A stretch of DNA of 64,000 nt from an uncultured virus (IMG/VR IMGVR_UViG_3300027798_002855) (lineage: Duplodnaviria > Heunggongvirae > Uroviricota > Caudoviricetes), in IMG/VR virus record IMGVR_UViG_3300027798_002855; one strand, 5' to 3'. The notes beneath the pieces were generated by a model, which was given only the letters and a program-made list of their open reading frames with translations, was not told where the DNA came from and ran no database searches. Below, piece after piece: positions 1 through 64,000 of this stretch. Position numbers and translations under genes: made by a program. The stretch's first letter is position 1. The number at the start of each line of letters is the position of its first letter.

Positions 1-2
1 TG

Positions 3-146
3 GATGGGGCATTAGTATTAAGACTACCTAACATTACCAATATCGTATATGGTCGTGATGTAGGATATAAAATTGAGCAAGTAGATTTGGGGGCAGACAT
101 TCATGCTATATCGGCTACGCAAAAACGTAAGGAGATGGGCATCTAA
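3..146 (+). CDS. C-terminal fragment of a probable adenylylsulfate-kinase/cytidyltransferase-like protein (truncated by window edge)
   Basis: Own translation ...LPNITNIVYGRDVGYKIEQVDLGADIHAISATQKRKEMGI*; resembles the tail of nucleotidyltransferase-like domains (ISAT motif). Confidence 0.5.
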   Translation, partial: DGALVLRLPNITNIVYGRDVGYKIEQVDLGADIHAISATQKRKEMGI

Positions 147-191
147 GGTTTGGGGCTGGATTATCAAGCCAAATAATATGGAGTGGCCATC

Positions 192-395
192 ATGAATGTA
201 TCTAAACAAAGATCTGCATTAAAGGCCATTACATGGCGTATAATTGGAACAGCAGATACTTTTGTAATATCTTGGGCAATAACCAAAGAGCCAGTTACGG
301 CTGGAGCAATCGCAAGTTTTGAGGTACTAACAAAAACAATTCTTTATTACTTCCATGAGCGTGGTTGGAATAAAATTAAATGGGGGAGAAAATAA
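192..395 (+). CDS. DUF2061-like small membrane protein
   Basis: SALKAITWR...T...LYYFHERGW signature. Confidence 0.8.
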   Translation: MNVSKQRSALKAITWRIIGTADTFVISWAITKEPVTAGAIASFEVLTKTILYYFHERGWNKIKWGRK

Positions 396-802
396 TGTTT
401 GAATATTATGTAAAGAAAGTAAGTAAGGTAGTAGACGGAGACACAATTGATGTTGATATTGATCTTGGGTTTGATATATCATTTACTTCAAGAGTTAGGT
501 TAGCTGGAATAGATACTCCAGAAAGTCGTACAACAGATAAGATGGAAAAAGCATTGGGCCTTGAAGCCAAAGCATACTTAAAGAATGCAATTGACTCAGC
601 TAAAACTGTTGTAATTAAAACAGAAAAGATGGACTCATCTGAAAAGTATGGTCGCATTTTAGGCTGGGTTTTCTTGGACGGATCAGATAAATCTATTAAT
701 CAAAAGATGATCGAAGATGGACATGCTTGGGGCTATATGGGAGAAACAAAGATTAAAGACTTTGATGCGTTAGCAAAAGCAAGGAAGAAAAGCGGAAAGT
801 AA
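395..802 (+). CDS. Thermonuclease (SNase-like) family protein, copy 1
   Basis: VVDGDT, RLAGIDTPE, KYGRILG motifs; ATG overlaps upstream TAA. Confidence 0.9.
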   Translation: MFEYYVKKVSKVVDGDTIDVDIDLGFDISFTSRVRLAGIDTPESRTTDKMEKALGLEAKAYLKNAIDSAKTVVIKTEKMDSSEKYGRILGWVFLDGSDKSINQKMIEDGHAWGYMGETKIKDFDALAKARKKSGK

Positions 803-990
803 TGCCAGTATACGAATACAAGTGCTCATATGATGAAGCACATGCATTAATGTCAGTACATAGATCAATTAAAGATGACGATCCAGGTTATACATGTGTT
901 GAATGTGATTCTGACATGGTAAGACATTTCACACCATTTGGTGTACAATTTAAAGGTAATGGTTTTTATAAAACAGATAATCCTAAATAG
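802..990 (+). CDS. FmdB-family zinc-ribbon protein, copy 1
   Basis: MPxYEYKC...CxxC...FKGNGFYKTD. Confidence 0.85.
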   Translation: MPVYEYKCSYDEAHALMSVHRSIKDDDPGYTCVECDSDMVRHFTPFGVQFKGNGFYKTDNPK

Positions 991-1040
991 CTAAGTGGTA
1001 TAATTACTAGGTAGACATATTGTTTACTTAGGGGCCCTAC

Positions 1041-3170
1041 TTGAAAAGGAATAAGTTATTTAGAATAACAGCAGCCACAATGCTTGCATTTGGTTGGCTT
1101 TTTATGTCACCCGCCTATTCTGATGACCCACTAAGCTTGGCAGCCCAAGAAATCCAAGATCTTAACAATAGCATTGACGACCTTGGCTACAAAGATGAAT
1201 TCATATCCCTAATTGAAGAAGCAGAAGATAAGTATGCCATTGCAGTATCTGCAAAAGAAACACAAACTCAGACCTCTGCCACATATGATTCGTCCCTTGT
1301 CTTAAAAGCCACGGCGGGAGAAGAAAAAGCATCAGCCCAATCAGCCGTAGATGGACAGACAGTAGTAGTTGCAACTGCCCTAACTAATAAAAATAATGCC
1401 CAAGATGCTCTTGATATAGCCAACATAAACTTATCAACCCAGTCTGGCTCAATAACTGATATCACAACAGAAGATTTTAATAATAATAGTATAAATAATG
1501 GTAGACAAAATTGGCCAGCAGGTGCTCTTAGTATATTTATAGTTGGATCAATAGACTCAAATGGAAACTCTGTGGGCACTGAGGTTGCAATAACTTCAAC
1601 AAATAATGGTGGATATTTTTATGGAAGCGACCAGGTTCCAAGTAATGATTATACAAACCCACCAGCACTACATCTTAAATTACCAAGTCAAACACTTGCT
1701 TTTCGTGTTGCCAATTGGAGTGAGGGAGCAGTTACTCAGGTTAAATTTTCCGTTTATGCAAAAAATGGAGATGCCACTGCTATGGTCAGGCATACAGATG
1801 GAACAACATATAACTTTACAATTCAAGACAATGTTAATTCAAATTATCCAGGATTTGTTCATCAAGAGGTTTTAGATGCCCTACCTGGTAAACAAATTCA
1901 TGAGATATATTTTTGGGCAAATGATGACTGGTACGTTATTGATAATGTAATTATAAAAACTATTATAGGAAGTGCTCCAAGCCAAGAGTTAACTGATGCA
2001 GTTACCTCAGCACAGGCTGTATACAATGACAAACTAAATGTTTATAACCAAGCAGTATCAACACTTAATGGTTACAATCAAACCTTAACTAATAAAACAT
2101 CTGAGGCCGAGAATGCAAGTTTAAATGTTGTAACGGCACTACAAAATAAAAACAATGCTATTAGCGCATACAATCAAGCAATCAGTAATGTTAATAGTGC
2201 AATTGATGACGCATGGCGTTACTATGACGAGCAACTACAAAGAGAAATTCAATCTGCTATTGCACAAGCAGCAGCCAATGCTGCAGCCAATCAGCCTACC
2301 CCAGAACCAAGCCCAGAGCCAACTGCTGAAGAGCCACCTACTCCTGAGCCAAGTCCAGAACCAACTGCTGAGGAACCACCAACACCAGAACCAAGCCCTG
2401 AACCTACAGCAGAAGAGCCTCCTACACCAGAGCCTTCTCCAGAGCCTACAGTAGACCCTACAGACCAGCCTACACCTGAACCTACCCCAGAGGAACCACC
2501 AACTCCAGAGCCTTCTCCAGAACCAACTCCAGAGCCTGCCCCAGAAAATACTGAAGAGCCTGCCCCAGAGCCTTCTCCAGAACCTGGACCAGATCCAAAG
2601 CCAGAAGAGAATCCCTGGAATGAACCAGATGTAGAAATTACTGATGAGGTATTAGCAGCACTTGTTCCTGAAAAGGGAACGGGAACTTCAGAAGATTTAT
2701 CTGGAGTTATTGCTAACCTTACAAGCAAGGATAATAAGTTAGTTACTCTTTCTGCTGAACAAATAACAGCAGTCAGCCAAACACTCAGAGCCTTGACTCA
2801 AGAAGCAAAGGTTGAGGTAGCAGAAGACCTTGGTATTAAGCCTTCAGAAGTTGCACAAATTGCGGAGCAGATGAAATCTAATCCAGCACTTGCAGAAGCA
2901 TTTGTTGAGTTCTCAGATAGAGAGGCGGAGGCAGGAGAAACTCCAATGCCATTTACATTAGCAGATGCGGTAACAGAAGTACAAACAGAAGCATTCTTAG
3001 CAGATCCGTTGAGTGTATTTACAAACATAGATTTTGATCAAGTGTTTAGCCCATCAGAATGGGGCAAAGATATGACGGATGATCAGAGGGAAAAGGCTCA
3101 AGAAGTTATTATCCCAGTAATTCTGGTATCCAATATTATTAGTTCAGTTATGTCAACAAGGAGGGTATAA
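1041..3170 (+). CDS. Large exported protein: signal peptide, coiled coil, beta-rich insert, Pro/Glu linker, helical C-terminus
   Basis: 709-aa ORF, TTG start, basic+hydrophobic N-terminus ending AYS, Ala/Gln/Asn heptads, PTPEPSPEP repeats. Confidence 0.8.
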   Translation: MKRNKLFRITAATMLAFGWLFMSPAYSDDPLSLAAQEIQDLNNSIDDLGYKDEFISLIEEAEDKYAIAVSAKETQTQTSATYDSSLVLKATAGEEKASAQSAVDGQTVVVATALTNKNNAQDALDIANINLSTQSGSITDITTEDFNNNSINNGRQNWPAGALSIFIVGSIDSNGNSVGTEVAITSTNNGGYFYGSDQVPSNDYTNPPALHLKLPSQTLAFRVANWSEGAVTQVKFSVYAKNGDATAMVRHTDGTTYNFTIQDNVNSNYPGFVHQEVLDALPGKQIHEIYFWANDDWYVIDNVIIKTIIGSAPSQELTDAVTSAQAVYNDKLNVYNQAVSTLNGYNQTLTNKTSEAENASLNVVTALQNKNNAISAYNQAISNVNSAIDDAWRYYDEQLQREIQSAIAQAAANAAANQPTPEPSPEPTAEEPPTPEPSPEPTAEEPPTPEPSPEPTAEEPPTPEPSPEPTVDPTDQPTPEPTPEEPPTPEPSPEPTPEPAPENTEEPAPEPSPEPGPDPKPEENPWNEPDVEITDEVLAALVPEKGTGTSEDLSGVIANLTSKDNKLVTLSAEQITAVSQTLRALTQEAKVEVAEDLGIKPSEVAQIAEQMKSNPALAEAFVEFSDREAEAGETPMPFTLADAVTEVQTEAFLADPLSVFTNIDFDQVFSPSEWGKDMTDDQREKAQEVIIPVILVSNIISSVMSTRRV
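2295..2600 (+). repeat. Coding tandem repeat, about 42-nt unit (PTPEPSPEPTAEEP)
   Basis: Three near-complete 14-aa units plus degenerate copies, with synonymous variation. Confidence 0.9.
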
Positions 3171-3171
3171 T

Positions 3172-3576
3172 ATGATAATGATAGATAAGTTAATTAACCA
3201 AGCAAAGGCCTTTATTGGCAAAATAAAGGTTCCACAGGTAAAAATACCAGCGGTACCTAAAATAAAAATGCCAAACCTTAAGCCTTTACTTAATAGGGTC
3301 AAACCTTTACTTAATAAGGCAAAGCCAGCTTTATTAAAGGCTATAGGCTTACTCAAAAAGGCTCTAGAATTGGCCTACAGGCTTGTTAAAGGCTTTGTTT
3401 CATGGTTTGGTAAGGCCATAAAAGAAAGCATTGCCCAGGTATGGACACTGCTAGGATTCTTTATTGCATGGCTTACTCTTACTGGTACCGCTCAACAAAT
3501 CGTAGGAATTGCTACAATAGCCGCTACTATTTTATGGCTTATCACAATACCTCTTCGTGAGGAAAAAGACGAATAA
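3172..3576 (+). CDS. Membrane protein (basic amphipathic N-terminus, two C-terminal TM helices)
   Basis: ORF track; hydrophobic segments WTLLGFFIAWLTL and IVGIATIAATILWLITI. Confidence 0.7.
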   Translation: MIMIDKLINQAKAFIGKIKVPQVKIPAVPKIKMPNLKPLLNRVKPLLNKAKPALLKAIGLLKKALELAYRLVKGFVSWFGKAIKESIAQVWTLLGFFIAWLTLTGTAQQIVGIATIAATILWLITIPLREEKDE

Positions 3577-3593
3577 CTGCTATAATGGTAGTT

Positions 3594-3779
3594 ATGGTAA
3601 AAATAATCCTAACTGCTTTTCTTGGAGTCTTGCTTGTGGGCTGTGGCTATGATGGTCACTACCGCTATCCCTGCCAAGATCCATTAAATTGGGAAAGGGC
3701 TGAATGTAAGCCACCAATCTGCACCGCTAATGGGGCATGTCCAGAAGACTTGTCAAAAATTGAAGGGGAAAACAAATGA
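3594..3779 (+). CDS. Small Cys-rich lipoprotein
   Basis: Lipobox LVGC, four further Cys; TGCTATAAT just upstream suggests a leaderless start. Confidence 0.7.
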   Translation: MVKIILTAFLGVLLVGCGYDGHYRYPCQDPLNWERAECKPPICTANGACPEDLSKIEGENK

Positions 3780-4186
3780 GTAAAGAAAGATTAACTCCAG
3801 CAGATTTAGATGCTAGGTTAAAGTTTATATTAGGAATAACGCTAGGTTCAATTTTATTTTTAACATCAACAGGCATAATGTATGCCCTTATATTTGTAAC
3901 ACAACCAATCACAGGACAATCAGAAAACGATAAGATGTTTTTTAATGTTCTTGGTAGCGTAGCAACTTTTATTACAGGAACACTTGCTGGATTATTAATT
4001 GGAAACTCTGGTGCCAAAGATATCATGACAGCGCAACTTGCTAACAAGGAAATGGATGCCAGAAATACTCAGGCAGATAAAAAGCTTGAAGCAGAGATCG
4101 ATGCAACAGCAGCTCGCTTGGCAGCAAAGCCAGATGGCGCAATGCCAGAAGAGCAACCAGTTGATGCAGATTGGGACAAAGAGTAA
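3776..4186 (+). CDS. Two-TM membrane protein, possible holin
   Basis: Two hydrophobic helices, charged tail, immediately upstream of the endolysin. Confidence 0.55.
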   Translation: MSKERLTPADLDARLKFILGITLGSILFLTSTGIMYALIFVTQPITGQSENDKMFFNVLGSVATFITGTLAGLLIGNSGAKDIMTAQLANKEMDARNTQADKKLEAEIDATAARLAAKPDGAMPEEQPVDADWDKE

Positions 4187-4773
4187 TGGCAGAACAAGGA
4201 ACAGCAGCACGTCTTATTGAAGTTGCTACAGCAGAAATTGGGACTATTGAAGGTCCAAAAGATAACGAAACTAAATACGGCGCTTTTATGAAAGCAAACT
4301 TCCAACCATGGTGCGGAAGTTTCGTAAATTGGTGCGGATCAGTATCTGGCGTAAAAGTTCCTAATACTGTTTATACCCCAAGTGGTGCAGCAGCATTTAA
4401 AAAATCAGGAGCATGGATTGATGGAGACATCGCAGATCCAGAGCCAGGAGATATAGCCTATTTTGATTTCCCATCAGATGGCGTTGATCGTATTTCTCAC
4501 GTAGGTATTGTTATTAAAGACAATGAAGATGGGACTGTCTGGTGTATAGAAGGAAACACATCTTCTAAGAAATCTGGAAGCCAGCGCAATGGCGGAGAGG
4601 TTTGTAAACAACTTCGTGCTTTTAAGAAGAACAAGGCGGGGGTAATGATTTCAATCGTTGGCTTTGGTCGTCCTAAGTTTGGCGGGAATTTAGAAAAAAA
4701 ATCTACTACAAAATCACCTAACAAAACCAACAAAGGTAAAACCTGTCCAACATGTGGACAAGCTATTAAGTAA
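4186..4773 (+). CDS. CHAP-domain endolysin/amidase
   Basis: PWCGSFV (catalytic Cys), SHVGIV (His), IEGNT; C-terminal CPTCG. Confidence 0.85.
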   Translation: MAEQGTAARLIEVATAEIGTIEGPKDNETKYGAFMKANFQPWCGSFVNWCGSVSGVKVPNTVYTPSGAAAFKKSGAWIDGDIADPEPGDIAYFDFPSDGVDRISHVGIVIKDNEDGTVWCIEGNTSSKKSGSQRNGGEVCKQLRAFKKNKAGVMISIVGFGRPKFGGNLEKKSTTKSPNKTNKGKTCPTCGQAIK

Positions 4774-4825
4774 TTGACACATTTTTAGTTAGATGATATA
4801 CTAAATACCAAGTTAGGGGGCTGTC

Positions 4826-5359
4826 TTGACCTGTATAGTCGCTGTAAAAGATACAATAGATAATAAGATTTGGATGGCTGGAGATCGTGGTATTTCAGAT
4901 GACAACTCTATTGGAATTGGATCAAGCCCAAAGATTTGGAAAAAAGAAGGATATTTATTTGGATATGCTGGATCTATGGATGGAGATAGAATAAGACATT
5001 TATTTGTACCTCCACAATTTGAAGGTCGTGGCAGTGTTGATAAATTTATGTATAGTAGATTTCTTAAATCTCTTAGGAAATTTTATGAAGAGTGGTGGGT
5101 TGATACATCACCAACTGCTGATTTTGGTATGATAATTTGTGTTCGTGGAAAAATGTACGAGCATAGCTCTGGCGATATGTCATTAACACAATATGAACAA
5201 GAATATTTAACCATGGGGTCTGGTGGAGATATTGCACTAGGATCACTTTATGCTACACAAAAAACAAAAGATACAAGAAAAAGGGCTGTTGCATCAGTTC
5301 AGGCTGCTATAAATCACTCTCCATCCTGCAAAGGTCCTATTGACATTCTAAGCATTTAG
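4826..5359 (+). CDS. Ntn-hydrolase (HslV/proteasome beta-like) peptidase
   Basis: M-T-C start giving an N-terminal Thr, D/K motifs, GSG..ALG. Confidence 0.75.
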   Translation: MTCIVAVKDTIDNKIWMAGDRGISDDNSIGIGSSPKIWKKEGYLFGYAGSMDGDRIRHLFVPPQFEGRGSVDKFMYSRFLKSLRKFYEEWWVDTSPTADFGMIICVRGKMYEHSSGDMSLTQYEQEYLTMGSGGDIALGSLYATQKTKDTRKRAVASVQAAINHSPSCKGPIDILSI

Positions 5360-5374
5360 GTATATACTAAATAG

Positions 5375-5584
5375 ATGAATGACATAAATGAAGAAGACCT
5401 GTCTCCAGAAGAGCAGGAATTTAGCATTTGGATAGAAAATGGAATTGAGAGGGGATGGATAACAGAACCTTTCTGTAATACTCATGATGGTGGATATCAG
5501 TACATGAGTGAAGAAGAGTTAGAAGAATGGGAAGCAGGAGGCGACCCATGCCAACACGTAGTTAGATTAATGATAGAGGGGTAG
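5375..5584 (+). CDS. Hypothetical acidic protein
   Basis: ORF with upstream TATACT (leaderless). Confidence 0.65.
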   Translation: MNDINEEDLSPEEQEFSIWIENGIERGWITEPFCNTHDGGYQYMSEEELEEWEAGGDPCQHVVRLMIEG

Positions 5585-5586
5585 TA

Positions 5587-6447
5587 ATGAAAAAAATAGT
5601 GGGGCTATTGGCAGTTATTCTTATCGCTGCATTTTTGCCAGCGGTATCTGCAAATGAAAAACCATCAATTGTTATTATTGATACAGCAATTGACACATCA
5701 AGGGTAAATGTAATTCATGAAGTATGTATTCTTTATGAAATCCGTTGTCCAAACAGAAAAGCATTTATGGAGGGTCCAGGAGCAGCAAGCCTTCCTGCAT
5801 CACAACTATATAAAAATGGTTTTCAGCATGGAACCATTATGTCAACAATTGCATCTGCTGTTAATAAAGACATGAATATTGTTTTTATTCGTGTGGTTTC
5901 AATGACAAACACAGGTCGTCAAGGATATTATGACGATAATCTTGTCAACGAGGCTTTAAAGTGGGTTTCTACAAATAAGACTAAGTTTAATATTGTTGCA
6001 GTTTCTGCATCTGTAGGAAATCACACACGTTTAAAGACTGGTGCAAACTATTGTCCAATTAACCAAGCACTTAGAGAAAGTATTATTTCTCTTCAAGGAA
6101 TTGGTGTAGCCACAGTATTTGCTGCAGGAAATAATTATGATACTGCTCGTGTTGATACACCAGCATGTACTCCTGAAGCAGTCGCTGTAGGATCAGTAGG
6201 AGAGCGTGGCAATGTAGAAAATTATAGTAATGGCGGTCCAGACTTAGACTTCTATGCTCTGGGCACATACAATACAAGTGTTGGTAGGGCAATGGGAACT
6301 TCTGCTGCTACCGCTGCATTTTCTGCATACTGGGCAAAAAATTACAAGGGTAGTTATCAAGCAACATATGACTATCTAAAATCTATTGGAAAATATGCTG
6401 AGGGTAACGGGGTAAAGACAAATCTGTTTGTCAATATCTTAGGATAG
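5587..6447 (+). CDS. Secreted subtilisin-like S8 serine peptidase
   Basis: Signal peptide; IIDT, HGT, AAGN, GTSAAT catalytic motifs. Confidence 0.9.
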   Translation: MKKIVGLLAVILIAAFLPAVSANEKPSIVIIDTAIDTSRVNVIHEVCILYEIRCPNRKAFMEGPGAASLPASQLYKNGFQHGTIMSTIASAVNKDMNIVFIRVVSMTNTGRQGYYDDNLVNEALKWVSTNKTKFNIVAVSASVGNHTRLKTGANYCPINQALRESIISLQGIGVATVFAAGNNYDTARVDTPACTPEAVAVGSVGERGNVENYSNGGPDLDFYALGTYNTSVGRAMGTSAATAAFSAYWAKNYKGSYQATYDYLKSIGKYAEGNGVKTNLFVNILG

Positions 6448-6513
6448 TGCTATAATAGTTAGTGCACCTGCCAAAAGGGGGTGCACTACTTACTCGCTGA
6501 AAAGGAGAAAAAG

Positions 6514-6930
6514 ATGGTAAGTTCGTATGCACTGGATCTTTTCAAGGATCCATTTTTTATTGGCTTCAACAGAGAGTTGGAGCGATTTAATAGTCTAAGC
6601 AAAGTAAACAATGGTGCTTTCCCGCCATATGATTTATTGAAATTAGACGAAGATAACTACCAGTTAACTCTAGCAGTTGCTGGGTTTACCAAAAAGGATC
6701 TAACTGTTTCCATTGAAGACGGAAGTCTTTGGATTACAGGTGAAATTACAACCGTAACAGATGCAGAGGTTGTCCACAAAGGTATCGCTGCACGTAAATT
6801 CACAAGGATTTTTGAGTTAAGTGAATACATGGAAGTTTCTACGGTAGAACTAAAAGATGGAATGCTAAATATTCGCATTGTCAGAAATCTACCAAAAGAG
6901 AAACAGCCAAAAATTTTAACAATCAAATAA
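6514..6930 (+). CDS. Small heat-shock protein (Hsp20/IbpA-like)
   Basis: FPPYD, LAVAGF, HKGIAARKF, LKDGML; AAGGAG RBS. Confidence 0.92.
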   Translation: MVSSYALDLFKDPFFIGFNRELERFNSLSKVNNGAFPPYDLLKLDEDNYQLTLAVAGFTKKDLTVSIEDGSLWITGEITTVTDAEVVHKGIAARKFTRIFELSEYMEVSTVELKDGMLNIRIVRNLPKEKQPKILTIK

Positions 6931-6968
6931 GTATAATGCTATAATTGTTAGATACTAAGGGAGCAGAT

Positions 6969-7145
6969 GTGCCTAAATATGACTATAAATGTGATGTTTG
7001 TAACTCTGTAATTGAGTTTGAGCGAGGTTTTGGTGAAGACAGACAGCCAGTTTGTTGCTCAAAAAGTATGAACAGAATTTGGAACTCTGCTCCCAGTGTA
7101 TTGTTTAATGGTTCTGGATTTTATTCAACTGACAACAGAAAGTAG
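6969..7145 (+). CDS. FmdB-family zinc-ribbon protein, copy 2
   Basis: PKYDYKCDVC...FNGSGFYSTD; GTG start after GGAG. Confidence 0.8.
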   Translation: MPKYDYKCDVCNSVIEFERGFGEDRQPVCCSKSMNRIWNSAPSVLFNGSGFYSTDNRK

Positions 7146-7160
7146 AGATATACTTAGATC

Positions 7161-7421
7161 ATGAGTCTAATAGTAAAAGATCATCCCAGCGTAAAGCAAA
7201 AAGAATGGAGCCTTAAGGCTACCGATAGATGCGATAGTTGTGGGGCACAGGCTTATGTTTCTGTCAAAGGTTCTACTGGAGATTTAATGTTTTGTGGACA
7301 CCATTATGAAAAGATTATGAATAACCCAGATGCATACACAAAGATGATGTCTTTTATGCTTGAGGTTACAGATGAACGTGAAAGACTAATTGAAAATAAA
7401 GCCATAGGGAGTGCAAACTAA
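7161..7421 (+). CDS. Actinobacterial-type small Zn-binding protein
   Basis: DRCDSCGAQAYV...LMFCGHH. Confidence 0.7.
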   Translation: MSLIVKDHPSVKQKEWSLKATDRCDSCGAQAYVSVKGSTGDLMFCGHHYEKIMNNPDAYTKMMSFMLEVTDERERLIENKAIGSAN

Positions 7422-7828
7422 TGTATGAATATTATGTAAAAAAGGTAGAGAACGTAGTAGATGGAGATACTATTGACGTCATTATTGATTTAGGGTTTGA
7501 CATTTTGTTTGCATCTCGTGTAAGACTAGCTGGCATTGACACTCCAGAGTCTCGCACTAAAGATATTAAGGAAAAGGCTCTTGGGCTTGAGTCCAAAGAA
7601 TACTTAAAGAAGCATTTAAAAGATGCAAAGTCTGTTGTTATCAAGACTGAAAAGATGGACTCATCTGAGAAGTATGGTCGCATTTTAGGTTGGGTATATA
7701 TCAATGGGGATACAGAATCTTTAAATGATAAGATGATAAACGATGGCTACGCTTGGGGATATATGGGAGATACTAAAGTAAAAGATTTTGAATTATTAAA
7801 AGCAGCCAGAGCAAAATCTGGAAAATGA
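7421..7828 (+). CDS. Thermonuclease (SNase-like) family protein, copy 2
   Basis: Same motifs as 395-802, and highly similar to it. Confidence 0.9.
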   Translation: MYEYYVKKVENVVDGDTIDVIIDLGFDILFASRVRLAGIDTPESRTKDIKEKALGLESKEYLKKHLKDAKSVVIKTEKMDSSEKYGRILGWVYINGDTESLNDKMINDGYAWGYMGDTKVKDFELLKAARAKSGK

Positions 7829-8076
7829 AAACTGTATACTACTTTACTGCAGAGTGGTGTCAGCCTTGTAAAAAAACAAGACCGATAGTTGAAAAACTAA
7901 ATCACGATCAACAAAATGCTCTTTTTCAAATAATCGATGTAGATGATTCTGGAGATCTTGTTAAACATTTTGGAATAAAATCTGTGCCTACTTTTATTTT
8001 ATTTGAAGACGGTATAGAAAAAAATAGAATCATTGGTGCTCAAACACAAGATCAGTTGGAGAATTTTATAAAATGA
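7825..8076 (+). CDS. Thioredoxin
   Basis: WCQPC active site, IKSVPT cis-Pro motif. Confidence 0.9.
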   Translation: MKTVYYFTAEWCQPCKKTRPIVEKLNHDQQNALFQIIDVDDSGDLVKHFGIKSVPTFILFEDGIEKNRIIGAQTQDQLENFIK

Positions 8077-8408
8077 ATGACGAAACTAACGATATAGAAA
8101 AACTAGTTCTTTCAGGGGGCCTTGAGGTCGCTGGTGTAGATTCAGACACTGGGGAACTCCTGTATACCTTTACGCCTAAAATGAAAAAAATAAATGTTCA
8201 GCTATATAACGATCATTTAAACTTCGTTAATTCTGAAATTATGGGGCTGTGGGAAAAGGGTTTTGTAAATGTAGACCTTATGCTTGAGGAGCCCATAGTA
8301 AAGTTAACAGATAAGGCTTTTCTAGATCAAGAACTCAATAAACTAACAAAGCAGCAGAGATGGTCTTTGGAGGAAATCAAACGGCTTCTTAAGAGCCGAG
8401 AAGTCTGA
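8073..8408 (+). CDS. Hypothetical protein
   Basis: ORF translationally coupled (ATGA). Confidence 0.7.
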   Translation: MNDETNDIEKLVLSGGLEVAGVDSDTGELLYTFTPKMKKINVQLYNDHLNFVNSEIMGLWEKGFVNVDLMLEEPIVKLTDKAFLDQELNKLTKQQRWSLEEIKRLLKSREV

Positions 8409-8420
8409 TATAATCTTATT

Positions 8421-9278
8421 ATGCCATATCGTGTAGGTGCTAAGGGTTCGTACGGTTGTTCTGGATACCCTGCTTTAAAAGAGGGAACCAACGAGGTAAT
8501 GGGCTGTCATGATACTCGTGCACAGGCTGCAGCACAGATCTATGCTATAAATCAATCTGAAGGAAACATCGGCAAAAATATGCACACTCTTAAAGAGGGT
8601 GATTTTGTCATGGGCGCAACAACAGAAGGCCTTGTTCATGGAATGATTGAACACATCATGACCGAAGGCGGAACTCTTGGAACTCCTGGAAGCAGATTTG
8701 CTCTTGAGTCAAAACCACCAGAGAACCCTGCCATGTCTGTTAGAATTTATGAAGAAAAAGATGGTGGTTGGGAACCAACTGCTTACAGTATCGGAATGAT
8801 GTATGTAAATGCAGAAAAAATAGATATTGAAACACATAATATGGATGGAGAAGAAACAATGAAATCTTATCATTCAGACAATGAAGATGAAGATAAATGG
8901 GACAACATGACGAAGGCTTGCTGGGTAGGATATGAGCAGCAAGGTATGAAAGAAAAAGATGGCAGAATGGTTCCTAATTGTGTACCCGTAGGAAAAATAA
9001 ATAAAGATGAAAACGATATTGATAAAGCAAAAAAACCAAACTATGATGAATTTATTCAGCCAAGACGTGGAGGATCAACTCCATCAAATCCACGACTATA
9101 TGCAAGAGTTCAGCGTGAAGCAAAAGATAAATTTGATGTATATCCTTCAGCAGTAGCAAATTCTTGGGTGGTTCAAGAATATAAGCGTCGTGGAGGAACA
9201 TATAAAGGTGAAGGAATTAAAACAACTAAGGATATTTGGGATGGATCTATGTTAGATCCTAACTCATTTAAAAAATAA
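8421..9278 (+). CDS. Multi-module phage protein, possible internal head protein
   Basis: Short modules GCHxTxxxAxxQ, CWxGY..VPNCVP, PSAxA..QEYKRRGG; leaderless. Confidence 0.65.
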   Translation: MPYRVGAKGSYGCSGYPALKEGTNEVMGCHDTRAQAAAQIYAINQSEGNIGKNMHTLKEGDFVMGATTEGLVHGMIEHIMTEGGTLGTPGSRFALESKPPENPAMSVRIYEEKDGGWEPTAYSIGMMYVNAEKIDIETHNMDGEETMKSYHSDNEDEDKWDNMTKACWVGYEQQGMKEKDGRMVPNCVPVGKINKDENDIDKAKKPNYDEFIQPRRGGSTPSNPRLYARVQREAKDKFDVYPSAVANSWVVQEYKRRGGTYKGEGIKTTKDIWDGSMLDPNSFKK

Positions 9279-9415
9279 TGTCATCTGGAAAATTTAAAAG
9301 ACATGATGGTTTTAATACCGTGCAAATTAAAGACGGAATGATTGTTAGACTTCGTAAAGATGGAACTTTAAAAGCAGTTCTTGGAAAATATGGAGAAAAG
9401 AAAAATGGAAAGTAG
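9278..9415 (+). CDS. Small basic protein (45 aa, not in ORF track)
   Basis: MSSGKFKRHDGFNTVQIKDGMIVRLRKDGTLKAVLGKYGEKKNGK, coupled to the upstream stop. Confidence 0.6.
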   Translation: MSSGKFKRHDGFNTVQIKDGMIVRLRKDGTLKAVLGKYGEKKNGK

Positions 9416-9812
9416 AACAAAGGTAGTGCAGCCAGCAGATATGCACAAAGAAGAAACATATACCCCAACCTCTGGAATGAAGGCAGCAGCACGTCGTGCA
9501 TTGCGCTGGAAAGCCGAGGGTAAAGCCAAAGGGGCAGGAACTCCAGTAGGATGGGGACGTGCAACAGATATTGTTGCTGGTAGAGCAATGTCTCTTTCTA
9601 CCGTAAAAAGAATGTATTCTTTCTTTTCCCGTCATGAAGTTGACAAAAAGGGAAAAGACTTCTATAATAGTAGTAATCCTTCAAATGGTCGCATAATGTG
9701 GGACGCATGGGGAGGGGACGCTGGATTTTCCTGGTCACGTAAAATTGCAGAACGTGAAAGAAATAAAGCAGTAAAGGCCTGGGAAGGTAGCGCATTTAGT
9801 ACTAGGGGGTAG
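9405..9812 (+). CDS. Conserved phage head-associated-type domain protein
   Basis: GTPVGWGRA..LSTVKRMYSFFSRH..WDAWGGDAG. Confidence 0.65.
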   Translation: MESRTKVVQPADMHKEETYTPTSGMKAAARRALRWKAEGKAKGAGTPVGWGRATDIVAGRAMSLSTVKRMYSFFSRHEVDKKGKDFYNSSNPSNGRIMWDAWGGDAGFSWSRKIAERERNKAVKAWEGSAFSTRG

Positions 9813-9815
9813 TAC

Positions 9816-9995
9816 ATGGAAGACTTGGGTATTGAAGAAATTAAACAAATTGTTACTTTCTACAAACAAAGAGCATCAGATTTAGAGTTGTCTAATTTGC
9901 AGTGGCAGTTGAAGTATAACAAACTACTTTTAAATAACTCTCAGCCAGTTACAGCAACAAAGGTAACTGCTGAAAGAAAAACCAAATCTGAATAA
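9816..9995 (+). CDS. Small coiled-coil protein (59 aa, not in ORF track)
   Basis: MEDLGIEEIKQIVTFYKQRASDLE...; GGGG RBS. Confidence 0.65.
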   Translation: MEDLGIEEIKQIVTFYKQRASDLELSNLQWQLKYNKLLLNNSQPVTATKVTAERKTKSE

Positions 9996-10000
9996 TAAAA

Positions 10001-10417
10001 ATGGAATATGGGATTATTGGTGCGTTGGCACTGGCGTTTTCTTTTTTAATTATTTATTGGATTGGTTTGAAAAGAAAAATATCCAATAAAAGAGTTATCT
10101 ATCGTCAAAGTGATACCCATGCATTTTTAAAAGAGTTTTTTTCAAGACAAACATCTCAAACAAAAAAGAAATCTCAACTTGAACAAAGAAAAGAAAGACA
10201 GGGCACAAAAATAATTGTTACAGAAGATGAAGTAGCATATTGGGTATCTGATAATATTTTTTTTAGTACAGAGGTCATTGACGGCAGACCAGATTTTGAA
10301 AACGCAAGACCAGTAGATACTTCAAGTATGTCTAAGAAGGAACTTGACAAAATGCTCTTTATACTGGATAATTTAGGTAGAGGTGATAAGAATGAACGTG
10401 GTAGTTCAGGGAACTAG
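10001..10417 (+). CDS. Hypothetical protein with N-terminal TM anchor
   Basis: ORF track. Confidence 0.7.
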   Translation: MEYGIIGALALAFSFLIIYWIGLKRKISNKRVIYRQSDTHAFLKEFFSRQTSQTKKKSQLEQRKERQGTKIIVTEDEVAYWVSDNIFFSTEVIDGRPDFENARPVDTSSMSKKELDKMLFILDNLGRGDKNERGSSGN

Positions 10418-10742
10418 CGATTTTGATGAATACAATGTATTCCTTCGTGCTATGGGTGTAGCAATGTCCAGCATGAAAGAAGCAGATGAGTATTTCTATG
10501 TTTATTCTGTAGGACCTGCCAGAATTAACTCAATGGTTTCTGAGTTCTGCAATCTGTCAGAACGAGGAATGAAAGCCAGAGGTAAAAAGATAAAGTATTA
10601 CAAGGTGCCATTTTCTTGGGTTGAAGAGAATATGGATGACATGGACTACTTTGCTTTTTTAAGTAAACCAAAACAAACTGTGTCAAAGTTAATCGCAAAT
10701 GCAGAATTAAAAGGTAAAGAAGTGGGGATATTTAGATACTAA
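10392..10742 (+). CDS. Hypothetical protein, possibly SLOG/YspA-like fold
   Basis: N-terminal VVVQGTSDFDEY resembles the G(S/T)RxFxDY start of that family. Confidence 0.45.
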   Translation: MNVVVQGTSDFDEYNVFLRAMGVAMSSMKEADEYFYVYSVGPARINSMVSEFCNLSERGMKARGKKIKYYKVPFSWVEENMDDMDYFAFLSKPKQTVSKLIANAELKGKEVGIFRY

Positions 10743-11695
10743 TGACAACTCAAGATCCAAGATTTTTTTGTTATAAGGAAGAGTATTTTGGCGGTACTGA
10801 ATATATGGCCAGGCATTTTCATAAAAATGTTGCTCCGTATGTTCAACAATTAAAAGAATATAATTGTTTAATTCTTCCAGGTCAAACAGATAGATCATAC
10901 TTTGAACTTGTTTATGAACCTAAAGAAATAATTATATGGCTTCATAATCTTGTTGATCAGTTTGGTTATCAACTCTATTATATATTTACAGATAAAAGGT
11001 TTCTTGCTAAAATAAAATATATTATAACTGTTTCTGAATATCACAGGCAGGATGTAATAAAGAAAACTGGCATAGATCCAGACAAGGTGCTTGTTATATA
11101 TAACGCTATAGATCCAGTAATAAATGATTTATCAAGGTTTGAAAATGTAAAAGTTCCAGAATTAATATACACGTCTTCTCCAGGAAGAGGTTTGGAGATA
11201 GGCCTTAAGGCTCTTTCAGAATTAGATGTTGATTTTAGACTAAGCATATTTAACGAGATTGTTCCAGATTTAATCAAAGCAGACAGTGCTAATAAGAAAA
11301 TCTTAGAAGATCCAAGATTTTACTTTTATGGAAAGACTCCACACAAAACGGTTCTAGATCATATGTCTCGTTCTCATATATTTATGCATACGAGCAGTTG
11401 GCATGAAACATTCTGTCTATCTCTTGTTGAGGGGCTTAGTGCAAACTGTTTATCGGTTTACAGCACATTTGGCTCCCTTAAAGAAGTTGGTAGTGGCTTA
11501 GGAATATCATATGATATAGATGGTAAAACAGAAAAACAACATGTGGAAATCTTTAAAGAAAAGATAACTACAGCAATTGACATGATCAAAAAGGGAAAAT
11601 TTGATCCAGGCAGTCAAGCAGAAACAATAAACAATAAATTTTCCTGGGATGTTTTTAGAAATTCTTGGTTAGATTTTTATGAAAAGAGAATATAA
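10742..11695 (+). CDS. GT-B glycosyltransferase (GT4-like)
   Basis: GGTE, YTSSPGRGL, ETFCLSLVE motifs. Confidence 0.85.
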   Translation: MTTQDPRFFCYKEEYFGGTEYMARHFHKNVAPYVQQLKEYNCLILPGQTDRSYFELVYEPKEIIIWLHNLVDQFGYQLYYIFTDKRFLAKIKYIITVSEYHRQDVIKKTGIDPDKVLVIYNAIDPVINDLSRFENVKVPELIYTSSPGRGLEIGLKALSELDVDFRLSIFNEIVPDLIKADSANKKILEDPRFYFYGKTPHKTVLDHMSRSHIFMHTSSWHETFCLSLVEGLSANCLSVYSTFGSLKEVGSGLGISYDIDGKTEKQHVEIFKEKITTAIDMIKKGKFDPGSQAETINNKFSWDVFRNSWLDFYEKRI

Positions 11696-11905
11696 ATGGA
11701 AATAAAAGATTTAGACTTAATGGAAAAAATAGTTAAAAAGTATAAAAACTTGAGTTGGATTGGTTGGGATGTGGTTGATCGTCGCCCTACCCAGGCTGGT
11801 AGAACCGCTATTAATGGTGTTAGGGTCGGTAGTCAATGGTACGTCCAGACAGCTTATCCAGTAACAACCAAAGGATGGGATATACCGAATAAGTATAGGA
11901 TGTAA
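11696..11905 (+). CDS. Hypothetical protein
   Basis: ORF track, in operon. Confidence 0.65.
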   Translation: MEIKDLDLMEKIVKKYKNLSWIGWDVVDRRPTQAGRTAINGVRVGSQWYVQTAYPVTTKGWDIPNKYRM

Positions 11906-11907
11906 AC

Positions 11908-12189
11908 GTGAAGCAACATTTATGGAAAGATGATGCTTTGTGTTTGGGATCCGAAACAAACCTTTTCTTTGATACATACGAAGAAAATCCAGAAACCAGA
12001 GAGTTCGTAGACTCTTTGTGTCGCACATGCCCCATGGCAAGAAAGTGTTTTGCAGTGGGGGTATCTGGTAAAGAATGGGGAGTATGGGGCGGAGTATACC
12101 TAGAAGATGGCGAGATATCAAAAGAATTTAATAATCATAAGACCAAAAAAGATTGGTCTTACACTTGGCAAGCATTAACAATGGGGTAA
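11908..12189 (+). CDS. whiB: WhiB-family Fe-S transcription factor
   Basis: W..ALC, FF, CxxCP..xC, GVWGG. Confidence 0.92.
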   Translation: MKQHLWKDDALCLGSETNLFFDTYEENPETREFVDSLCRTCPMARKCFAVGVSGKEWGVWGGVYLEDGEISKEFNNHKTKKDWSYTWQALTMG

Positions 12190-12191
12190 GT

Positions 12192-12422
12192 ATGTATACA
12201 GACAATATGCGTAGGGCTTTTCATTCTATACCAGCGCCAAAAAACTTTACTATTTCTATTATTGACAACGAACACTTCATTACGATAAAATTAGATGAAA
12301 GATCTTTTCTGCCTTTAAGTCATGATGAAAAGATAGATGCAGTAAAGTATGTAACATTAGTCAAAAAGGCTTTGGAGATGGAGGGGGCTATCGTAATGGT
12401 AACACGAGAGCCACTAAAATGA
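12192..12422 (+). CDS. Hypothetical protein
   Basis: ORF, ATG after GGGG. Confidence 0.65.
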   Translation: MYTDNMRRAFHSIPAPKNFTISIIDNEHFITIKLDERSFLPLSHDEKIDAVKYVTLVKKALEMEGAIVMVTREPLK

Positions 12423-12550
12423 TTAGATTAATGTTTAAATCTTTAATTTGTATTGCAAAAAATCACAATTATGTTGATTTGGGCAAATGTCCATTTACTG
12501 GCAATAACTATAAAATGTGTACAAGGTGTCAAGAAATGGTAACAAAATAA
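12419..12550 (+). CDS. Small Cys/His protein (43 aa)
   Basis: LICIAKNH...KCPF...CTRC; coupled to neighbours on both sides. Confidence 0.55.
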   Translation: MIRLMFKSLICIAKNHNYVDLGKCPFTGNNYKMCTRCQEMVTK

Positions 12551-13047
12551 TGCAAACATTTTTACCATCATCAAATTTTGCAAGGTGTGCAGAATTGCTT
12601 GATAACAAAAGACTAAACAAACAAATTTTAGAGGGCTATCAGATTCTTAATGTAAATTCTGGCATGTCAAAAACTGGTGGTTGGCGTAATCATCCAGCAG
12701 TTTTGATGTGGAAAAATCATGAGGGGCATTTATTTTATTACATTTCTGAGATGGTCAAAGAGGCAAAACTTCGAGGAATAAATACAACAGGTAATGAATC
12801 AAATATAAATATGCTAATGGGCAAGGTTGGAGATAGCTGGAATTACGATTCACCTTCTTGGATGCTTGACAATAACAAACTTATGCGTGTAATTACAACA
12901 CATAGGGCAAATTTATTTAAAAAAGATCCTTTATATTATGCTAGGTTTCAAAGTTCTATGAATAGTCCTTGGAATAACCCTTGCTGTCCAGATCGCAAAA
13001 CACCGTGTCAATACTACTGGGTAACTCATGAAAGTAGAGTACAATAG
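12550..13047 (+). CDS. Pyrimidine-dimer DNA glycosylase-like (MSMEG_6728 family) protein
   Basis: MQTFLP..LDNKRLNKQ.LE..QIL..GWRNHPAVLMW..HRANL. Confidence 0.85.
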   Translation: MQTFLPSSNFARCAELLDNKRLNKQILEGYQILNVNSGMSKTGGWRNHPAVLMWKNHEGHLFYYISEMVKEAKLRGINTTGNESNINMLMGKVGDSWNYDSPSWMLDNNKLMRVITTHRANLFKKDPLYYARFQSSMNSPWNNPCCPDRKTPCQYYWVTHESRVQ

Positions 13048-13051
13048 GTAT

Positions 13052-13483
13052 ATGGACTTTCTAACATTAATTCTTGGAATTTTTTCTGTATCTTTTGCTG
13101 TTGCATATACACTTTCAGTTTATAGATCAAAAAAATTAACAAAAGCATTTGCAAAACTTTTAATGTCTCAAGCCCAACTAGAGCAGGCACAAGAAAACTT
13201 TTTTAAAACAACAGCAGCAATTAATGATTCTGATGTTCACACTCAAAACTTTATAAAATTTTTATCTGATTCTCGTGATTGGGCATTTCAGTATATAGAA
13301 GAGGTGCAAAATGGTTTACAAAAATTTGTTGAAGAAGTAGAGCCACAGATTAACCATTATAATAGATATGGTGCTGCAATAGAAGGAACTATGCCACCAT
13401 ATGATATTGCTTTGAAAAAAATTTCAAAGGAGATGGAAGATCTTAAAAAGTTTCTTCCAGAAGAAACAATTGATAGACGCTAG
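13052..13483 (+). CDS. Hypothetical protein with TM anchor
   Basis: ORF; FIKFLSDSRDWAF. Confidence 0.7.
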   Translation: MDFLTLILGIFSVSFAVAYTLSVYRSKKLTKAFAKLLMSQAQLEQAQENFFKTTAAINDSDVHTQNFIKFLSDSRDWAFQYIEEVQNGLQKFVEEVEPQINHYNRYGAAIEGTMPPYDIALKKISKEMEDLKKFLPEETIDRR

Positions 13484-13667
13484 AGGAATTCCAACTTGTA
13501 CCTGCCCTAATTGTGGAGGGGTATTGTTTAGAGCCCTTGTATCTTTTGATCCAGAAACCTACACAATAGGAATGTATCATTTAGACATTCAGTGTAATGA
13601 TTGTGGTGCTTTTGCTACTGCCCCAACTCCGACAGATAATCCAACACAAAGCAATGATTCAATTTAA
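13470..13667 (+). CDS. Zinc-ribbon protein
   Basis: CPNC...CNDC. Confidence 0.7.
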   Translation: MIDARGIPTCTCPNCGGVLFRALVSFDPETYTIGMYHLDIQCNDCGAFATAPTPTDNPTQSNDSI

Positions 13668-13821
13668 ATTAAAAACTGCAGAAGAAGTTTATGAATACAT
13701 TTATCCTGTGTGCGAAGTAAAAGATTGTACAACGGAAAGTGAAAAATTGACTTCAACTGAAACAAGATTCGTAGACTTTTGTAAAAAACACTACGAAAAT
13801 TATATTATGGGGGAGATATGA
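13654..13821 (+). CDS. Small Zn-finger-like protein
   Basis: CEVKDC...FCKKH. Confidence 0.6.
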   Translation: MIQFKLKTAEEVYEYIYPVCEVKDCTTESEKLTSTETRFVDFCKKHYENYIMGEI

Positions 13822-13976
13822 AAGAAATCGTAATGTCCGTTTTAACAGGTTTTGGATGTGGCCTAATATTTGCTGCATTCAAATTGCCAGTTCCAGCACC
13901 ACCAGTTTTTGCGGGAGTCGCAGGAATTATTGGTCTTTGGGCTGGTTATGCTATACTAATAAAGGTTCTATCCTAG
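13818..13976 (+). CDS. XapX/DUF1427-like small membrane protein (not in ORF track)
   Basis: GLIFAAFKLPVPAPPVFAGVAGIIGLWAG. Confidence 0.8.
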   Translation: MKEIVMSVLTGFGCGLIFAAFKLPVPAPPVFAGVAGIIGLWAGYAILIKVLS

Positions 13977-13985
13977 GAGGAAAAA

Positions 13986-14240
13986 ATGGAACTTAAAAAA
14001 GAACACAAAGCAATGCTTGCATCCTATGGTCGTTCAGTAGTCGGCGCAGCATCAGCACTTTACGTTGCAGGAGTAACAGATCCAAAGGATCTATGGGCAG
14101 CACTCGTAGGAGCGCTTATACCAGTACTAGCACGTGCAGTTAATCCAAACGATCCAGCATTTGGTCGTATGCCAGCAGCAAAGGCTGTTGAGAAAGCACT
14201 TAGCAAGGCTAAGGCTAAAAAGAAGAAGGCTGCAGAGTAA
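13986..14240 (+). CDS. Holin-like membrane protein
   Basis: SYGRS...NPNDPAFG, basic tail, AGGAGG RBS. Confidence 0.55.
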   Translation: MELKKEHKAMLASYGRSVVGAASALYVAGVTDPKDLWAALVGALIPVLARAVNPNDPAFGRMPAAKAVEKALSKAKAKKKKAAE

Positions 14241-14258
14241 TTAGTTATTCTGTAAAAG

Positions 14259-14288
14259 AAAGCGGGCTTAGAAATAGGCCCGCTTTTT
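14259..14288. terminator. Bidirectional intrinsic terminator between convergent units
   Basis: AAAGCGGGCTTA-GAAA-TAGGCCCGCTTT flanked by A and T runs. Confidence 0.85.
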
Positions 14289-15336
14289 ATTTTAAAGAAT
14301 CAAAAAGTTCTAGATACCTATCTTTAAGAACTTCTACGGAAAAAGATCCAATGCCAATTTCAAGAGCATCACGCTTAACTTGCTGTTTTAGTTTTTTATT
14401 CATGCCAACATAATTATCAATGAGTTTGGCTAATTCTACAGGGTCCGCACCATAAACATCTATGGTAGATTTTGCTCTAAACTCTGTAACCTTTGTTGCA
14501 CCAACAAGCCATTCTTTTGGCAAAACCTGATTATTTGGAGATAGGTCTGTCATAAATACAGGCATTCCACTTATCAAAGCCTCATTCATTGGAAGGCATA
14601 GCCCAGCATATCTTCTTGGTAAAACCATACCATCAAAACCATAATACAGATCCTGTCTATTTTTAACATTTTGATACAGCAAAGATACTCTAGGATCTCT
14701 TGGTTTTCCATCAAATTCGGTTTGAGATGTTATGACTAAGTTGTAATCTTCTTTAGAATATCTTAGCATTTCTAATACAGTGTCTGTTCCATTTCTATCC
14801 CGTGCTGCTTTTTTACCACCCACATGAAGTATTCTGTTATGTACTCTTGACATGTTGTGAGTTCTAGATTTATCAAATAATGTTATTTCAGTTGGTGGTG
14901 GTAGGTGGGCAAGCATGGTCTTATCACTAAAAAGTTTCTGCATTTTTTCAAAGTTCCATAGGCTTGGAGCAAGCAAAACATCTGGAAGCGGGGCATCTTT
15001 TTGTTCTAAATTTAATAAAAATTCATAGTTGTATTGAAGAACAGTCTTCACTCCCATATCCCTTGCTACATCTACAAACAAAGAACTATAAAATGTTTCA
15101 CAAGACAATACAACATCCAGGTCTCTAAGAAAAGAAATGACCTCTCCACGCTTGGGAAATCCTGCACGTGTTACCGTATAATCATAGTCTTGATACCAGT
15201 CAAAATTTTGTTTGTTTTTATTAAAAAAGGTAGAGTTAACAACTAAAACTTTTTTAGGATTTAACATCTTGACAAGTTCTCTAGTCTGAGTACCAAGACC
15301 AGTATTATCTGATCTTGCTATGATTCCTAGTTTCAT
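14287..15336 (-). CDS. GT-B glycosyltransferase
   Basis: TGLGTQ N-terminus, GLCLPMNEAL motif. Confidence 0.8.
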   Translation of the reverse strand: MKLGIIARSDNTGLGTQTRELVKMLNPKKVLVVNSTFFNKNKQNFDWYQDYDYTVTRAGFPKRGEVISFLRDLDVVLSCETFYSSLFVDVARDMGVKTVLQYNYEFLLNLEQKDAPLPDVLLAPSLWNFEKMQKLFSDKTMLAHLPPPTEITLFDKSRTHNMSRVHNRILHVGGKKAARDRNGTDTVLEMLRYSKEDYNLVITSQTEFDGKPRDPRVSLLYQNVKNRQDLYYGFDGMVLPRRYAGLCLPMNEALISGMPVFMTDLSPNNQVLPKEWLVGATKVTEFRAKSTIDVYGADPVELAKLIDNYVGMNKKLKQQVKRDALEIGIGSFSVEVLKDRYLELFDSLK

Positions 15337-16094
15337 TCTTTATACCCCCAGGCTTGATCATCTGAAGTAAATTTACGTGTACCTTTGCGTCCATCTAGGT
15401 GGTAGGATCGTTTGATATTGCCCTCTGGGTGATATATCCAAAGTTTATGAATGTTCCAACCCTCATCGCTGAAACTGTTGTAAGGAAATGAATCGTCTTG
15501 AATTTTTCCATGAAATCTATCTTCTATAAAAGATTTTTCTTGGCAGAATGGCAGAACAACATTTTTATAATAATCTTTTTTAGATAGGTGTGGTCTTTGA
15601 CTCCATTGTGCAGTTTTCATAAAACCATCTTCTAACTCAATCATCAAGTGTTTATGGGGATTTGGAATTGTAGCCTCAAAGTGAAAACGAATAGTATTTG
15701 CTTTACCATATTCAAGCATATCTAAACACTTTTGCCAATCAATTGGTAAGTCTGGTGTTAGTGGAGCATCCCCTTCAACATAAAGAAGAGCAGATGTTTT
15801 AACTTCATCGATTGTTCTAAACATCATTGTGGTTTGATGACAGTGCTCCTCAAAAATAAAAGGTAATACATTTTTGTATTCATGTAAACATTTCCATAAT
15901 ATGCGATTTTTATATTCATCATAATCTTTCTTACGATGTTGTTGTTCTTCTCTAAGACCATCAATCTGCATAATAATTTCATTATCTGGAAAATGAACAC
16001 GAACGTCTTTAATTGTTTGCTCTATCATCTCTGTGCTTGGATGATCTGGAATCACAGAGGTGGCTAGGATAATAGTTACATCATTAATGTTCAT
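15333..16094 (-). CDS. GT-A-like glycosyltransferase
   Basis: YVEGD (DxD-like), HLDGR; position in cluster. Confidence 0.55.
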   Translation of the reverse strand: MNINDVTIILATSVIPDHPSTEMIEQTIKDVRVHFPDNEIIMQIDGLREEQQHRKKDYDEYKNRILWKCLHEYKNVLPFIFEEHCHQTTMMFRTIDEVKTSALLYVEGDAPLTPDLPIDWQKCLDMLEYGKANTIRFHFEATIPNPHKHLMIELEDGFMKTAQWSQRPHLSKKDYYKNVVLPFCQEKSFIEDRFHGKIQDDSFPYNSFSDEGWNIHKLWIYHPEGNIKRSYHLDGRKGTRKFTSDDQAWGYKE

Positions 16095-16941
16095 TTAAAT
16101 GTCTCATTATCTTAAAAGAAAAATCTCTTTTATATTTTAACCACCAGCATACGGCTCTGTGAAGATTTGCTGGATAATCATTCATTAGTTTTTCAAAAAT
16201 GTTAGGCAATTCATTCCAGTCGTAAGTTAACTCTATTGGAACATTTTTGCCATAAACATAATCGTAAAAATTTATTTCTCTGCCCTTCGGATCTTTACGA
16301 TCTCCTATTGGTAAGGTCAACATTTCTATTGCCTCAAAAAACCTAAATGAATCTATTACTTGTGCACCAGATGGGGATGGAGCAACTTTTGCGCTTGCCA
16401 GTTTGCGATAGTACTCTTGTGGTGGATCCCCCTGTGCAAAGCCCTCTGTAGGGCAATATAGGGCGTTTTTGACTGCAGACATGGCCTTGGCTAACTCTTG
16501 TCTGCGTTGATGAGTTATTTGACCACCAAAATAAATATCATAATCTTTAATAGAATAATCAGGCAGGTTATTTTTTAAATGCTGGGGAACTCCAATAAAA
16601 AACCTATTGTATTTTTCGTGTTTTTGGTGCGGGTATTGAATCCAAATGCTTATATTAGGATGCTTAATTGCATCAACATTAAACAAACCTTGCTCATCTC
16701 CAGTTATAAATAATACAACACGATTAAGGTTTGCTAGTTCTTTGTTTATTTGTTCTTCACTACCTGCATTTCCCTGGCCTGGTATTACAACAAAAGCTCT
16801 ATCATCTTTAGGAATGCAGGTAACTAAAATTTCTTCTACACGGTTTCTATTGAATGCTTCTTTAAGCAAGCCGTAATCCCATTTGCCATTAGCAGAATCT
16901 AGTGGATCTGTAGAAAAAATATATACTTTAGATTGATTCAT
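16084..16941 (-). CDS. Exostosin/GT47-like glycosyltransferase
   Basis: FGGQ..R, PSG..DSFRFFEAI..LPI. Confidence 0.65.
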   Translation of the reverse strand: MNQSKVYIFSTDPLDSANGKWDYGLLKEAFNRNRVEEILVTCIPKDDRAFVVIPGQGNAGSEEQINKELANLNRVVLFITGDEQGLFNVDAIKHPNISIWIQYPHQKHEKYNRFFIGVPQHLKNNLPDYSIKDYDIYFGGQITHQRRQELAKAMSAVKNALYCPTEGFAQGDPPQEYYRKLASAKVAPSPSGAQVIDSFRFFEAIEMLTLPIGDRKDPKGREINFYDYVYGKNVPIELTYDWNELPNIFEKLMNDYPANLHRAVCWWLKYKRDFSFKIMRHLNEH

Positions 16942-17641
16942 AAAATAAATGAACCTCATGCTGATAGTCTAAAATTATTTCAGTATATCCTAATCCCTTG
17001 ATCCATTGTCTAAGATTATATAAAGATTCATCCCATTGCTGTAACATAAACTCAGGGTGTCCAGATAGCCAGATCTTTGGTTTGTACTCTCTAAGCACCT
17101 TCTCTGCACCTCCTAGCACCCTCCATTCACTACCCTCTACGTCCAATGAAATAGCGGTAGGTGGCTTAATGCCATGATCATACACACAAGAATCTATAGT
17201 AATTTGACCATAGGCATCTCCTTCAAGGTATAGTTCTTTAAATCCATGTGCTGCCTCAATTACATCATTAACTTCTGGAGGCCATTCATTATAATAAATT
17301 CTTGCAAGATCATTTATTTTATCAGAAGCAAACCCAGGAATACATACCATAGGAAGTTCTAGGTTGTTTGCAGTCCATGTTGCAGGAAAGTGCGACCAAA
17401 CTTTAGGATTTGGCTCAAACAACACCACCTCTGCTCCCCACATTTGACACAGCGCTGGAAACTCTCCTTCTTCAGCACCAACGTAGTAAACAACATCTCC
17501 AGTACCAATGTTCTCAGACATATGCTTTAGTCTTGGTTTTTCCCAACCGTGTGGTTGATACCAGTCTGGTCTATCAGCACGATGCTTTGGTAGTGTTATT
17601 TCAAATTCCCCGTTAATAGTAGCCTTAATCATTTCAGTCAT
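16928..17641 (-). CDS. FkbM-family methyltransferase
   Basis: VGAEEG, FEPNP, LDVEGSE..VL.G. Confidence 0.85.
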   Translation of the reverse strand: MTEMIKATINGEFEITLPKHRADRPDWYQPHGWEKPRLKHMSENIGTGDVVYYVGAEEGEFPALCQMWGAEVVLFEPNPKVWSHFPATWTANNLELPMVCIPGFASDKINDLARIYYNEWPPEVNDVIEAAHGFKELYLEGDAYGQITIDSCVYDHGIKPPTAISLDVEGSEWRVLGGAEKVLREYKPKIWLSGHPEFMLQQWDESLYNLRQWIKGLGYTEIILDYQHEVHLFYESI

Positions 17642-18521
17642 TTTGTATCCATTCCATTAATGATACCTTTGGTATCCATCCAGTTAAATCTTTAAACTTG
17701 GCATTAGACGCAAGAGTTTCTTGCACTTCACCAATTCTTGGCGGGATAAATTTAATATCATTTGAAATCATATTAGCAATATCAAGTATAGCGTAGTTGC
17801 TTCCATACCCAATGTTATATACCTCACCAAATCCATTTTCAACTTCAGATGCAAGTATGTTTGCTTCTATTACGTCTGATATATGAGTAAAATCTCTACG
17901 CTGAGATCCATTACCAACTACTGTTAGTGGTTTTGACTCATGATATTGTTTTAAGAATAGTCCTATTACTGGGGCATACTGTCCTTTTAATGGTTGTCTA
18001 TCTCCATAAACATTAAAATATCTAAGAGATATAGTCTTTAATCCGTAAAGGTTATAATAAACTCTTGCAAGGTTTTCACCAAAAACTTTAGCAGCAGAGT
18101 ATGGAGTTAACGGATCAGGCGATTGGGTTTCTTGGTTTGGAAGCAAAGCCTTTTTACCATAAGAAGAAGATGTGCTTGAATAGATTAGCCTATCTACCTT
18201 ATTAACCCTACAAAGTTCAAGAACATTTGCTGTTCCTACTGCGTTTGATTGAATAGATTTTTTAGGATTTAATATTGCTGGCTGTATTCTTGCATCAGAT
18301 GCTACGTGAAATACGCAGTCAACATCTTTAAAAAGTGATGCAATTAAGTCATAGTCACAAATATCATACTTATAGTTTTGTGCCTTATCATTCCAATAGA
18401 ACTGCTCATGACACTCTGCAGACTCATCATCAATACAAACAACGTCGTGACCAAGACTAATTAACTTATCAACAAGGTTTGAACCAATAAAACCAGCACC
18501 ACCAGTTACTAAATATCTCAT
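17634..18521 (-). CDS. NAD-dependent nucleotide-sugar epimerase/dehydratase
   Basis: TGGAGFIGS, YxxxK, LRYFNVYG, RDFTH. Confidence 0.93.
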   Translation of the reverse strand: MRYLVTGGAGFIGSNLVDKLISLGHDVVCIDDESAECHEQFYWNDKAQNYKYDICDYDLIASLFKDVDCVFHVASDARIQPAILNPKKSIQSNAVGTANVLELCRVNKVDRLIYSSTSSSYGKKALLPNQETQSPDPLTPYSAAKVFGENLARVYYNLYGLKTISLRYFNVYGDRQPLKGQYAPVIGLFLKQYHESKPLTVVGNGSQRRDFTHISDVIEANILASEVENGFGEVYNIGYGSNYAILDIANMISNDIKFIPPRIGEVQETLASNAKFKDLTGWIPKVSLMEWIQND

Positions 18522-19477
18522 TGTATGTTTAATGTTTCTAGTATTGTTGCCCACCTGTGTACATATGTGTGCTCTTGTTTAGTTCTTTCATGCCCAGCAA
18601 GTCTTATACTCTCTCTTGAAAGACCATCTACTAGATACTTATCTATCTTGGTTTTTAGATCTTCAAGATTACCATGTTCATAAAATACAATCTCATTGCC
18701 ATCTTCAAAGTATTCTTCAAGTCCTGTAATGCGAGGGTAGATAGTAAAACCACCACGACCAGTACTTTCAAACAATCTATCACTAGTGTAGTAAGGATAG
18801 TTAAAGTTAATATTTAAACTATCACCTATTGCTATTTTGCTTCTTGCATAAATCCGATTTAAAGCATCTCCACGTACAGTTCCAGTATCTCCATCGCCAC
18901 CAACATGACAAAACCTACTGCCGTAAGTGTCTTTTAAAAAATCTATTAGTTGTGGACGGAATGGATACTCTTTGTGATATCTTTTACTTCCCACGAAAAT
19001 AACATCATGATCGTAATACTTTTTATTATAATCTGAATGAAGATAGCACTCTTTGTCATAAACTCCAGCAGGAACAAAATGACCTTTTACTTTTGTATTT
19101 TTGTTAAACCAATCAGTCATTAGCTTGTCTGTAGCAAAGAAATGTTCTATGTTTGTGTAAAAACCATCATCTTTTAAGTCTTTTTGACGCTCAATACCAA
19201 ACCAAAGATCAAGATGATAAGTCATGGTTGGTATGTTAATCATCTTCAATTCTTGTAAAACTTCAATCATGTCAAAGTGTCCAGGGGTTTTCCAGCCATG
19301 GGTGTGTACCCATATGAATAAATCTGATTCTGATGCCTGGTAAAATATCTCTTTACCTGTTGCTTGACGCTCTTGTAATTTTATTACAGTATGACCCAGA
19401 GACTCCAAAGACGCTGCGTGATGATTCTCACTAGAATATGGAACTTCAAAGTTACCAAGAAAAACAATTTTTGCCAA
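18518..19477 (-). CDS. CgeB-like glycosyltransferase
   Basis: DVIFVG, SDRLFE..G.G, HTYVHR; TTG start after GGAGG. Confidence 0.8.
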   Translation of the reverse strand: MAKIVFLGNFEVPYSSENHHAASLESLGHTVIKLQERQATGKEIFYQASESDLFIWVHTHGWKTPGHFDMIEVLQELKMINIPTMTYHLDLWFGIERQKDLKDDGFYTNIEHFFATDKLMTDWFNKNTKVKGHFVPAGVYDKECYLHSDYNKKYYDHDVIFVGSKRYHKEYPFRPQLIDFLKDTYGSRFCHVGGDGDTGTVRGDALNRIYARSKIAIGDSLNINFNYPYYTSDRLFESTGRGGFTIYPRITGLEEYFEDGNEIVFYEHGNLEDLKTKIDKYLVDGLSRESIRLAGHERTKQEHTYVHRWATILETLNIQ

Positions 19478-19531
19478 TTTTATCCTCCACTGTAAATAAT
19501 TATAGCATGATATACTTGTAATAGGGGTAAA

Positions 19532-20224
19532 ATGAATTTTATATATATATGTCGTGGCGGGGAAAACCAAGAACTTAGGTACTCTGTTAGGACAGTTGTT
19601 AATAGTTTTCCAGACTCAGAGATCTGGGTAGTCGGCGGTATACCAAATTGGTACAAAGGTAAAAGTATAAGCATAGAGCAAAATGCTAGTAAATATAATA
19701 ACGCTATAGAAAACCTAAAGGCTATCGTAAAGTCTACAGAAACCCCAGAAGAGTTTGTTTTAATGAATGATGACTTCTTCATTGTAGACAAAATAAATTC
19801 AATAAAACATTATCACGAGGGACCCCTCCTTGATAAAATTGAAAAATACAGGGATTTAAAAATGGATCCTAGTTACGTTCAAAAACTTGGACAGACCTAT
19901 GCCAGATTACAAAGAATGGGCATGGAAGAGCCTGTAAGTTATGAAACTCATACCCCAATGATTATGCTTAAAGATAGGCTTAAAGAGGTTTTACAATATT
20001 GTCCTACTAGCCTTTGGAGATCTCTGTATGGCAACATACATCATGTTGGTGGAGAACAAATAAAAGATGTAAAGGTTTACTATAGAGATAGGTTTGCAAA
20101 AATATCAAATGACTATACTAATTCTGATTTCCCTTTGATGTCTACAGACGATGAATCATTTTTAATAATAAGAGATAGTTTATTAAAAAATAAGTTTAAC
20201 AAGAAAAGTAAATACGAGAAATAA
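19532..20224 (+). CDS. Stealth-like sugar-phosphotransferase
   Basis: ELRYSVRT and LMNDDFF motifs. Confidence 0.6.
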   Translation: MNFIYICRGGENQELRYSVRTVVNSFPDSEIWVVGGIPNWYKGKSISIEQNASKYNNAIENLKAIVKSTETPEEFVLMNDDFFIVDKINSIKHYHEGPLLDKIEKYRDLKMDPSYVQKLGQTYARLQRMGMEEPVSYETHTPMIMLKDRLKEVLQYCPTSLWRSLYGNIHHVGGEQIKDVKVYYRDRFAKISNDYTNSDFPLMSTDDESFLIIRDSLLKNKFNKKSKYEK

Positions 20225-20226
20225 AA

Positions 20227-20913
20227 CTATCTCATAAAATGATAATCGCCATCTGGGCCATTGTCAGAAAACATCCCCATGTTTTTAAATCCTTGTGATG
20301 AAAGATAATCAATGATAACTTCTTTTTCAGGAGATCCAATATTATACTCTACATCTCTTAGTTCTACTATGAGGTGTTCACAAGTTTTTAATGATTCAGT
20401 TGCACCCACAAGGACATCTAGTTCTGCGCCCTGAACATCAATTTTAATAAAGTCTGGCTCTTTAAACATCTCATATTTGACGGTATCATCTAAAGTAATG
20501 GTTGTCATTTCAACTATACTGTTATCATCAAACAAATAATCTGCTGCTGAACTATATTTTGAATTTTCCTTGTAATATGAATTGCCAGCAAAGTTATCAT
20601 TGTTCTGATAAAACTTTATATTTTTGTCAGAAGCATTACTTAAGGCACCAATGCTGTATTGCAATCCGCTTTCAACATAAAGACTTTCAAATGCATCTGT
20701 TGCATCAAACAAAACTATTTCACTCTCAGGCCAGATATCTTGCGCTCTTTGTGTCCAGTGTAAAACACATGCTCCAATATCATAAATTACTTTTGGGTTG
20801 AAGTTGTAATCATATTTTAATTTAAGCAGATATTTAAAATGTTTATCTGGTAGGTTTCTATAGTCGCTAACCTTTTTAATATTATCTAAAATATTTTTAT
20901 TATATTGTTTCAT
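20227..20913 (-). CDS. FkbM-family methyltransferase, second
   Basis: DIGA, IKIDVQGAELDVL.G. Confidence 0.85.
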   Translation of the reverse strand: MKQYNKNILDNIKKVSDYRNLPDKHFKYLLKLKYDYNFNPKVIYDIGACVLHWTQRAQDIWPESEIVLFDATDAFESLYVESGLQYSIGALSNASDKNIKFYQNNDNFAGNSYYKENSKYSSAADYLFDDNSIVEMTTITLDDTVKYEMFKEPDFIKIDVQGAELDVLVGATESLKTCEHLIVELRDVEYNIGSPEKEVIIDYLSSQGFKNMGMFSDNGPDGDYHFMR

Positions 20914-21487
20914 TGTTAATATCATACTTTCCAATTTTATTTAGCCACTGTGCCATAGCCCATGCCTCACGAAACCTTATGTTTGCCATAGTCATACCAT
21001 ACTCTCTACACAACCTTTCAAAATCTTTATAGGTTTTTGGTTTTTTTGTAAAAAGAATCCACATCAAGGCCGACTCTGTTGTTAAAAATGTTTTGCCACC
21101 TTTTATATGAGAAGGTCTTTTAATTACGTTGCACCTTCTGCATCTCAAAGTCATGTTTTCTAAACTGTCTGCTTGATCCCCTAACACTTCTCTCGGAACT
21201 ATGTGATCCGCCTGCAATTCAAGTCGTGTTCCGCAGTCAGCACATTTACCATTTTGATTCTTATGCCATTCATAAACAGCCTGCATGGTTTTTCTTGGTG
21301 GATATTTACTTTGAAAAGTTTTTTTTGATGCTATAGAGGTTCCCACTTGTGATGGATTTAAGTGTCCAAGAACTAAAGCCACAACTTCTTGCATGGTAAC
21401 AAGACCCTCTGTAATTAATTCATTTAATAAATTAATCCAATCTTGTTGAGTCCATTCACGATCACTGTCTGGAAATTTATTTTGCAT
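20900..21487 (-). CDS. HNH endonuclease
   Basis: CADC..DHIVP..N...CRRCN. Confidence 0.8.
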   Translation of the reverse strand: MQNKFPDSDREWTQQDWINLLNELITEGLVTMQEVVALVLGHLNPSQVGTSIASKKTFQSKYPPRKTMQAVYEWHKNQNGKCADCGTRLELQADHIVPREVLGDQADSLENMTLRCRRCNVIKRPSHIKGGKTFLTTESALMWILFTKKPKTYKDFERLCREYGMTMANIRFREAWAMAQWLNKIGKYDINNETI

Positions 21488-21641
21488 TTTTCTTTTCTTC
21501 AACTAATTTTTTAATATTGTTTATTTTAGTATAGGCATCTCCACCAGCATCAAGAAGTATTATAACTTCATCAAACGCTTGCTTACGAGCTTTTTTACAG
21601 CCATTGCAAGGACAAGCCCAATCTTTATTGTTGCTTTCCAA
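21477..21641 (-). CDS. Small Cys-rich protein (54 aa)
   Basis: TTG start, WACPCNGCKKA. Confidence 0.5.
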   Translation of the reverse strand: MESNNKDWACPCNGCKKARKQAFDEVIILLDAGGDAYTKINNIKKLVEEKKNAK

Positions 21642-22425
21642 GGTCTTGTTTTCTTTTAACTTTACCGTCTGCTACGCCAGTCCAATACATATTGTAATAG
21701 TTTACATCAAACGAAAATGTCTTGAGATGCTGAACATGTGCACCAGTATGAGCATATAATTGAATACCAGCCTCTTTTAGTTTTCTAAAGAAAGAAACAT
21801 CTTCGCTAATAAACTTATTTGCTGCTTGTTGATTTTCTCCAAATACAGAAAACTCACCAGCAACTTCACGAACTTTAGGAACAACCGATCTGTGCATCAA
21901 AACAAAACCAAAACCAGCAACATCAACTGGTATTAACTGATTTGTTGGCATAGGATGAATCGTTCTTGTTACATATTTATTGTCTGTATTCATATAAATA
22001 GCAGGAGTTGGCTCCATCAAACTCTGTTCATTTTCTTGGCTAACAAAATAAACTCCAGTAACAACTGGCTTAGAGATTTTATCTGAAGAATCCCATAGCA
22101 ACTTAAATGCACCCATAGTCATAACTATGTCTGAGTCAATCCACATTAACCAATCTGTGTTCATATTGTCATACCAATAGTCAATTAAAGATTGACGCTG
22201 TCTTGCTATTTGATTACCCTGCACACGAATAGTGCTTGCTACCTTGATTCCACTTCTCTGTGCTTCAAGCAGGGTATTTAAAATGCCACTTGCAAACCTA
22301 CCCTCTACAGTGCCACCGTCACACCAAGCAAAGGTAACTGTTTCCTTATCGCTGTGTCCTGATATTGGTTTATCTACAACCTTTTTTGGTTGTGCCTTAC
22401 TAGGCTGCTTTTTTGCCATTGCCAT
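21625..22425 (-). CDS. GT2-like glycosyltransferase
   Basis: WIDSD, GFGFVLMH, SEDVSF, H.K. Confidence 0.8.
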   Translation of the reverse strand: MAMAKKQPSKAQPKKVVDKPISGHSDKETVTFAWCDGGTVEGRFASGILNTLLEAQRSGIKVASTIRVQGNQIARQRQSLIDYWYDNMNTDWLMWIDSDIVMTMGAFKLLWDSSDKISKPVVTGVYFVSQENEQSLMEPTPAIYMNTDNKYVTRTIHPMPTNQLIPVDVAGFGFVLMHRSVVPKVREVAGEFSVFGENQQAANKFISEDVSFFRKLKEAGIQLYAHTGAHVQHLKTFSFDVNYYNMYWTGVADGKVKRKQDLGKQQ

Positions 22426-22528
22426 GCTCCCTTATATGTCTTGCAAGGGTGCTGTGAGCAAAGATGCCCCAACGCACCTCAAGTCCTTTACCGCATTGAT
22501 TGCAGACTGCTACTCTACCCTTGTCCAT
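22400..22528 (-). CDS. C2H2 zinc-finger-like miniprotein (42 aa)
   Basis: CNQC...LARHIREH; TTGACA-17-TATAAT promoter upstream, leaderless. Confidence 0.6.
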   Translation of the reverse strand: MDKGRVAVCNQCGKGLEVRWGIFAHSTLARHIREHGNGKKAA

Positions 22529-22549
22529 GTTTCTATTATATACCAAACA

Positions 22550-22717
22550 TTATTTATTGTCAATCTTAGGTTCTAACTTGTCCCACTTGCCTGCTGCATT
22601 GCCTTGATAGGTTTGTCCAGTTTCTCTGTCTATGAGCAGCCATTTTGTTGGGGATAATGTTTGTACAACTAGAACTACTTCGCTTAAAGTTTCAGGGAAT
22701 TCAAAAGAATCTCTCAT
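22550..22717 (-). CDS. Hypothetical protein (55 aa)
   Basis: MRDSFEFPE...KWLLIDRETGQTY; ATGA-coupled. Confidence 0.55.
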   Translation of the reverse strand: MRDSFEFPETLSEVVLVVQTLSPTKWLLIDRETGQTYQGNAAGKWDKLEPKIDNK

Positions 22718-23478
22718 ATACCATTATCTTCCATATATTTTAATCTTTCCATAATAACATCAGTATTTGGATCAGCCAGGAATTGATCAAGAGCCTCTTT
22801 AACTATTGGGCGCATCTCATCAACTGCAGGGCCACCTTCATTTTCCATATTAGATATATCATAATGATAGGCATCTGAATCCTCTGTAACCCACTTGGCA
22901 GCATCTTCTACATCCCATTTGCGGGTATTGATAAGACGATGTATAACAGGTTTACCAGGCTTAGTAGTAAATGAAGGCTCTAAAACAAAAACACGATTGT
23001 TAGGCTGAATAGCAAAATTACCATCATCACGCTCTATAACATGACCACATTTATGTTGCCCAGGATTTTCTGAATACCCATCATCAAGGCTATTAGAGTC
23101 TCCTCCATACCAGTCAAGGCTAAACAAATACTTGCCAGATATCTTATTCTTACTTCTGTTCAAATAATTCATACGAAGGTTTGCAAGGTTTGAAAATCTG
23201 GTGACGGTAATGAAAGGACTAAAAGAATTCCATAGAACTAGATCATGTATGTCTATCTCTGGAACTCCTGGTTTGGTACAGAAGGCATTAATAGGCATTC
23301 TCCACCAGATACCACCATCTTCCATCATAAAATGAAACAGGGGACTTCGGTTTGGAACACTAGCAACGCCGAAAATTACACAGGGAAAGTATTGATCGTG
23401 ACTATCCTTTTGATCTCGCAAAAAGTTACCACGGATGTAGCATTCAATCGGCGGTATATTAGCATTTAATTCAGGCAT
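22714..23478 (-). CDS. Conserved phage hypothetical protein
   Basis: LNANIP, HKCGH, QPNNR. Confidence 0.75.
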   Translation of the reverse strand: MPELNANIPPIECYIRGNFLRDQKDSHDQYFPCVIFGVASVPNRSPLFHFMMEDGGIWWRMPINAFCTKPGVPEIDIHDLVLWNSFSPFITVTRFSNLANLRMNYLNRSKNKISGKYLFSLDWYGGDSNSLDDGYSENPGQHKCGHVIERDDGNFAIQPNNRVFVLEPSFTTKPGKPVIHRLINTRKWDVEDAAKWVTEDSDAYHYDISNMENEGGPAVDEMRPIVKEALDQFLADPNTDVIMERLKYMEDNGI

Positions 23479-23545
23479 AAGTCAATTCTATCATCTCGGC
23501 GCAATAGATGTATCAAACCACCATTCGCCCCTTTGCAGGGCGCTA

Positions 23546-24980
23546 TGGTTTAATCTTACTATCTGCGTAATCTTGACTAGCCATGTTTACCATTCTGGCT
23601 TTTCCGCAGGGACAGGCAGGAGCCTTATGTATCTTATCCTCATCTAATGTAGTAACAATAGCCATGATGGTTTGACATTCAAGGCATTTAAACATCCATC
23701 TACTTTCTACCACGAGCAACCTCCGCTGCTAATATTCTCATTCCTAAACCATTTATCTGAGACGATGTGCCAAGATCGATTGATTCAATCTCTCTGGCTA
23801 TACGCTCACGCAATTCAGACTCTACGGCCACAATACTATTCCCGATAAGGCTCTGTGTTTGAGATCCGAAGTTCTTAGATACCTCGTTGTAAAAGTGTTT
23901 GCCAATGTCTGTAGTAATATCAAAGTTCATTGTCTTCAAACTCCATGTTGTATACCGTGCCCCATTTGTCATAGATAGGCCAAAGATTATCCCAAATCCA
24001 ACAATCTCTCTTAAATCTAAATCCACTTGTTTTGCCAGTTTCTTCATAGAAGGAAATACGAAGAACAGCTTTTGATGCAAAGTGTCCTGCTAGGTTTGCC
24101 ATCCACCTTAAAGGAGGGCGGGAGTTATCAATTCTAGTAGTCTTCCACTCTGGAACATCATCATCATAACGCATATGCTATTACCCCCAATAGAAATCCT
24201 ATAATAAATGCAGAACATACAAAAGTTGAGATAAATCGTTTTTCAAGCCATCGTTTAATTACGGCTCGTTCTATCTCACGATCCACTTCATAAACCACAT
24301 CATCAACTTTGTATTCTGTCATGACTAGCCTATCTCTTTAATGAGCCTTGCTAGAATATGAGTAGCCTCGTCAATTTCGTGAAGAGAGCCTGAAAAGATC
24401 AGTTCGTGTGCCTTTGTGATTTCTGTCTTTATATATTCGTTAGTAAGTTCCATCAAACCAGTATACCCTAAAAAAGCGGGGGAGTCAAACAAAAACCACT
24501 ATCAAAGTAAGTAAAGGAACAAACCACCATATATGCTTAATCACGTATCTGCCCATATAAGGTATCTGGTTTGTCAGGAATTGTGTTAGGAGTCTCATGA
24601 TCTGAGCATACGGGGTATAGTTTATGGCCAATTGACTTGATACCCTCGGACTTTTTAGAACAGAAATAGCATATGGCCATAAAGGCTTGACCGTTTTTGC
24701 GTATCTTGTCTAAGGCTTCTACAAGTCTCTTATCTTTATACCATTGGGTATGTTGGCTAGGCATATATTCCTCCTAGGAATAAGTATATCAGGCAGGAGG
24801 GTTTTTGTCTATTTCTTCTAATATTTTCTTAGCAAGTTCTTGGGCCTGAATATCTTTGTGTTTGGTTTTGAGATATGGGGATAGAAGGTTTGCTATCAGG
24901 TCTATCATTTCTTGATTCATATCTGGATATTTATTATACATTATTAATGAGCCGTTTTTCTCATACTCAGGAGACTGCAC
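23546..24980 (-). other. Cluster of short hypothetical ORFs (incl. 23700-23930, 23920-24174, 24537-24764)
   Basis: Abutting short minus-strand ORFs, some with CxxC. Confidence 0.55.
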
Positions 24981-25066
24981 TCATTTTTCTGTGGATAGGG
25001 TAGAGGCAAATGTATCAGATCCCTACTTTGTGGTTGTGGTAGATGATGGTTTAACCCATCACCTAT
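24945..25066 (-). ncRNA. Candidate small RNA (5' hairpin, 3' pseudoknot)
   Basis: TGATATACT promoter, stem UAGGUGAUGG/CCAUCAUCUA, pseudoknot at 24948-24974. Confidence 0.4.
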
Positions 25067-25082
25067 CTAATAGTATATCAGA

Positions 25083-25781
25083 TTAGGAATAGTCTTTGCG
25101 TACCCAATGATTTTTTTTATACCAGCCAGAAAATACTGAGCTAGATTTTTTACCATTTAGTATGCCCATTTTAAGAAGACCTTTTGATTCTTTTGATATC
25201 CAAGAATCTTGTTTAAATGGTATTAATTGGGCTACTGGAGTTCCTTGTTCTATAACTCCTTCAAAACCACTTTTAATATAAAAGGGATAAGAACCATGTG
25301 GATTTGTAACATACCCACCGTCTATTATTCCAGAAAGAGTGAAAAATGGAAGATCATGTCTATTAAGTGGATGAGTTAATAAAATACTATATCCTTTTGG
25401 AACTTGAAAAGCAACATTGGTATTCCATGTATATTCTATTGGATAACAGCCTGTTGGGACTAGTGAACTATCAGATACTTCATTTCTAAATCCAGGTGGG
25501 TTGCTCATGGTGCCCCATACAACATATGGCGCTCCGTTGTTATTTTTAACATAAATATCAGATGGCAGCAATAGCATATAGCCACTTGAAAGACCATTTA
25601 AAAATGGAACACATTGTTTTACTGTTAAATTAATGTTATTTTTAGAGTCTATTATTTCTCCATTTTTCCATTTTGGTATTTTTTTATACCAATTGGGTAT
25701 TACATTTTTAGACGGAACAAGTGTGTTTGGATATTCTTCTAGTGCTGATTCATATTTTATAGTTGGTTTTTTCTTAAACAT
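25083..25781 (-). CDS. Hypothetical protein, paralog of 47098-47808 (possible dUTPase-like beta-clip fold)
   Basis: KxCxP, GYS.L..PL, GTPxxQxIP. Confidence 0.75.
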   Translation of the reverse strand: MFKKKPTIKYESALEEYPNTLVPSKNVIPNWYKKIPKWKNGEIIDSKNNINLTVKQCVPFLNGLSSGYMLLLPSDIYVKNNNGAPYVVWGTMSNPPGFRNEVSDSSLVPTGCYPIEYTWNTNVAFQVPKGYSILLTHPLNRHDLPFFTLSGIIDGGYVTNPHGSYPFYIKSGFEGVIEQGTPVAQLIPFKQDSWISKESKGLLKMGILNGKKSSSVFSGWYKKNHWVRKDYS

Positions 25782-25817
25782 GTTTTAATTGTATCAGATA
25801 TGCCTGGATTTGTAAAG

Positions 25818-25826
25818 TTATCCACA
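25818..25826 (+). promoter_or_regulatory. DnaA box
   Basis: Perfect TTATCCACA, intergenic. Confidence 0.5.
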
Positions 25827-26187
25827 AATAAATCTTACTGATAAAAAAATGTTATACCAATGGTGGAGGAAAGTGGAGGGAGGTGGGGGATGGAGCGCTT
25901 TTGCTGAGGGGATCGTAATACCAAACCAAATATCCCAAACCACGTATCCACGATATGGGGCATATGATACACCAGATATAATGGTTTGTCAAGCCCTAAA
26001 TACCGCCCCAAAAATGTGTAGAAATGTAACAAAACTATAACAAAAAGTTATAAAACCTTTTAATAACAAACCAAAATATCTAGAAAAGTTAGAAAATGTT
26101 TTGTCTCTATATATGGGGGGATTAGGAATAGGGATCGTAATCTTTTTTATACCCGCCCCTGCGGGGCCGCCGCCTGCGGCGGGGTAT

Positions 26188-26216
26188 TTGACAAGGATCG
26201 TAATCCCTAGTATACT
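26188..26216 (+). promoter_or_regulatory. Sigma70/SigA-type promoter
   Basis: TTGACA-17 bp-TATACT. Confidence 0.75.
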
Positions 26217-26220
26217 TATA

Positions 26221-26296
26221 GTATTGAATCTGGCCTTGCAGTCATTGATTCAATATTTGGGATCTGGTTACCTTTCTGGCCAGGTCCCAATTTTTA
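26221..26296 (+). ncRNA. Candidate two-hairpin small RNA with terminator
   Basis: Follows the promoter; two long stems with G-U pairs; U-tract; no credible ORF. Confidence 0.55.
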
Positions 26297-26532
26297 TGGT
26301 TTGATATAGTCTAAACTTTCAGCGGGGGCTACGGTTTGAGGGTTCTTAATGTCTTTTTCAAAAAATGGGCGGGGATTCAAAGATACACATCAAACCTAGT
26401 ATAAGAGACATAAGGTTTATATAATACAAGGTTTGGGGATATAAGGTTTGGGATCGTAATGGTTTTTTAAGGTTTGAGATGTCCAGATTGTCTGGTTTGA
26501 TATGATATTACCCGGGGGGCCTAAAAGGATCT

Positions 26533-26802
26533 TTAGGGTTTTTTATCTGCTTTGAAAAGAACCTCGTCTAAATCTTCAAACCCTGTATCCTCAACCTCAA
26601 CGGATGCTAAAAATAAATCAAATGTTTCTGCTACATACTTAGCCCCATCAGGTCTTATATCGCATAGCCCCTCATTAGCAAGATAGGCTAATGGCAAACC
26701 AATATCATTGAACTCAAAGAATTGGTCTGCTTCCTCATCATCTTGATATCTAACATAGAACTCTCCTAGTATTACTATCTTATTAGAAAAGTCTGTCGTC
26801 AT
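26533..26802 (-). CDS. Hypothetical acidic protein
   Basis: NDIGLPLAY. Confidence 0.7.
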   Translation of the reverse strand: MTTDFSNKIVILGEFYVRYQDDEEADQFFEFNDIGLPLAYLANEGLCDIRPDGAKYVAETFDLFLASVEVEDTGFEDLDEVLFKADKKP

Positions 26803-27019
26803 AGTGTCCTCCCTGTTGGTAGTATTCTCTTACTTCTTTATTATACCTTGCCGATTCTAAAATCTCAAGTGCTCTTGAATAAGGCACATAGGGAATAGCG
26901 GTTGCCAAGTAGTAGCCAACTGCCTCTAAGTCTAAAGAAAAATCAGATACGAGTGTAGAAATCTTTTGGGCAACCTTCTCCTCTTTTGTAGGTGTAGCGT
27001 TGCGTTTGATTCTATACAT
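26783..27019 (-). CDS. Hypothetical protein
   Basis: GGAGG RBS before MYRIK. Confidence 0.7.
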   Translation of the reverse strand: MYRIKRNATPTKEEKVAQKISTLVSDFSLDLEAVGYYLATAIPYVPYSRALEILESARYNKEVREYYQQGGHYDDRLF

Positions 27020-27142
27020 AGTTCCTCCCATTGTATCAAATAAGTAGGGAGAGCGCAAGCCCCACACCTGCGCTCTACCCTTATATCACGTGAGGGACCC
27101 CACCCCACGCATTCAGCCTAGGTCACCACTCCAGGCTCTCAG

Positions 27143-27496
27143 TTAAACCTTTAAACTTAAATGATAATTAATAAAACTATCAAACTCATGAATGCCAGTT
27201 TCATCTTCTACAGTCTTATTAATTAAATCAATAGTGATATCTGGATGGTCTCCACCATAGTCCATACCGTGGCCATTACTGGCCCATAGACCAAAACCTG
27301 TCTCCTCTGTCCACTGGTCCCCAATCAGCTGAGACACAATGATACGGGTTGCATAGGATGTGTCATTCCGCCTAGGTTCTGCAGCCTGTAGTGCACGGGC
27401 AAGGTTAACAAATCTATCATAGCCACCCCAATGACTGTATAAATTTACAGATAAGTCTTTATCTTGTTTGATTGTGTAGACGATTCTATCTCCCAC
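27143..27496 (-). CDS. Hypothetical phage early protein
   Basis: MGDR..LYSHWGG. Confidence 0.7.
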   Translation of the reverse strand: MGDRIVYTIKQDKDLSVNLYSHWGGYDRFVNLARALQAAEPRRNDTSYATRIIVSQLIGDQWTEETGFGLWASNGHGMDYGGDHPDITIDLINKTVEDETGIHEFDSFINYHLSLKV

Positions 27497-27822
27497 TATT
27501 CATCATCTCCTACAAATTCGATAACAACTCTAGCAACTCGTCCGTCCTCATTCATTTCAGCATAGACAGGATAGAGCCCGTCGCCATAGCCAGTTGAGAA
27601 CACTACAGCGGTAGCCATACCTAACTCGCCATAGCCTTTTGTTATGGTAGCCTCACAAGCCCCAAGATAACTATACTCTCCTACTTTTTGTTTATGTAGT
27701 TCAAAGTCCTCAGCCTCATCATTCCAAGGCTCCCACTCATCAAGATAGCAAGGGTCGCCTACCATGGCTTGCCCACTATCAACAGAAAAATGTCCAATAA
27801 GGGTCATTTCTTTAGTATCCAT
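27496..27822 (-). CDS. DUF4241-like protein
   Basis: VDSGQ..GDPCY, STGYGDG.YPV. Confidence 0.7.
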   Translation of the reverse strand: MDTKEMTLIGHFSVDSGQAMVGDPCYLDEWEPWNDEAEDFELHKQKVGEYSYLGACEATITKGYGELGMATAVVFSTGYGDGLYPVYAEMNEDGRVARVVIEFVGDDE

Positions 27823-27945
27823 TTCTTTCCTCTCCTTTGGTGTTTATGTCAATTCTATCAAAATCCAGCGGTAATGTCAATTGCTGATAAATCCCTAATA
27901 GATCCAACTGTTGTTTTGCCTTTAATACATCTAATGATTCTATTA

Positions 27946-28197
27946 TCATGTACCGTCCCTTTCTGCGATTGCAAATGACAAGTCATATGTTAGTTTATAT
28001 AGATTTGTATAAGCGTCTAGCATACCTTCACAGTATGTCCTGTTCATTGAATCCATGGCCTCACCTGAGAGCTCTTCTATATCTGCAGCAGCCTCTAATG
28101 AGCGTTCAGCCTCCAGCATAAGATTTTTAAGCTCTCCATGTATGACATCAAGGCCTGATGAGCCCAGGTCAATCTGTTTCTGTAGATTGTCGTTCAT
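27946..28197 (-). CDS. Hypothetical protein
   Basis: ORF track. Confidence 0.65.
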   Translation of the reverse strand: MNDNLQKQIDLGSSGLDVIHGELKNLMLEAERSLEAAADIEELSGEAMDSMNRTYCEGMLDAYTNLYKLTYDLSFAIAERDGT

Positions 28198-28396
28198 CTC
28201 TTTCTCTTTCCTCTCCTATTTGTATAAAGTGACGGGTAGCAATAATCTGCCCACCTAACCAGTTAAACTCAAAATCTAATTCAGCATAGTCTTTAGAATT
28301 CATATCTAATGATTCCATTTGTTCTTTTACATATTCCTGGTCTTGTTCAATACTAACAAGATGTAGCTTCATATATTCTATCAAATAAGAACTCAT
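28169..28396 (-). CDS. Hypothetical protein
   Basis: ORF track. Confidence 0.65.
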   Translation of the reverse strand: MSSYLIEYMKLHLVSIEQDQEYVKEQMESLDMNSKDYAELDFEFNWLGGQIIATRHFIQIGEERERDERQSTETD

Positions 28397-28623
28397 TAGT
28401 CTACCTCAATATAATATTGGTCATCAGGATTCATATTGTAGAATTTATTAAATGCCTGTTTAATTTCTTTAGAATCAGACAATGAAGCAAATTGATAATC
28501 TGCATACAATGTACCCTCATCTAAATTAGAATCCATCCATTCAGTAAATAGATGTTCTGATATTGCTTGTATCTCATAATCAATAACCATTTGGTTAATG
28601 TTTGCTTCCTCTAGGAAACTCAT
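28396..28623 (-). CDS. Hypothetical acidic protein
   Basis: ORF track. Confidence 0.65.
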   Translation of the reverse strand: MSFLEEANINQMVIDYEIQAISEHLFTEWMDSNLDEGTLYADYQFASLSDSKEIKQAFNKFYNMNPDDQYYIEVD

Positions 28624-29369
28624 TTGATTTGGTCCCTTCTGTATTCTGGTAGATGTGCTTCGTCTAAGTATACTTTATGGGTATCACATTCTGCAACTGC
28701 CTCTAGGTCTGCCTCGCCTAGCCAGTTACACGATTCACATATCTGACCACATTCACTCTCACAATAATCTAATGTGTTGGTTGCTTCGCAATCTCTGCAC
28801 ATATTCTCATATCCAGAATCAGAAATCATTTCACCACGCAAGAACTCACACTCACCACCCCAACCTGTCTCTTCCTCATAAGATAAGGTAAAGAGCAATG
28901 TTGGATACTGACTAGATAGTTTAGCAATAGCAGGCATTGGCGGCGACCAAGCGGTATTAAAATTATAATAAACAACTAGATTCTCTCCATTAGGAGTAGG
29001 ACCTTCCATATATGTATCAGGATGTTCATTATCAGAAGATACAGCAATTTCCCATTTAGTTCCCCAGTTGCGGACATTCCATGAATACCAGTCATTGCCT
29101 TTGAACTGCATGGCTTCTTCAATTGGTAATTTATGGTCAGGCTGCCCTGAATACTCATACTCAGTAACACCGTCTTCAATATAGTTATAGATATTATAGA
29201 ATGCAAATACAGGATTTGGATAAGTAGTTAATTTCTTTTCCATTTGTCCAGTCTCCGTGTTCCATGAATCATGGACCATTTTGAATGGTTTATTAAGTTG
29301 TGCTACAAGGTCATTAACCTCTGACGGACTACCTTCTATAGTAAGTCCACTAAATACCCAATTAGGCAT
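28620..29369 (-). CDS. DUF1281/YubB ferredoxin-like-domain protein with C-terminal Cys cluster
   Basis: MPNW, WY.W...WGTKW, F.TAWSPP. Confidence 0.8.
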   Translation of the reverse strand: MPNWVFSGLTIEGSPSEVNDLVAQLNKPFKMVHDSWNTETGQMEKKLTTYPNPVFAFYNIYNYIEDGVTEYEYSGQPDHKLPIEEAMQFKGNDWYSWNVRNWGTKWEIAVSSDNEHPDTYMEGPTPNGENLVVYYNFNTAWSPPMPAIAKLSSQYPTLLFTLSYEEETGWGGECEFLRGEMISDSGYENMCRDCEATNTLDYCESECGQICESCNWLGEADLEAVAECDTHKVYLDEAHLPEYRRDQIK

Positions 29370-29447
29370 GGGGGTCCTTTCTGTTTGTCGTAATACAATT
29401 ATCCCAAAATCAGGGAATTCTGTCAATCTGTCGTAAAGTGATTTTGG

Positions 29448-29930
29448 TCACACCTTTCCCTCTACCCTCGTGGATTGGCATTCCATGCACTTAGGATCTA
29501 TAGGATCGTAGTACTCTTTATAGCCAACATCCTCCAACTCACCTGCGGCAGTATATGTGGCCTCGTTATAGGAATTCTCCATGAATGAGAACCTAGTTAC
29601 ATTATTACAATCTAAACACTTAGGCATCTGCACCCATCTCCCATGGCTCTACTTTATAGTTTGCACATATTTGCTCAATGCAATCTTCAAGTTCGGTAAA
29701 GAATAGGCCACCTTCATTGTCGTCAAAATGACTAATCATGTTGTCAGTTATCTTGAATTCCCATACTATTTTCATTGGACATGTCCTTCTGCTAACAGAC
29801 CTTCAAAGAAGTCCCATACTATTAGTAATTGTTTATAGTTTTGTTCATCCCCTTGGTTTTTGGCAGTATCAATAGCCCAAGTCAAACTATTACCAAATGC
29901 TTGTATATCTTGATATGTATAACCTAACAT
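29448..29930 (-). CDS. Three short coupled ORFs (29772-29930, 29620-29775, 29448-29633 Zn ribbon)
   Basis: Own translation; AGAAAGG RBS and promoter upstream. Confidence 0.6.
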
Positions 29931-30079
29931 AATTACCCTTTCTGTGGTAAATATATTGTAGCAAATTTTGGGGAAAAAATCAAACTATCGTAAAGAATTT
30001 TAGGTAAAAATATCATGGATCCCGGGGGGATTTTAAAAAAATTGAGCAGTTTATACTCTTACTCAGGAGTTGAATTAGA

Positions 30080-31090
30080 TTAAACTAATTCTAAAGTATT
30101 TTTTACAATACCTAGCAGACGATTTTTTTCTGCTGTAATTGTCGCATCAAAACCAGAAGCAGCAGCAAGCAGAGATTCGTTAGAATTACCACGAGCAGAC
30201 CTGTGCCAATCAAGGCGTTCAGTTAGAGCATTGAAAGCACCCCAAGCGGTATTGGCAATCATGCCATTAAACTCGCCTGTGTAAATATCATTGATTAAAT
30301 CAATTTTATTTTCCCACTTCTTTGATGAGCCTTTAGAATCTTTATCAGGCTTAGGATAAGCAGCAAGAACAATATCATTGAACTGTTGCGCTGTGATTTC
30401 TTTTTCAATCATAGCCTTAGCCATAACATCAAAAGAATCCATATAAGCATTAGCAAGACCAAGGGCCTCACGAGCAATTTGGACTTTACCATTAGCGGTC
30501 TGTGTGTGGCGAATCTTGAAAGATTGCTTGATTTTATTCTTCTTAGAACCAAGCGCAAGATTAAGAGTGTTAGCGCATACAACACGCACTGGTGTGATAC
30601 TTGCTTGAATAGCAATAGAGCCATCATGTGATGTATTGATAAGTAAATAAGTTTTTACCTTATCTGCCACACCATTAGGGTCTAATACTGTTTCACGCTC
30701 AAGAGCAAGAGAGCCAAATACAACACGCCCTCCACGAATAGAGCCAGCGGTTTCCCATCTGCCTCCACCATCTAGGATATTATCACCAAATGAGAATAAG
30801 TCCTCATTTTGTAAAACATGATAACGCTCACCAACAACACCTAAAATATCTGTCTGAGAGTTATTTGTAGGATTTGTCCTAACAACATACTGATATTCTT
30901 TATCTGATGATAAAGTATTTGGAATCTCAACATCAACTAATCTAACATTCCAATTATTTAGATTAGCAGCAGCAAGCATTTCTGCTGTGGTTTTTTCATC
31001 TGTGAATACTGTGCCTAGACCATGCCAAGCAGGCTCACGCAATGAAGCAAAAGAAGCAACGCCATTTTGCGTTTCTAACTCATGTGCCAT
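30080..31090 (-). CDS. DUF932 (phage/plasmid-like TIGR03299) protein
   Basis: MAHEL..PAWHGLG, ETAGS..GG, NTSHDGS, TPVRVVCANT. Confidence 0.9.
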   Translation of the reverse strand: MAHELETQNGVASFASLREPAWHGLGTVFTDEKTTAEMLAAANLNNWNVRLVDVEIPNTLSSDKEYQYVVRTNPTNNSQTDILGVVGERYHVLQNEDLFSFGDNILDGGGRWETAGSIRGGRVVFGSLALERETVLDPNGVADKVKTYLLINTSHDGSIAIQASITPVRVVCANTLNLALGSKKNKIKQSFKIRHTQTANGKVQIAREALGLANAYMDSFDVMAKAMIEKEITAQQFNDIVLAAYPKPDKDSKGSSKKWENKIDLINDIYTGEFNGMIANTAWGAFNALTERLDWHRSARGNSNESLLAAASGFDATITAEKNRLLGIVKNTLELV

Positions 31091-31270
31091 TTTTATTTCC
31101 TTTCTATTTGTTTAGACAATCATATCAGGTGGGTCTGACAATGTCAATTCATACTATTAAGAATCTGGGCAAAACGGACATCGTTCTTAAACTTGACAAA
31201 AGATCTTTTTGCCCCCCGGGATTTTGGAGAGCAGTTTTAAGACATGCTCAGGTCTTGGATAGCCCCACTA

Positions 31271-31735
31271 TCACACGTTATAGATATTATCTATCTCAAC
31301 ACCTACTTCTCCGTCATATGAATTTAGTTCAGCATAAACATTTAAGTCAATGTCGCTAACCTCAAAATTAGCAACTTCATCTAACGGAACTAATATTGTT
31401 CCTGTGATTGTGGCGGTAGCCTCAAACTGAATTTCCTTAGTAGGATTAAATCCAAAGATACTACAAATATCAGCAACGATTTCCTCTGAACCCATATCAA
31501 GGTAATCAGGTAGGCGACTTTCTAACAGACCTACTCCCTGAGTATATCTATTAAGTTCTCGTCTTTCTCTGCGGTGTTGATGTAATTCCCACTCAAGGTC
31601 GCTAACCTTTACTGTGGGATACCAATTTGTATAGTCTGTTTGGTGTGCCTCAGAATCAATAATCTTATAGGTCACGATTTGATTTGGGTTGTAGTGGTTT
31701 GGCACTACTATTTCATTAGTTGTTTCTGTATTCAT
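31271..31735 (-). CDS. Hypothetical protein
   Basis: ORF track. Confidence 0.7.
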   Translation of the reverse strand: MNTETTNEIVVPNHYNPNQIVTYKIIDSEAHQTDYTNWYPTVKVSDLEWELHQHRRERRELNRYTQGVGLLESRLPDYLDMGSEEIVADICSIFGFNPTKEIQFEATATITGTILVPLDEVANFEVSDIDLNVYAELNSYDGEVGVEIDNIYNV

Positions 31736-31997
31736 TTAAGAGTTCCTCTCCTACTGTATCCATTTCTTTAATGGTATCCATCATATCGTTTAACTGTTCC
31801 TCTGTCAATAGTGCGTGGGTCACTAAGGTTGTTGTCATAGCAGAGAGCATAGCGGAATAGTTATACATCTCTTTGATAAAACTTTCATCATCTACTTCAT
31901 TTCTGATACTGACAATGTGTTTCACAATTTCCATTATCATGTCATCATGAACTGCGTCTCTTGACGCTTCTTGTAATTTAATAGCGGTTGCTATCAT
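31716..31997 (-). CDS. Hypothetical helical protein
   Basis: AGAAAGG RBS before MIATA. Confidence 0.7.
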   Translation of the reverse strand: MIATAIKLQEASRDAVHDDMIMEIVKHIVSIRNEVDDESFIKEMYNYSAMLSAMTTTLVTHALLTEEQLNDMMDTIKEMDTVGEELLNEYRNN

Positions 31998-32228
31998 GGG
32001 GCGTTCCTTTCTTTTGGTTATACCCAAGTCTATCAAAAATATAGGAAAAATACAAATCGTGTCTTAAACCAGCTATGTGATCATTATCACATTTCCCGGG
32101 GGGCGCAAAAAAAATAAGCAGTTTTAGTTCATGCTTAGGAACTGTATGCCTCGCTATAGCACTGGCAGGGACATTTGGTTGTGGCTGGGGGAATTCCGAT
32201 TACACACCCGAAACCAGCCACAATTCTA

Positions 32229-32396
32229 TTAGTGTGTTTTTACCATAGCAAATCTTGTTTGATTATTTGCCAAGCGCAACATTACTTTAGTGACATTACG
32301 AGTTTGTGGGACAAACTTTTCAATGCGACCTGTAATACCTGTTTTGCTTGTTGTAAATAAATCACCAAGTTGGTATCTGTATCCTCCAAGTGTCAT
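32229..32396 (-). CDS. Small SH3-like beta protein (55 aa, not in track)
   Basis: YQLGDLFTTSKTGITGRIEKFVP; AGAAAGG RBS. Confidence 0.7.
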   Translation of the reverse strand: MTLGGYRYQLGDLFTTSKTGITGRIEKFVPQTRNVTKVMLRLANNQTRFAMVKTH

Positions 32397-32471
32397 TTAC
32401 TTTTCCTTTCTGTTAGGGGTTTTTGTTGAGCAGTTTTAGTTGTCATACTCAGGACATTTAGCGTTTGCTAA

Positions 32472-32891
32472 TTATAGATAACGAGCGATAGCATTATAGG
32501 TGCTAGTGCTAACTACTTCCTCATCTGTCATTTTGAGAATACGAATTGCGTTCTCAATTTCATCTACCATTTCCTTGTATTGCCACTCATTGTAAGTGTC
32601 AAAATCTTTCTGAGGTTCATCAGGTAGAACTATACTTCCACTAGGTAAGTTGAAATCTACATTTATAGTGCCATTGTAGCGAACATTGGCAGATAAATCT
32701 GTTGCCTTGCTTATTTGAGCAAGTGCTAACTTTCCTACTTCTTTGTTGTATTTCTCTTGCGCCTTTGAGAACTTTTCCTCATTGACTTTTTGATTAGCCT
32801 TATCCTTTTGGATTTGGGCTAGTTTTGCTTCTAGAGCCTTTATGACTTTAGTTGTAGCGATTTTTACGCTAATTGCTTTTCCTCTTGACAT
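32472..32891 (-). CDS. Hypothetical coiled-coil protein
   Basis: ORF, own promoter and AGAAAGG RBS. Confidence 0.75.
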   Translation of the reverse strand: MSRGKAISVKIATTKVIKALEAKLAQIQKDKANQKVNEEKFSKAQEKYNKEVGKLALAQISKATDLSANVRYNGTINVDFNLPSGSIVLPDEPQKDFDTYNEWQYKEMVDEIENAIRILKMTDEEVVSTSTYNAIARYL

Positions 32892-32977
32892 AATTACCTT
32901 TCTGTGTAATTTATTGGTGGGCTATTATTTTAGCATTTTTAGGTGGGATAGTCAATTTGGCTACCCCACCCATTTGA

Positions 32978-33142
32978 CTACTTAGATTTCCAAGTTGTCC
33001 AACGAGTTGCGCCATTTACATCAAGTTTAACGCGAACTGTGTCCTTGTTGGTTGGCACGATTTCCTTGATAACACCTGTCACCTTAGACTTCTGTGAGGT
33101 GTAAGTGTCGCCGACCTTGTAAGTTGCTACTGCTACTGACAT
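32978..33142 (-). CDS. Small SH3-like beta protein (54 aa), paralog of 32229-32396
   Basis: YKVGDTYTSQKSKVTGVIKEIVP; AAGGAG RBS; TTGACA promoter. Confidence 0.7.
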   Translation of the reverse strand: MSVAVATYKVGDTYTSQKSKVTGVIKEIVPTNKDTVRVKLDVNGATRWTTWKSK

Positions 33143-33386
33143 TGTTTCTCCTTTGTTAGTTGTTTTTTCATTACTGTATTATTATCGCATTTTTGGTATT
33201 TATTGTCAAGTCCTATACCCTAAAAATCTCATTATTTGAGATTTGTGAGGTAAGTCACTAATTGCCCATTCCCGAAAAAACTAGCAGTAGGCATGTGACT
33301 CCTAAGATTATTAGTAATTCCACGATTCCCCTTTCTGTCCTTGATTTTATCATTTTGCGGGGGTATTGGTCAAGTCCCCCTAGATC

Positions 33387-34106
33387 CTACTTCTTCTTAG
33401 CAGAGAAAACTATATTAGCCTTGTTATCAATACATAGAGAGCAGACTACGCAAGCAGAGCCCTCTTTAGATATTAGTGGAATAGCCTTTTTATTTTCAGG
33501 GCATTTAGCTCCAGGCTTACCTATCATCTCTTTCATATCTGCCTGACCAATTGCGAAGGTATCAGCAAGGTATGCTAATTTAACTCCAGTATCTTTATTT
33601 AATTTAATAGCAATTTTTTTATTCTCGCTATCTGTGGAATAGTATAGAGATAGATTATCAATACCCTTAAGAATATTGACCGCAGAGGCTACTCTTGTAT
33701 ATACCCAAAACTTTATATCAGAATTATTAAGGATGATATGCTTCCAGGCGAAGGCATAAGTATCATTGAAAAAGTCTCCGTCCCAATGGATACGAAATAA
33801 TTTAGGAGCATTGCGCTTATCACAATCAGCCTTAAAATCATTTATCATATCTTGCAATAGGTCTTCCATAGTATCGTGGTCAGCGTCTTTTAATAAATTC
33901 CAATTATGAATTAGGTTTTCTCTTACGCCTTTATATACTCTTTCAAGTTTTCCTGCGTAGCAAACACTTTCACAAACACTAGTGGCACCAGGGCACGAGT
34001 AAGCCTTGCCAGCAGGCAGTCCAAAAGTGTTGGCGATTGTTGCGGTTTTTCCATTGGGTGATACGGCATTAGCGACCTTTCTATCGTTAGAGCGTTTTAG
34101 TTTCAT
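33387..34106 (-). CDS. Gp88-like (radical-SAM-related) phage protein
   Basis: FGLPA..SCPGA..C...CYA, FRIHWDGDF, YTR. Confidence 0.8.
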   Translation of the reverse strand: MKLKRSNDRKVANAVSPNGKTATIANTFGLPAGKAYSCPGATSVCESVCYAGKLERVYKGVRENLIHNWNLLKDADHDTMEDLLQDMINDFKADCDKRNAPKLFRIHWDGDFFNDTYAFAWKHIILNNSDIKFWVYTRVASAVNILKGIDNLSLYYSTDSENKKIAIKLNKDTGVKLAYLADTFAIGQADMKEMIGKPGAKCPENKKAIPLISKEGSACVVCSLCIDNKANIVFSAKKK

Positions 34107-34141
34107 AGGGGTCCTTTCTTACTTCCTAGAATAACATTTTT

Positions 34142-34270
34142 TTAATCTTTTGTCAATTTTTTATGCTTGGTTTTGCGGGAATAAATTTTCTTGTTCCTTA
34201 ATGGCGTGGCAGCAGAAGACCTACGTAATTCCATTAATCTACGTAATTCTTCTCTAGGTTTTTTCCACAT
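34142..34270 (-). CDS. Small basic protein (42 aa)
   Basis: ELRRSSAA.P..NKK.YSRK.KH; leaderless. Confidence 0.55.
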   Translation of the reverse strand: MWKKPREELRRLMELRRSSAATPLRNKKIYSRKTKHKKLTKD

Positions 34271-34334
34271 AAAATAATCTTATCATAAAAATATCATAAA
34301 AGCAAATCGGACAAATCGGGCGCCCCGGGGGCTT

Positions 34335-35299
34335 TTATTCTAAAATATACAATTCAAATTTTTCATTATCAAAAATTTCAACATCTTCTTTTTCATCAAA
34401 CTCATTATCAATGACAAGAGCGAACCCATCTTTAGTTGGAGTAATTGAAATAATTTTTACAATACCAATAATGCCTAAACCAATTAGATCTCCTACTTCT
34501 AATTGGTCAGCATTAAGAATATCTACAAATCTGTAATCCATAGAAATTAGTGTATCAGACATTTATTTACCTGATACCCTTCCGTCACGATAAAAAATCT
34601 TAGTAATCATTTTACCTGATGGCTCTGAAAAATTGTAGGTTGCGTATTCATTAGCAAATCCCCAATCCTTTATTTTATCCCACTCGCCAACTGCGCTAAT
34701 TGCGTCAGAATAACGACCAACCCAATAAGGGGCTTTATCGTTATCATAGGTTGCGGTAATTGCGTATAAGTATTCCATTTTAGTATTCCCTTTCAATAAG
34801 CCACGCATTTAGGTGGTGTTGCTCAATAATAGCCCAAGCAGGGGCGGTAGTCAAACCCTTATAGGTTATTCCTTCAGGCATAGGTATTTCTAAATCCCAA
34901 AGTCCAGCGTCATTAACTGCGTCTATGGCTTCAACGCAAGGAGCAACCATAGAGCGGGGAACGGGCGGGTAATGATTAGCAGATAGGTGAATTGCTATCT
35001 GACTTTCAATTTCAAGATTATCAGCAAGGGCTAAATCGTGAGCAAAAATACTTCCCATTTTAGTTAGCCTCTCTACTAGCAAAGATACTGAGATTATAGA
35101 AATCTTTAATTAGTTCAGGCTCGCTTAGCAAACCATTATCCCAAATTACATCTCCGTCATCATCTAAGATTAGTTCATAGGGATTACACTCGCAAACCTC
35201 AAAATCAAAATCCTCGCCAATTCCCCAATACAAATTACCTTTACCCTCGCAAGCATTACAATTGCGAATTGTGTTTAACGCGTATTCTACTTTATCCAT
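34335..35299 (-). CDS. Operon of four short hypothetical ORFs (35060-35299, 34780-35058, 34563-34778, 34335-34562)
   Basis: Abutting ORFs; the first has CNAC.G.G..CEC. Confidence 0.65.
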
Positions 35300-35394
35300 T
35301 TTTCTTTCCTTCTTTCTGTTTAATACTGTAAGCCTATCAGATAGGGCTGACATTTCCAAATCTGCCACGCCCTGTCCGATATGTCCGTTTTGTC

Positions 35395-35892
35395 CTACCA
35401 AGAACTCTGATAGTAGAAAGACAATTCCTCAAACTCAGGCAGATTAATTAGCCTTCTCAATTGCTTTCTAGTATCCTCAATATCTCGCCAATACCACTCA
35501 TCAATATCTGTTCCACCAAAGAAAAATCCTTCTGTTGGCGGTAGCAAATTAGGGTCCTTATTAGTTATAGCCAAAGCACAAAGTGTTTCTAATTCTCTTA
35601 TCTTAGTATTGGATACATAGTATTCTCCACAATTATCCTCGCCACCTTGAATATTCTTTACAAACCAATTGTGTATCTGATTACACTTGCGCCAATAGCA
35701 GACATTTACTGACACATCTACACCATAGATACCTTCTCTATCTGCGAGGGTAGCCAAACCAGCACTATCTACTACATTATCCCATTGTGGATAAGTAGCC
35801 TGTGAATACTTAGTATCGCTATCACGATCAAGTAAATCCCAATTTACTTTTTTAATGTGCTTTCTAGCACTCATATACATATCTAATCCCAT
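35395..35892 (-). CDS. Widespread phage early hypothetical protein
   Basis: MGLDMY, YWRK.NQIH.WF, FYYQSSW. Confidence 0.8.
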   Translation of the reverse strand: MGLDMYMSARKHIKKVNWDLLDRDSDTKYSQATYPQWDNVVDSAGLATLADREGIYGVDVSVNVCYWRKCNQIHNWFVKNIQGGEDNCGEYYVSNTKIRELETLCALAITNKDPNLLPPTEGFFFGGTDIDEWYWRDIEDTRKQLRRLINLPEFEELSFYYQSSW

Positions 35893-35893
35893 T

Positions 35894-36058
35894 TTACTGT
35901 TCCTTCTTTCCAAAAACATTTTCCATTATATTTAAGTTTTCCTCTGTTAGAAAACTCTGTGCGCTTCCCCATAAGCCATAAATATAGTTATCACCATATT
36001 TTTCTTTAGCTAATTTTTCAATATTAGCAATTCTTTCCATTTTTTCAATAACTGTCAT
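35894..36058 (-). CDS. Hypothetical protein (54 aa)
   Basis: AGAAAGG RBS; YGLWGSA. Confidence 0.55.
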   Translation of the reverse strand: MTVIEKMERIANIEKLAKEKYGDNYIYGLWGSAQSFLTEENLNIMENVFGKKEQ

Positions 36059-36183
36059 TTTAGTTATCCTTTCTTTATTTTCAGGCTTCTAGCCTATCAT
36101 TTTCTACTGACAAAATCAAATTAGACACGCCCAAAAACTGTGAGAAAATTCACAAGCCCCGTAAAGTGCTACGTAATTCACAT

Positions 36184-36204
36184 TGTGGATAACCCTGTGG
36201 ATAA
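36184..36204 (-). promoter_or_regulatory. Tandem DnaA boxes
   Basis: TGTGGATAA twice, 3-bp spacer. Confidence 0.7.
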
Positions 36205-36416
36205 CCCCCCCGGGGCCTTGCAACTCTAACTATTTAAATTAAAGTTGCAATTTTGAAATCAAACTTTTATTTGATTCCATTTCATTTCAGCATTTTTTTT
36301 TCGCAATTCTCTGTTTTCATTTTCTAATTTTCTAAGTGTAATTAGTCCGTGAAATGTTATTCCAATTAAGCCAACGAGAGCAATTATTATTGCGATTACA
36401 TCAGTTGTTAAAAGTG

Positions 36417-36868
36417 TCATACGGGAATTAGTCCTATCTCATCAACACCGCAAGCCTTCTCAAATCTTGCGAAGTCAAATCTATCATTGTCAGACTTGAA
36501 AAATTGTGAAAACTCCTCTACCAAATCCTCAAAAACTTGCGGGTGGATTTCCTCGCTGAAACCTTTTAGAATTTCAGCGGTTTTGACATAGTCTTTTCGT
36601 GTCATCATTAGTTAGACCCCTCATCTAATAGAATAAATGCGTGAGTTCCACCATTATTTATTTTAGTTAGTGCTATTAGCAATTCATCTTTAGTTAGAAA
36701 TGAAGCGTCACCTACCAATTCGGTTAGTGCTTGAATATTTAATTCAGCAAATGCGCCAGCAGGCAGGCTCTCAATACTAGATAGAAATGGAGAGTCAGAA
36801 TAAACTCTTGAAACGAATTTTACTCCGTTAGTTGTAAATGGGAAATCTTTATAGGTTGTGTTAGTCAT
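36417..36868 (-). CDS. Two short hypothetical ORFs (36608-36868, 36417-36608)
   Basis: Coupled; MTRKDY..DN.RFD..RF..AC. Confidence 0.7.
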
Positions 36869-36996
36869 AGTTAGTTTTTACCTTTCTTGGTGTTTGTGTT
36901 ATTTACTATTTTAGCGATTTTCTCTAAGTTTGTCAATTCTTGCGCCTTGCGCTGGCTCTCAATAAGAGCCTTGAATTCGTGTAGTTTCATTGGAGA

Positions 36997-37203
36997 TTAC
37001 TCTCCAACTTTAACTGCTAGGGTAGCCCAATAATCTCGGGAAGCAAATCTGAAGCGAATTGCGTAGGCTTCATAGCCCTCAGATAGATAGACATTATCTC
37101 GCTTCTCAGCGTAGTTAATTTCTCCACCCATAAATCTCCTGCTCATAGAGCGTGGATAGTAGAACTTGCCAACTAGCAAGTCTGGAATTGAGTATGATTT
37201 CAT
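36997..37203 (-). CDS. Hypothetical protein
   Basis: AGAAAGG RBS, own promoter. Confidence 0.65.
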   Translation of the reverse strand: MKSYSIPDLLVGKFYYPRSMSRRFMGGEINYAEKRDNVYLSEGYEAYAIRFRFASRDYWATLAVKVGE

Positions 37204-37315
37204 TTTAAGTTATCCTTTCTAAGATACTTTCTAATAGTTCTATTATTTCATTTTTTAGCGTAAAAGTCAAATTAGACCCACGCTTGGTGAGTGTGAGGTT
37301 AATCACACCTTCCCC

Positions 37316-37513
37316 CTAGTTAGGGAGAATGTCTATTCCGTAGTATTCTACGGCTTCAACTATGTTAGTCATACCCTTATACTCACGACAAGATACGCAT
37401 ACCGCGTTCCAACGATCATAAGTAGTTGAGCAGAACACGCAGATTTTATCTTGAAAATTAAAGTTATTTTCAATTAAGTATTCTATTACTTGATTTTTAT
37501 CTAGTGTAGTCAT
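37316..37513 (-). CDS. Zn-finger-like protein
   Basis: CVFC..CVSCREYKG. Confidence 0.65.
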   Translation of the reverse strand: MTTLDKNQVIEYLIENNFNFQDKICVFCSTTYDRWNAVCVSCREYKGMTNIVEAVEYYGIDILPN

Positions 37514-37546
37514 TTTAAGACCTACCTTTCTTTTTAGTGTGTTAAC

Positions 37547-37615
37547 TTATTTGCTCTTATCTTATTTGCTAGGCTCACCTTTCGGATTATTTGCTAGGCT
37601 CATTTAAGAGGCTCA
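37547..37615 (-). repeat. Short direct repeats in 5' leader
   Basis: TTATTTGCT x3 and AGGCTCA x3 (16-mer TTATTTGCTAGGCTCA x2). Confidence 0.8.
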
Positions 37616-37925
37616 TTTAACACTATTTATTTTTTCTTATACTAGAATTATAACAGGGGGGTCTGACATTTTGAGAGAACAAATCAGGATAAATCGGACA
37701 TTCTGAAAAACTATTTTTGTGATAGTAGTCACAAATAAACTATGACAAATCGGACACCCCCCGGGGACCGACACGCCCGAACGCGGGGGTGGGAAAAGTG
37801 TGACCAACACCACAAAAATACTTTGCGACACGCCGTGTTTAGATTTGATTTTGTCGGTCTGCTCTGTTATACTTCCCGTATTAGATAGTTAAAATATAAC
37901 TACTAAACGAAAGGTAAAAACTAAA

Positions 37926-38758
37926 ATGATAAGCGATTTTTTTGGAAATACATTGGACTCAGTGTCAGACTTCTTTGGAAATATTACAGACTGGGCAGAT
38001 GATGCTTTAGCAAGTGGGCCATGGCCAGCATTTATTGGCGTTGCCATATGCGTGATTATAGGTATAGCCACCCTTTAGGGTGTGACCTAAATCACAGGGA
38101 TTACCCCACAGACACCCCCCAAAATGTCAGTGGCAACAGATAGAATTACAGGTATAACAAAAAGAAAGGTTAGGTAGCAAAAAATGCTAACACTAAATTA
38201 CACAGTATCTAAAGAGGATACTATACTTACAACATCAGATAGGCTGATGATAAATGAGCGTCAAATAAATGACCTTATGGATAGCCTAGTGGCTTACGGA
38301 TTTACAGTAGAGGCTATGTCAGTAGCCCCTGCTACACTTTAAGAATTAAGAAAGGATAAACTAAAATGATAAACGCAATAGAAAGAATAAATTGTGATGA
38401 GTGTTATGGACACGGACTTATTTTCTACGGAGATGAGAACAACTATGACACAGAACCTTGCGAGTGTGTATGACCTACACACTAGAGCAACAACTGCGCC
38501 TAGCGTGGATAAATAAAAATGGTAGCCCCAAAGGTTATCACCAAGCAACACAACAACAGAAAGAACAGGTGTTAAATGAAAATAACGATAACTAGTATGA
38601 GTGGCAAAGAAATGAAAATGGATTTGCCTACTAAAGAAAATGTCTATTACTTTATAGACCTATACAAAAAATCTCTAAAGAAAAATCAACGAGTAAAAAT
38701 TACTTGCGATTTATTAGGTATTGACGGATATTTACAAGGCACTGCTTCTAGTAAATAA
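37926..38758 (+). CDS. Four short rightward early ORFs (37926-38078 TM, 38184-38342, 38366-38473 Zn, 38576-38758)
   Basis: Own translation; GAAAGG RBS before the first three; PafBC-type promoters. Confidence 0.6.
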
Positions 38759-38775
38759 ACCGCTATAAATAGCCC

Positions 38776-38814
38776 TAGTGCGATCTCTCCAATAGTGGTC
38801 GCACTATTTTTTTT
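38776..38814 (+). terminator. Intrinsic terminator
   Basis: TAGTGCGATC...GGTCGCACTA + T8. Confidence 0.85.
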
Positions 38815-38909
38815 ATTTTATTTTTTCAAATCATGCATCATACACTTTAGCAAAATATTCAGATTTTCCCAAAATGAAAAATTTTTCAGATTTCGGGTAT
38901 AATAAATAC

Positions 38910-39107
38910 ATGCCAAACCCCACACCCTGTATCCATGTATTTGAATATGTTCATCGTGAAACATGCCCCCATTGTGGGCGGTATACCCATGAACCCGATC
39001 ATAACCTTAACTCTAAACTCTTTAAAGAATTCTACCTATCAGACGAACCTAAAAAATACATATGCCCAATAGATGGGGGAACCATAAGAGGCTGGTGGTC
39101 TATATAG
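38910..39107 (+). CDS. Small Cys/His protein
   Basis: CPHCG, CPID; leaderless. Confidence 0.55.
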   Translation: MPNPTPCIHVFEYVHRETCPHCGRYTHEPDHNLNSKLFKEFYLSDEPKKYICPIDGGTIRGWWSI

Positions 39108-39260
39108 ATCTATTTTCCATATTTATTAATTATACTCAATATACCAATACATATACAAATAGCCAGAGACATGTTTATAACAAATTGCAACATATAGCCA
39201 TTATATAGCAAAACTATACAAAAAACAATATATATGCTACAATTATATAAAAGGGAAAAT

Positions 39261-39767
39261 ATGGACATTCAAATTATAGACGATTTCTTAGATAAAGACA
39301 GTTTTGAAAATATCAAAAATACCATGCTTTCAGAAAACTTCCCATGGTTCTATGTGCCCAGAAAAACAAATGGTTATGACTTTAATGAGAATTTTCAGTT
39401 TGTTCATATTTTTTATATACGTCATTCAATAAACTCAAACCATTCTCAAATTCTTAATCCATTAATAGATAAAATTGATGCACTTGCTTTAGTAAAAATT
39501 AAAGCAAATTTAACAGTAAAAACCAAAGAAATTATTGATTATGGATATCATACAGACTATATAACAGATAGCAAACTTTATACAGCAGTTTACTATATTA
39601 ATAGTAATAATGGATCTACTAATTTTGAAAATGGTCCAAGCGTAAAATCTAAAGAAAATAGAATAGTCATATTTGACTCTCAACTTCGTCATAGTGGCAC
39701 TAGTTGTACAGATGAGCGTTTGAGAGTATTGATAAACTTGAACTTTTATAAAAATCCATCTAACTAG
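39261..39767 (+). CDS. 2OG-Fe(II) oxygenase-like protein
   Basis: HTD, YYIN..NG.T, NR.VIFD...H, R.LIN. Confidence 0.8.
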   Translation: MDIQIIDDFLDKDSFENIKNTMLSENFPWFYVPRKTNGYDFNENFQFVHIFYIRHSINSNHSQILNPLIDKIDALALVKIKANLTVKTKEIIDYGYHTDYITDSKLYTAVYYINSNNGSTNFENGPSVKSKENRIVIFDSQLRHSGTSCTDERLRVLINLNFYKNPSN

Positions 39768-39852
39768 ACAATTTATCTGGCATTGGATAAAGTCTATAAT
39801 CTACAAAGAATAATTTTTCGGGGGACATTGAAAAACCAGGGTATATAAAAAA

Positions 39853-40059
39853 CTACCACTTCCCAATCGGACATTTAGCTTCTTCTAAACTCGTCTTTAA
39901 CTTCATAAAACAACCACACTTTCTACATTGTTCCGTACGAGGTTTAAAATATTCACATGCTCTACATATGGCTAATCTAGCTTCCTTTAATTCTTCGCCA
40001 GACCTTGGCTTATTTGGATTTAATAGATCCCAGGGTTTGACTTCACGTTCTTTATCCAT
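39853..40059 (-). CDS. DUF6171-like Cys-rich protein
   Basis: RLAICRAC..CRKCGCFM..K...CPIGKW. Confidence 0.75.
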   Translation of the reverse strand: MDKEREVKPWDLLNPNKPRSGEELKEARLAICRACEYFKPRTEQCRKCGCFMKLKTSLEEAKCPIGKW

Positions 40060-40187
40060 ACTTGCCATTATACATTACAAACCAGGATATTGACAATACT
40101 TTGAATATTTTATTCATATCTTTGTCAGGGATGGTTTGTTGTTCTTTTTGCGCTTCCCGCCGAAAAATATGTTATAATTTTATCACT

Positions 40188-40415
40188 ATGACGCCAACAG
40201 ACTGGGCAGGATTAACACTTACAATTCTAGGAATCCTAGGAACCGTCGGCGTAGTGATGAGGTGGATCTTGAAAAAATATGTAGAAGAGATAATGAGCGA
40301 ACTAAGGCCAAATTCTGGATCTTCAATGAAAGACCAAATTACAAGGCTTGAAACCAAAACCGATAAACTCTATGATGCTATCTTGATTCACCTTGAAGAT
40401 CACGCTAATAAGTAA
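40188..40415 (+). CDS. Small membrane protein
   Basis: TM helix then PNSGSSMKD. Confidence 0.7.
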   Translation: MTPTDWAGLTLTILGILGTVGVVMRWILKKYVEEIMSELRPNSGSSMKDQITRLETKTDKLYDAILIHLEDHANK

Positions 40416-40648
40416 TCTATATATAGTATATCTTTTTTCTTTTAACTATTTACCCTCTTAATATTTAAGTATACACTATAAAATTTTCTTGTCAAGACTA
40501 AAATCAAACTTTTTTAAAAAATTTATCAAATTGTTACAAAAGTAAATAAAATAATGTTAGAATGAACGTGCTGGCGCTCTAGGTTGCTCTCTACCCACCC
40601 CCCACTGCCCCTAGAGCGTTCAGCCTTTTTATGGTATAATCAAACATT

Positions 40649-41059
40649 ATGGCTGAAAAATCCTTTACCGTTGCAGATACTTCTAAATTTGGAGCAAATC
40701 CAGCCAACATTCAATGGAATATTGTTCGTGGCGATACGGCGACTCTAAATGTAGACTTTTTATATGATAATGAAATAACAAAATGGCCTACTACTACCTG
40801 GTCTTATAAGGCTACAGCCTATGATCCAAGCGGAGATGTTTTGGATGAATTGTTAACTACCGCCTCTACTGGTAGTGTTTCTATTACTGCCCCCGCTTCT
40901 ATGACCTTGTCCTGGGGAACTGCCTATCAGTCGGTGGTAGCAGAACTACCATTTGACCTACAGGTAGAAATAGAAGATGCTGGAGAAAATACAATTTGGA
41001 CTCCAATTGTTGGTACAATTAGAGTATTGGGTGACATTACTCCAGGAGGATCATTATGA
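40649..41059 (+). CDS. Virion/baseplate Ig-like protein
   Basis: RGDT, FDLQ, GTI.V pattern shared with 41151 and 51750. Confidence 0.6.
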   Translation: MAEKSFTVADTSKFGANPANIQWNIVRGDTATLNVDFLYDNEITKWPTTTWSYKATAYDPSGDVLDELLTTASTGSVSITAPASMTLSWGTAYQSVVAELPFDLQVEIEDAGENTIWTPIVGTIRVLGDITPGGSL

Positions 41060-41150
41060 GTTTACCTGCCGTTGTTAAAATTAAAGATACACGCACCGAT
41101 GTTTCCCCTGTTATTAAGGTAAACGGAAAGATCTATAAGGTGTCACGTTA

Positions 41151-41501
41151 ATGGCATTTCCAGCAACATATAATTTTAGTTACTACCGTGGAGATACAAA
41201 CGAATTCGTAATTCGTCCAAAGAACTCTGATGGTTCTGCATTTGATCTTGATGGATATGATGCGGATTTCTTTATTGCTACCGCCCGAGGAGCAGCGACA
41301 AGCGTTGTTCAGTATGAAGCACAAGCCGTGGTTGATGATGTTAATAATTTAGTTACATGTACAATTTTGCCAGGTGTTGGAGAAGAACTTGCTCCAGGAA
41401 CATATGTTTATGACGTGCAGATTGATTCTGGCGCAGCACTTGTATTTACACTTTTGACTGGAACAATCAGTGTGACGGAGCAGATCACGGGTGCTGTCTA
41501 A
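41151..41501 (+). CDS. Virion/baseplate (BppU-like) protein
   Basis: RGDT, YVYDVQI, GTI.V. Confidence 0.65.
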   Translation: MAFPATYNFSYYRGDTNEFVIRPKNSDGSAFDLDGYDADFFIATARGAATSVVQYEAQAVVDDVNNLVTCTILPGVGEELAPGTYVYDVQIDSGAALVFTLLTGTISVTEQITGAV

Positions 41502-42076
41502 TGCCAGAGGTATTGCTTAGTAATGACGATATTACTGTATTAGGACCACCGACAGAAATAGAATTACTTGTTGATATTGGTCCCGCTGGAATTCGTGGTA
41601 GTCAAGTATTTGTCGGCACTGGTAATCCAAACAGTATTGGAATTGGTCAGACTCCTGAGTTAAATGATTTATTTATAAATACATCTCCTGGTGCTGACTA
41701 TGGGTATCTATATCAATACGTCGCAGAGCCAGGTGGAGACACTTGGATTGAAGTATTAAAATTAAATCCAACTATTTATTCTAAAAATTATTCTGCTACA
41801 TTTTCAAGTGGTGTCGCTTCTGTGGTTATTCCTATTGCTGACATTACAGCAGCCGATACGGCATTCGTAGCAGATAACTTTAGCGTTCAGTACAGCATCG
41901 CTCACGACAGCCCTGTAGCCTCAGCAATGGCTATTCCAGCGCTAACAGGTGCTAATACTAGCAACCTAAGAATTAATTTAGAGGCTATGGAATATGCATC
42001 TGGTGCCTGGACCTCGTTATCAGAAGAAGTGGTTGTTCATCTTTTTATTACCGTTGTTGAGGCTGGAGAGTCATAA
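41501..42076 (+). CDS. Putative tail-associated protein
   Basis: GPxGxRGS..G.G.P motif. Confidence 0.6.
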   Translation: MPEVLLSNDDITVLGPPTEIELLVDIGPAGIRGSQVFVGTGNPNSIGIGQTPELNDLFINTSPGADYGYLYQYVAEPGGDTWIEVLKLNPTIYSKNYSATFSSGVASVVIPIADITAADTAFVADNFSVQYSIAHDSPVASAMAIPALTGANTSNLRINLEAMEYASGAWTSLSEEVVVHLFITVVEAGES

Positions 42077-42110
42077 GAATGTGCTATAATAATTTGCATA
42101 AGGAGATCCC

Positions 42111-43343
42111 ATGGCCGTAGAATCAATTGGTAGTATATACTCTGTAAATATCCCAGGTTTAACTGATGCTGCTGACATTCAAGCAGCGTTTCAAGCATAT
42201 CATTATGGTGCTTATACATCTATTGCAACTACCGCTGGTATTGGTTCTGGTGGTTTAGCATATTGGCTTAAAGCAATTGATGATGACATTGCTTCGCTAG
42301 AAGCACGTCCATCATCTGGTGGAGATGCAACATCAAGTGCTCCAGTTGCTGGAGACTTTACCCCATCAGGAGTTCCAGATGGATATATTTGGGTTGATTT
42401 TGATGGATCAATGACAAGTTCTGTTATTGGCGCTACTGCAATTTATAATAACAATGCTCCCACATCTAATATTACATCTGGTGTTATCTGGGTAGATAAA
42501 GATGCATCTACTTCTACAACTGGAAACCCATTTATTCCAGCAGCAGTTATTGCAGCAAAGGGAGATTTGCTTGCAGGTGTTTCTAATGATACCGTCACAG
42601 TTTTGACAGTTGGATCAAATGGACAATATTTAAAAGCAGACTCAAGCACAACAAGCGGACTTGCTTGGTCAGATCCTGGAGATCTAACTGCAGTTTCTGC
42701 AGGTACTGGTATTACAGTTACAAATGGTGCTGGACCAATTCCATTAATTGCTATTGATACTGGCACTACGGTTGACCTGAGTACTGCTCAGACTTTAACA
42801 AACAAAACTTTAACAACACCTACCCTAAACAATCCTTCAGTAACAAGCGGAACATTTATTGGTGGCACATTTACATCTAATCCAAATATTATTGCGCCAT
42901 TAATTTCAGCGGGTACCTCAGTAACAGTAACAGAAACATATCCAATATTACTTTCTCCAGAAGAGCGTTGGAATATAGCAGCATCATCTGCTGGTGGCAC
43001 TGTAAATCTAGATGTATTAACTTCTGCTGTTTTGTATTATACAAACTCTTCAAGCTCTAACTGGGTATTAAATGTTCGTGGTAATTCTTCAACATCTCTT
43101 AATAATATTCTTACAACTGGTGATTCTATTACTACCGTTTTATTTGCAACAAATGGAACAACTCCGTTTTATCAAACGGTTCTTACCGTAGACGGTGCAA
43201 CAAGCGGAGTAAGCGTTAAATGGCAAAATGGTGTTGCACCAAGTGCAGGAAACACAAGCAGCATCGATATTTATTCGTTTACAATTGCAAAAACAGCAAA
43301 CGCTACCTTCACAGCATTCGGATCACAGACTAAGTTTGCATAA
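42111..43343 (+). CDS. Tail-fibre-like protein, cassette 1
   Basis: KGDL, QTLTNKTLT repeats, C-terminal DIYSF..TKFA domain. Confidence 0.7.
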   Translation: MAVESIGSIYSVNIPGLTDAADIQAAFQAYHYGAYTSIATTAGIGSGGLAYWLKAIDDDIASLEARPSSGGDATSSAPVAGDFTPSGVPDGYIWVDFDGSMTSSVIGATAIYNNNAPTSNITSGVIWVDKDASTSTTGNPFIPAAVIAAKGDLLAGVSNDTVTVLTVGSNGQYLKADSSTTSGLAWSDPGDLTAVSAGTGITVTNGAGPIPLIAIDTGTTVDLSTAQTLTNKTLTTPTLNNPSVTSGTFIGGTFTSNPNIIAPLISAGTSVTVTETYPILLSPEERWNIAASSAGGTVNLDVLTSAVLYYTNSSSSNWVLNVRGNSSTSLNNILTTGDSITTVLFATNGTTPFYQTVLTVDGATSGVSVKWQNGVAPSAGNTSSIDIYSFTIAKTANATFTAFGSQTKFA

Positions 43344-43355
43344 GGGGAATAATAG

Positions 43356-44474
43356 ATGCCTATCATTGGTGGAAGACAAGCGGGCGTTAGAGGTCTTGGA
43401 TTTCAAGGTGCTGGAAAGCCTAATGCTCCTACAATTAATTCTGTAACAGTTGCTAGTTCAACTTCAGTAACAATAACTTATACTTTAGGAGCAAATAATG
43501 GCGCCCCCATTACAACTATTGGATTTACTTCATCGCCATCAATTGCTTTAACATTTACAAATACAGATCTTGATGGTTCTATTGTTGTAACAGGATCTTA
43601 TGTTGAAGGAACTGCATATACATTTACAATGACAGCGACAAATGCTGTTGGAACATCCGATGCTTCTTCCGCATCAAGTTCTGTTACACCTAATGCTATA
43701 TATTCTTTATCACAAACATTCAACGCTTCTGGAGCGTATACAGTGCCATCAGGAACAACAAAAATTGCTACCTATGTAGTCTCTAGTGGTGCAGCTGGTG
43801 GCTCTGGTAACGCTGGAGGACATAACTTTGATAATTTTTGCCTTGGTGGTAGTGGAGGTGGAGGCGGTGCTGGTGGTGGAGCAGTAGCCTTTAAAGAGTA
43901 TTCGGTAACCCCTGGTGATACAATCAATGTTACTGTTGGATCAACGTCTAATTTTGGAAACTTAGCAAGTGCAAGTAGAAATGCTCAAAATAGTAATGTT
44001 GGCGGATCTGTTACTCGTGCTTCCGTCAGTGGTGGCGGTGGTGGCGGTGAAACAAGGGCTAATGATCAGCAGTCTACTGGAGGAAGTTCTGGAAATTCTG
44101 GTACAGCGGGTGGAAATATCACTCTATCTGATAACAATATTTCAATATTGGCTATTGGTGGTGGCGGTGGTGGCGGTGGATCTGGTGGCGCTAGTATGAG
44201 AACTAACAGTGATGGATCCGATAACTTCAGCGTTGGTGGTGGAGGTGGAGGCGCTGCAGGATCTGGTGCTGGTAATGGTGGCGGTGGAGGTAGTGCTGGA
44301 TTTACGGGTTTTACACTTTTTGCTAATTCTGGTGGCGGTGGAGGTACCGCTTCTGGAATAGGCGGCGGTGGCGGTGGTGGCGGCGGAGGCGGAGCGTCAA
44401 GATACAATGCAGCAGCTGGTGGTGGAGGTGGAGGAAATGGAAATGCTGGACAAGTTATTGTTTATAGAAAGTAG
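43356..44474 (+). CDS. Gly-rich adhesin-like protein with Fn3-like domain, cassette 1
   Basis: ATNAVGTS, polyglycine tracts. Confidence 0.7.
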   Translation: MPIIGGRQAGVRGLGFQGAGKPNAPTINSVTVASSTSVTITYTLGANNGAPITTIGFTSSPSIALTFTNTDLDGSIVVTGSYVEGTAYTFTMTATNAVGTSDASSASSSVTPNAIYSLSQTFNASGAYTVPSGTTKIATYVVSSGAAGGSGNAGGHNFDNFCLGGSGGGGGAGGGAVAFKEYSVTPGDTINVTVGSTSNFGNLASASRNAQNSNVGGSVTRASVSGGGGGGETRANDQQSTGGSSGNSGTAGGNITLSDNNISILAIGGGGGGGGSGGASMRTNSDGSDNFSVGGGGGGAAGSGAGNGGGGGSAGFTGFTLFANSGGGGGTASGIGGGGGGGGGGGASRYNAAAGGGGGGNGNAGQVIVYRK

Positions 44475-44480
44475 TACTAT

Positions 44481-44825
44481 ATGAATGAAATAACATACGG
44501 TTTTGTAGATAATAGCAATATCTTAATAGAAACTGCTGTTTGCGTTGAAAACGACATTGACACACTTGAAAGAATAAAAAATGAATTCAATGCATTTAAT
44601 TATTATAAAATGAATTTAGAAAAAGAGTCAACAGAACTAGGTATTGTTTATTGGACAGGCACTAGATTTTGTCTACCATCCCCATACCCATCATGGGTAT
44701 TTAATGAAGAATTAAATACATGGGAAACCCCTATTCCGTATCCAAATATTGATGAAGAAAATCCAAAGCATTATAAATGGAATGAAGAAATTATAGGCTG
44801 GGAAGAAGTACAGATATCAGAGTAA
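44481..44825 (+). CDS. Small accessory/chaperone-like protein, cassette 1
   Basis: PYPSW..NE...WE.PIPYP..Y.W.E. Confidence 0.65.
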   Translation: MNEITYGFVDNSNILIETAVCVENDIDTLERIKNEFNAFNYYKMNLEKESTELGIVYWTGTRFCLPSPYPSWVFNEELNTWETPIPYPNIDEENPKHYKWNEEIIGWEEVQISE

Positions 44826-44856
44826 CATCTGATATAATAAACCATAAGGAGAAATA

Positions 44857-45795
44857 ATGCCAACTTTTAACACTACCGATCCAAAACCAGGATATGTATA
44901 TGACTCAGGAGATGATACTTGGTATCCCCTTGCTGGTATTGCAGTACAGAGTTTAGATGGATTAACGGATGTTGTTATTTCTACCGCTGCATCTGGACAG
45001 ACTCTTGTTTATAATGGAACTAACTGGGTAAATACCGCCGAGACTGGCGACGTGTCTGCTGTTTCAGCGGGTACAGGAATAACAGTAACCAGTGGTGCAG
45101 GACCAATACCTTCTATTGCAGTAGATGATACTTTAGTTGCAACTACTAGCAACACAATGACTTTAAGTAATAAAACATTAACTGCACCAACAATTCAAAA
45201 TCCTTCAGTAACAAGTGGAACTTTTGTTACTCCAACTTTACAAAATCCTTCAGTAACAAGTGGAACTTTTGTTACTCCAACTTTACAAAATCCTTCAGTA
45301 ACAAGCGGAACATTTATTGGTGGAACATTTACATCTGCACCAGAAATTAATCGTCCTACTATTACAGGCACCACACAGATTGCTCAAATTCTTGAGTCGG
45401 CTGCTGTAACTTCCTTTTCAGTAACAGGCACAGTTATACTAAATGTACTTGATCAAGGTTCAGTTGTTTATTACACTAGTTCTGCCAGTGCTAACTATGT
45501 ATTAAATGTAACTGGAAGCTCTACCACCTCTCTTGTTAATTTAATGTCAACTGGTCAATCACTAACAGTTGCAAATCTTGTAACTAATGGTGCAGGTGCT
45601 GCTAGATATTTAACTGCCATGCAAATTGACGGTACAGCAGTAACATCTGTAACCAAATGGCAAGGTGGAACTGCTCCAACTGCTGGAAACACATCTGCAG
45701 TAGATATTTATTCAATTACAGCAATTAAAGTAGCTAACACTTCGACGGTAGCATCAGCATTCACAGTATTCGCAGCACAAACTAAGTTTGCATAA
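44857..45795 (+). CDS. Tail-fibre-like protein, cassette 2
   Basis: Paralogous to 42111; ends TKFA. Confidence 0.7.
   Translation: MPTFNTTDPKPGYVYDSGDDTWYPLAGIAVQSLDGLTDVVISTAASGQTLVYNGTNWVNTAETGDVSAVSAGTGITVTSGAGPIPSIAVDDTLVATTSNTMTLSNKTLTAPTIQNPSVTSGTFVTPTLQNPSVTSGTFVTPTLQNPSVTSGTFIGGTFTSAPEINRPTITGTTQIAQILESAAVTSFSVTGTVILNVLDQGSVVYYTSSASANYVLNVTGSSTTSLVNLMSTGQSLTVANLVTNGAGAARYLTAMQIDGTAVTSVTKWQGGTAPTAGNTSAVDIYSITAIKVANTSTVASAFTVFAAQTKFA
45196..45310 (+). repeat. 45-bp tandem repeat (two perfect copies plus a partial one)
   Basis: CAAAATCCTTCAGTAACAAGTGGAACTTTTGTTACTCCAACTTTA. Confidence 0.95.
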
Positions 45796-45811
45796 TTAAG
45801 GGGTGATTTAA

Positions 45812-46663
45812 TTGCCATTACTTTCAACTCGTGGCGCCGCAGCCGTAAGAGGCTTTGGTAGATTTGGTGTTGTTAAAAACCCCCCAACAAGTGTTGAATA
45901 TTTATTAGTTGGTGGCGGAGGAACTGGTCAAGGTGGCGATAGCAACACCGCAGGGGCGGGTGGCGGTGCAGGAGCATTTGCTGAATCAACTTTAAACAAT
46001 GTATCTGCAACAACATCATATACTTTGACTGTAGCAGGAGGCGGAGGAACATCTTCATTTGCAGGAATAAATGCCGCTGGCGGAAGCGGAAGCACATCTG
46101 GTAATTCAAGAAATGCTGGATCAAATAATGGTAGGGCAGCAGGAGGTGGTGGTGGATCTGCAAACAATGGAGGCGCCGCTGGCGGTACAGATAATGGTAG
46201 TAGTTATGGCGGAAATGGCGGCGCAGGAACATCGAGTTCAATTTTAGGTGCAAATTACGCAGGCGGTGGCGGTGGTGGAGGAGACTCAGATTCTTGCTGT
46301 CCAGGTGCTGGTGGTGGAAATGCTCAGGGTGGTAATAGCACTGGATGTTTTAGTGGTGGAGGAGGTAGCGGAAATAGTGGTGGTGGAATGGGCTCATATG
46401 GTTGGTCAGCCTGTGGAAATATAAGAGGTGGAAGTAGTAGTGCTGGCGCAGCTAATACTGGTAGCGGTGGTGGAGGAGGATCAAGTAATCTGGCTTATGG
46501 TAGAGCTGCATCAGGTGGAGGATCTGGAGTTGTTGCAATTAAATATTCAATAAATTCTGATGCGCCAACAATAGGTGCGGGGCTAACATACTCAGATGTT
46601 AGTTCAGAAAATCATAGAATTTATAAATTTAATTCTGGTTCAGGGAATGTGAGTTGGGCTTAA
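45812..46663 (+). CDS. Gly-rich adhesin-like protein, cassette 2
   Basis: VEYLLVGGGG, ANTGSGGGG, GGSGVV.I.Y. Confidence 0.7.
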   Translation: MPLLSTRGAAAVRGFGRFGVVKNPPTSVEYLLVGGGGTGQGGDSNTAGAGGGAGAFAESTLNNVSATTSYTLTVAGGGGTSSFAGINAAGGSGSTSGNSRNAGSNNGRAAGGGGGSANNGGAAGGTDNGSSYGGNGGAGTSSSILGANYAGGGGGGGDSDSCCPGAGGGNAQGGNSTGCFSGGGGSGNSGGGMGSYGWSACGNIRGGSSSAGAANTGSGGGGGSSNLAYGRAASGGGSGVVAIKYSINSDAPTIGAGLTYSDVSSENHRIYKFNSGSGNVSWA

Positions 46664-47061
46664 TGGCACACTATGCTTTATTAGACGAAAATAATATTGT
46701 TATTAATATAATAACTGGAATAGATGAAGACCAACTAATTGAAGGTCTTAATCCAGAAACTTGGTATGGAAATTTTCATAATACAAAATGTAAAAGAGCA
46801 TCATACAATACAATGGCTGGAGAGCATTTATTTGATGGTATACCATTTAGAAAAAACTATCCACAAATTGGATATAACTATGATGAAGTTAGAGATGCTT
46901 TTATACCGCCAAAACCAGAAGATTTTCCATCATGGGTTTTAAATGAAGATAAATGTATTTGGCAACCACCTATTCCATACCCTACAATTGAAGACGGTAG
47001 TGATGAAATTTATACATGGGATGAAAATACAACATCTTGGCTCTTGCTTCCTCCCCTCTAA
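46663..47061 (+). CDS. Small accessory/chaperone-like protein, cassette 2
   Basis: MAHYA, FRKNY, DAFIPP, PSW. Confidence 0.7.
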   Translation: MAHYALLDENNIVINIITGIDEDQLIEGLNPETWYGNFHNTKCKRASYNTMAGEHLFDGIPFRKNYPQIGYNYDEVRDAFIPPKPEDFPSWVLNEDKCIWQPPIPYPTIEDGSDEIYTWDENTTSWLLLPPL

Positions 47062-47097
47062 TTAGTGTATAATTAAAACTTAAGGGGGGTAGTTAAA

Positions 47098-47808
47098 TTG
47101 ACAAACATAATTACATTTACAGATACTATTGGGGTACCAGAAGAATATCGTCCAGTACCCGCTTCAAAACTAGTTCCAGACTGGTATAAAAATTTAGAAT
47201 CATATGCTGGTGGAGAAAAAAGACCAGACGGAAATGCAGGGACAACAGCAACAGCAAAACGCTGTATGCCTATTTTTGATGCTATTTCTGGCGGGTATAT
47301 AATTTCAACTCATGTAGATTTATTTATATCTCAAAGACCAGATGAAAATGGAAAACTACATCAACATTATGAATGGGCAAATTTTGGTGCTATTTCTTTT
47401 CATCCAAAACATCAATTACCAGAACATCCAGATGACACAGGACATGAAGACTCCTATCCAAAATGGAATAATGCATGGTCTATAAAAACACCACCAGGAT
47501 ATTCATCATTATTTATATCTCCTCTTCATAGGGAAACTCCTATTATTGCGTTACCCGCAATTGTAGATACTGATACTTATAATGCTCCTGTTAACTTCCC
47601 TTTCGTTTTACGTGATCCAAAGATGGATGGCTTAATTCCAGCGGGTACTCCAATAATGCAAGTAATTCCAATCAAAAGAGATGAATGGCAAATGGAGATT
47701 GGGACACAAGAAGATTTTGCTGAACAGGCAAGGGTAACAAATAAACTCCGTACCCTATTTTTTGATTCCTATAAAAGACAGTATAGACAGCCTAAAGAAT
47801 ACCGCTAA
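47098..47808 (+). CDS. Hypothetical protein, paralog of 25083-25781
   Basis: KRCMP, TPPGYS, GTPIMQVIP. Confidence 0.75.
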   Translation: MTNIITFTDTIGVPEEYRPVPASKLVPDWYKNLESYAGGEKRPDGNAGTTATAKRCMPIFDAISGGYIISTHVDLFISQRPDENGKLHQHYEWANFGAISFHPKHQLPEHPDDTGHEDSYPKWNNAWSIKTPPGYSSLFISPLHRETPIIALPAIVDTDTYNAPVNFPFVLRDPKMDGLIPAGTPIMQVIPIKRDEWQMEIGTQEDFAEQARVTNKLRTLFFDSYKRQYRQPKEYR

Positions 47809-47863
47809 TTGTGGTATAATTTTTCTGAGAGGGTAGCGGAATAAATCTGCTATAATAAACACT

Positions 47864-48520
47864 ATGCCAACTACATTTAACTACTCTGGTAAACCAGCCT
47901 TCATGTATGATCAGGAAAGTGATCAATGGCTACAACTGGGTGGCGCAATTGATACCTCTTCAGCATACACATGGGCAGGCGTTAATGCATTTAGTAATGA
48001 CGTATCTTTTACAGATTCTTTGACCTCTAAAGAAGGTCTTAATAACTTTTTAAATCCCGCTGCAAGAGACGCAGCAATTGCATCTCCTGTTCATGGAACA
48101 GTAGCATTTGTTCGTCAGGATTCTGGCGGTAACACAATTAACCAATGGCAATACTACAGCGGATCCGCTTGGGTTGCTAATGATGGAGATATTTCTGCAG
48201 TTTCATCTGGCGTAGGTTTAACAGGTGGAGGAACTGCTGGTGCGCTAACTTTGACGGTAGACACAACATTCGTTGCTACCACAAGTAATACAATGACAAT
48301 GAGCAACAAGACTCTTACAAGTCCTGTCATTACTGGTTTAACATTAAATGACTCAAGCATTATTTTTGAAGGATCTTCTGCTGATAATCATGAGACTACT
48401 CTTACCGTCACAAATCCAACGGCAGATAGAACAATCACGCTACCAAACAGTAGTGGAACAGTTTCCCTATTATCAGACCTAGAAGAGTTAGAAGTTCAAA
48501 TGATTATGGGAGCACTATAA
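47864..48520 (+). CDS. Tail-fibre-like protein, cassette 3
   Basis: GDISAV, SNKTLT, PTADRTITLP. Confidence 0.65.
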   Translation: MPTTFNYSGKPAFMYDQESDQWLQLGGAIDTSSAYTWAGVNAFSNDVSFTDSLTSKEGLNNFLNPAARDAAIASPVHGTVAFVRQDSGGNTINQWQYYSGSAWVANDGDISAVSSGVGLTGGGTAGALTLTVDTTFVATTSNTMTMSNKTLTSPVITGLTLNDSSIIFEGSSADNHETTLTVTNPTADRTITLPNSSGTVSLLSDLEELEVQMIMGAL

Positions 48521-48553
48521 AATGCTATATAATACTATTGGAGGTAGTAACTA

Positions 48554-48880
48554 ATGGCTACAACAACTAAAGCACTTTTTCGTGGTGCTGCAACAACTTC
48601 AGGAACTGCTGCACCTTTATATACCGTGCCAGCAACAGGAACAACAGCGGTAATTACAAACATTGCAGTGTCTAATCCACTTGCATCTACATCTACTTTT
48701 ACTTTAAATATTGGTGGAACTAATTTTGCTGCTACCTCGGCGGTATCACCAAATAGCACAGTTTTAATTGATCTCAAGCAGGTACTTGAATATAGTGCAA
48801 CAACTTCAAATATGCAAATCACAGCAAGTGCAGTAACCACAGCAGTAACATTCCATATTTCTGGAATAGAAATTTCATAA
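48554..48880 (+). CDS. Small virion-associated beta protein
   Basis: LYTVP..., FHISG.E. Confidence 0.65.
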   Translation: MATTTKALFRGAATTSGTAAPLYTVPATGTTAVITNIAVSNPLASTSTFTLNIGGTNFAATSAVSPNSTVLIDLKQVLEYSATTSNMQITASAVTTAVTFHISGIEIS

Positions 48881-48890
48881 GGGGTAAAAA

Positions 48891-49904
48891 ATGGGAATTT
48901 CAGTATTAAATCCAGCAGCAGCAGCAGGAGCAGCTAGCGTAAATGCTAAGGTTTTTACAATAAGCGCTTCAAATACAACATATAAGGTAGCAGATACATT
49001 TCTTGCTGGAGGTTATACAATAACAACATCACCAGGAACTAGCCAACAAGTTGAAGTTTCATTTATTAATGCTAATACAGTTTTACAAACTGTTACAACA
49101 AGCAGTGGAACCGTTTCAACATCAATACCTTCAGAAGCAACACATGTATATATCAGAGACACTGGTGGATATAGTGATACTGTTGTTACAATAACATATA
49201 CTTCAACAAATTCAACAGGTAGTGCTACAACTGGAACACTGGACACAATAACATCAACTGGAAATTATAATCAAACTGGCCTTTTATATGCACTTGCAAT
49301 AGGTGGCGGTGGTGGCGGTGGCGCTGGATCAAGTGGGGATACCTCTAAAGCTGGTTGTGGTGGTGGATCTGGTTCTTTTAGTGCTGGCTTTATTTATACT
49401 AATACTGCAATATCGGCAACAATAGGCAATGGAGGTTCGGGTGGTAATAATTCAACAGCTTCAGGCAGTGCTGGCGGAACAACTACTTTTAGTAACCTAA
49501 GTGCTGCTGGTGGAAATGGCGGAACTCTAAATAGTGGTGGAAATGGGCAGGGAAATGGTTCTGCTCCAACAGAAAACTATCAAGGCGGTCGCACAGGCAA
49601 TTCAAGCGGAACTCCATATAAAACAATTACAGGAAATAGTACGACTGGCGGCGGCGGTGGTGGTGGATCATCTTATGAAGGCAGTGGAAATCAAGGTAAT
49701 GGAGGAGCTGGCGCAGGATCAGGCATAGGTACTGGTGGAACTGGCGGAACAATTAATAGCGGAAATGGTGGTTTTACTACCGCTGGAAGCAGTGGAACTG
49801 GATATAGTGCAGGTGGTGGCGGTGGCGCAACAAAAAGAACAGTTACTTTTTCTGTTGGTGGCGCTGGCACAGCAGGCGTAATCTACGTATTGAGAGGATT
49901 CTAA
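48891..49904 (+). CDS. Gly-rich adhesin-like protein, cassette 3
   Basis: IGGGGGG, polyglycine tracts. Confidence 0.7.
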   Translation: MGISVLNPAAAAGAASVNAKVFTISASNTTYKVADTFLAGGYTITTSPGTSQQVEVSFINANTVLQTVTTSSGTVSTSIPSEATHVYIRDTGGYSDTVVTITYTSTNSTGSATTGTLDTITSTGNYNQTGLLYALAIGGGGGGGAGSSGDTSKAGCGGGSGSFSAGFIYTNTAISATIGNGGSGGNNSTASGSAGGTTTFSNLSAAGGNGGTLNSGGNGQGNGSAPTENYQGGRTGNSSGTPYKTITGNSTTGGGGGGGSSYEGSGNQGNGGAGAGSGIGTGGTGGTINSGNGGFTTAGSSGTGYSAGGGGGATKRTVTFSVGGAGTAGVIYVLRGF

Positions 49905-49905
49905 T

Positions 49906-50202
49906 ATGTTCAACTTTGCAGTCCTTGATGGAGAAAATATACTTAATACAATAGTTGCAGATTCTAAGGCAATTGCTGAAGAAATTACAGGCAAGACATG
50001 TGTAGAATTTAATATTCCAAGTTGTGCAGAACCAGGTGGCACATATGTTGGTGGAGTGTTTATTCCACGTAAGCCTTACCCAAGTTGGGTGCTAAATGCA
50101 GACAATTTATGGGAGGCACCAGTTGCTTACCCAGAATTTGATCCAGAAAATCCTGTATTTTACACCTGGGATGAAACAACAACTTCTTGGATTGTAGAAT
50201 AA
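49906..50202 (+). CDS. Small accessory/chaperone-like protein, cassette 3
   Basis: KPYPSWV..WEAPV.YP..WDE. Confidence 0.7.
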   Translation: MFNFAVLDGENILNTIVADSKAIAEEITGKTCVEFNIPSCAEPGGTYVGGVFIPRKPYPSWVLNADNLWEAPVAYPEFDPENPVFYTWDETTTSWIVE

Positions 50203-50232
50203 AAAACTAAAGATATTTTTTTGGGGGTATTT

Positions 50233-50493
50233 ATGGATAGAGATTTAGTGTATGTTCCTGAAATAGAGACTGCTCAGTGTTGGGGATGTAAGGAAGATTT
50301 TAAATTATATTCTGTGCAAAAAACTGGTATTAATTGGTGTAGAGTTTGTGCAATAAACAATAGATTGTCTGAACTAATAACTTTGCCAAATATTTTAAAA
50401 AAAATTATCAAATTTGCAGAAGAAAAAAATGAAAAAATTGATGATCGTCTTGTAGTTGATATTTCTGGGTTAGTTAAAGAATTACAAAAATAA
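50233..50493 (+). CDS. Hypothetical Zn-binding protein
   Basis: CWGC..CRVC. Confidence 0.55.
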   Translation: MDRDLVYVPEIETAQCWGCKEDFKLYSVQKTGINWCRVCAINNRLSELITLPNILKKIIKFAEEKNEKIDDRLVVDISGLVKELQK

Positions 50494-50523
50494 CCCTCTC
50501 ATATTTCAGAGAGGGTATCTTTA
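50493..50523. terminator. Hairpin between convergent genes
   Basis: ACCCTCTC-N8-GAGAGGGT. Confidence 0.6.
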
Positions 50524-50532
50524 TGCCCTGAA

Positions 50533-51090
50533 CTATCCAGGGAATTTATTAAGCCACTTATTTACAGCACCTTTATTGTAAGATGACCATGAACTCCAAT
50601 CTTCCCCGCCCCTAGTCATACGATATGCAATTTGTGCATTTATGACGGGATTGAAAAGATCAGCATTATGCTCTAGATCAAATCGCTCACGGCGATCCTC
50701 TCCAAGCATATCTAGCATATTAATTTGAAAGACGCCAAATGAGGAGTCTCCAGTTTTGATGTTTCCGTTAAAAGCAAACGGGCGACCATTGGATTCAGCC
50801 TTAGCGACTGCATAGGCAGTCTTTAGACCTTTTCCTTTGAAACCCACTGCTCTAAGTAATTCAACCAACTGGCTGTCAGTTAAACCTGTAGCGTTATTAT
50901 ATTTTTCAAGTACCTTGTCATTATTGGCCTTAGATAGCAAAAGAGCCGCCTTGTGGGCGGCAGCGACTGCTGGTTCGTTAGTTTTATAAGACAAGTTATT
51001 CTTAGCAGCGGCATTTGGAATAGCACCCAAAAGTGTTACAATTCCAAACATAGTTGCAAGAACCCCCGATAGTATTTTTCTGTCTCTCAA
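50533..51090 (-). CDS. Secreted lysozyme-like/lytic transglycosylase
   Basis: Signal/TM, AKAESNG, GVFQIN, NAQIAY, W..W; TTG after AGGAGG. Confidence 0.85.
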   Translation of the reverse strand: MRDRKILSGVLATMFGIVTLLGAIPNAAAKNNLSYKTNEPAVAAAHKAALLLSKANNDKVLEKYNNATGLTDSQLVELLRAVGFKGKGLKTAYAVAKAESNGRPFAFNGNIKTGDSSFGVFQINMLDMLGEDRRERFDLEHNADLFNPVINAQIAYRMTRGGEDWSSWSSYNKGAVNKWLNKFPG

Positions 51091-51228
51091 GTTTTTCCTC
51101 CTTAGAAACGCAATAGCACTGTAATTAACAGTGCTATGCACTAAGTATAACATATTTTGACCTTTTAGGTCAAGTCAAGCACAAAATAAGTAAAATATAA
51201 ATATTTCAGAGTGGTATAATAAACTATT

Positions 51229-51753
51229 ATGGCGGAAACCAATACCTATGATCTACCCTACCCAACAAATGCTAGTCCTGTAAACGTTGCAGGCGACATA
51301 CAGGCATTGGCAGAAGCAGTTGATGCTATTCTGCCTAGCCTCGGGCTTCCTTATCATACGTTAGAGGTTGTTAATAATACTGGCTCAACAATTGCAAAAG
51401 CAACACCAGTTTATATTTCTGGGTTTGGAACAAGCAAACCACGTATCTCAAAATCTGATGCCGACACGCTTTCAACATTTCCTGTAATTGGATTAACACA
51501 GGCAGCAATTGCAAATGGTAGTGATGGTGTTGTTTTAATAAGTGGAGTTTTTAGTGATGTAAATACCTCGTCATTTTCTGTAGGTGCTAGACTTTATGTT
51601 GCATCAGGTGGAGGACTTACAACAACAAAACCAACAAGCGGTGGTGGCGTAATTGGCGTGGTAGCAAAATCAAATGCATCAACAGGTATAATTATTGTAG
51701 GAGCAAATAAAGGTAATGGAACTTGGGGTTCTATGAAAGCAGGATTATCATGA
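51229..51753 (+). CDS. Virion-associated protein (capsid-fibre/decoration-like)
   Basis: LPYP N-terminus, GLTTT.P. Confidence 0.6.
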   Translation: MAETNTYDLPYPTNASPVNVAGDIQALAEAVDAILPSLGLPYHTLEVVNNTGSTIAKATPVYISGFGTSKPRISKSDADTLSTFPVIGLTQAAIANGSDGVVLISGVFSDVNTSSFSVGARLYVASGGGLTTTKPTSGGGVIGVVAKSNASTGIIIVGANKGNGTWGSMKAGLS

Positions 51754-52142
51754 CAAGTTATAGAAATACAGGCGCATCGTCTTTTTCAATTAATAATACA
51801 CCACCAACAATATCTTGGACGCTAGTTCGTGGAGACACTCCAGCATTTAGAGTTTATGTAACAGATGAAAATAGCGACCCCTTAACTATTGAAGATTGGG
51901 ACCTTGCCATGGACATAGTTAGACCATCTAGCACAAATGCCGTTATAGTGGCCGTAACTCCTGGAATTTCTGCAGATGATGATGATGGAGAATTTACTGT
52001 AGCCTTGAATGCAAATCAATCTGAGCTATTGGCAACCAATGATATTTTTGATATTCAAATATCTGATGCAACTAGAACTTGGACTATTGCTAAAGGAACA
52101 ATAACTGTAATTGAAGATGTAACTGGTCCATACGAAAGTTAA
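51750..52142 (+). CDS. Baseplate Ig-like protein
   Basis: RGDT, FDIQ, GTI.V..DVT. Confidence 0.6.
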   Translation: MTSYRNTGASSFSINNTPPTISWTLVRGDTPAFRVYVTDENSDPLTIEDWDLAMDIVRPSSTNAVIVAVTPGISADDDDGEFTVALNANQSELLATNDIFDIQISDATRTWTIAKGTITVIEDVTGPYES

Positions 52143-52145
52143 TCC

Positions 52146-52331
52146 ATGACCCTTAAAAGAGTTGTTTCTCTTTCACCTAAAAATACTTTTATTAAAAAAG
52201 TCAGTTATCCTAAAACAGATGTAAAAGGAATATATCCCTATAGGGTTAGGTTTGAAAATATTGGAATTTCTTCTGCTCCATCAGCGGGAATCGGAGTAGC
52301 AGTAATCGGCACTAGTTTTGTTATTTTGTGA
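52146..52331 (+). CDS. Small hypothetical protein
   Basis: GIG..IG..F.I C-terminus. Confidence 0.55.
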   Translation: MTLKRVVSLSPKNTFIKKVSYPKTDVKGIYPYRVRFENIGISSAPSAGIGVAVIGTSFVIL

Positions 52332-52345
52332 TATAATCTTTTATT

Positions 52346-52783
52346 ATGGCTATAGTTCCTATTAATACCCTGAAGACAAAGTTTGAAACAGGCGACAGGC
52401 CTACTCAGCAAGACTTTATGGACCTTATTGATACTACTTCATACCGTGCTGATTCTTTAGGCGGGGATGGAAACAACTCCGTAACCATAAACGGAATAGA
52501 ATCTCCAACAGCATTTGACACTATAGACACATCAACATGGAGAACTGTAAAGTATTTAATTCAACTATCCAATGCTGCTTCTAGTTCCTATAGAAGCACA
52601 GAAATCAACATAGTTTTTGATGGTACCAATCAAAACATAACTGAATACGGTTCAGTTAAGAACAACAATAGTGATGTGGGAACAATTTCTGCAGCACTAA
52701 ATTCTGGTACAATTACCATGACGGTTACCCCCGTCTTAAGTCCGATGACCATACGGTATTACCGTACAGGTTTGAAGGCCTAA
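52346..52783 (+). CDS. Virion protein
   Basis: FETGDRPT..DF.DLID; RTVKYLIQ domain. Confidence 0.65.
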   Translation: MAIVPINTLKTKFETGDRPTQQDFMDLIDTTSYRADSLGGDGNNSVTINGIESPTAFDTIDTSTWRTVKYLIQLSNAASSSYRSTEINIVFDGTNQNITEYGSVKNNNSDVGTISAALNSGTITMTVTPVLSPMTIRYYRTGLKA

Positions 52784-52799
52784 ACCCCATAAGGAGAAA

Positions 52800-54365
52800 A
52801 TGATGGCGACAGTCAATAAAGACTTCAGAATTAAGAATGGGCTCGTCGTTGAGGGAAGCACAGCAACCGTCAATGGATCAAACGTTCTTACAGAAGCATC
52901 AACTACATTTCTAGCAGAGTATGTTGCAGATACCGTTGGAGCAATGGTTTCAAGCAACACCGAGTCTGGTATTTCAGTAAGTTACCAAGACGGAGACAAC
53001 ACACTAGATTTTAATGTTGACGATTTTACAATTACACTTGGTGGAGATCTTTCAGGTTCTGTAACAATTACAGATCTTGCAAGTGCAACTCTTACCGCAT
53101 CTATTGCAGCAGACTCTGTTGCACTAGGCACAGATACAACAGGTAACTACGTAGCATCTGTTACATCTGGCACAGGACTTTCAATTACATCTGGATCAAT
53201 TGGAGAAGGTTCAGCAGTAGTCATTGCAAACGATGACAAAGGTTCTTCACAAAACATTTTCAAAAATGTTGCAATTACTGGTGGAGCAACTGTTTCAGCA
53301 GACTCAAATGATGACACTGTAACATTTACAGCAGGAACTGGTATCGGTTTAGTTGCTGCTACATCAACAGACACAATTACAGTTAACAATCTTGGTGTTC
53401 ATACAATTACAGGAACAGCAAATGAAATTGAAGTTTCTGCTGCAACTGGATCAGTCACAATTGGTCTTCCAGACAATGTGACAGTTGGCGGGAATTTAAC
53501 AGTAACTGGCGATCTAACTGTAAATGGAACCTCTACTGTTCTTAATACAGAAACTCTTGCAGTAGAAGATAATATAATTCTTCTAAATAGCAACGTTACA
53601 AGTGCTCCATCAACAAACGCAGGTATTGAAGTTGAGCGTGGCTCATCAGCAAATGCATCTTTATTCTGGAATGAGACAACCGATAAATGGACAGTAAATG
53701 ATTCTACTACCTCCAAGGCAATTGCTTTGGTTGGAGATGCAACATTTAATACCTTCTCAACATTCACAGATGGTTCAAATAACGCAGAACCAGATTCATC
53801 ATCTGACACATTCACATTCAGTGCTGGAACTGGTATAACCGCTGTAGTTAACGCAGGAGCAGACAGTTTAACAATTACAAACGTAGGTGTTACAGGTTTA
53901 ACAGGAACTACCTCACAGGTTATTGTTTCTGCTTCAACTGGTGCTGTAACTCTGTCTCTACCACAGGACATTGCAAGTACAGCAAGCCCAACATTCGCAG
54001 CACTCTCAGTAGGATCTGGATCAGTTACAGCAGGTTCTGTAACTCTTGCAGAAGCCCTTATTGGTTCTGCAGTTGCAACCGCTGGAACATCTGCTTCCGT
54101 TGTAGATTCCTGGTCTGCAACAACATACAGAAGCGCTAAGTATCTTGTACAAATGAAAAAAGGCAATGATATTCAGACTCTTGAAGTTCTTGTAAATGTT
54201 GATGGAAATAACAACGTTTATATTACAGAATATGCTGATGTTATTAGCAACGTTTCTCTTGGAACTACCGACGCTGACTATAACGCAGGCAACGTTCGTT
54301 TGCTAGTTACAGCAGCAGCCGATGAAACAGCAGTAAAGGTACACAAGACGCTTATTGAAGCGTAA
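52800..54365 (+). CDS. Tail-fibre protein
   Basis: KDF..KNGL, GNLTV.G, VEDN, RSAKYLVQ. Confidence 0.75.
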   Translation: MMATVNKDFRIKNGLVVEGSTATVNGSNVLTEASTTFLAEYVADTVGAMVSSNTESGISVSYQDGDNTLDFNVDDFTITLGGDLSGSVTITDLASATLTASIAADSVALGTDTTGNYVASVTSGTGLSITSGSIGEGSAVVIANDDKGSSQNIFKNVAITGGATVSADSNDDTVTFTAGTGIGLVAATSTDTITVNNLGVHTITGTANEIEVSAATGSVTIGLPDNVTVGGNLTVTGDLTVNGTSTVLNTETLAVEDNIILLNSNVTSAPSTNAGIEVERGSSANASLFWNETTDKWTVNDSTTSKAIALVGDATFNTFSTFTDGSNNAEPDSSSDTFTFSAGTGITAVVNAGADSLTITNVGVTGLTGTTSQVIVSASTGAVTLSLPQDIASTASPTFAALSVGSGSVTAGSVTLAEALIGSAVATAGTSASVVDSWSATTYRSAKYLVQMKKGNDIQTLEVLVNVDGNNNVYITEYADVISNVSLGTTDADYNAGNVRLLVTAAADETAVKVHKTLIEA

Positions 54366-54394
54366 TGTGACCACGAAGGGATAAGTGAACTTCA

Positions 54395-54805
54395 GTGGCA
54401 ACAACTAATAAAGATTTTGTCGTCAAGACAGGACTTAAGGTTGCCACTGGAGTTACCTTCCCAGATAATTCAGTTCAAACAACAGCCTTCACAGGCAACG
54501 CATTAACAGTAGGGTCAACATTTCCAGTTTCGCCAAGTAATGGAAATTTATTTTTATATACAGAAACAAATCGTGTTTATTATTACTACAATTCTGAATG
54601 GTATGCCCTTGCAAACTTTGATGATACCGCAACTGTTCAAGAGCATACACATGACACATCTATTGGCGGTGGAGGATTTGTTGATGATATTTATCAATAT
54701 GCTGGAGATGGAGTGGCTGGTCCATGGCTTGGAACATCTCTTGATGGAGGAACACCAGCAACAACATCGTTTGCTTTTGTAATTGATGGCGGTGCTGTAG
54801 CATGA
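54395..54805 (+). CDS. Virion fibre-associated protein
   Basis: KDFVVK.GL, FPD...QTTA, DGG. Confidence 0.65.
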   Translation: MATTNKDFVVKTGLKVATGVTFPDNSVQTTAFTGNALTVGSTFPVSPSNGNLFLYTETNRVYYYYNSEWYALANFDDTATVQEHTHDTSIGGGGFVDDIYQYAGDGVAGPWLGTSLDGGTPATTSFAFVIDGGAVA

Positions 54806-54845
54806 CAAACTTTGGTATAATAAGATTGATTACGGAGGCTATAAA

Positions 54846-56621
54846 ATGGCAGTAAGAATTCAAATGCGTCGTGGCGCTGCCACATCTTGGAACTCCACAG
54901 ACCCAGTTCTTGCACAAGGAGAGTTTGGTTTTGACACAACCTCTGGACAAATTAAAATTGGTAATGGAACAACATCTTGGAGTGGCCTAGACTATTTAGT
55001 TACAGATGGAAGCCTTGGAACCAGCCTTGGAGATTACATTGAACTTGCTGAAAAAGGATCAACCAGTGGCGTTGCAGAACTCGATAGCAACAGAAATTTG
55101 CTTATTCCTAATGCAAGTATTATTTTTGAAGGTTCAACAGCAAATAATTTTGAAACAACTTTAACTGCAACAGATCCAACTGCTGATCGCACTATTACTT
55201 TGCCTAATACATCTGGTACGGTAGTTTTAGCCGATAATAGCGGAAATGTAACTATTGGAGGAAATCTAACAGTAAGTGGAACAACTACAACCATTGATTC
55301 TACTACCATCAATGTTGTTAATTCATTTATTTTTGAGGGTACCGCTAATGATCACGAAACTACCTTAACAATAACAGATCCTACTGCAGACAGAACTATT
55401 ACACTTCCAGATGCTACTGGAACTGTAGCACTCACAACAGACCTTTCATCATTTGCTACAACATCTTATGTATCAAGCTCAGTTTCAAGTCATAACGCTA
55501 CAACAACAAGTGTACATGGCATAACAGATACAGGCGCTCTTGCAACTACATCATATGTCGGAACAGCCATACAAAATTTAGCAAGTACTTCTTTTGTAGG
55601 AAATTCAGTTTCAAGCCATAATGCAACTACTACAAATGTGCACGGCATATCAGATACGGCTGCTTTAGCAACAACATCATACGTAACTAACTCTGTATCC
55701 AGTCATAATGCTACAACTACCAGTGTTCATGGTATTGCAGATACAGCAGCCCTTGCGACAACTTCATATGTCGGAAATGCTATAGCAGCATTTGCAACTA
55801 CTTCATATGTAACAAATTCAGTTTCTAGCCATAATGCAACAACTACAAATGTACATGGAATTACCGACACCTCGCTACTTGCTACTACATCTTCTGTAGC
55901 AACAGCAATACAAAATCTAGCCAGTACCTCATTTGTAGGAAACTCAGTGTCTAGCCATGCAGCGTTAACCACTACACATGGTGTTTCTGGTGCAATCGTT
56001 GGAACCTCAGATTCTCAGACACTAACAACCAAAACAATTGCTCTTGGATCAAATACAGTATCTGGCTCAATATCAGACTTTAATACAGCGTTAACAGATG
56101 CTGATTTTGCTACACTATCTGGCACAGAAACTTTTGCAAATAAGACCCTGACAAGCCCAGTAGTTAATACTCAAATTACTACAGCAAGCACATCATTTAA
56201 TCTTTTGAATACTGTCGCTACTACGATTAACTTTGGTGGAGCAGCAGATGTCATTTCTCTTGGATCTGCCACTAGCACTGTTACAGTAAATAAACACCTT
56301 GTTGTAACGGGAGATCTAACAGTAAATGGAACAACTACAACTATCAACTCAACAACTCTATCAGTAGATGATAAAAATATTGTTCTTGCAGATGGAAACA
56401 CTTCTGATGTTGCAGCAGATGGTGGCGGTATAACTCTAAAAGGTGCATCAGATAAAACCTTTACTTGGTCAGACTCAAATGATTCTTGGAGTTCATCTGA
56501 GCATGTCAGCCTAGCCTCTGGCAAGTCTTATAAAGTTAATGGCACAAATATTTCTGCTGCTCTTCCTGGTCTTACATGGGGAGAAGTTAAGAACGGCAAG
56601 TCTGGTCTAACAATTAGTTAG
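54846..56621 (+). CDS. Tail fibre with Mtd-N-like N-terminal domain and His-repeat stalk
   Basis: IQMRRG..W...PVLA.GE.G..KIG.G; SHNATTTxVHGI x4. Confidence 0.8.
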   Translation: MAVRIQMRRGAATSWNSTDPVLAQGEFGFDTTSGQIKIGNGTTSWSGLDYLVTDGSLGTSLGDYIELAEKGSTSGVAELDSNRNLLIPNASIIFEGSTANNFETTLTATDPTADRTITLPNTSGTVVLADNSGNVTIGGNLTVSGTTTTIDSTTINVVNSFIFEGTANDHETTLTITDPTADRTITLPDATGTVALTTDLSSFATTSYVSSSVSSHNATTTSVHGITDTGALATTSYVGTAIQNLASTSFVGNSVSSHNATTTNVHGISDTAALATTSYVTNSVSSHNATTTSVHGIADTAALATTSYVGNAIAAFATTSYVTNSVSSHNATTTNVHGITDTSLLATTSSVATAIQNLASTSFVGNSVSSHAALTTTHGVSGAIVGTSDSQTLTTKTIALGSNTVSGSISDFNTALTDADFATLSGTETFANKTLTSPVVNTQITTASTSFNLLNTVATTINFGGAADVISLGSATSTVTVNKHLVVTGDLTVNGTTTTINSTTLSVDDKNIVLADGNTSDVAADGGGITLKGASDKTFTWSDSNDSWSSSEHVSLASGKSYKVNGTNISAALPGLTWGEVKNGKSGLTIS

Positions 56622-56786
56622 ACTACTTTGCAAAACTAAAAGTACTTAACCTTTACTTAAGACTAACTGTTTATAAAAACACTGTAAATTATAACTTTTC
56701 TTTATATAAACTTTGTGGTATACTAAACACTACTTTGCGATTTGTAAAGTTCTCATATTATTTCTTGTGGAAAGGTATTAAAACAA

Positions 56787-58817
56787 ATGTCAGATGTATT
56801 TTCTTTTCGTTTATTGGAAGAGTTTGTAGCCAAATATAAGTCTATTGAGCCTCCCTTTGGATTTGCCGATGCAGGTAATAACTCTCTTGGTGAGATAACT
56901 TTTATTCGCACCTATTCAAGAATCAAAGACGATGGCACAAAAGAACGCTGGCATGAGGTTTGTAAGCGGGTAATTGAAGGAATGTACTCTGTTCAAAAAA
57001 ACCACGCAAAAGAAAATCGTTTACCTTGGAATGACAATAAAGCACAGAAATCAGCCCAAGAAGCATATGACAGAATGTTTAATTTAAAATGGACTCCACC
57101 TGGACGTGGGCTATGGGCTTTTGGTACCCCCATGACAATGGAGAGACGCAATTCTGCGGCCCTGCAGAACTGCGCTATGGTTTCTACTAGGGACATTGAT
57201 AGAAACGACCCTGGAGCCCTTTTTGGCTGGGTTATGGATGCTCTGATGCTAGGGGTAGGAGTTGGTTTTGATACCCTTGGACAAGAAAAGGGTATGGAAA
57301 TATACAAAACCCTATCAGAAGAAATAACATATGAAATACCAGATACTCGTGAAGGCTGGGTAGAGTCAGTAAGGCTTCTACTTAATTCCTATCTTAAAGC
57401 AAACCAGGCAAAAGTGGTTTTTGATTACTCCAAGATCAGGCCTTTGGGTGCTCCGATTAAAGGATTTGGCGGTACCGCTTCAGGACCAGAGCCTTTGATA
57501 AAATTACATGAAACTATTCGCAAGGTTATTGGAGATAGAGCAGGAGATATTTTAGATTCTCGTGCAATTGTAGACATTGTTAATCTTATTGGAACTTGTG
57601 TAGTTGCTGGAAATGTTCGTCGTTCTGCTACCCTCGCACTTGGTGCTCCAGCAGATAATAGTTTTATTAATTTAAAAAATGCAGAAGAATTTCCAGAGCG
57701 TAATTCTTTTGATCCAGAAAATCCAGGGTGGGCATGGATGAGCAATAACTCTATCGCAGCAGAAGTTGGAACTAAATACGAAGAGTACGTAGATTTAATT
57801 GCTGACAACGGAGAGCCAGGATTTATCTGGCTTGATGTTGCTCGCAATTATGGTCGTCTTGCAGATCCTGCAGATGGAAAAGACTATCGTGTTATGGGAT
57901 TCAATCCTTGTGCTGAGCAGCCATTAGAGTCATATGAACTCTGCACACTTGTAGAGGTGCATTTAAATCGTCACAAAGACAAAGAAGATTTTCTACGTAC
58001 ATTAAAGTTTGCATACCTTTATGGCAAAACCGTTACTCTTGTTCCTACACATTGGCAGATTACTAATGGCATTATGCAAAGAAACCGTCGTATTGGAACC
58101 TCTTTAACTGGCATTGCATCTTTCTCTGATGAAAATGGTTTGCCAACAGTTCGTGAATGGATGGATGAGGGATACAAAACAATTCGTAAATACGATCATG
58201 CATATTCTGAATGGCTATGTGTTCGTGAATCTGTTCGTGTGACCACAGTTAAACCATCGGGATCCGTATCTTTGCTTTCAGGTGCTACCCCTGGTGTTCA
58301 CTGGGGTCCAGGAGGAAAGTATTTCCTTCGTGCAATTCGTTTTGGAAATACAGATCCAATGATTCATTTATTCAAAGCAGCGGGGTATAAAACAGAACCA
58401 GATCTAGTATCTGCAAATACAACTGTAGTATATTTCCCAGTTCATTCAGGACATGCAAGGTCTGAAAAAGATGTTACATTATTTGAAAAGATTGGCCTTG
58501 CTGCTACCACCCAAAAATATTGGTCTGATAATGGAGTGTCTGTAACTTTGTCATTTGATAAAGAAACAGAAACAAAGCATGTCGCTCATGCTCTACACAT
58601 GTATGAGGGACAGTTAAAGGCTGTATCATTTTTACCTATGGGCAACAAGACATATCCACAGCAGCCATATAGCCAAATCACAAAAGAAGAATATGATTCA
58701 TATGTTGGCAAGATTAAGAAGATTAATTGGTCTGCTATCTATGACGGTGTTGACAATCTTGAGGCTATTGGAGAAAGTTACTGTACCACAGATGTCTGTG
58801 AGATTAAAATAGCGTAA
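56787..58817 (+). CDS. nrdJ: Class II (adenosylcobalamin-dependent) ribonucleotide reductase
   Basis: RTYSR, PPGRGLW, NC, VRRSA, NPCAE, TTVKPSG, C-terminal CTTDVC. Confidence 0.92.
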   Translation: MSDVFSFRLLEEFVAKYKSIEPPFGFADAGNNSLGEITFIRTYSRIKDDGTKERWHEVCKRVIEGMYSVQKNHAKENRLPWNDNKAQKSAQEAYDRMFNLKWTPPGRGLWAFGTPMTMERRNSAALQNCAMVSTRDIDRNDPGALFGWVMDALMLGVGVGFDTLGQEKGMEIYKTLSEEITYEIPDTREGWVESVRLLLNSYLKANQAKVVFDYSKIRPLGAPIKGFGGTASGPEPLIKLHETIRKVIGDRAGDILDSRAIVDIVNLIGTCVVAGNVRRSATLALGAPADNSFINLKNAEEFPERNSFDPENPGWAWMSNNSIAAEVGTKYEEYVDLIADNGEPGFIWLDVARNYGRLADPADGKDYRVMGFNPCAEQPLESYELCTLVEVHLNRHKDKEDFLRTLKFAYLYGKTVTLVPTHWQITNGIMQRNRRIGTSLTGIASFSDENGLPTVREWMDEGYKTIRKYDHAYSEWLCVRESVRVTTVKPSGSVSLLSGATPGVHWGPGGKYFLRAIRFGNTDPMIHLFKAAGYKTEPDLVSANTTVVYFPVHSGHARSEKDVTLFEKIGLAATTQKYWSDNGVSVTLSFDKETETKHVAHALHMYEGQLKAVSFLPMGNKTYPQQPYSQITKEEYDSYVGKIKKINWSAIYDGVDNLEAIGESYCTTDVCEIKIA

Positions 58818-58844
58818 ATGCTATAATAAAGGGTAAGGAGCAAT

Positions 58845-61800
58845 ATGTCCAACCCGTCAAATTTATATGCAGAAAAGGTGTTCTCAGAGCACCCCACGGT
58901 CCTGTGGGCATTAGACGACACTGCTGACTACATCAGTCTTATAACAGAGGCTCAACGAAGTTTTACTAGTTGGACTGTTACAAATGCAACTAGAAGCGTT
59001 GCTAATGCTCCATCTACCGAACCTTTTACGGATAGTGTTGTTAATAAATTAGACTTTGTTATTCCAGCAAATACAAGTTTTCAGGTTACTTGCGTAAGTA
59101 GTGATCTCATTAATTTTTCAAATTTAAATTCTGATTATGCAACATTTTCTGTTGGTGGATATTTCTTTGACTCAACTGCAGTTTTAGATTCTGTAGAAAT
59201 AGGATACGAATATACAGATACTACAACGGCTCAAAATGTTAGAAACCTAAATACCTTTGATACAAACCTTAACAATGCCTGGGGCTTTGTTTCTGGTACT
59301 TTTGAAACTCCCAATGAAAACACTACAATGAGGGCAGTTATAAAAGCAACATTTTCTGGTGGAGCATCAACATCCACCACTTCTTTTTATCTAAACGGAA
59401 TAAGTTTAGGTCAATGGTCAGAAAATTTTAATACTCAGTCCCTTGGTATTTCTGCTGCATCAATAACATCAGCAAACATTGCTATAGCAACAACAGAAGG
59501 AGTTGAGGCAGAGGCCTATGGACTAGGTTCTGAACATGGATATTATTTAGTTAATGATAGTGCTTTAGTTGCAAAAAATTCTAGTATTCCGATGGTGTTT
59601 GGTGCTTCTGGTGTAACAGTTTTAACTCCCAGCGCAACCAGTGAACCATCTTTGATTGTTCCAGGAAAAGGATTTTTAAACGAAGCGGGAAGACACAAGG
59701 AATATACTGTAGAGTTTTGGGCAAGAATAAATTCTAGTACAACAACTCCTAAAAGAATATTTGGTCCAATTGCTTCTTCAGACGGTCTTTATGTAGAAAG
59801 TGGATTTTTAACTTTAGTAATTGGAAATCAATTTGGATCTCATTTCGTTGGTGAGTGGTATAGGCCAATGCTAATTCATGTTCGTATTATTCGTAATAAT
59901 GCAACGGTATTGGTAAATGGAGAAGAAGTAATAAGCCTAAGCATATCAACAGACACTATGATTTTGCCAGATATACTAAATAACTCAGATGAGGAGCAGG
60001 ACTGGCTTGGTTTTTATGCATATGAAGATGTTACACCAATAGAGATTGACTGTGTTGCAATATATTCTTATCAGGTCCCACTGCCAGTTGCAAAACGAAG
60101 ATGGGTTTATGGGCAAGGAGTTCTTTCTCCAGAGGGAATTAATTCTGCATACGGTGGAACATCTGCTTTTATTGACTATCCTTTTGCAGACTATACAGCA
60201 AACTATACCTATCCAGATTTTGCAAATTGGAATCAAGGATCTTTTGATAATTTAATTACATCTGATACCTATATCAGCACTCCAAACTATCAGCTTCCAA
60301 ACATTTTTATTGATGAAGAAGTCTTACAGGACCTATATGATGATAACCAAAACATTCAGGCTGGAAGCAATAAATTTATAACATTTAGACCAACGACAAG
60401 TTGGAACTCTGTTCATGCATATTACAACTTTCCCAACTTTAACGTTTTAAATGAAGAAGTCAAGGCAGTTTACGGAGTATTTAGCCACGACGATGTAACC
60501 TCAATTAATCAAACACTTTTTAAGATTTACAACAAGACTAATGGGAATTATTTCCAGGTAGTTCAAGATGATAATCAATTAATATACAGCCTAACTCACA
60601 ATGGGGCAAGTACTTCGCTTTATACATATAACACAATATCGGTAGATCAGATATTTGCAGTTGGAATTAATATTCCAGATTTGGTTTCTAGGTTTGGCGG
60701 TAACGTTGCATCATTTTTTGGTAATCGTAATGGACTAGAATTGTATGTGGCAGGAGATAATACCGCAGCAAATACATTTGAGGGCAATTTGTATTCTTTT
60801 GGTTTTTGCACTGCTTTAAATGCCGACGAAGCAGATGGTTATTTTAGTAATGGTTTTGCGGCTGTAACATCTGGTCAAGATTTAATAGATTTTACAGCAA
60901 GTTATACTCTTTTACCAACTGAGGCTTATGACACATATTTCTTAGATATTGGAGTTGCTGGGTACTGGGAAGACTATTTGCCACTTTCTTATTTTGCACA
61001 GTTTGTTGAAAACGATAGAGGAGAAACCTATTACGACTTAGACTTTTTGCAGTTTAATATTGGATATCCAAAACCATCAGAATTGTTAGAGCAGGCATCA
61101 ACAAGTGCATTTACCTATCAACAACTAAAAGATGATTATGAATATCCTGTTCAAAGAACTTATAGTCAATTGGACAACTACTTATTTACTGGCTGGGAAA
61201 ACTATCAGCAAATGATAGGTAGGACAGAAAAATATTACGAATATGATACAGAGGATGCTTCAATCAGAAGTTTTGTTACCTTCCAGTATGTGGAATTGGG
61301 AGCAAATGCGCCAAGGGGAGACTTTACAACAAGAACAGCAAGAGAAGGATCAATAATTGATATTGACAATTTTACAAATTGGCCAAGCACAAAATTTGAG
61401 GTTGTTGACAATACTTTAATTTATCCATCAAAGAGTATAGATTTCAATCAACTAGCAGTTGTATATCATTTAGACTTTAATATTCGTGGAATCTTAAGGA
61501 AGCCTATTAGACTTAGAAGGCTAGAATTGGCATCTCAATCATTTAATAATAACTCATTTAATCCAGTAGGAACAAGATTTGGTGTAGATATATTTCCATA
61601 CAAACGTTCTGGAATTTATTACGATTACAAGGCAAAAAATCCTTTTAGTATTTATAAAGGCAGCACCCCTTATCTTTACATGACAAGAACTTCTGGAATA
61701 CAGGTTCGTGGAGACTATGATCCGTTAGTAAACAGGGGACTTGCTATTCCTATTAATCCAAATACCGCCGATGATTATCGTATCAGCGCAGTACAGATGT

Positions 61801-62423
61801 GGTTAAGATATGATGAAAGGCAGTTTCCAGAAGCTCCAGTAGAGTTGTTTGAAATAGAATATCGTTCTGATACTATTAAATTTTATTTTGTTGCGGATAG
61901 CGAAACTGGAGATCGTGCAAGAATATACGCCCTGAGTTTAGAAACAGGCGAATCTTATGACGGCATATCGTATTATTGGAATGGTACCCTTGTTAGGGAG
62001 CCAGTTTTAACAAGAAACGAATGGGGAGTTTTGGGCATAGGATTTTCTAATGCATTAAACTTTGATCTATATCTTGGCGGTATTAATCTAAACGGACCAC
62101 TTGTATTTAACAACATAGCATACTATCAGGCTAATAATCTACAACAAGTTCAGAGTACCCTTACCAGACCATGGCAGCAAGTAATAACAGATGGTGCAAC
62201 CAACTTCCAATGGGAGTACTGGCTTAATTCTTCAACATGGCAAGGCGTTCTTGTTATTGGATCCTCAGAACTTTATGGCGTAAACCCAAGCGATGTTTAT
62301 AAAACATATATTGGAACTAATAAGATTATTTTTGATGATGAAGAGGGCTTGACCGTAGATGCAGATAAAATAAAGGTCTATACCGATACAGTTTGGACAA
62401 TTAGGGTCGGTACACCAGTATAA
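58845..62423 (+). CDS. Large virion structural protein with LamG-like segments
   Basis: 1192 aa, beta-rich, EHP..LW.LDD, YTVEFW; position before portal. Confidence 0.65.
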   Translation: MSNPSNLYAEKVFSEHPTVLWALDDTADYISLITEAQRSFTSWTVTNATRSVANAPSTEPFTDSVVNKLDFVIPANTSFQVTCVSSDLINFSNLNSDYATFSVGGYFFDSTAVLDSVEIGYEYTDTTTAQNVRNLNTFDTNLNNAWGFVSGTFETPNENTTMRAVIKATFSGGASTSTTSFYLNGISLGQWSENFNTQSLGISAASITSANIAIATTEGVEAEAYGLGSEHGYYLVNDSALVAKNSSIPMVFGASGVTVLTPSATSEPSLIVPGKGFLNEAGRHKEYTVEFWARINSSTTTPKRIFGPIASSDGLYVESGFLTLVIGNQFGSHFVGEWYRPMLIHVRIIRNNATVLVNGEEVISLSISTDTMILPDILNNSDEEQDWLGFYAYEDVTPIEIDCVAIYSYQVPLPVAKRRWVYGQGVLSPEGINSAYGGTSAFIDYPFADYTANYTYPDFANWNQGSFDNLITSDTYISTPNYQLPNIFIDEEVLQDLYDDNQNIQAGSNKFITFRPTTSWNSVHAYYNFPNFNVLNEEVKAVYGVFSHDDVTSINQTLFKIYNKTNGNYFQVVQDDNQLIYSLTHNGASTSLYTYNTISVDQIFAVGINIPDLVSRFGGNVASFFGNRNGLELYVAGDNTAANTFEGNLYSFGFCTALNADEADGYFSNGFAAVTSGQDLIDFTASYTLLPTEAYDTYFLDIGVAGYWEDYLPLSYFAQFVENDRGETYYDLDFLQFNIGYPKPSELLEQASTSAFTYQQLKDDYEYPVQRTYSQLDNYLFTGWENYQQMIGRTEKYYEYDTEDASIRSFVTFQYVELGANAPRGDFTTRTAREGSIIDIDNFTNWPSTKFEVVDNTLIYPSKSIDFNQLAVVYHLDFNIRGILRKPIRLRRLELASQSFNNNSFNPVGTRFGVDIFPYKRSGIYYDYKAKNPFSIYKGSTPYLYMTRTSGIQVRGDYDPLVNRGLAIPINPNTADDYRISAVQMWLRYDERQFPEAPVELFEIEYRSDTIKFYFVADSETGDRARIYALSLETGESYDGISYYWNGTLVREPVLTRNEWGVLGIGFSNALNFDLYLGGINLNGPLVFNNIAYYQANNLQQVQSTLTRPWQQVITDGATNFQWEYWLNSSTWQGVLVIGSSELYGVNPSDVYKTYIGTNKIIFDDEEGLTVDADKIKVYTDTVWTIRVGTPV

Positions 62424-62435
62424 TCTGCTATACTT

Positions 62436-62825
62436 ATGGATATGAATAGCGAAAAAATCCCAAAAGTTGGTAATGTAAGGCGCAAAGTCATAGAAAAAAA
62501 CTATGATTGGGGTCTTTATGTGTATAAAAAATCTAATGGCAAGTGGTTTACAGATGGCCAGGGTAGCGTATTAAACGTTCCAGCCATGCGTGGAGACATA
62601 TCAAAGATATCAGAACTTAAGAAGGCGGCCATGTATTATGGCGATGAGGGTGACGGAGAATGCATATTTGTCCCTGGACTTAACAGGGTATCAGAAGAGC
62701 AGTATTCAGAAATGAAAGATAGAATGGCGCAAGGACTTATTCCAAATGTTAATGACCTTGGTGCTGTTTATGATGCACAGCAAACTTTAAAGAAACACGG
62801 AAGAGACGCATACGACAATGAATGA
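62436..62825 (+). CDS. Hypothetical protein
   Basis: ORF track; TGCTATACT upstream. Confidence 0.7.
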   Translation: MDMNSEKIPKVGNVRRKVIEKNYDWGLYVYKKSNGKWFTDGQGSVLNVPAMRGDISKISELKKAAMYYGDEGDGECIFVPGLNRVSEEQYSEMKDRMAQGLIPNVNDLGAVYDAQQTLKKHGRDAYDNE

Positions 62826-64000
62826 GAATTTTGATTACATATCAGCCAGTTTAAATACTCAAATTAAAGATCCAACTCCTTTTGCAAATATGGATCCTTT
62901 TACTAAATCTTGGGATGAACTTAAAGGCTTGAATGGTATTGACAATAACTTTAGACGCAGAACAAGTAGAAGCATTACAAAGGTTGCATCAGAAAGTCCA
63001 GCATATCTTGACTCTGCTAGTGCGACACCCTCTGGCGATGACTCAAAATCAAAACAAATAAATCCTGGCACGGTATACAGAAACGGCTATGGATTATTTG
63101 ATGTAATTACCCCGCCATACAACATGTATGAGTTGGCAAACTTCTATGATACAAACTTTGCTAATCATGCTGCTATCGATGCAAAGGTAGAAAATGTTGT
63201 AGGTCTTGGATACCGATTTGATATTACAGATCGCACAATGCTCAGTTTTGAAATGAGCGATGATGATGGTAGAGTAGAAAGAGCAAGAAACAGAATTGAA
63301 CGAGCAAAGATTATGCTTCGTGATTGGCTAGAAGATCTTAATGACGATGATTCTTTTACAACTACAATGGAAAAGGTTTATACGGACTTACAGTCTACTG
63401 GAAATGGATTTCTTGAAGTTGGTCGTAAAGTAAATGGAGAGATTGGCTATCTTGGTCACATTCCTGCTACGACTATCCGTGTTCGTCGTTTAAAAGATGG
63501 TTTCGTACAGATTATTGGAAGTAAGATGGTTTACTTTAGAAACTTTGGTGCTAGAAATGCCAACCCGATTACATCTGACGGAAGACCAAACGAGATTATT
63601 CATCTAAAACAATATTCTCCACTAAATACATTCTATGGTATTCCTGACATCCTTTCAGCAATGCCTTCGCTAATTGGAGACCAGTTGGCATCTCAATACA
63701 ACATTGATTACTTTGAAAATAAGGCTGTTCCACGATATGTTATTACAGTAAAGGGCGCTAAGTTATCTGCTGATGCAGAAGACAAGATGTTTAGATTTCT
63801 TCAAACAGGACTTAAGTCTCAGTCTCACAGAACTCTATACATTCCTCTTCCTGGAGATACAGACAACAACAAGGTTGAGTTTAAAATGGAGCCAATTGAA
63901 AACGGTATTCAAGAAGGTTCATTTAAAGAATATCGTAAACAAAATCGTGATGACATTTTGATTGCTCATCAGGTTCCAATTTCTAAACTTGGTGGGTCTG
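62818..64000 (+). CDS. Phage portal protein (PBSX-like), 3' truncated
   Basis: Own translation: TGNGFLE, LGHIPA, NEIIHLK, YGIP, YFEN.A.P; open to window end. Confidence 0.88.
   Translation, partial: MNENFDYISASLNTQIKDPTPFANMDPFTKSWDELKGLNGIDNNFRRRTSRSITKVASESPAYLDSASATPSGDDSKSKQINPGTVYRNGYGLFDVITPPYNMYELANFYDTNFANHAAIDAKVENVVGLGYRFDITDRTMLSFEMSDDDGRVERARNRIERAKIMLRDWLEDLNDDDSFTTTMEKVYTDLQSTGNGFLEVGRKVNGEIGYLGHIPATTIRVRRLKDGFVQIIGSKMVYFRNFGARNANPITSDGRPNEIIHLKQYSPLNTFYGIPDILSAMPSLIGDQLASQYNIDYFENKAVPRYVITVKGAKLSADAEDKMFRFLQTGLKSQSHRTLYIPLPGDTDNNKVEFKMEPIENGIQEGSFKEYRKQNRDDILIAHQVPISKLGGS

Follow-up and report, generated by a model that had tools for sequence, protein, structure and literature searches.

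Promoters in one block of this phage genome carry the word TGTCRG-N10-TAnnnT, which raises the question of whether they are read by the host DNA-damage activator PafBC or by some other factor. PafBC is the main actinobacterial activator of the DNA-damage response, and it acts by an unusual mechanism, 'sigma adaptation'. This mechanism is described for the PafBC promoters of Mycobacterium and other Actinobacteria (PMC8635444, PMC6789036). The PafBC (RecA-NDp) consensus is given as tGTCgg(N10)tA(N3)T, 22 nt in length; the PafB helix-turn-helix covers positions -23 to -28 and makes its main contact with the GTC triplet (PMC8635444). Known PafBC promoters are described there as hybrid -26/-10 promoters without a -35 (PMC8635444).

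Within the window, the whole 64-kb stretch of DNA analysed here, TGTCRG-N10-TAnnnT was found eight times compared to 0.96 matches expected (mean of 100 dinucleotide-preserving shuffles). The shuffles gave a maximum of four matches, and none of the 100 reached eight. When spacings from 4 to 19 nt were scanned, N10 gave eight matches and any other spacing gave zero to two. Only N10 is enriched, indicating that the motif is geometry-specific and bearing out the exact 10-nt spacing on both strands reported in the first-pass annotation. All six sites named there are present, but a seventh (38317-38338, plus strand), lying just beyond the range it covered, had been missed. These seven sites are clustered at 31119-38338, and each is oriented towards a gene start, with a Shine-Dalgarno-like word and a start codon downstream on its own strand, in most cases at a distance of 28-55 nt. 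The eighth match, at 55848-55869 on the minus strand, looks like a chance occurrence, since it is antisense within a plus-strand gene and about one chance match is expected. The presence of the motif at promoters is confirmed.

The promoter of the DUF932 gene (31119-31147, minus strand; motif at 31119-31140) has the -35 TTGACA at 31147-31142, the box TGTCAG at 31140-31135, and TGa followed by the -10 TATGAT at 31124-31119. The first gene behind it encodes the 336-aa DUF932 protein (30080-31090, minus strand), which matched Pfam PF06067 (E 2.4e-50) and PHROG 1221 and is 53% identical to Streptomyces phage proteins. The next promoter (35331-35359, minus strand; motif at 35331-35352) combines a -35-like TTGGAA at 35359-35354 with TGTCAG at 35352-35347 and TGa plus TAGGCT at 35336-35331. 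It precedes a small acidic ORF of 79 aa (35060-35299, minus strand) for which no family match was found, and which is followed by ORFs 34780-35082, 34563-34808 and 34335-34562. At the third promoter (36091-36119, minus strand; motif at 36091-36112), TTGATT at 36119-36114, TGTCAG at 36112-36107 and TGa plus TAGGCT at 36096-36091 head a 54-aa ORF (35894-36058, minus strand) and then a 174-aa ORF (35395-35919); the 22-mer of this site has an identical copy in two complete relatives, G003 and G004.

At the divergence hub, the box stands at both promoters, as the first-pass annotation had claimed for these and for the DUF932 gene. The leftward promoter (37647-37668, minus strand) has TGTCAG at 37668-37663 and TGt plus TATAAT at 37652-37647. 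It is the exception to the short distance: a 133-nt leader containing direct repeats separates it from its first gene, a 65-aa ORF (37316-37513, minus strand). The rightward promoter (37845-37873, plus strand; motif at 37852-37873) has TTGATT at 37845-37850, TGTCGG at 37852-37857 and TGt plus TATACT at 37868-37873, and drives towards a 50-aa ORF with a hydrophobic tail (37926-38078, plus strand). Further right, the site at 38125-38146 (plus strand) consists of TGTCAG at 38125-38130 and the -10 TAGAAT at 38141-38146, ahead of a 52-aa ORF (38184-38342, plus strand). Lacking both a -35 and an extended -10 TG, it is the purest case of a box plus a -10. The seventh site lies at the end of this 52-aa ORF, with TGTCAG at 38317-38322 and TGc plus TACACT at 38333-38338, and leads to a 35-aa four-cysteine ORF (38366-38473, plus strand) that has homologues in 22 of 80 loci in a wider clade scan. 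The seven sites head a block of small phage genes that, judged by gene size and layout, are probably early. For many of the conserved small ORFs in this block, no function is known. The same block also contains at least seven ordinary -35/-10 promoters that have no box, and their spacers are AT-rich.

A -35-like hexamer was located exactly 17 nt from the -10 at four of the seven sites (TTGACA, TTGGAA, TTGATT and TTGATT), in agreement with the earlier statement that several copies keep a -35, and was absent from the three sites at 37668, 38125 and 38317. Compared with the described PafBC promoters, the seven sites match the consensus exactly, and GTC is kept in degenerate copies. The motif equals the published actinobacterial PafBC motif in sequence, length and predicted position (PMC8635444). 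The layout is the same 22-nt, non-palindromic arrangement with an invariant GTC core, and the phage box falls at -28 to -23, as computed from the -10 hexamer, relative to a sigma-A -10. There are also differences. Known PafBC promoters have no -35, whereas four of the seven phage sites keep one and most have an extended -10 TG. The phage copies, seven in number, are clustered in a lytic-type phage genome and head small genes of unknown function. Position 5 is g in the mycobacterial consensus but A in 95% of the sites of the phage family.

The motif was also followed across related phages. A spacing scan of 80 related loci (1.30 Mb) gave 539 matches at N10 and 5-65 at the spacings N6-N15. At the DUF932 promoter of these 80 loci, the exact box was present in 62 and TGTCnn in seven, in which only the last two letters vary; in the remaining 11 the box was lost but the -35 and -10 were kept. 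Alignment of 64 DUF932 promoters revealed that conservation of the box equals that of the -35 and -10 hexamers while the adjoining spacer varies, suggesting that the box is under selection. In an unbiased tabulation of the word 10 nt upstream of TAnnnT, TGTCAG occurred in 219 of 4284 sites, compared to 17 for the runner-up word. The same tabulation on relatives with at most 62% protein identity gave 104 of 852 and a runner-up of seven, and the box remains TGTCAG in relatives down to ~55% protein identity, including at non-orthologous promoters. Among 395 unique family sites, a ribosome site and a start follow within 120 nt at 324. The extended -10 TG is present in 253 (64%, compared to ~7% at random) and a -35 match of 4/6 or better in 154 (39%), while 98 have neither. 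These 98 sites, like that at 38125, seem to need an activator. Mean -35 matches of box and box-free promoters were 3.46 and 3.44 (p = 0.50), the box-free set being noisy.

Outside this lineage the motif was not enriched. Seven other actinophage genomes had 0-3 matches compared to 0-3 in controls. In an IMG/VR scan, all loci with at least three matches were relatives of the window phage, and 14 loci without homologues had one or two. No motif match was found in the nearest record, a 24-kb fragment (G001), and megablast of the 30-40 kb region against the phage collection returned no match.

The gene content of the phage, whose GC is 33-41% over the window, points to an actinophage with an actinobacterial host. 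WhiB is encoded by all five complete relatives, and its 171 database matches are all from actinophages, which suggests an actinobacterial host. The first-pass annotation had named two places where a regulator might be sought, a WYL gene in the phage or pafBC in candidate hosts. In the five complete relatives, searches for WYL, with a PafB protein query and for HTH_PafC each gave 0/5, so that any PafBC would have to be supplied by the host. The ORFs of the block likewise yielded no regulator or helix-turn-helix candidate by Pfam (E up to 1), PHROGs or the protein Atlas, leaving small proteins of unknown fold.

On the host side, pafBC was found in a candidate order, to which a mis-binned phage contig had led. 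WYL matches were present in 41/41 genomes of this order, and one genome (G014) has the gene order pafB-pafC-tatC. The G014 PafB matched the M. smegmatis PafB chain 7p5x_AY (E 4e-39), with the RMFERDK helix kept and the DNA-reading arginines conserved. The box also occurs at recA: that of G014 has a TGTCAG-N10-TAnnnT box, TGTCAGTGGCACCTGCTACCTT, adjoining a LexA-type box. The letters after the box are mostly TG at the G014 sites (9/15) but in only 1/7 of the window sites, and the phage spacers are C-rich. Across the phylum, HTH_PafC scored above its cut-off in 203 of 301 sampled genomes, a tally that includes 11 unpublished genomes. Other routes to the host were rejected. All matches in a search with the RNR were phage contigs that had been mis-binned, in MAGs from many phyla; Hsp20, searched in 401 genomes of the phylum, gave one match, G007 itself; and the lone DUF932 match in the candidate order was in G007, on a contig of 49% GC. 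An island in G014 did not provide enough to be called a defence island, as PADLOC returned nothing beyond one protease-domain match and a type II methyltransferase.

We consider the best reading to be that the phage promoters have co-opted host PafBC, and we hold it with moderate confidence. Here, the host housekeeping RNA polymerase would read the sites through the TAnnnT -10, mostly with an extended TG, and the box of each site, at -28 to -23, would serve as a -26 element of the kind recognised by PafBC. Single-stranded DNA would activate host PafBC, which would bind the box and adapt sigma A to these promoters. Sites lacking a -35 would be turned on by it, those keeping one would be strengthened, and the gene block would thereby be tied to a host alarm for DNA damage or foreign DNA. 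The motif with its strict spacing, promoter context and conservation is observed, as are the lack of a PafBC gene in the phages and the occurrence of PafBC and of the same box in the candidate order; that PafBC binds and activates the phage sites, when it would do so, and in which host, is inferred. The earlier PafBC interpretation is strengthened by the consensus match, the actinophage gene content, the lack of WYL, PafB and PafC in the five relatives and the pafB-pafC-tatC of the candidate order, but weakened by the -35 at four of seven sites and by the confinement of the motif to one phage lineage.

That confinement fits the main rival explanation, in which the box is the site of a phage-encoded activator that remodels or bridges sigma A at 'middle' promoters, as T4 MotA and AsiA do, and the PafBC match is mimicry or coincidence. 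The box-free sigma-A promoters of the block could express such a factor first, and the numerous conserved small ORFs could include it. We nevertheless think this unlikely. Searches of the block and of the five complete relatives detected no regulator, no helix-turn-helix and no WYL or PafB/C-like protein, and for the site of a phage factor to share both word and spacing exactly with that of a host activator would, by our estimate, be a coincidence of ~1 in 10^4-10^5. Phage operator-regulator pairs usually drift, yet the word is constant in relatives at ~55% protein identity.

Less probable still is that the box is a spacer operator through which a phage or host repressor keeps the block off or silent. 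The position between the -35 and the -10 is a classical one for repressors, many family sites have a usable -35 or an extended -10 and could fire unaided, and 11 of the 80 DUF932 loci have lost the box alone. The 98 family sites with neither element and the site at 38125, however, would be poor promoters unless helped by an activator. The word is single and asymmetric, being neither a palindrome nor a repeat, and its strict 10-nt register to the -10 is kept even where the -35 is absent. Least of all do we credit a box without any dedicated factor, either a spacer word aiding host polymerase or the relic of one duplicated promoter cassette: such cassettes often arise by duplication in phage early regions and the phage sites share a C-rich spacer, TGn and TAnnnT, but the box is kept while the spacer beside it varies freely, it persists over deep divergence and at non-orthologous promoters, the AT-rich box-free promoters speak against a general spacer preference, and we know of no sigma-A contact at -26.

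The co-option of host PafBC would have parallels in other known systems. The middle promoters of T4 depend on a MotA box at -30 together with AsiA. Like the sites described here, they have a normal -10 and, in place of the -35 or in addition to it, a special box that is read through remodelling of sigma region 4, but both T4 factors are phage-encoded, whereas here the searches revealed no phage factor and the box has the sequence of a host activator site. This 'sigma appropriation' by MotA/AsiA is named in PMC8635444. BrxR and CapW, which regulate defence systems, and Caulobacter DriD are also WYL-domain proteins; they respond to single-stranded DNA and couple transcription to DNA damage or to attack by phages. 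They control host genes, whereas here a phage would use the signal. LexA boxes wire genes of temperate coliphages and the CTX phage to the host SOS response, an arrangement known mainly for prophage induction, and LexA is a repressor removed on damage. There too a phage carries the site of a host regulator that couples expression to DNA damage, but the regulator concerned here would be an activator, and the promoters are those of a large phage with no integrase or repressor seen in the window.

The chance is about even that host PafBC serves as a switch for an entire lineage of abundant freshwater actinophages. Injected or replicating DNA would activate PafBC and fire 7-16 promoters per genome, the box copies may titrate PafBC off host damage and defence genes, and these would be the first phages known to turn the sigma adaptation of a host WYL activator to their own use. 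Otherwise, WYL regulators are treated as sensors with which hosts turn on repair and anti-phage defence, so the alarm would here serve the invader. The sites would also provide natural hybrid promoters (-35, -26 and extended -10) in which the sharing of one promoter by PafBC and sigma region 4 could be examined. In literature searches on PafBC and phages, made largely at listing level, we found no paper reporting PafBC-type phage promoters. A 2025 paper in ACS Infect Dis reportedly deals with pafBC and mycobacteriophage resistance. With 383 relatives of the window phage in IMG/VR and pieces in freshwater metatranscriptomes, these phages are common in lakes, and the effect could matter for the ecology of freshwater actinobacteria. 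The metatranscriptome sequences (X1-X4) fall on parts of 29-41 kb; being contigs, they reveal neither starts nor strand and do not prove transcription. Other words resembling sites of host regulators lie in the same block: CRP-type palindromes gave eight matches compared to 2.56 expected, all at 29.4-38.1 kb, and two tandem DnaA-box words are also present.

The box, TGTCRG placed 10 nt before a TAnnnT -10 element, had eight exact matches in the 64-kb window compared to a mean of 0.96 in 100 dinucleotide-preserving shuffles, none of which attained eight. When spacings from 4 to 19 nt were scanned, N10 gave these eight matches and all the others 0-2 each. Seven of the eight lie within 31119-38338, in a block of small, probably early gene units, and all seven face a Shine-Dalgarno-like word and a start codon on the same strand. 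Named by box start and strand, they are 31140(-), ahead of the DUF932 gene; 35352(-) and 36112(-); the two divergence-hub promoters, 37668(-) and 37852(+); 38125(+), which has neither a -35 nor a TG before the -10; and the site at 38317-38338(+). The first-pass annotation had listed six promoters with exact 10-nt spacing, among them both hub promoters and that of the DUF932 gene. All six were recovered, and counting across the whole window added 38317-38338(+). The eighth match, 55848-55869(-), is antisense within a long plus-strand gene and is consistent with the single match expected by chance.

The extended -10 (TGn immediately 5' of TAnnnT) is present in six of the seven block sites. Several copies had been said to keep a -35, and -35-like hexamers (TTGACA, TTGGAA, TTGATT and TTGATT) were indeed observed at four of the seven, all exactly 17 nt from the -10; the other three have none. 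In the four -35-bearing sites the box, numbered from the -10 hexamer, takes up -28 to -23 of the spacer, one base beyond the -35. At least seven ordinary TTGAC(A/T)-17-(-10) promoters, box-free and with AT-rich spacers, are also found in the same leftward block; the box is thus the mark of a promoter class and not a general spacer habit.

The DUF932 protein has 383 relatives in IMG/VR, from which 80 related loci of 33-41% GC (1.30 Mb) were sampled. The N10 spacing gave 539 matches there, compared to 5-65 for N6-N9 and N11-N15. In a logo of 419 unique sites, position 5 is A in 95%, the spacer is C-rich, the -35 is weak and TG lies ahead of the -10 (T 0.69, G 0.75). Among 395 unique family sites, 154 match the -35 at 4/6 positions or better (random 14.5%), 253 carry the extended -10 TG (random ~7%) and 98 have neither, while a ribosome site and start lie no more than 120 nt away in 324. 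At the DUF932 promoter the exact box is kept in 62 of the 80 loci; seven have TGTC with changed positions 5-6, and in 11 the box is gone but the -35 and -10 are kept. Alignment of 64 distinct DUF932 upstream sequences revealed box conservation equal to that of the -35 and -10, with the adjoining spacer less conserved. We also tabulated every TAnnnT with a ribosome site and start downstream. The word 10 nt upstream was TGTCAG in 219 of 4284 cases (runner-up word, 17) and, among relatives with no more than 62% protein identity, in 104 of 852 (runner-up, 7). Five complete relatives have 6-13 motif matches each compared to 1-2 for a reversed-pattern control, nearly all inside one ~10-kb block.

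The window (33-41% GC, no tRNA genes found) has the gene content of a large tailed phage, with portal, tail and baseplate proteins and lysis enzymes, and also encodes a sugar-modification cluster and a class II ribonucleotide reductase; its Pfam matches include GP88 and DUF7455. Among named phages, its nearest relatives are actinophages: the DUF932 protein shares 53% identity with proteins of ~130-kb Streptomyces phages, and the reductase 61% with its counterparts in Actinomycetia phage DSL-LC01 and Mycobacterium phage Gaia. All five complete relatives, of 114-120 kb, have a gene for a WhiB-like protein, and every one of its 171 phage-collection matches falls in a phage of Streptomyces, Mycobacterium, Microbacterium, Rhodococcus or 'Actinomycetia'. 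Support for an actinobacterial host is therefore good; support for any one host order is not. The long leftward cluster at 14287-23478 (-) encodes glycosyltransferases, FkbM-type methyltransferases, an NAD-dependent epimerase and an HNH endonuclease, and probably modifies sugars, on DNA or the cell surface. Two further genes have no box promoter: a pyrimidine-dimer DNA glycosylase (Pfam Pyr_excise) at 12517-13047 (+), and 39234-39767 (+), named 'DNA endonuclease V' by PHROGs and 2OG-Fe(II) oxygenase by Pfam.

PMC8635444 gives the in-vivo consensus of PafBC, the actinobacterial activator, as tGTCgg(N10)tA(N3)T, puts the helix-turn-helix of PafB at the '-26 element', positions -23 to -28, and assigns reading of the GTC triplet to R46 and R50. 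The earlier identification of the phage sites with this motif stands in word, length and register. The sites depart in the -35, which they often retain and which, according to that paper, could not be found in PafBC promoters. Literature searches on PafBC and phages turned up no report of PafBC-type promoters in phages.

We entered one candidate host order through G007, a 1.5-Mb Actinomycetota MAG with a mis-binned phage contig, which serves as an entry point to the order only and not as host evidence. WYL matches occurred in 41/41 sampled genomes of this order (1.2-2.2 Mb), with at least two in all 40 besides G007; among the matches listed, the pair lies ~0.9 kb apart on one strand. The first-pass annotation had proposed confirming pafBC in candidate hosts, and one of these genomes, G014, carries pafB (WYL+WCX) and pafC (HTH_PafC+WYL+WCX), followed by tatC. 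The PafB of G014 has matches to 7p5x_AY (E 4e-39), which is the M. smegmatis PafB chain from the solved initiation complex, and to 6sj9 (E 1e-32), which is Arthrobacter PafBC, and it keeps the RMFERDK recognition stretch with both arginines. Motif totals in 13 genomes of the order were not above the reversed control (9-16 vs 7-17). G014 box sites precede recA, with a LexA-type box adjacent, a PD-(D/E)XK nuclease gene adjoining pafBC, carD, genes for a LysM and a DUF6504 protein, and a gene cluster at 436-473 kb. Several sites are found again at matching positions in other genomes, nine of 15 in G014 read TG after the box, and many G014 box genes have a start codon 6 nt past the -10. With pafB-pafC and boxes both in G014, at least one lineage that could plausibly be the host has PafBC and the box. 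Across the phylum, HTH_PafC scored above cut-off in 203/301 sampled genomes, a tally that takes in eleven unpublished ones (G169, G050, G288, G137, G275, G317, G067, G223, G097, G197 and G131), which enter this tally only and support no other result. The G014 cluster (C1:436700-473700, loci L108-L116) groups ~ten PafBC-type boxes in 37 kb. The genes behind them, many leaderless, include those for a type II C5 methyltransferase, an OGG-like glycosylase, two TPR proteins and a trypsin-like protease, together with several unknowns; the cluster may be a PafBC-controlled island.

Other words resembling host-regulator sites occur in the phage block. TGTGA-N6-TCACA, a palindrome of the CRP/GlxR consensus type, has eight window matches with at most one mismatch (2.56 expected), all within 29437-38096; five are perfect (32076, 36139, 37292, 37718 and 38081), and several have their centre ~60-75 nt ahead of the start inferred for a box promoter. 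Two tandem GGTTATCCACA copies lie at 36184-36206 (-), just upstream of the 36112 promoter, with others at 35786-35794 (-) and 25818-25826 (+). GGTTATCCACA contains TTATCCACA, the classical DnaA-box word, and the pair could be a replication origin or DnaA-responsive site. Such words in the block are context in favour of host factors.

On sequence comparison, we lean modestly towards co-option of host PafBC by the phage promoters. PafBC carrying single-stranded DNA would bind the box, lie between sigma region 4 and the DNA, switch on the -35-less sites and boost those with both -35 and box. Counted against this reading, the letters following the box differ between the phage family and the host order. 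A phage-encoded activator working like T4 MotA/AsiA is an unlikely reader of the box, although it would also fit the distribution of the motif. An IMG/VR scan with TGTCAG-N7-TGnTATAAT, in which 80 of at least 144 stretches were examined, found that loci with three or more general matches all share homologues with the window, and 14 loci without window homologues have 1-2. Seven other actinophages showed no enrichment (DSL-LC01, 0 matches; against controls, Bmoc 3 vs 3, Gaia 3 vs 0, BillNye 0 vs 2, NiceHouse 1 vs 1, Topanga 0 vs 0, Dorin 1 vs 1). The box is thus private to one deep phage lineage, which also counts against the PafBC reading. Against a phage activator, the block ORFs, mostly small acidic proteins, gave no regulator-family match, and the WYL gene that the first-pass annotation had suggested looking for was not found in the five complete relatives, which also lack HTH_PafC and, with E values up to 1 allowed, any match to G014 PafB. 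That the box is a spacer operator for a repressor is improbable. Least credible is that no dedicated factor lies behind it, given that it marks a promoter class alongside box-free block promoters. A small share of the probability is assigned to none of these readings.

Across the family, the 80 related loci are enriched in two more words that contain TGTC. TGTCCGWTTT (204 copies vs 9 in the reversed control) prefers a distance of 30-40 nt from the TGTCAG box, and GGCGTGTC (253 vs 3) one of 15-19 nt, both on the upstream side. In the window the former occurs at 13834(+), 31180(-), 34313(-), 35382(+), 37700(-) and 37756(-), and the latter at 36131(-), 37777(-) and 37834(-). A GC-rich palindrome of the CCCCGGGG type occurs seven times (26511, 30021, 31214, 32095, 34323, 36208 and 37759), at gene-unit boundaries of the AT-rich block. 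Direct repeats, with TTATTTGCTAGGCTCA twice and GAGGCTCATTTAA-like words, lie at 37530-37640 in the leader, 133 nt long, of the leftward transcript from the hub.
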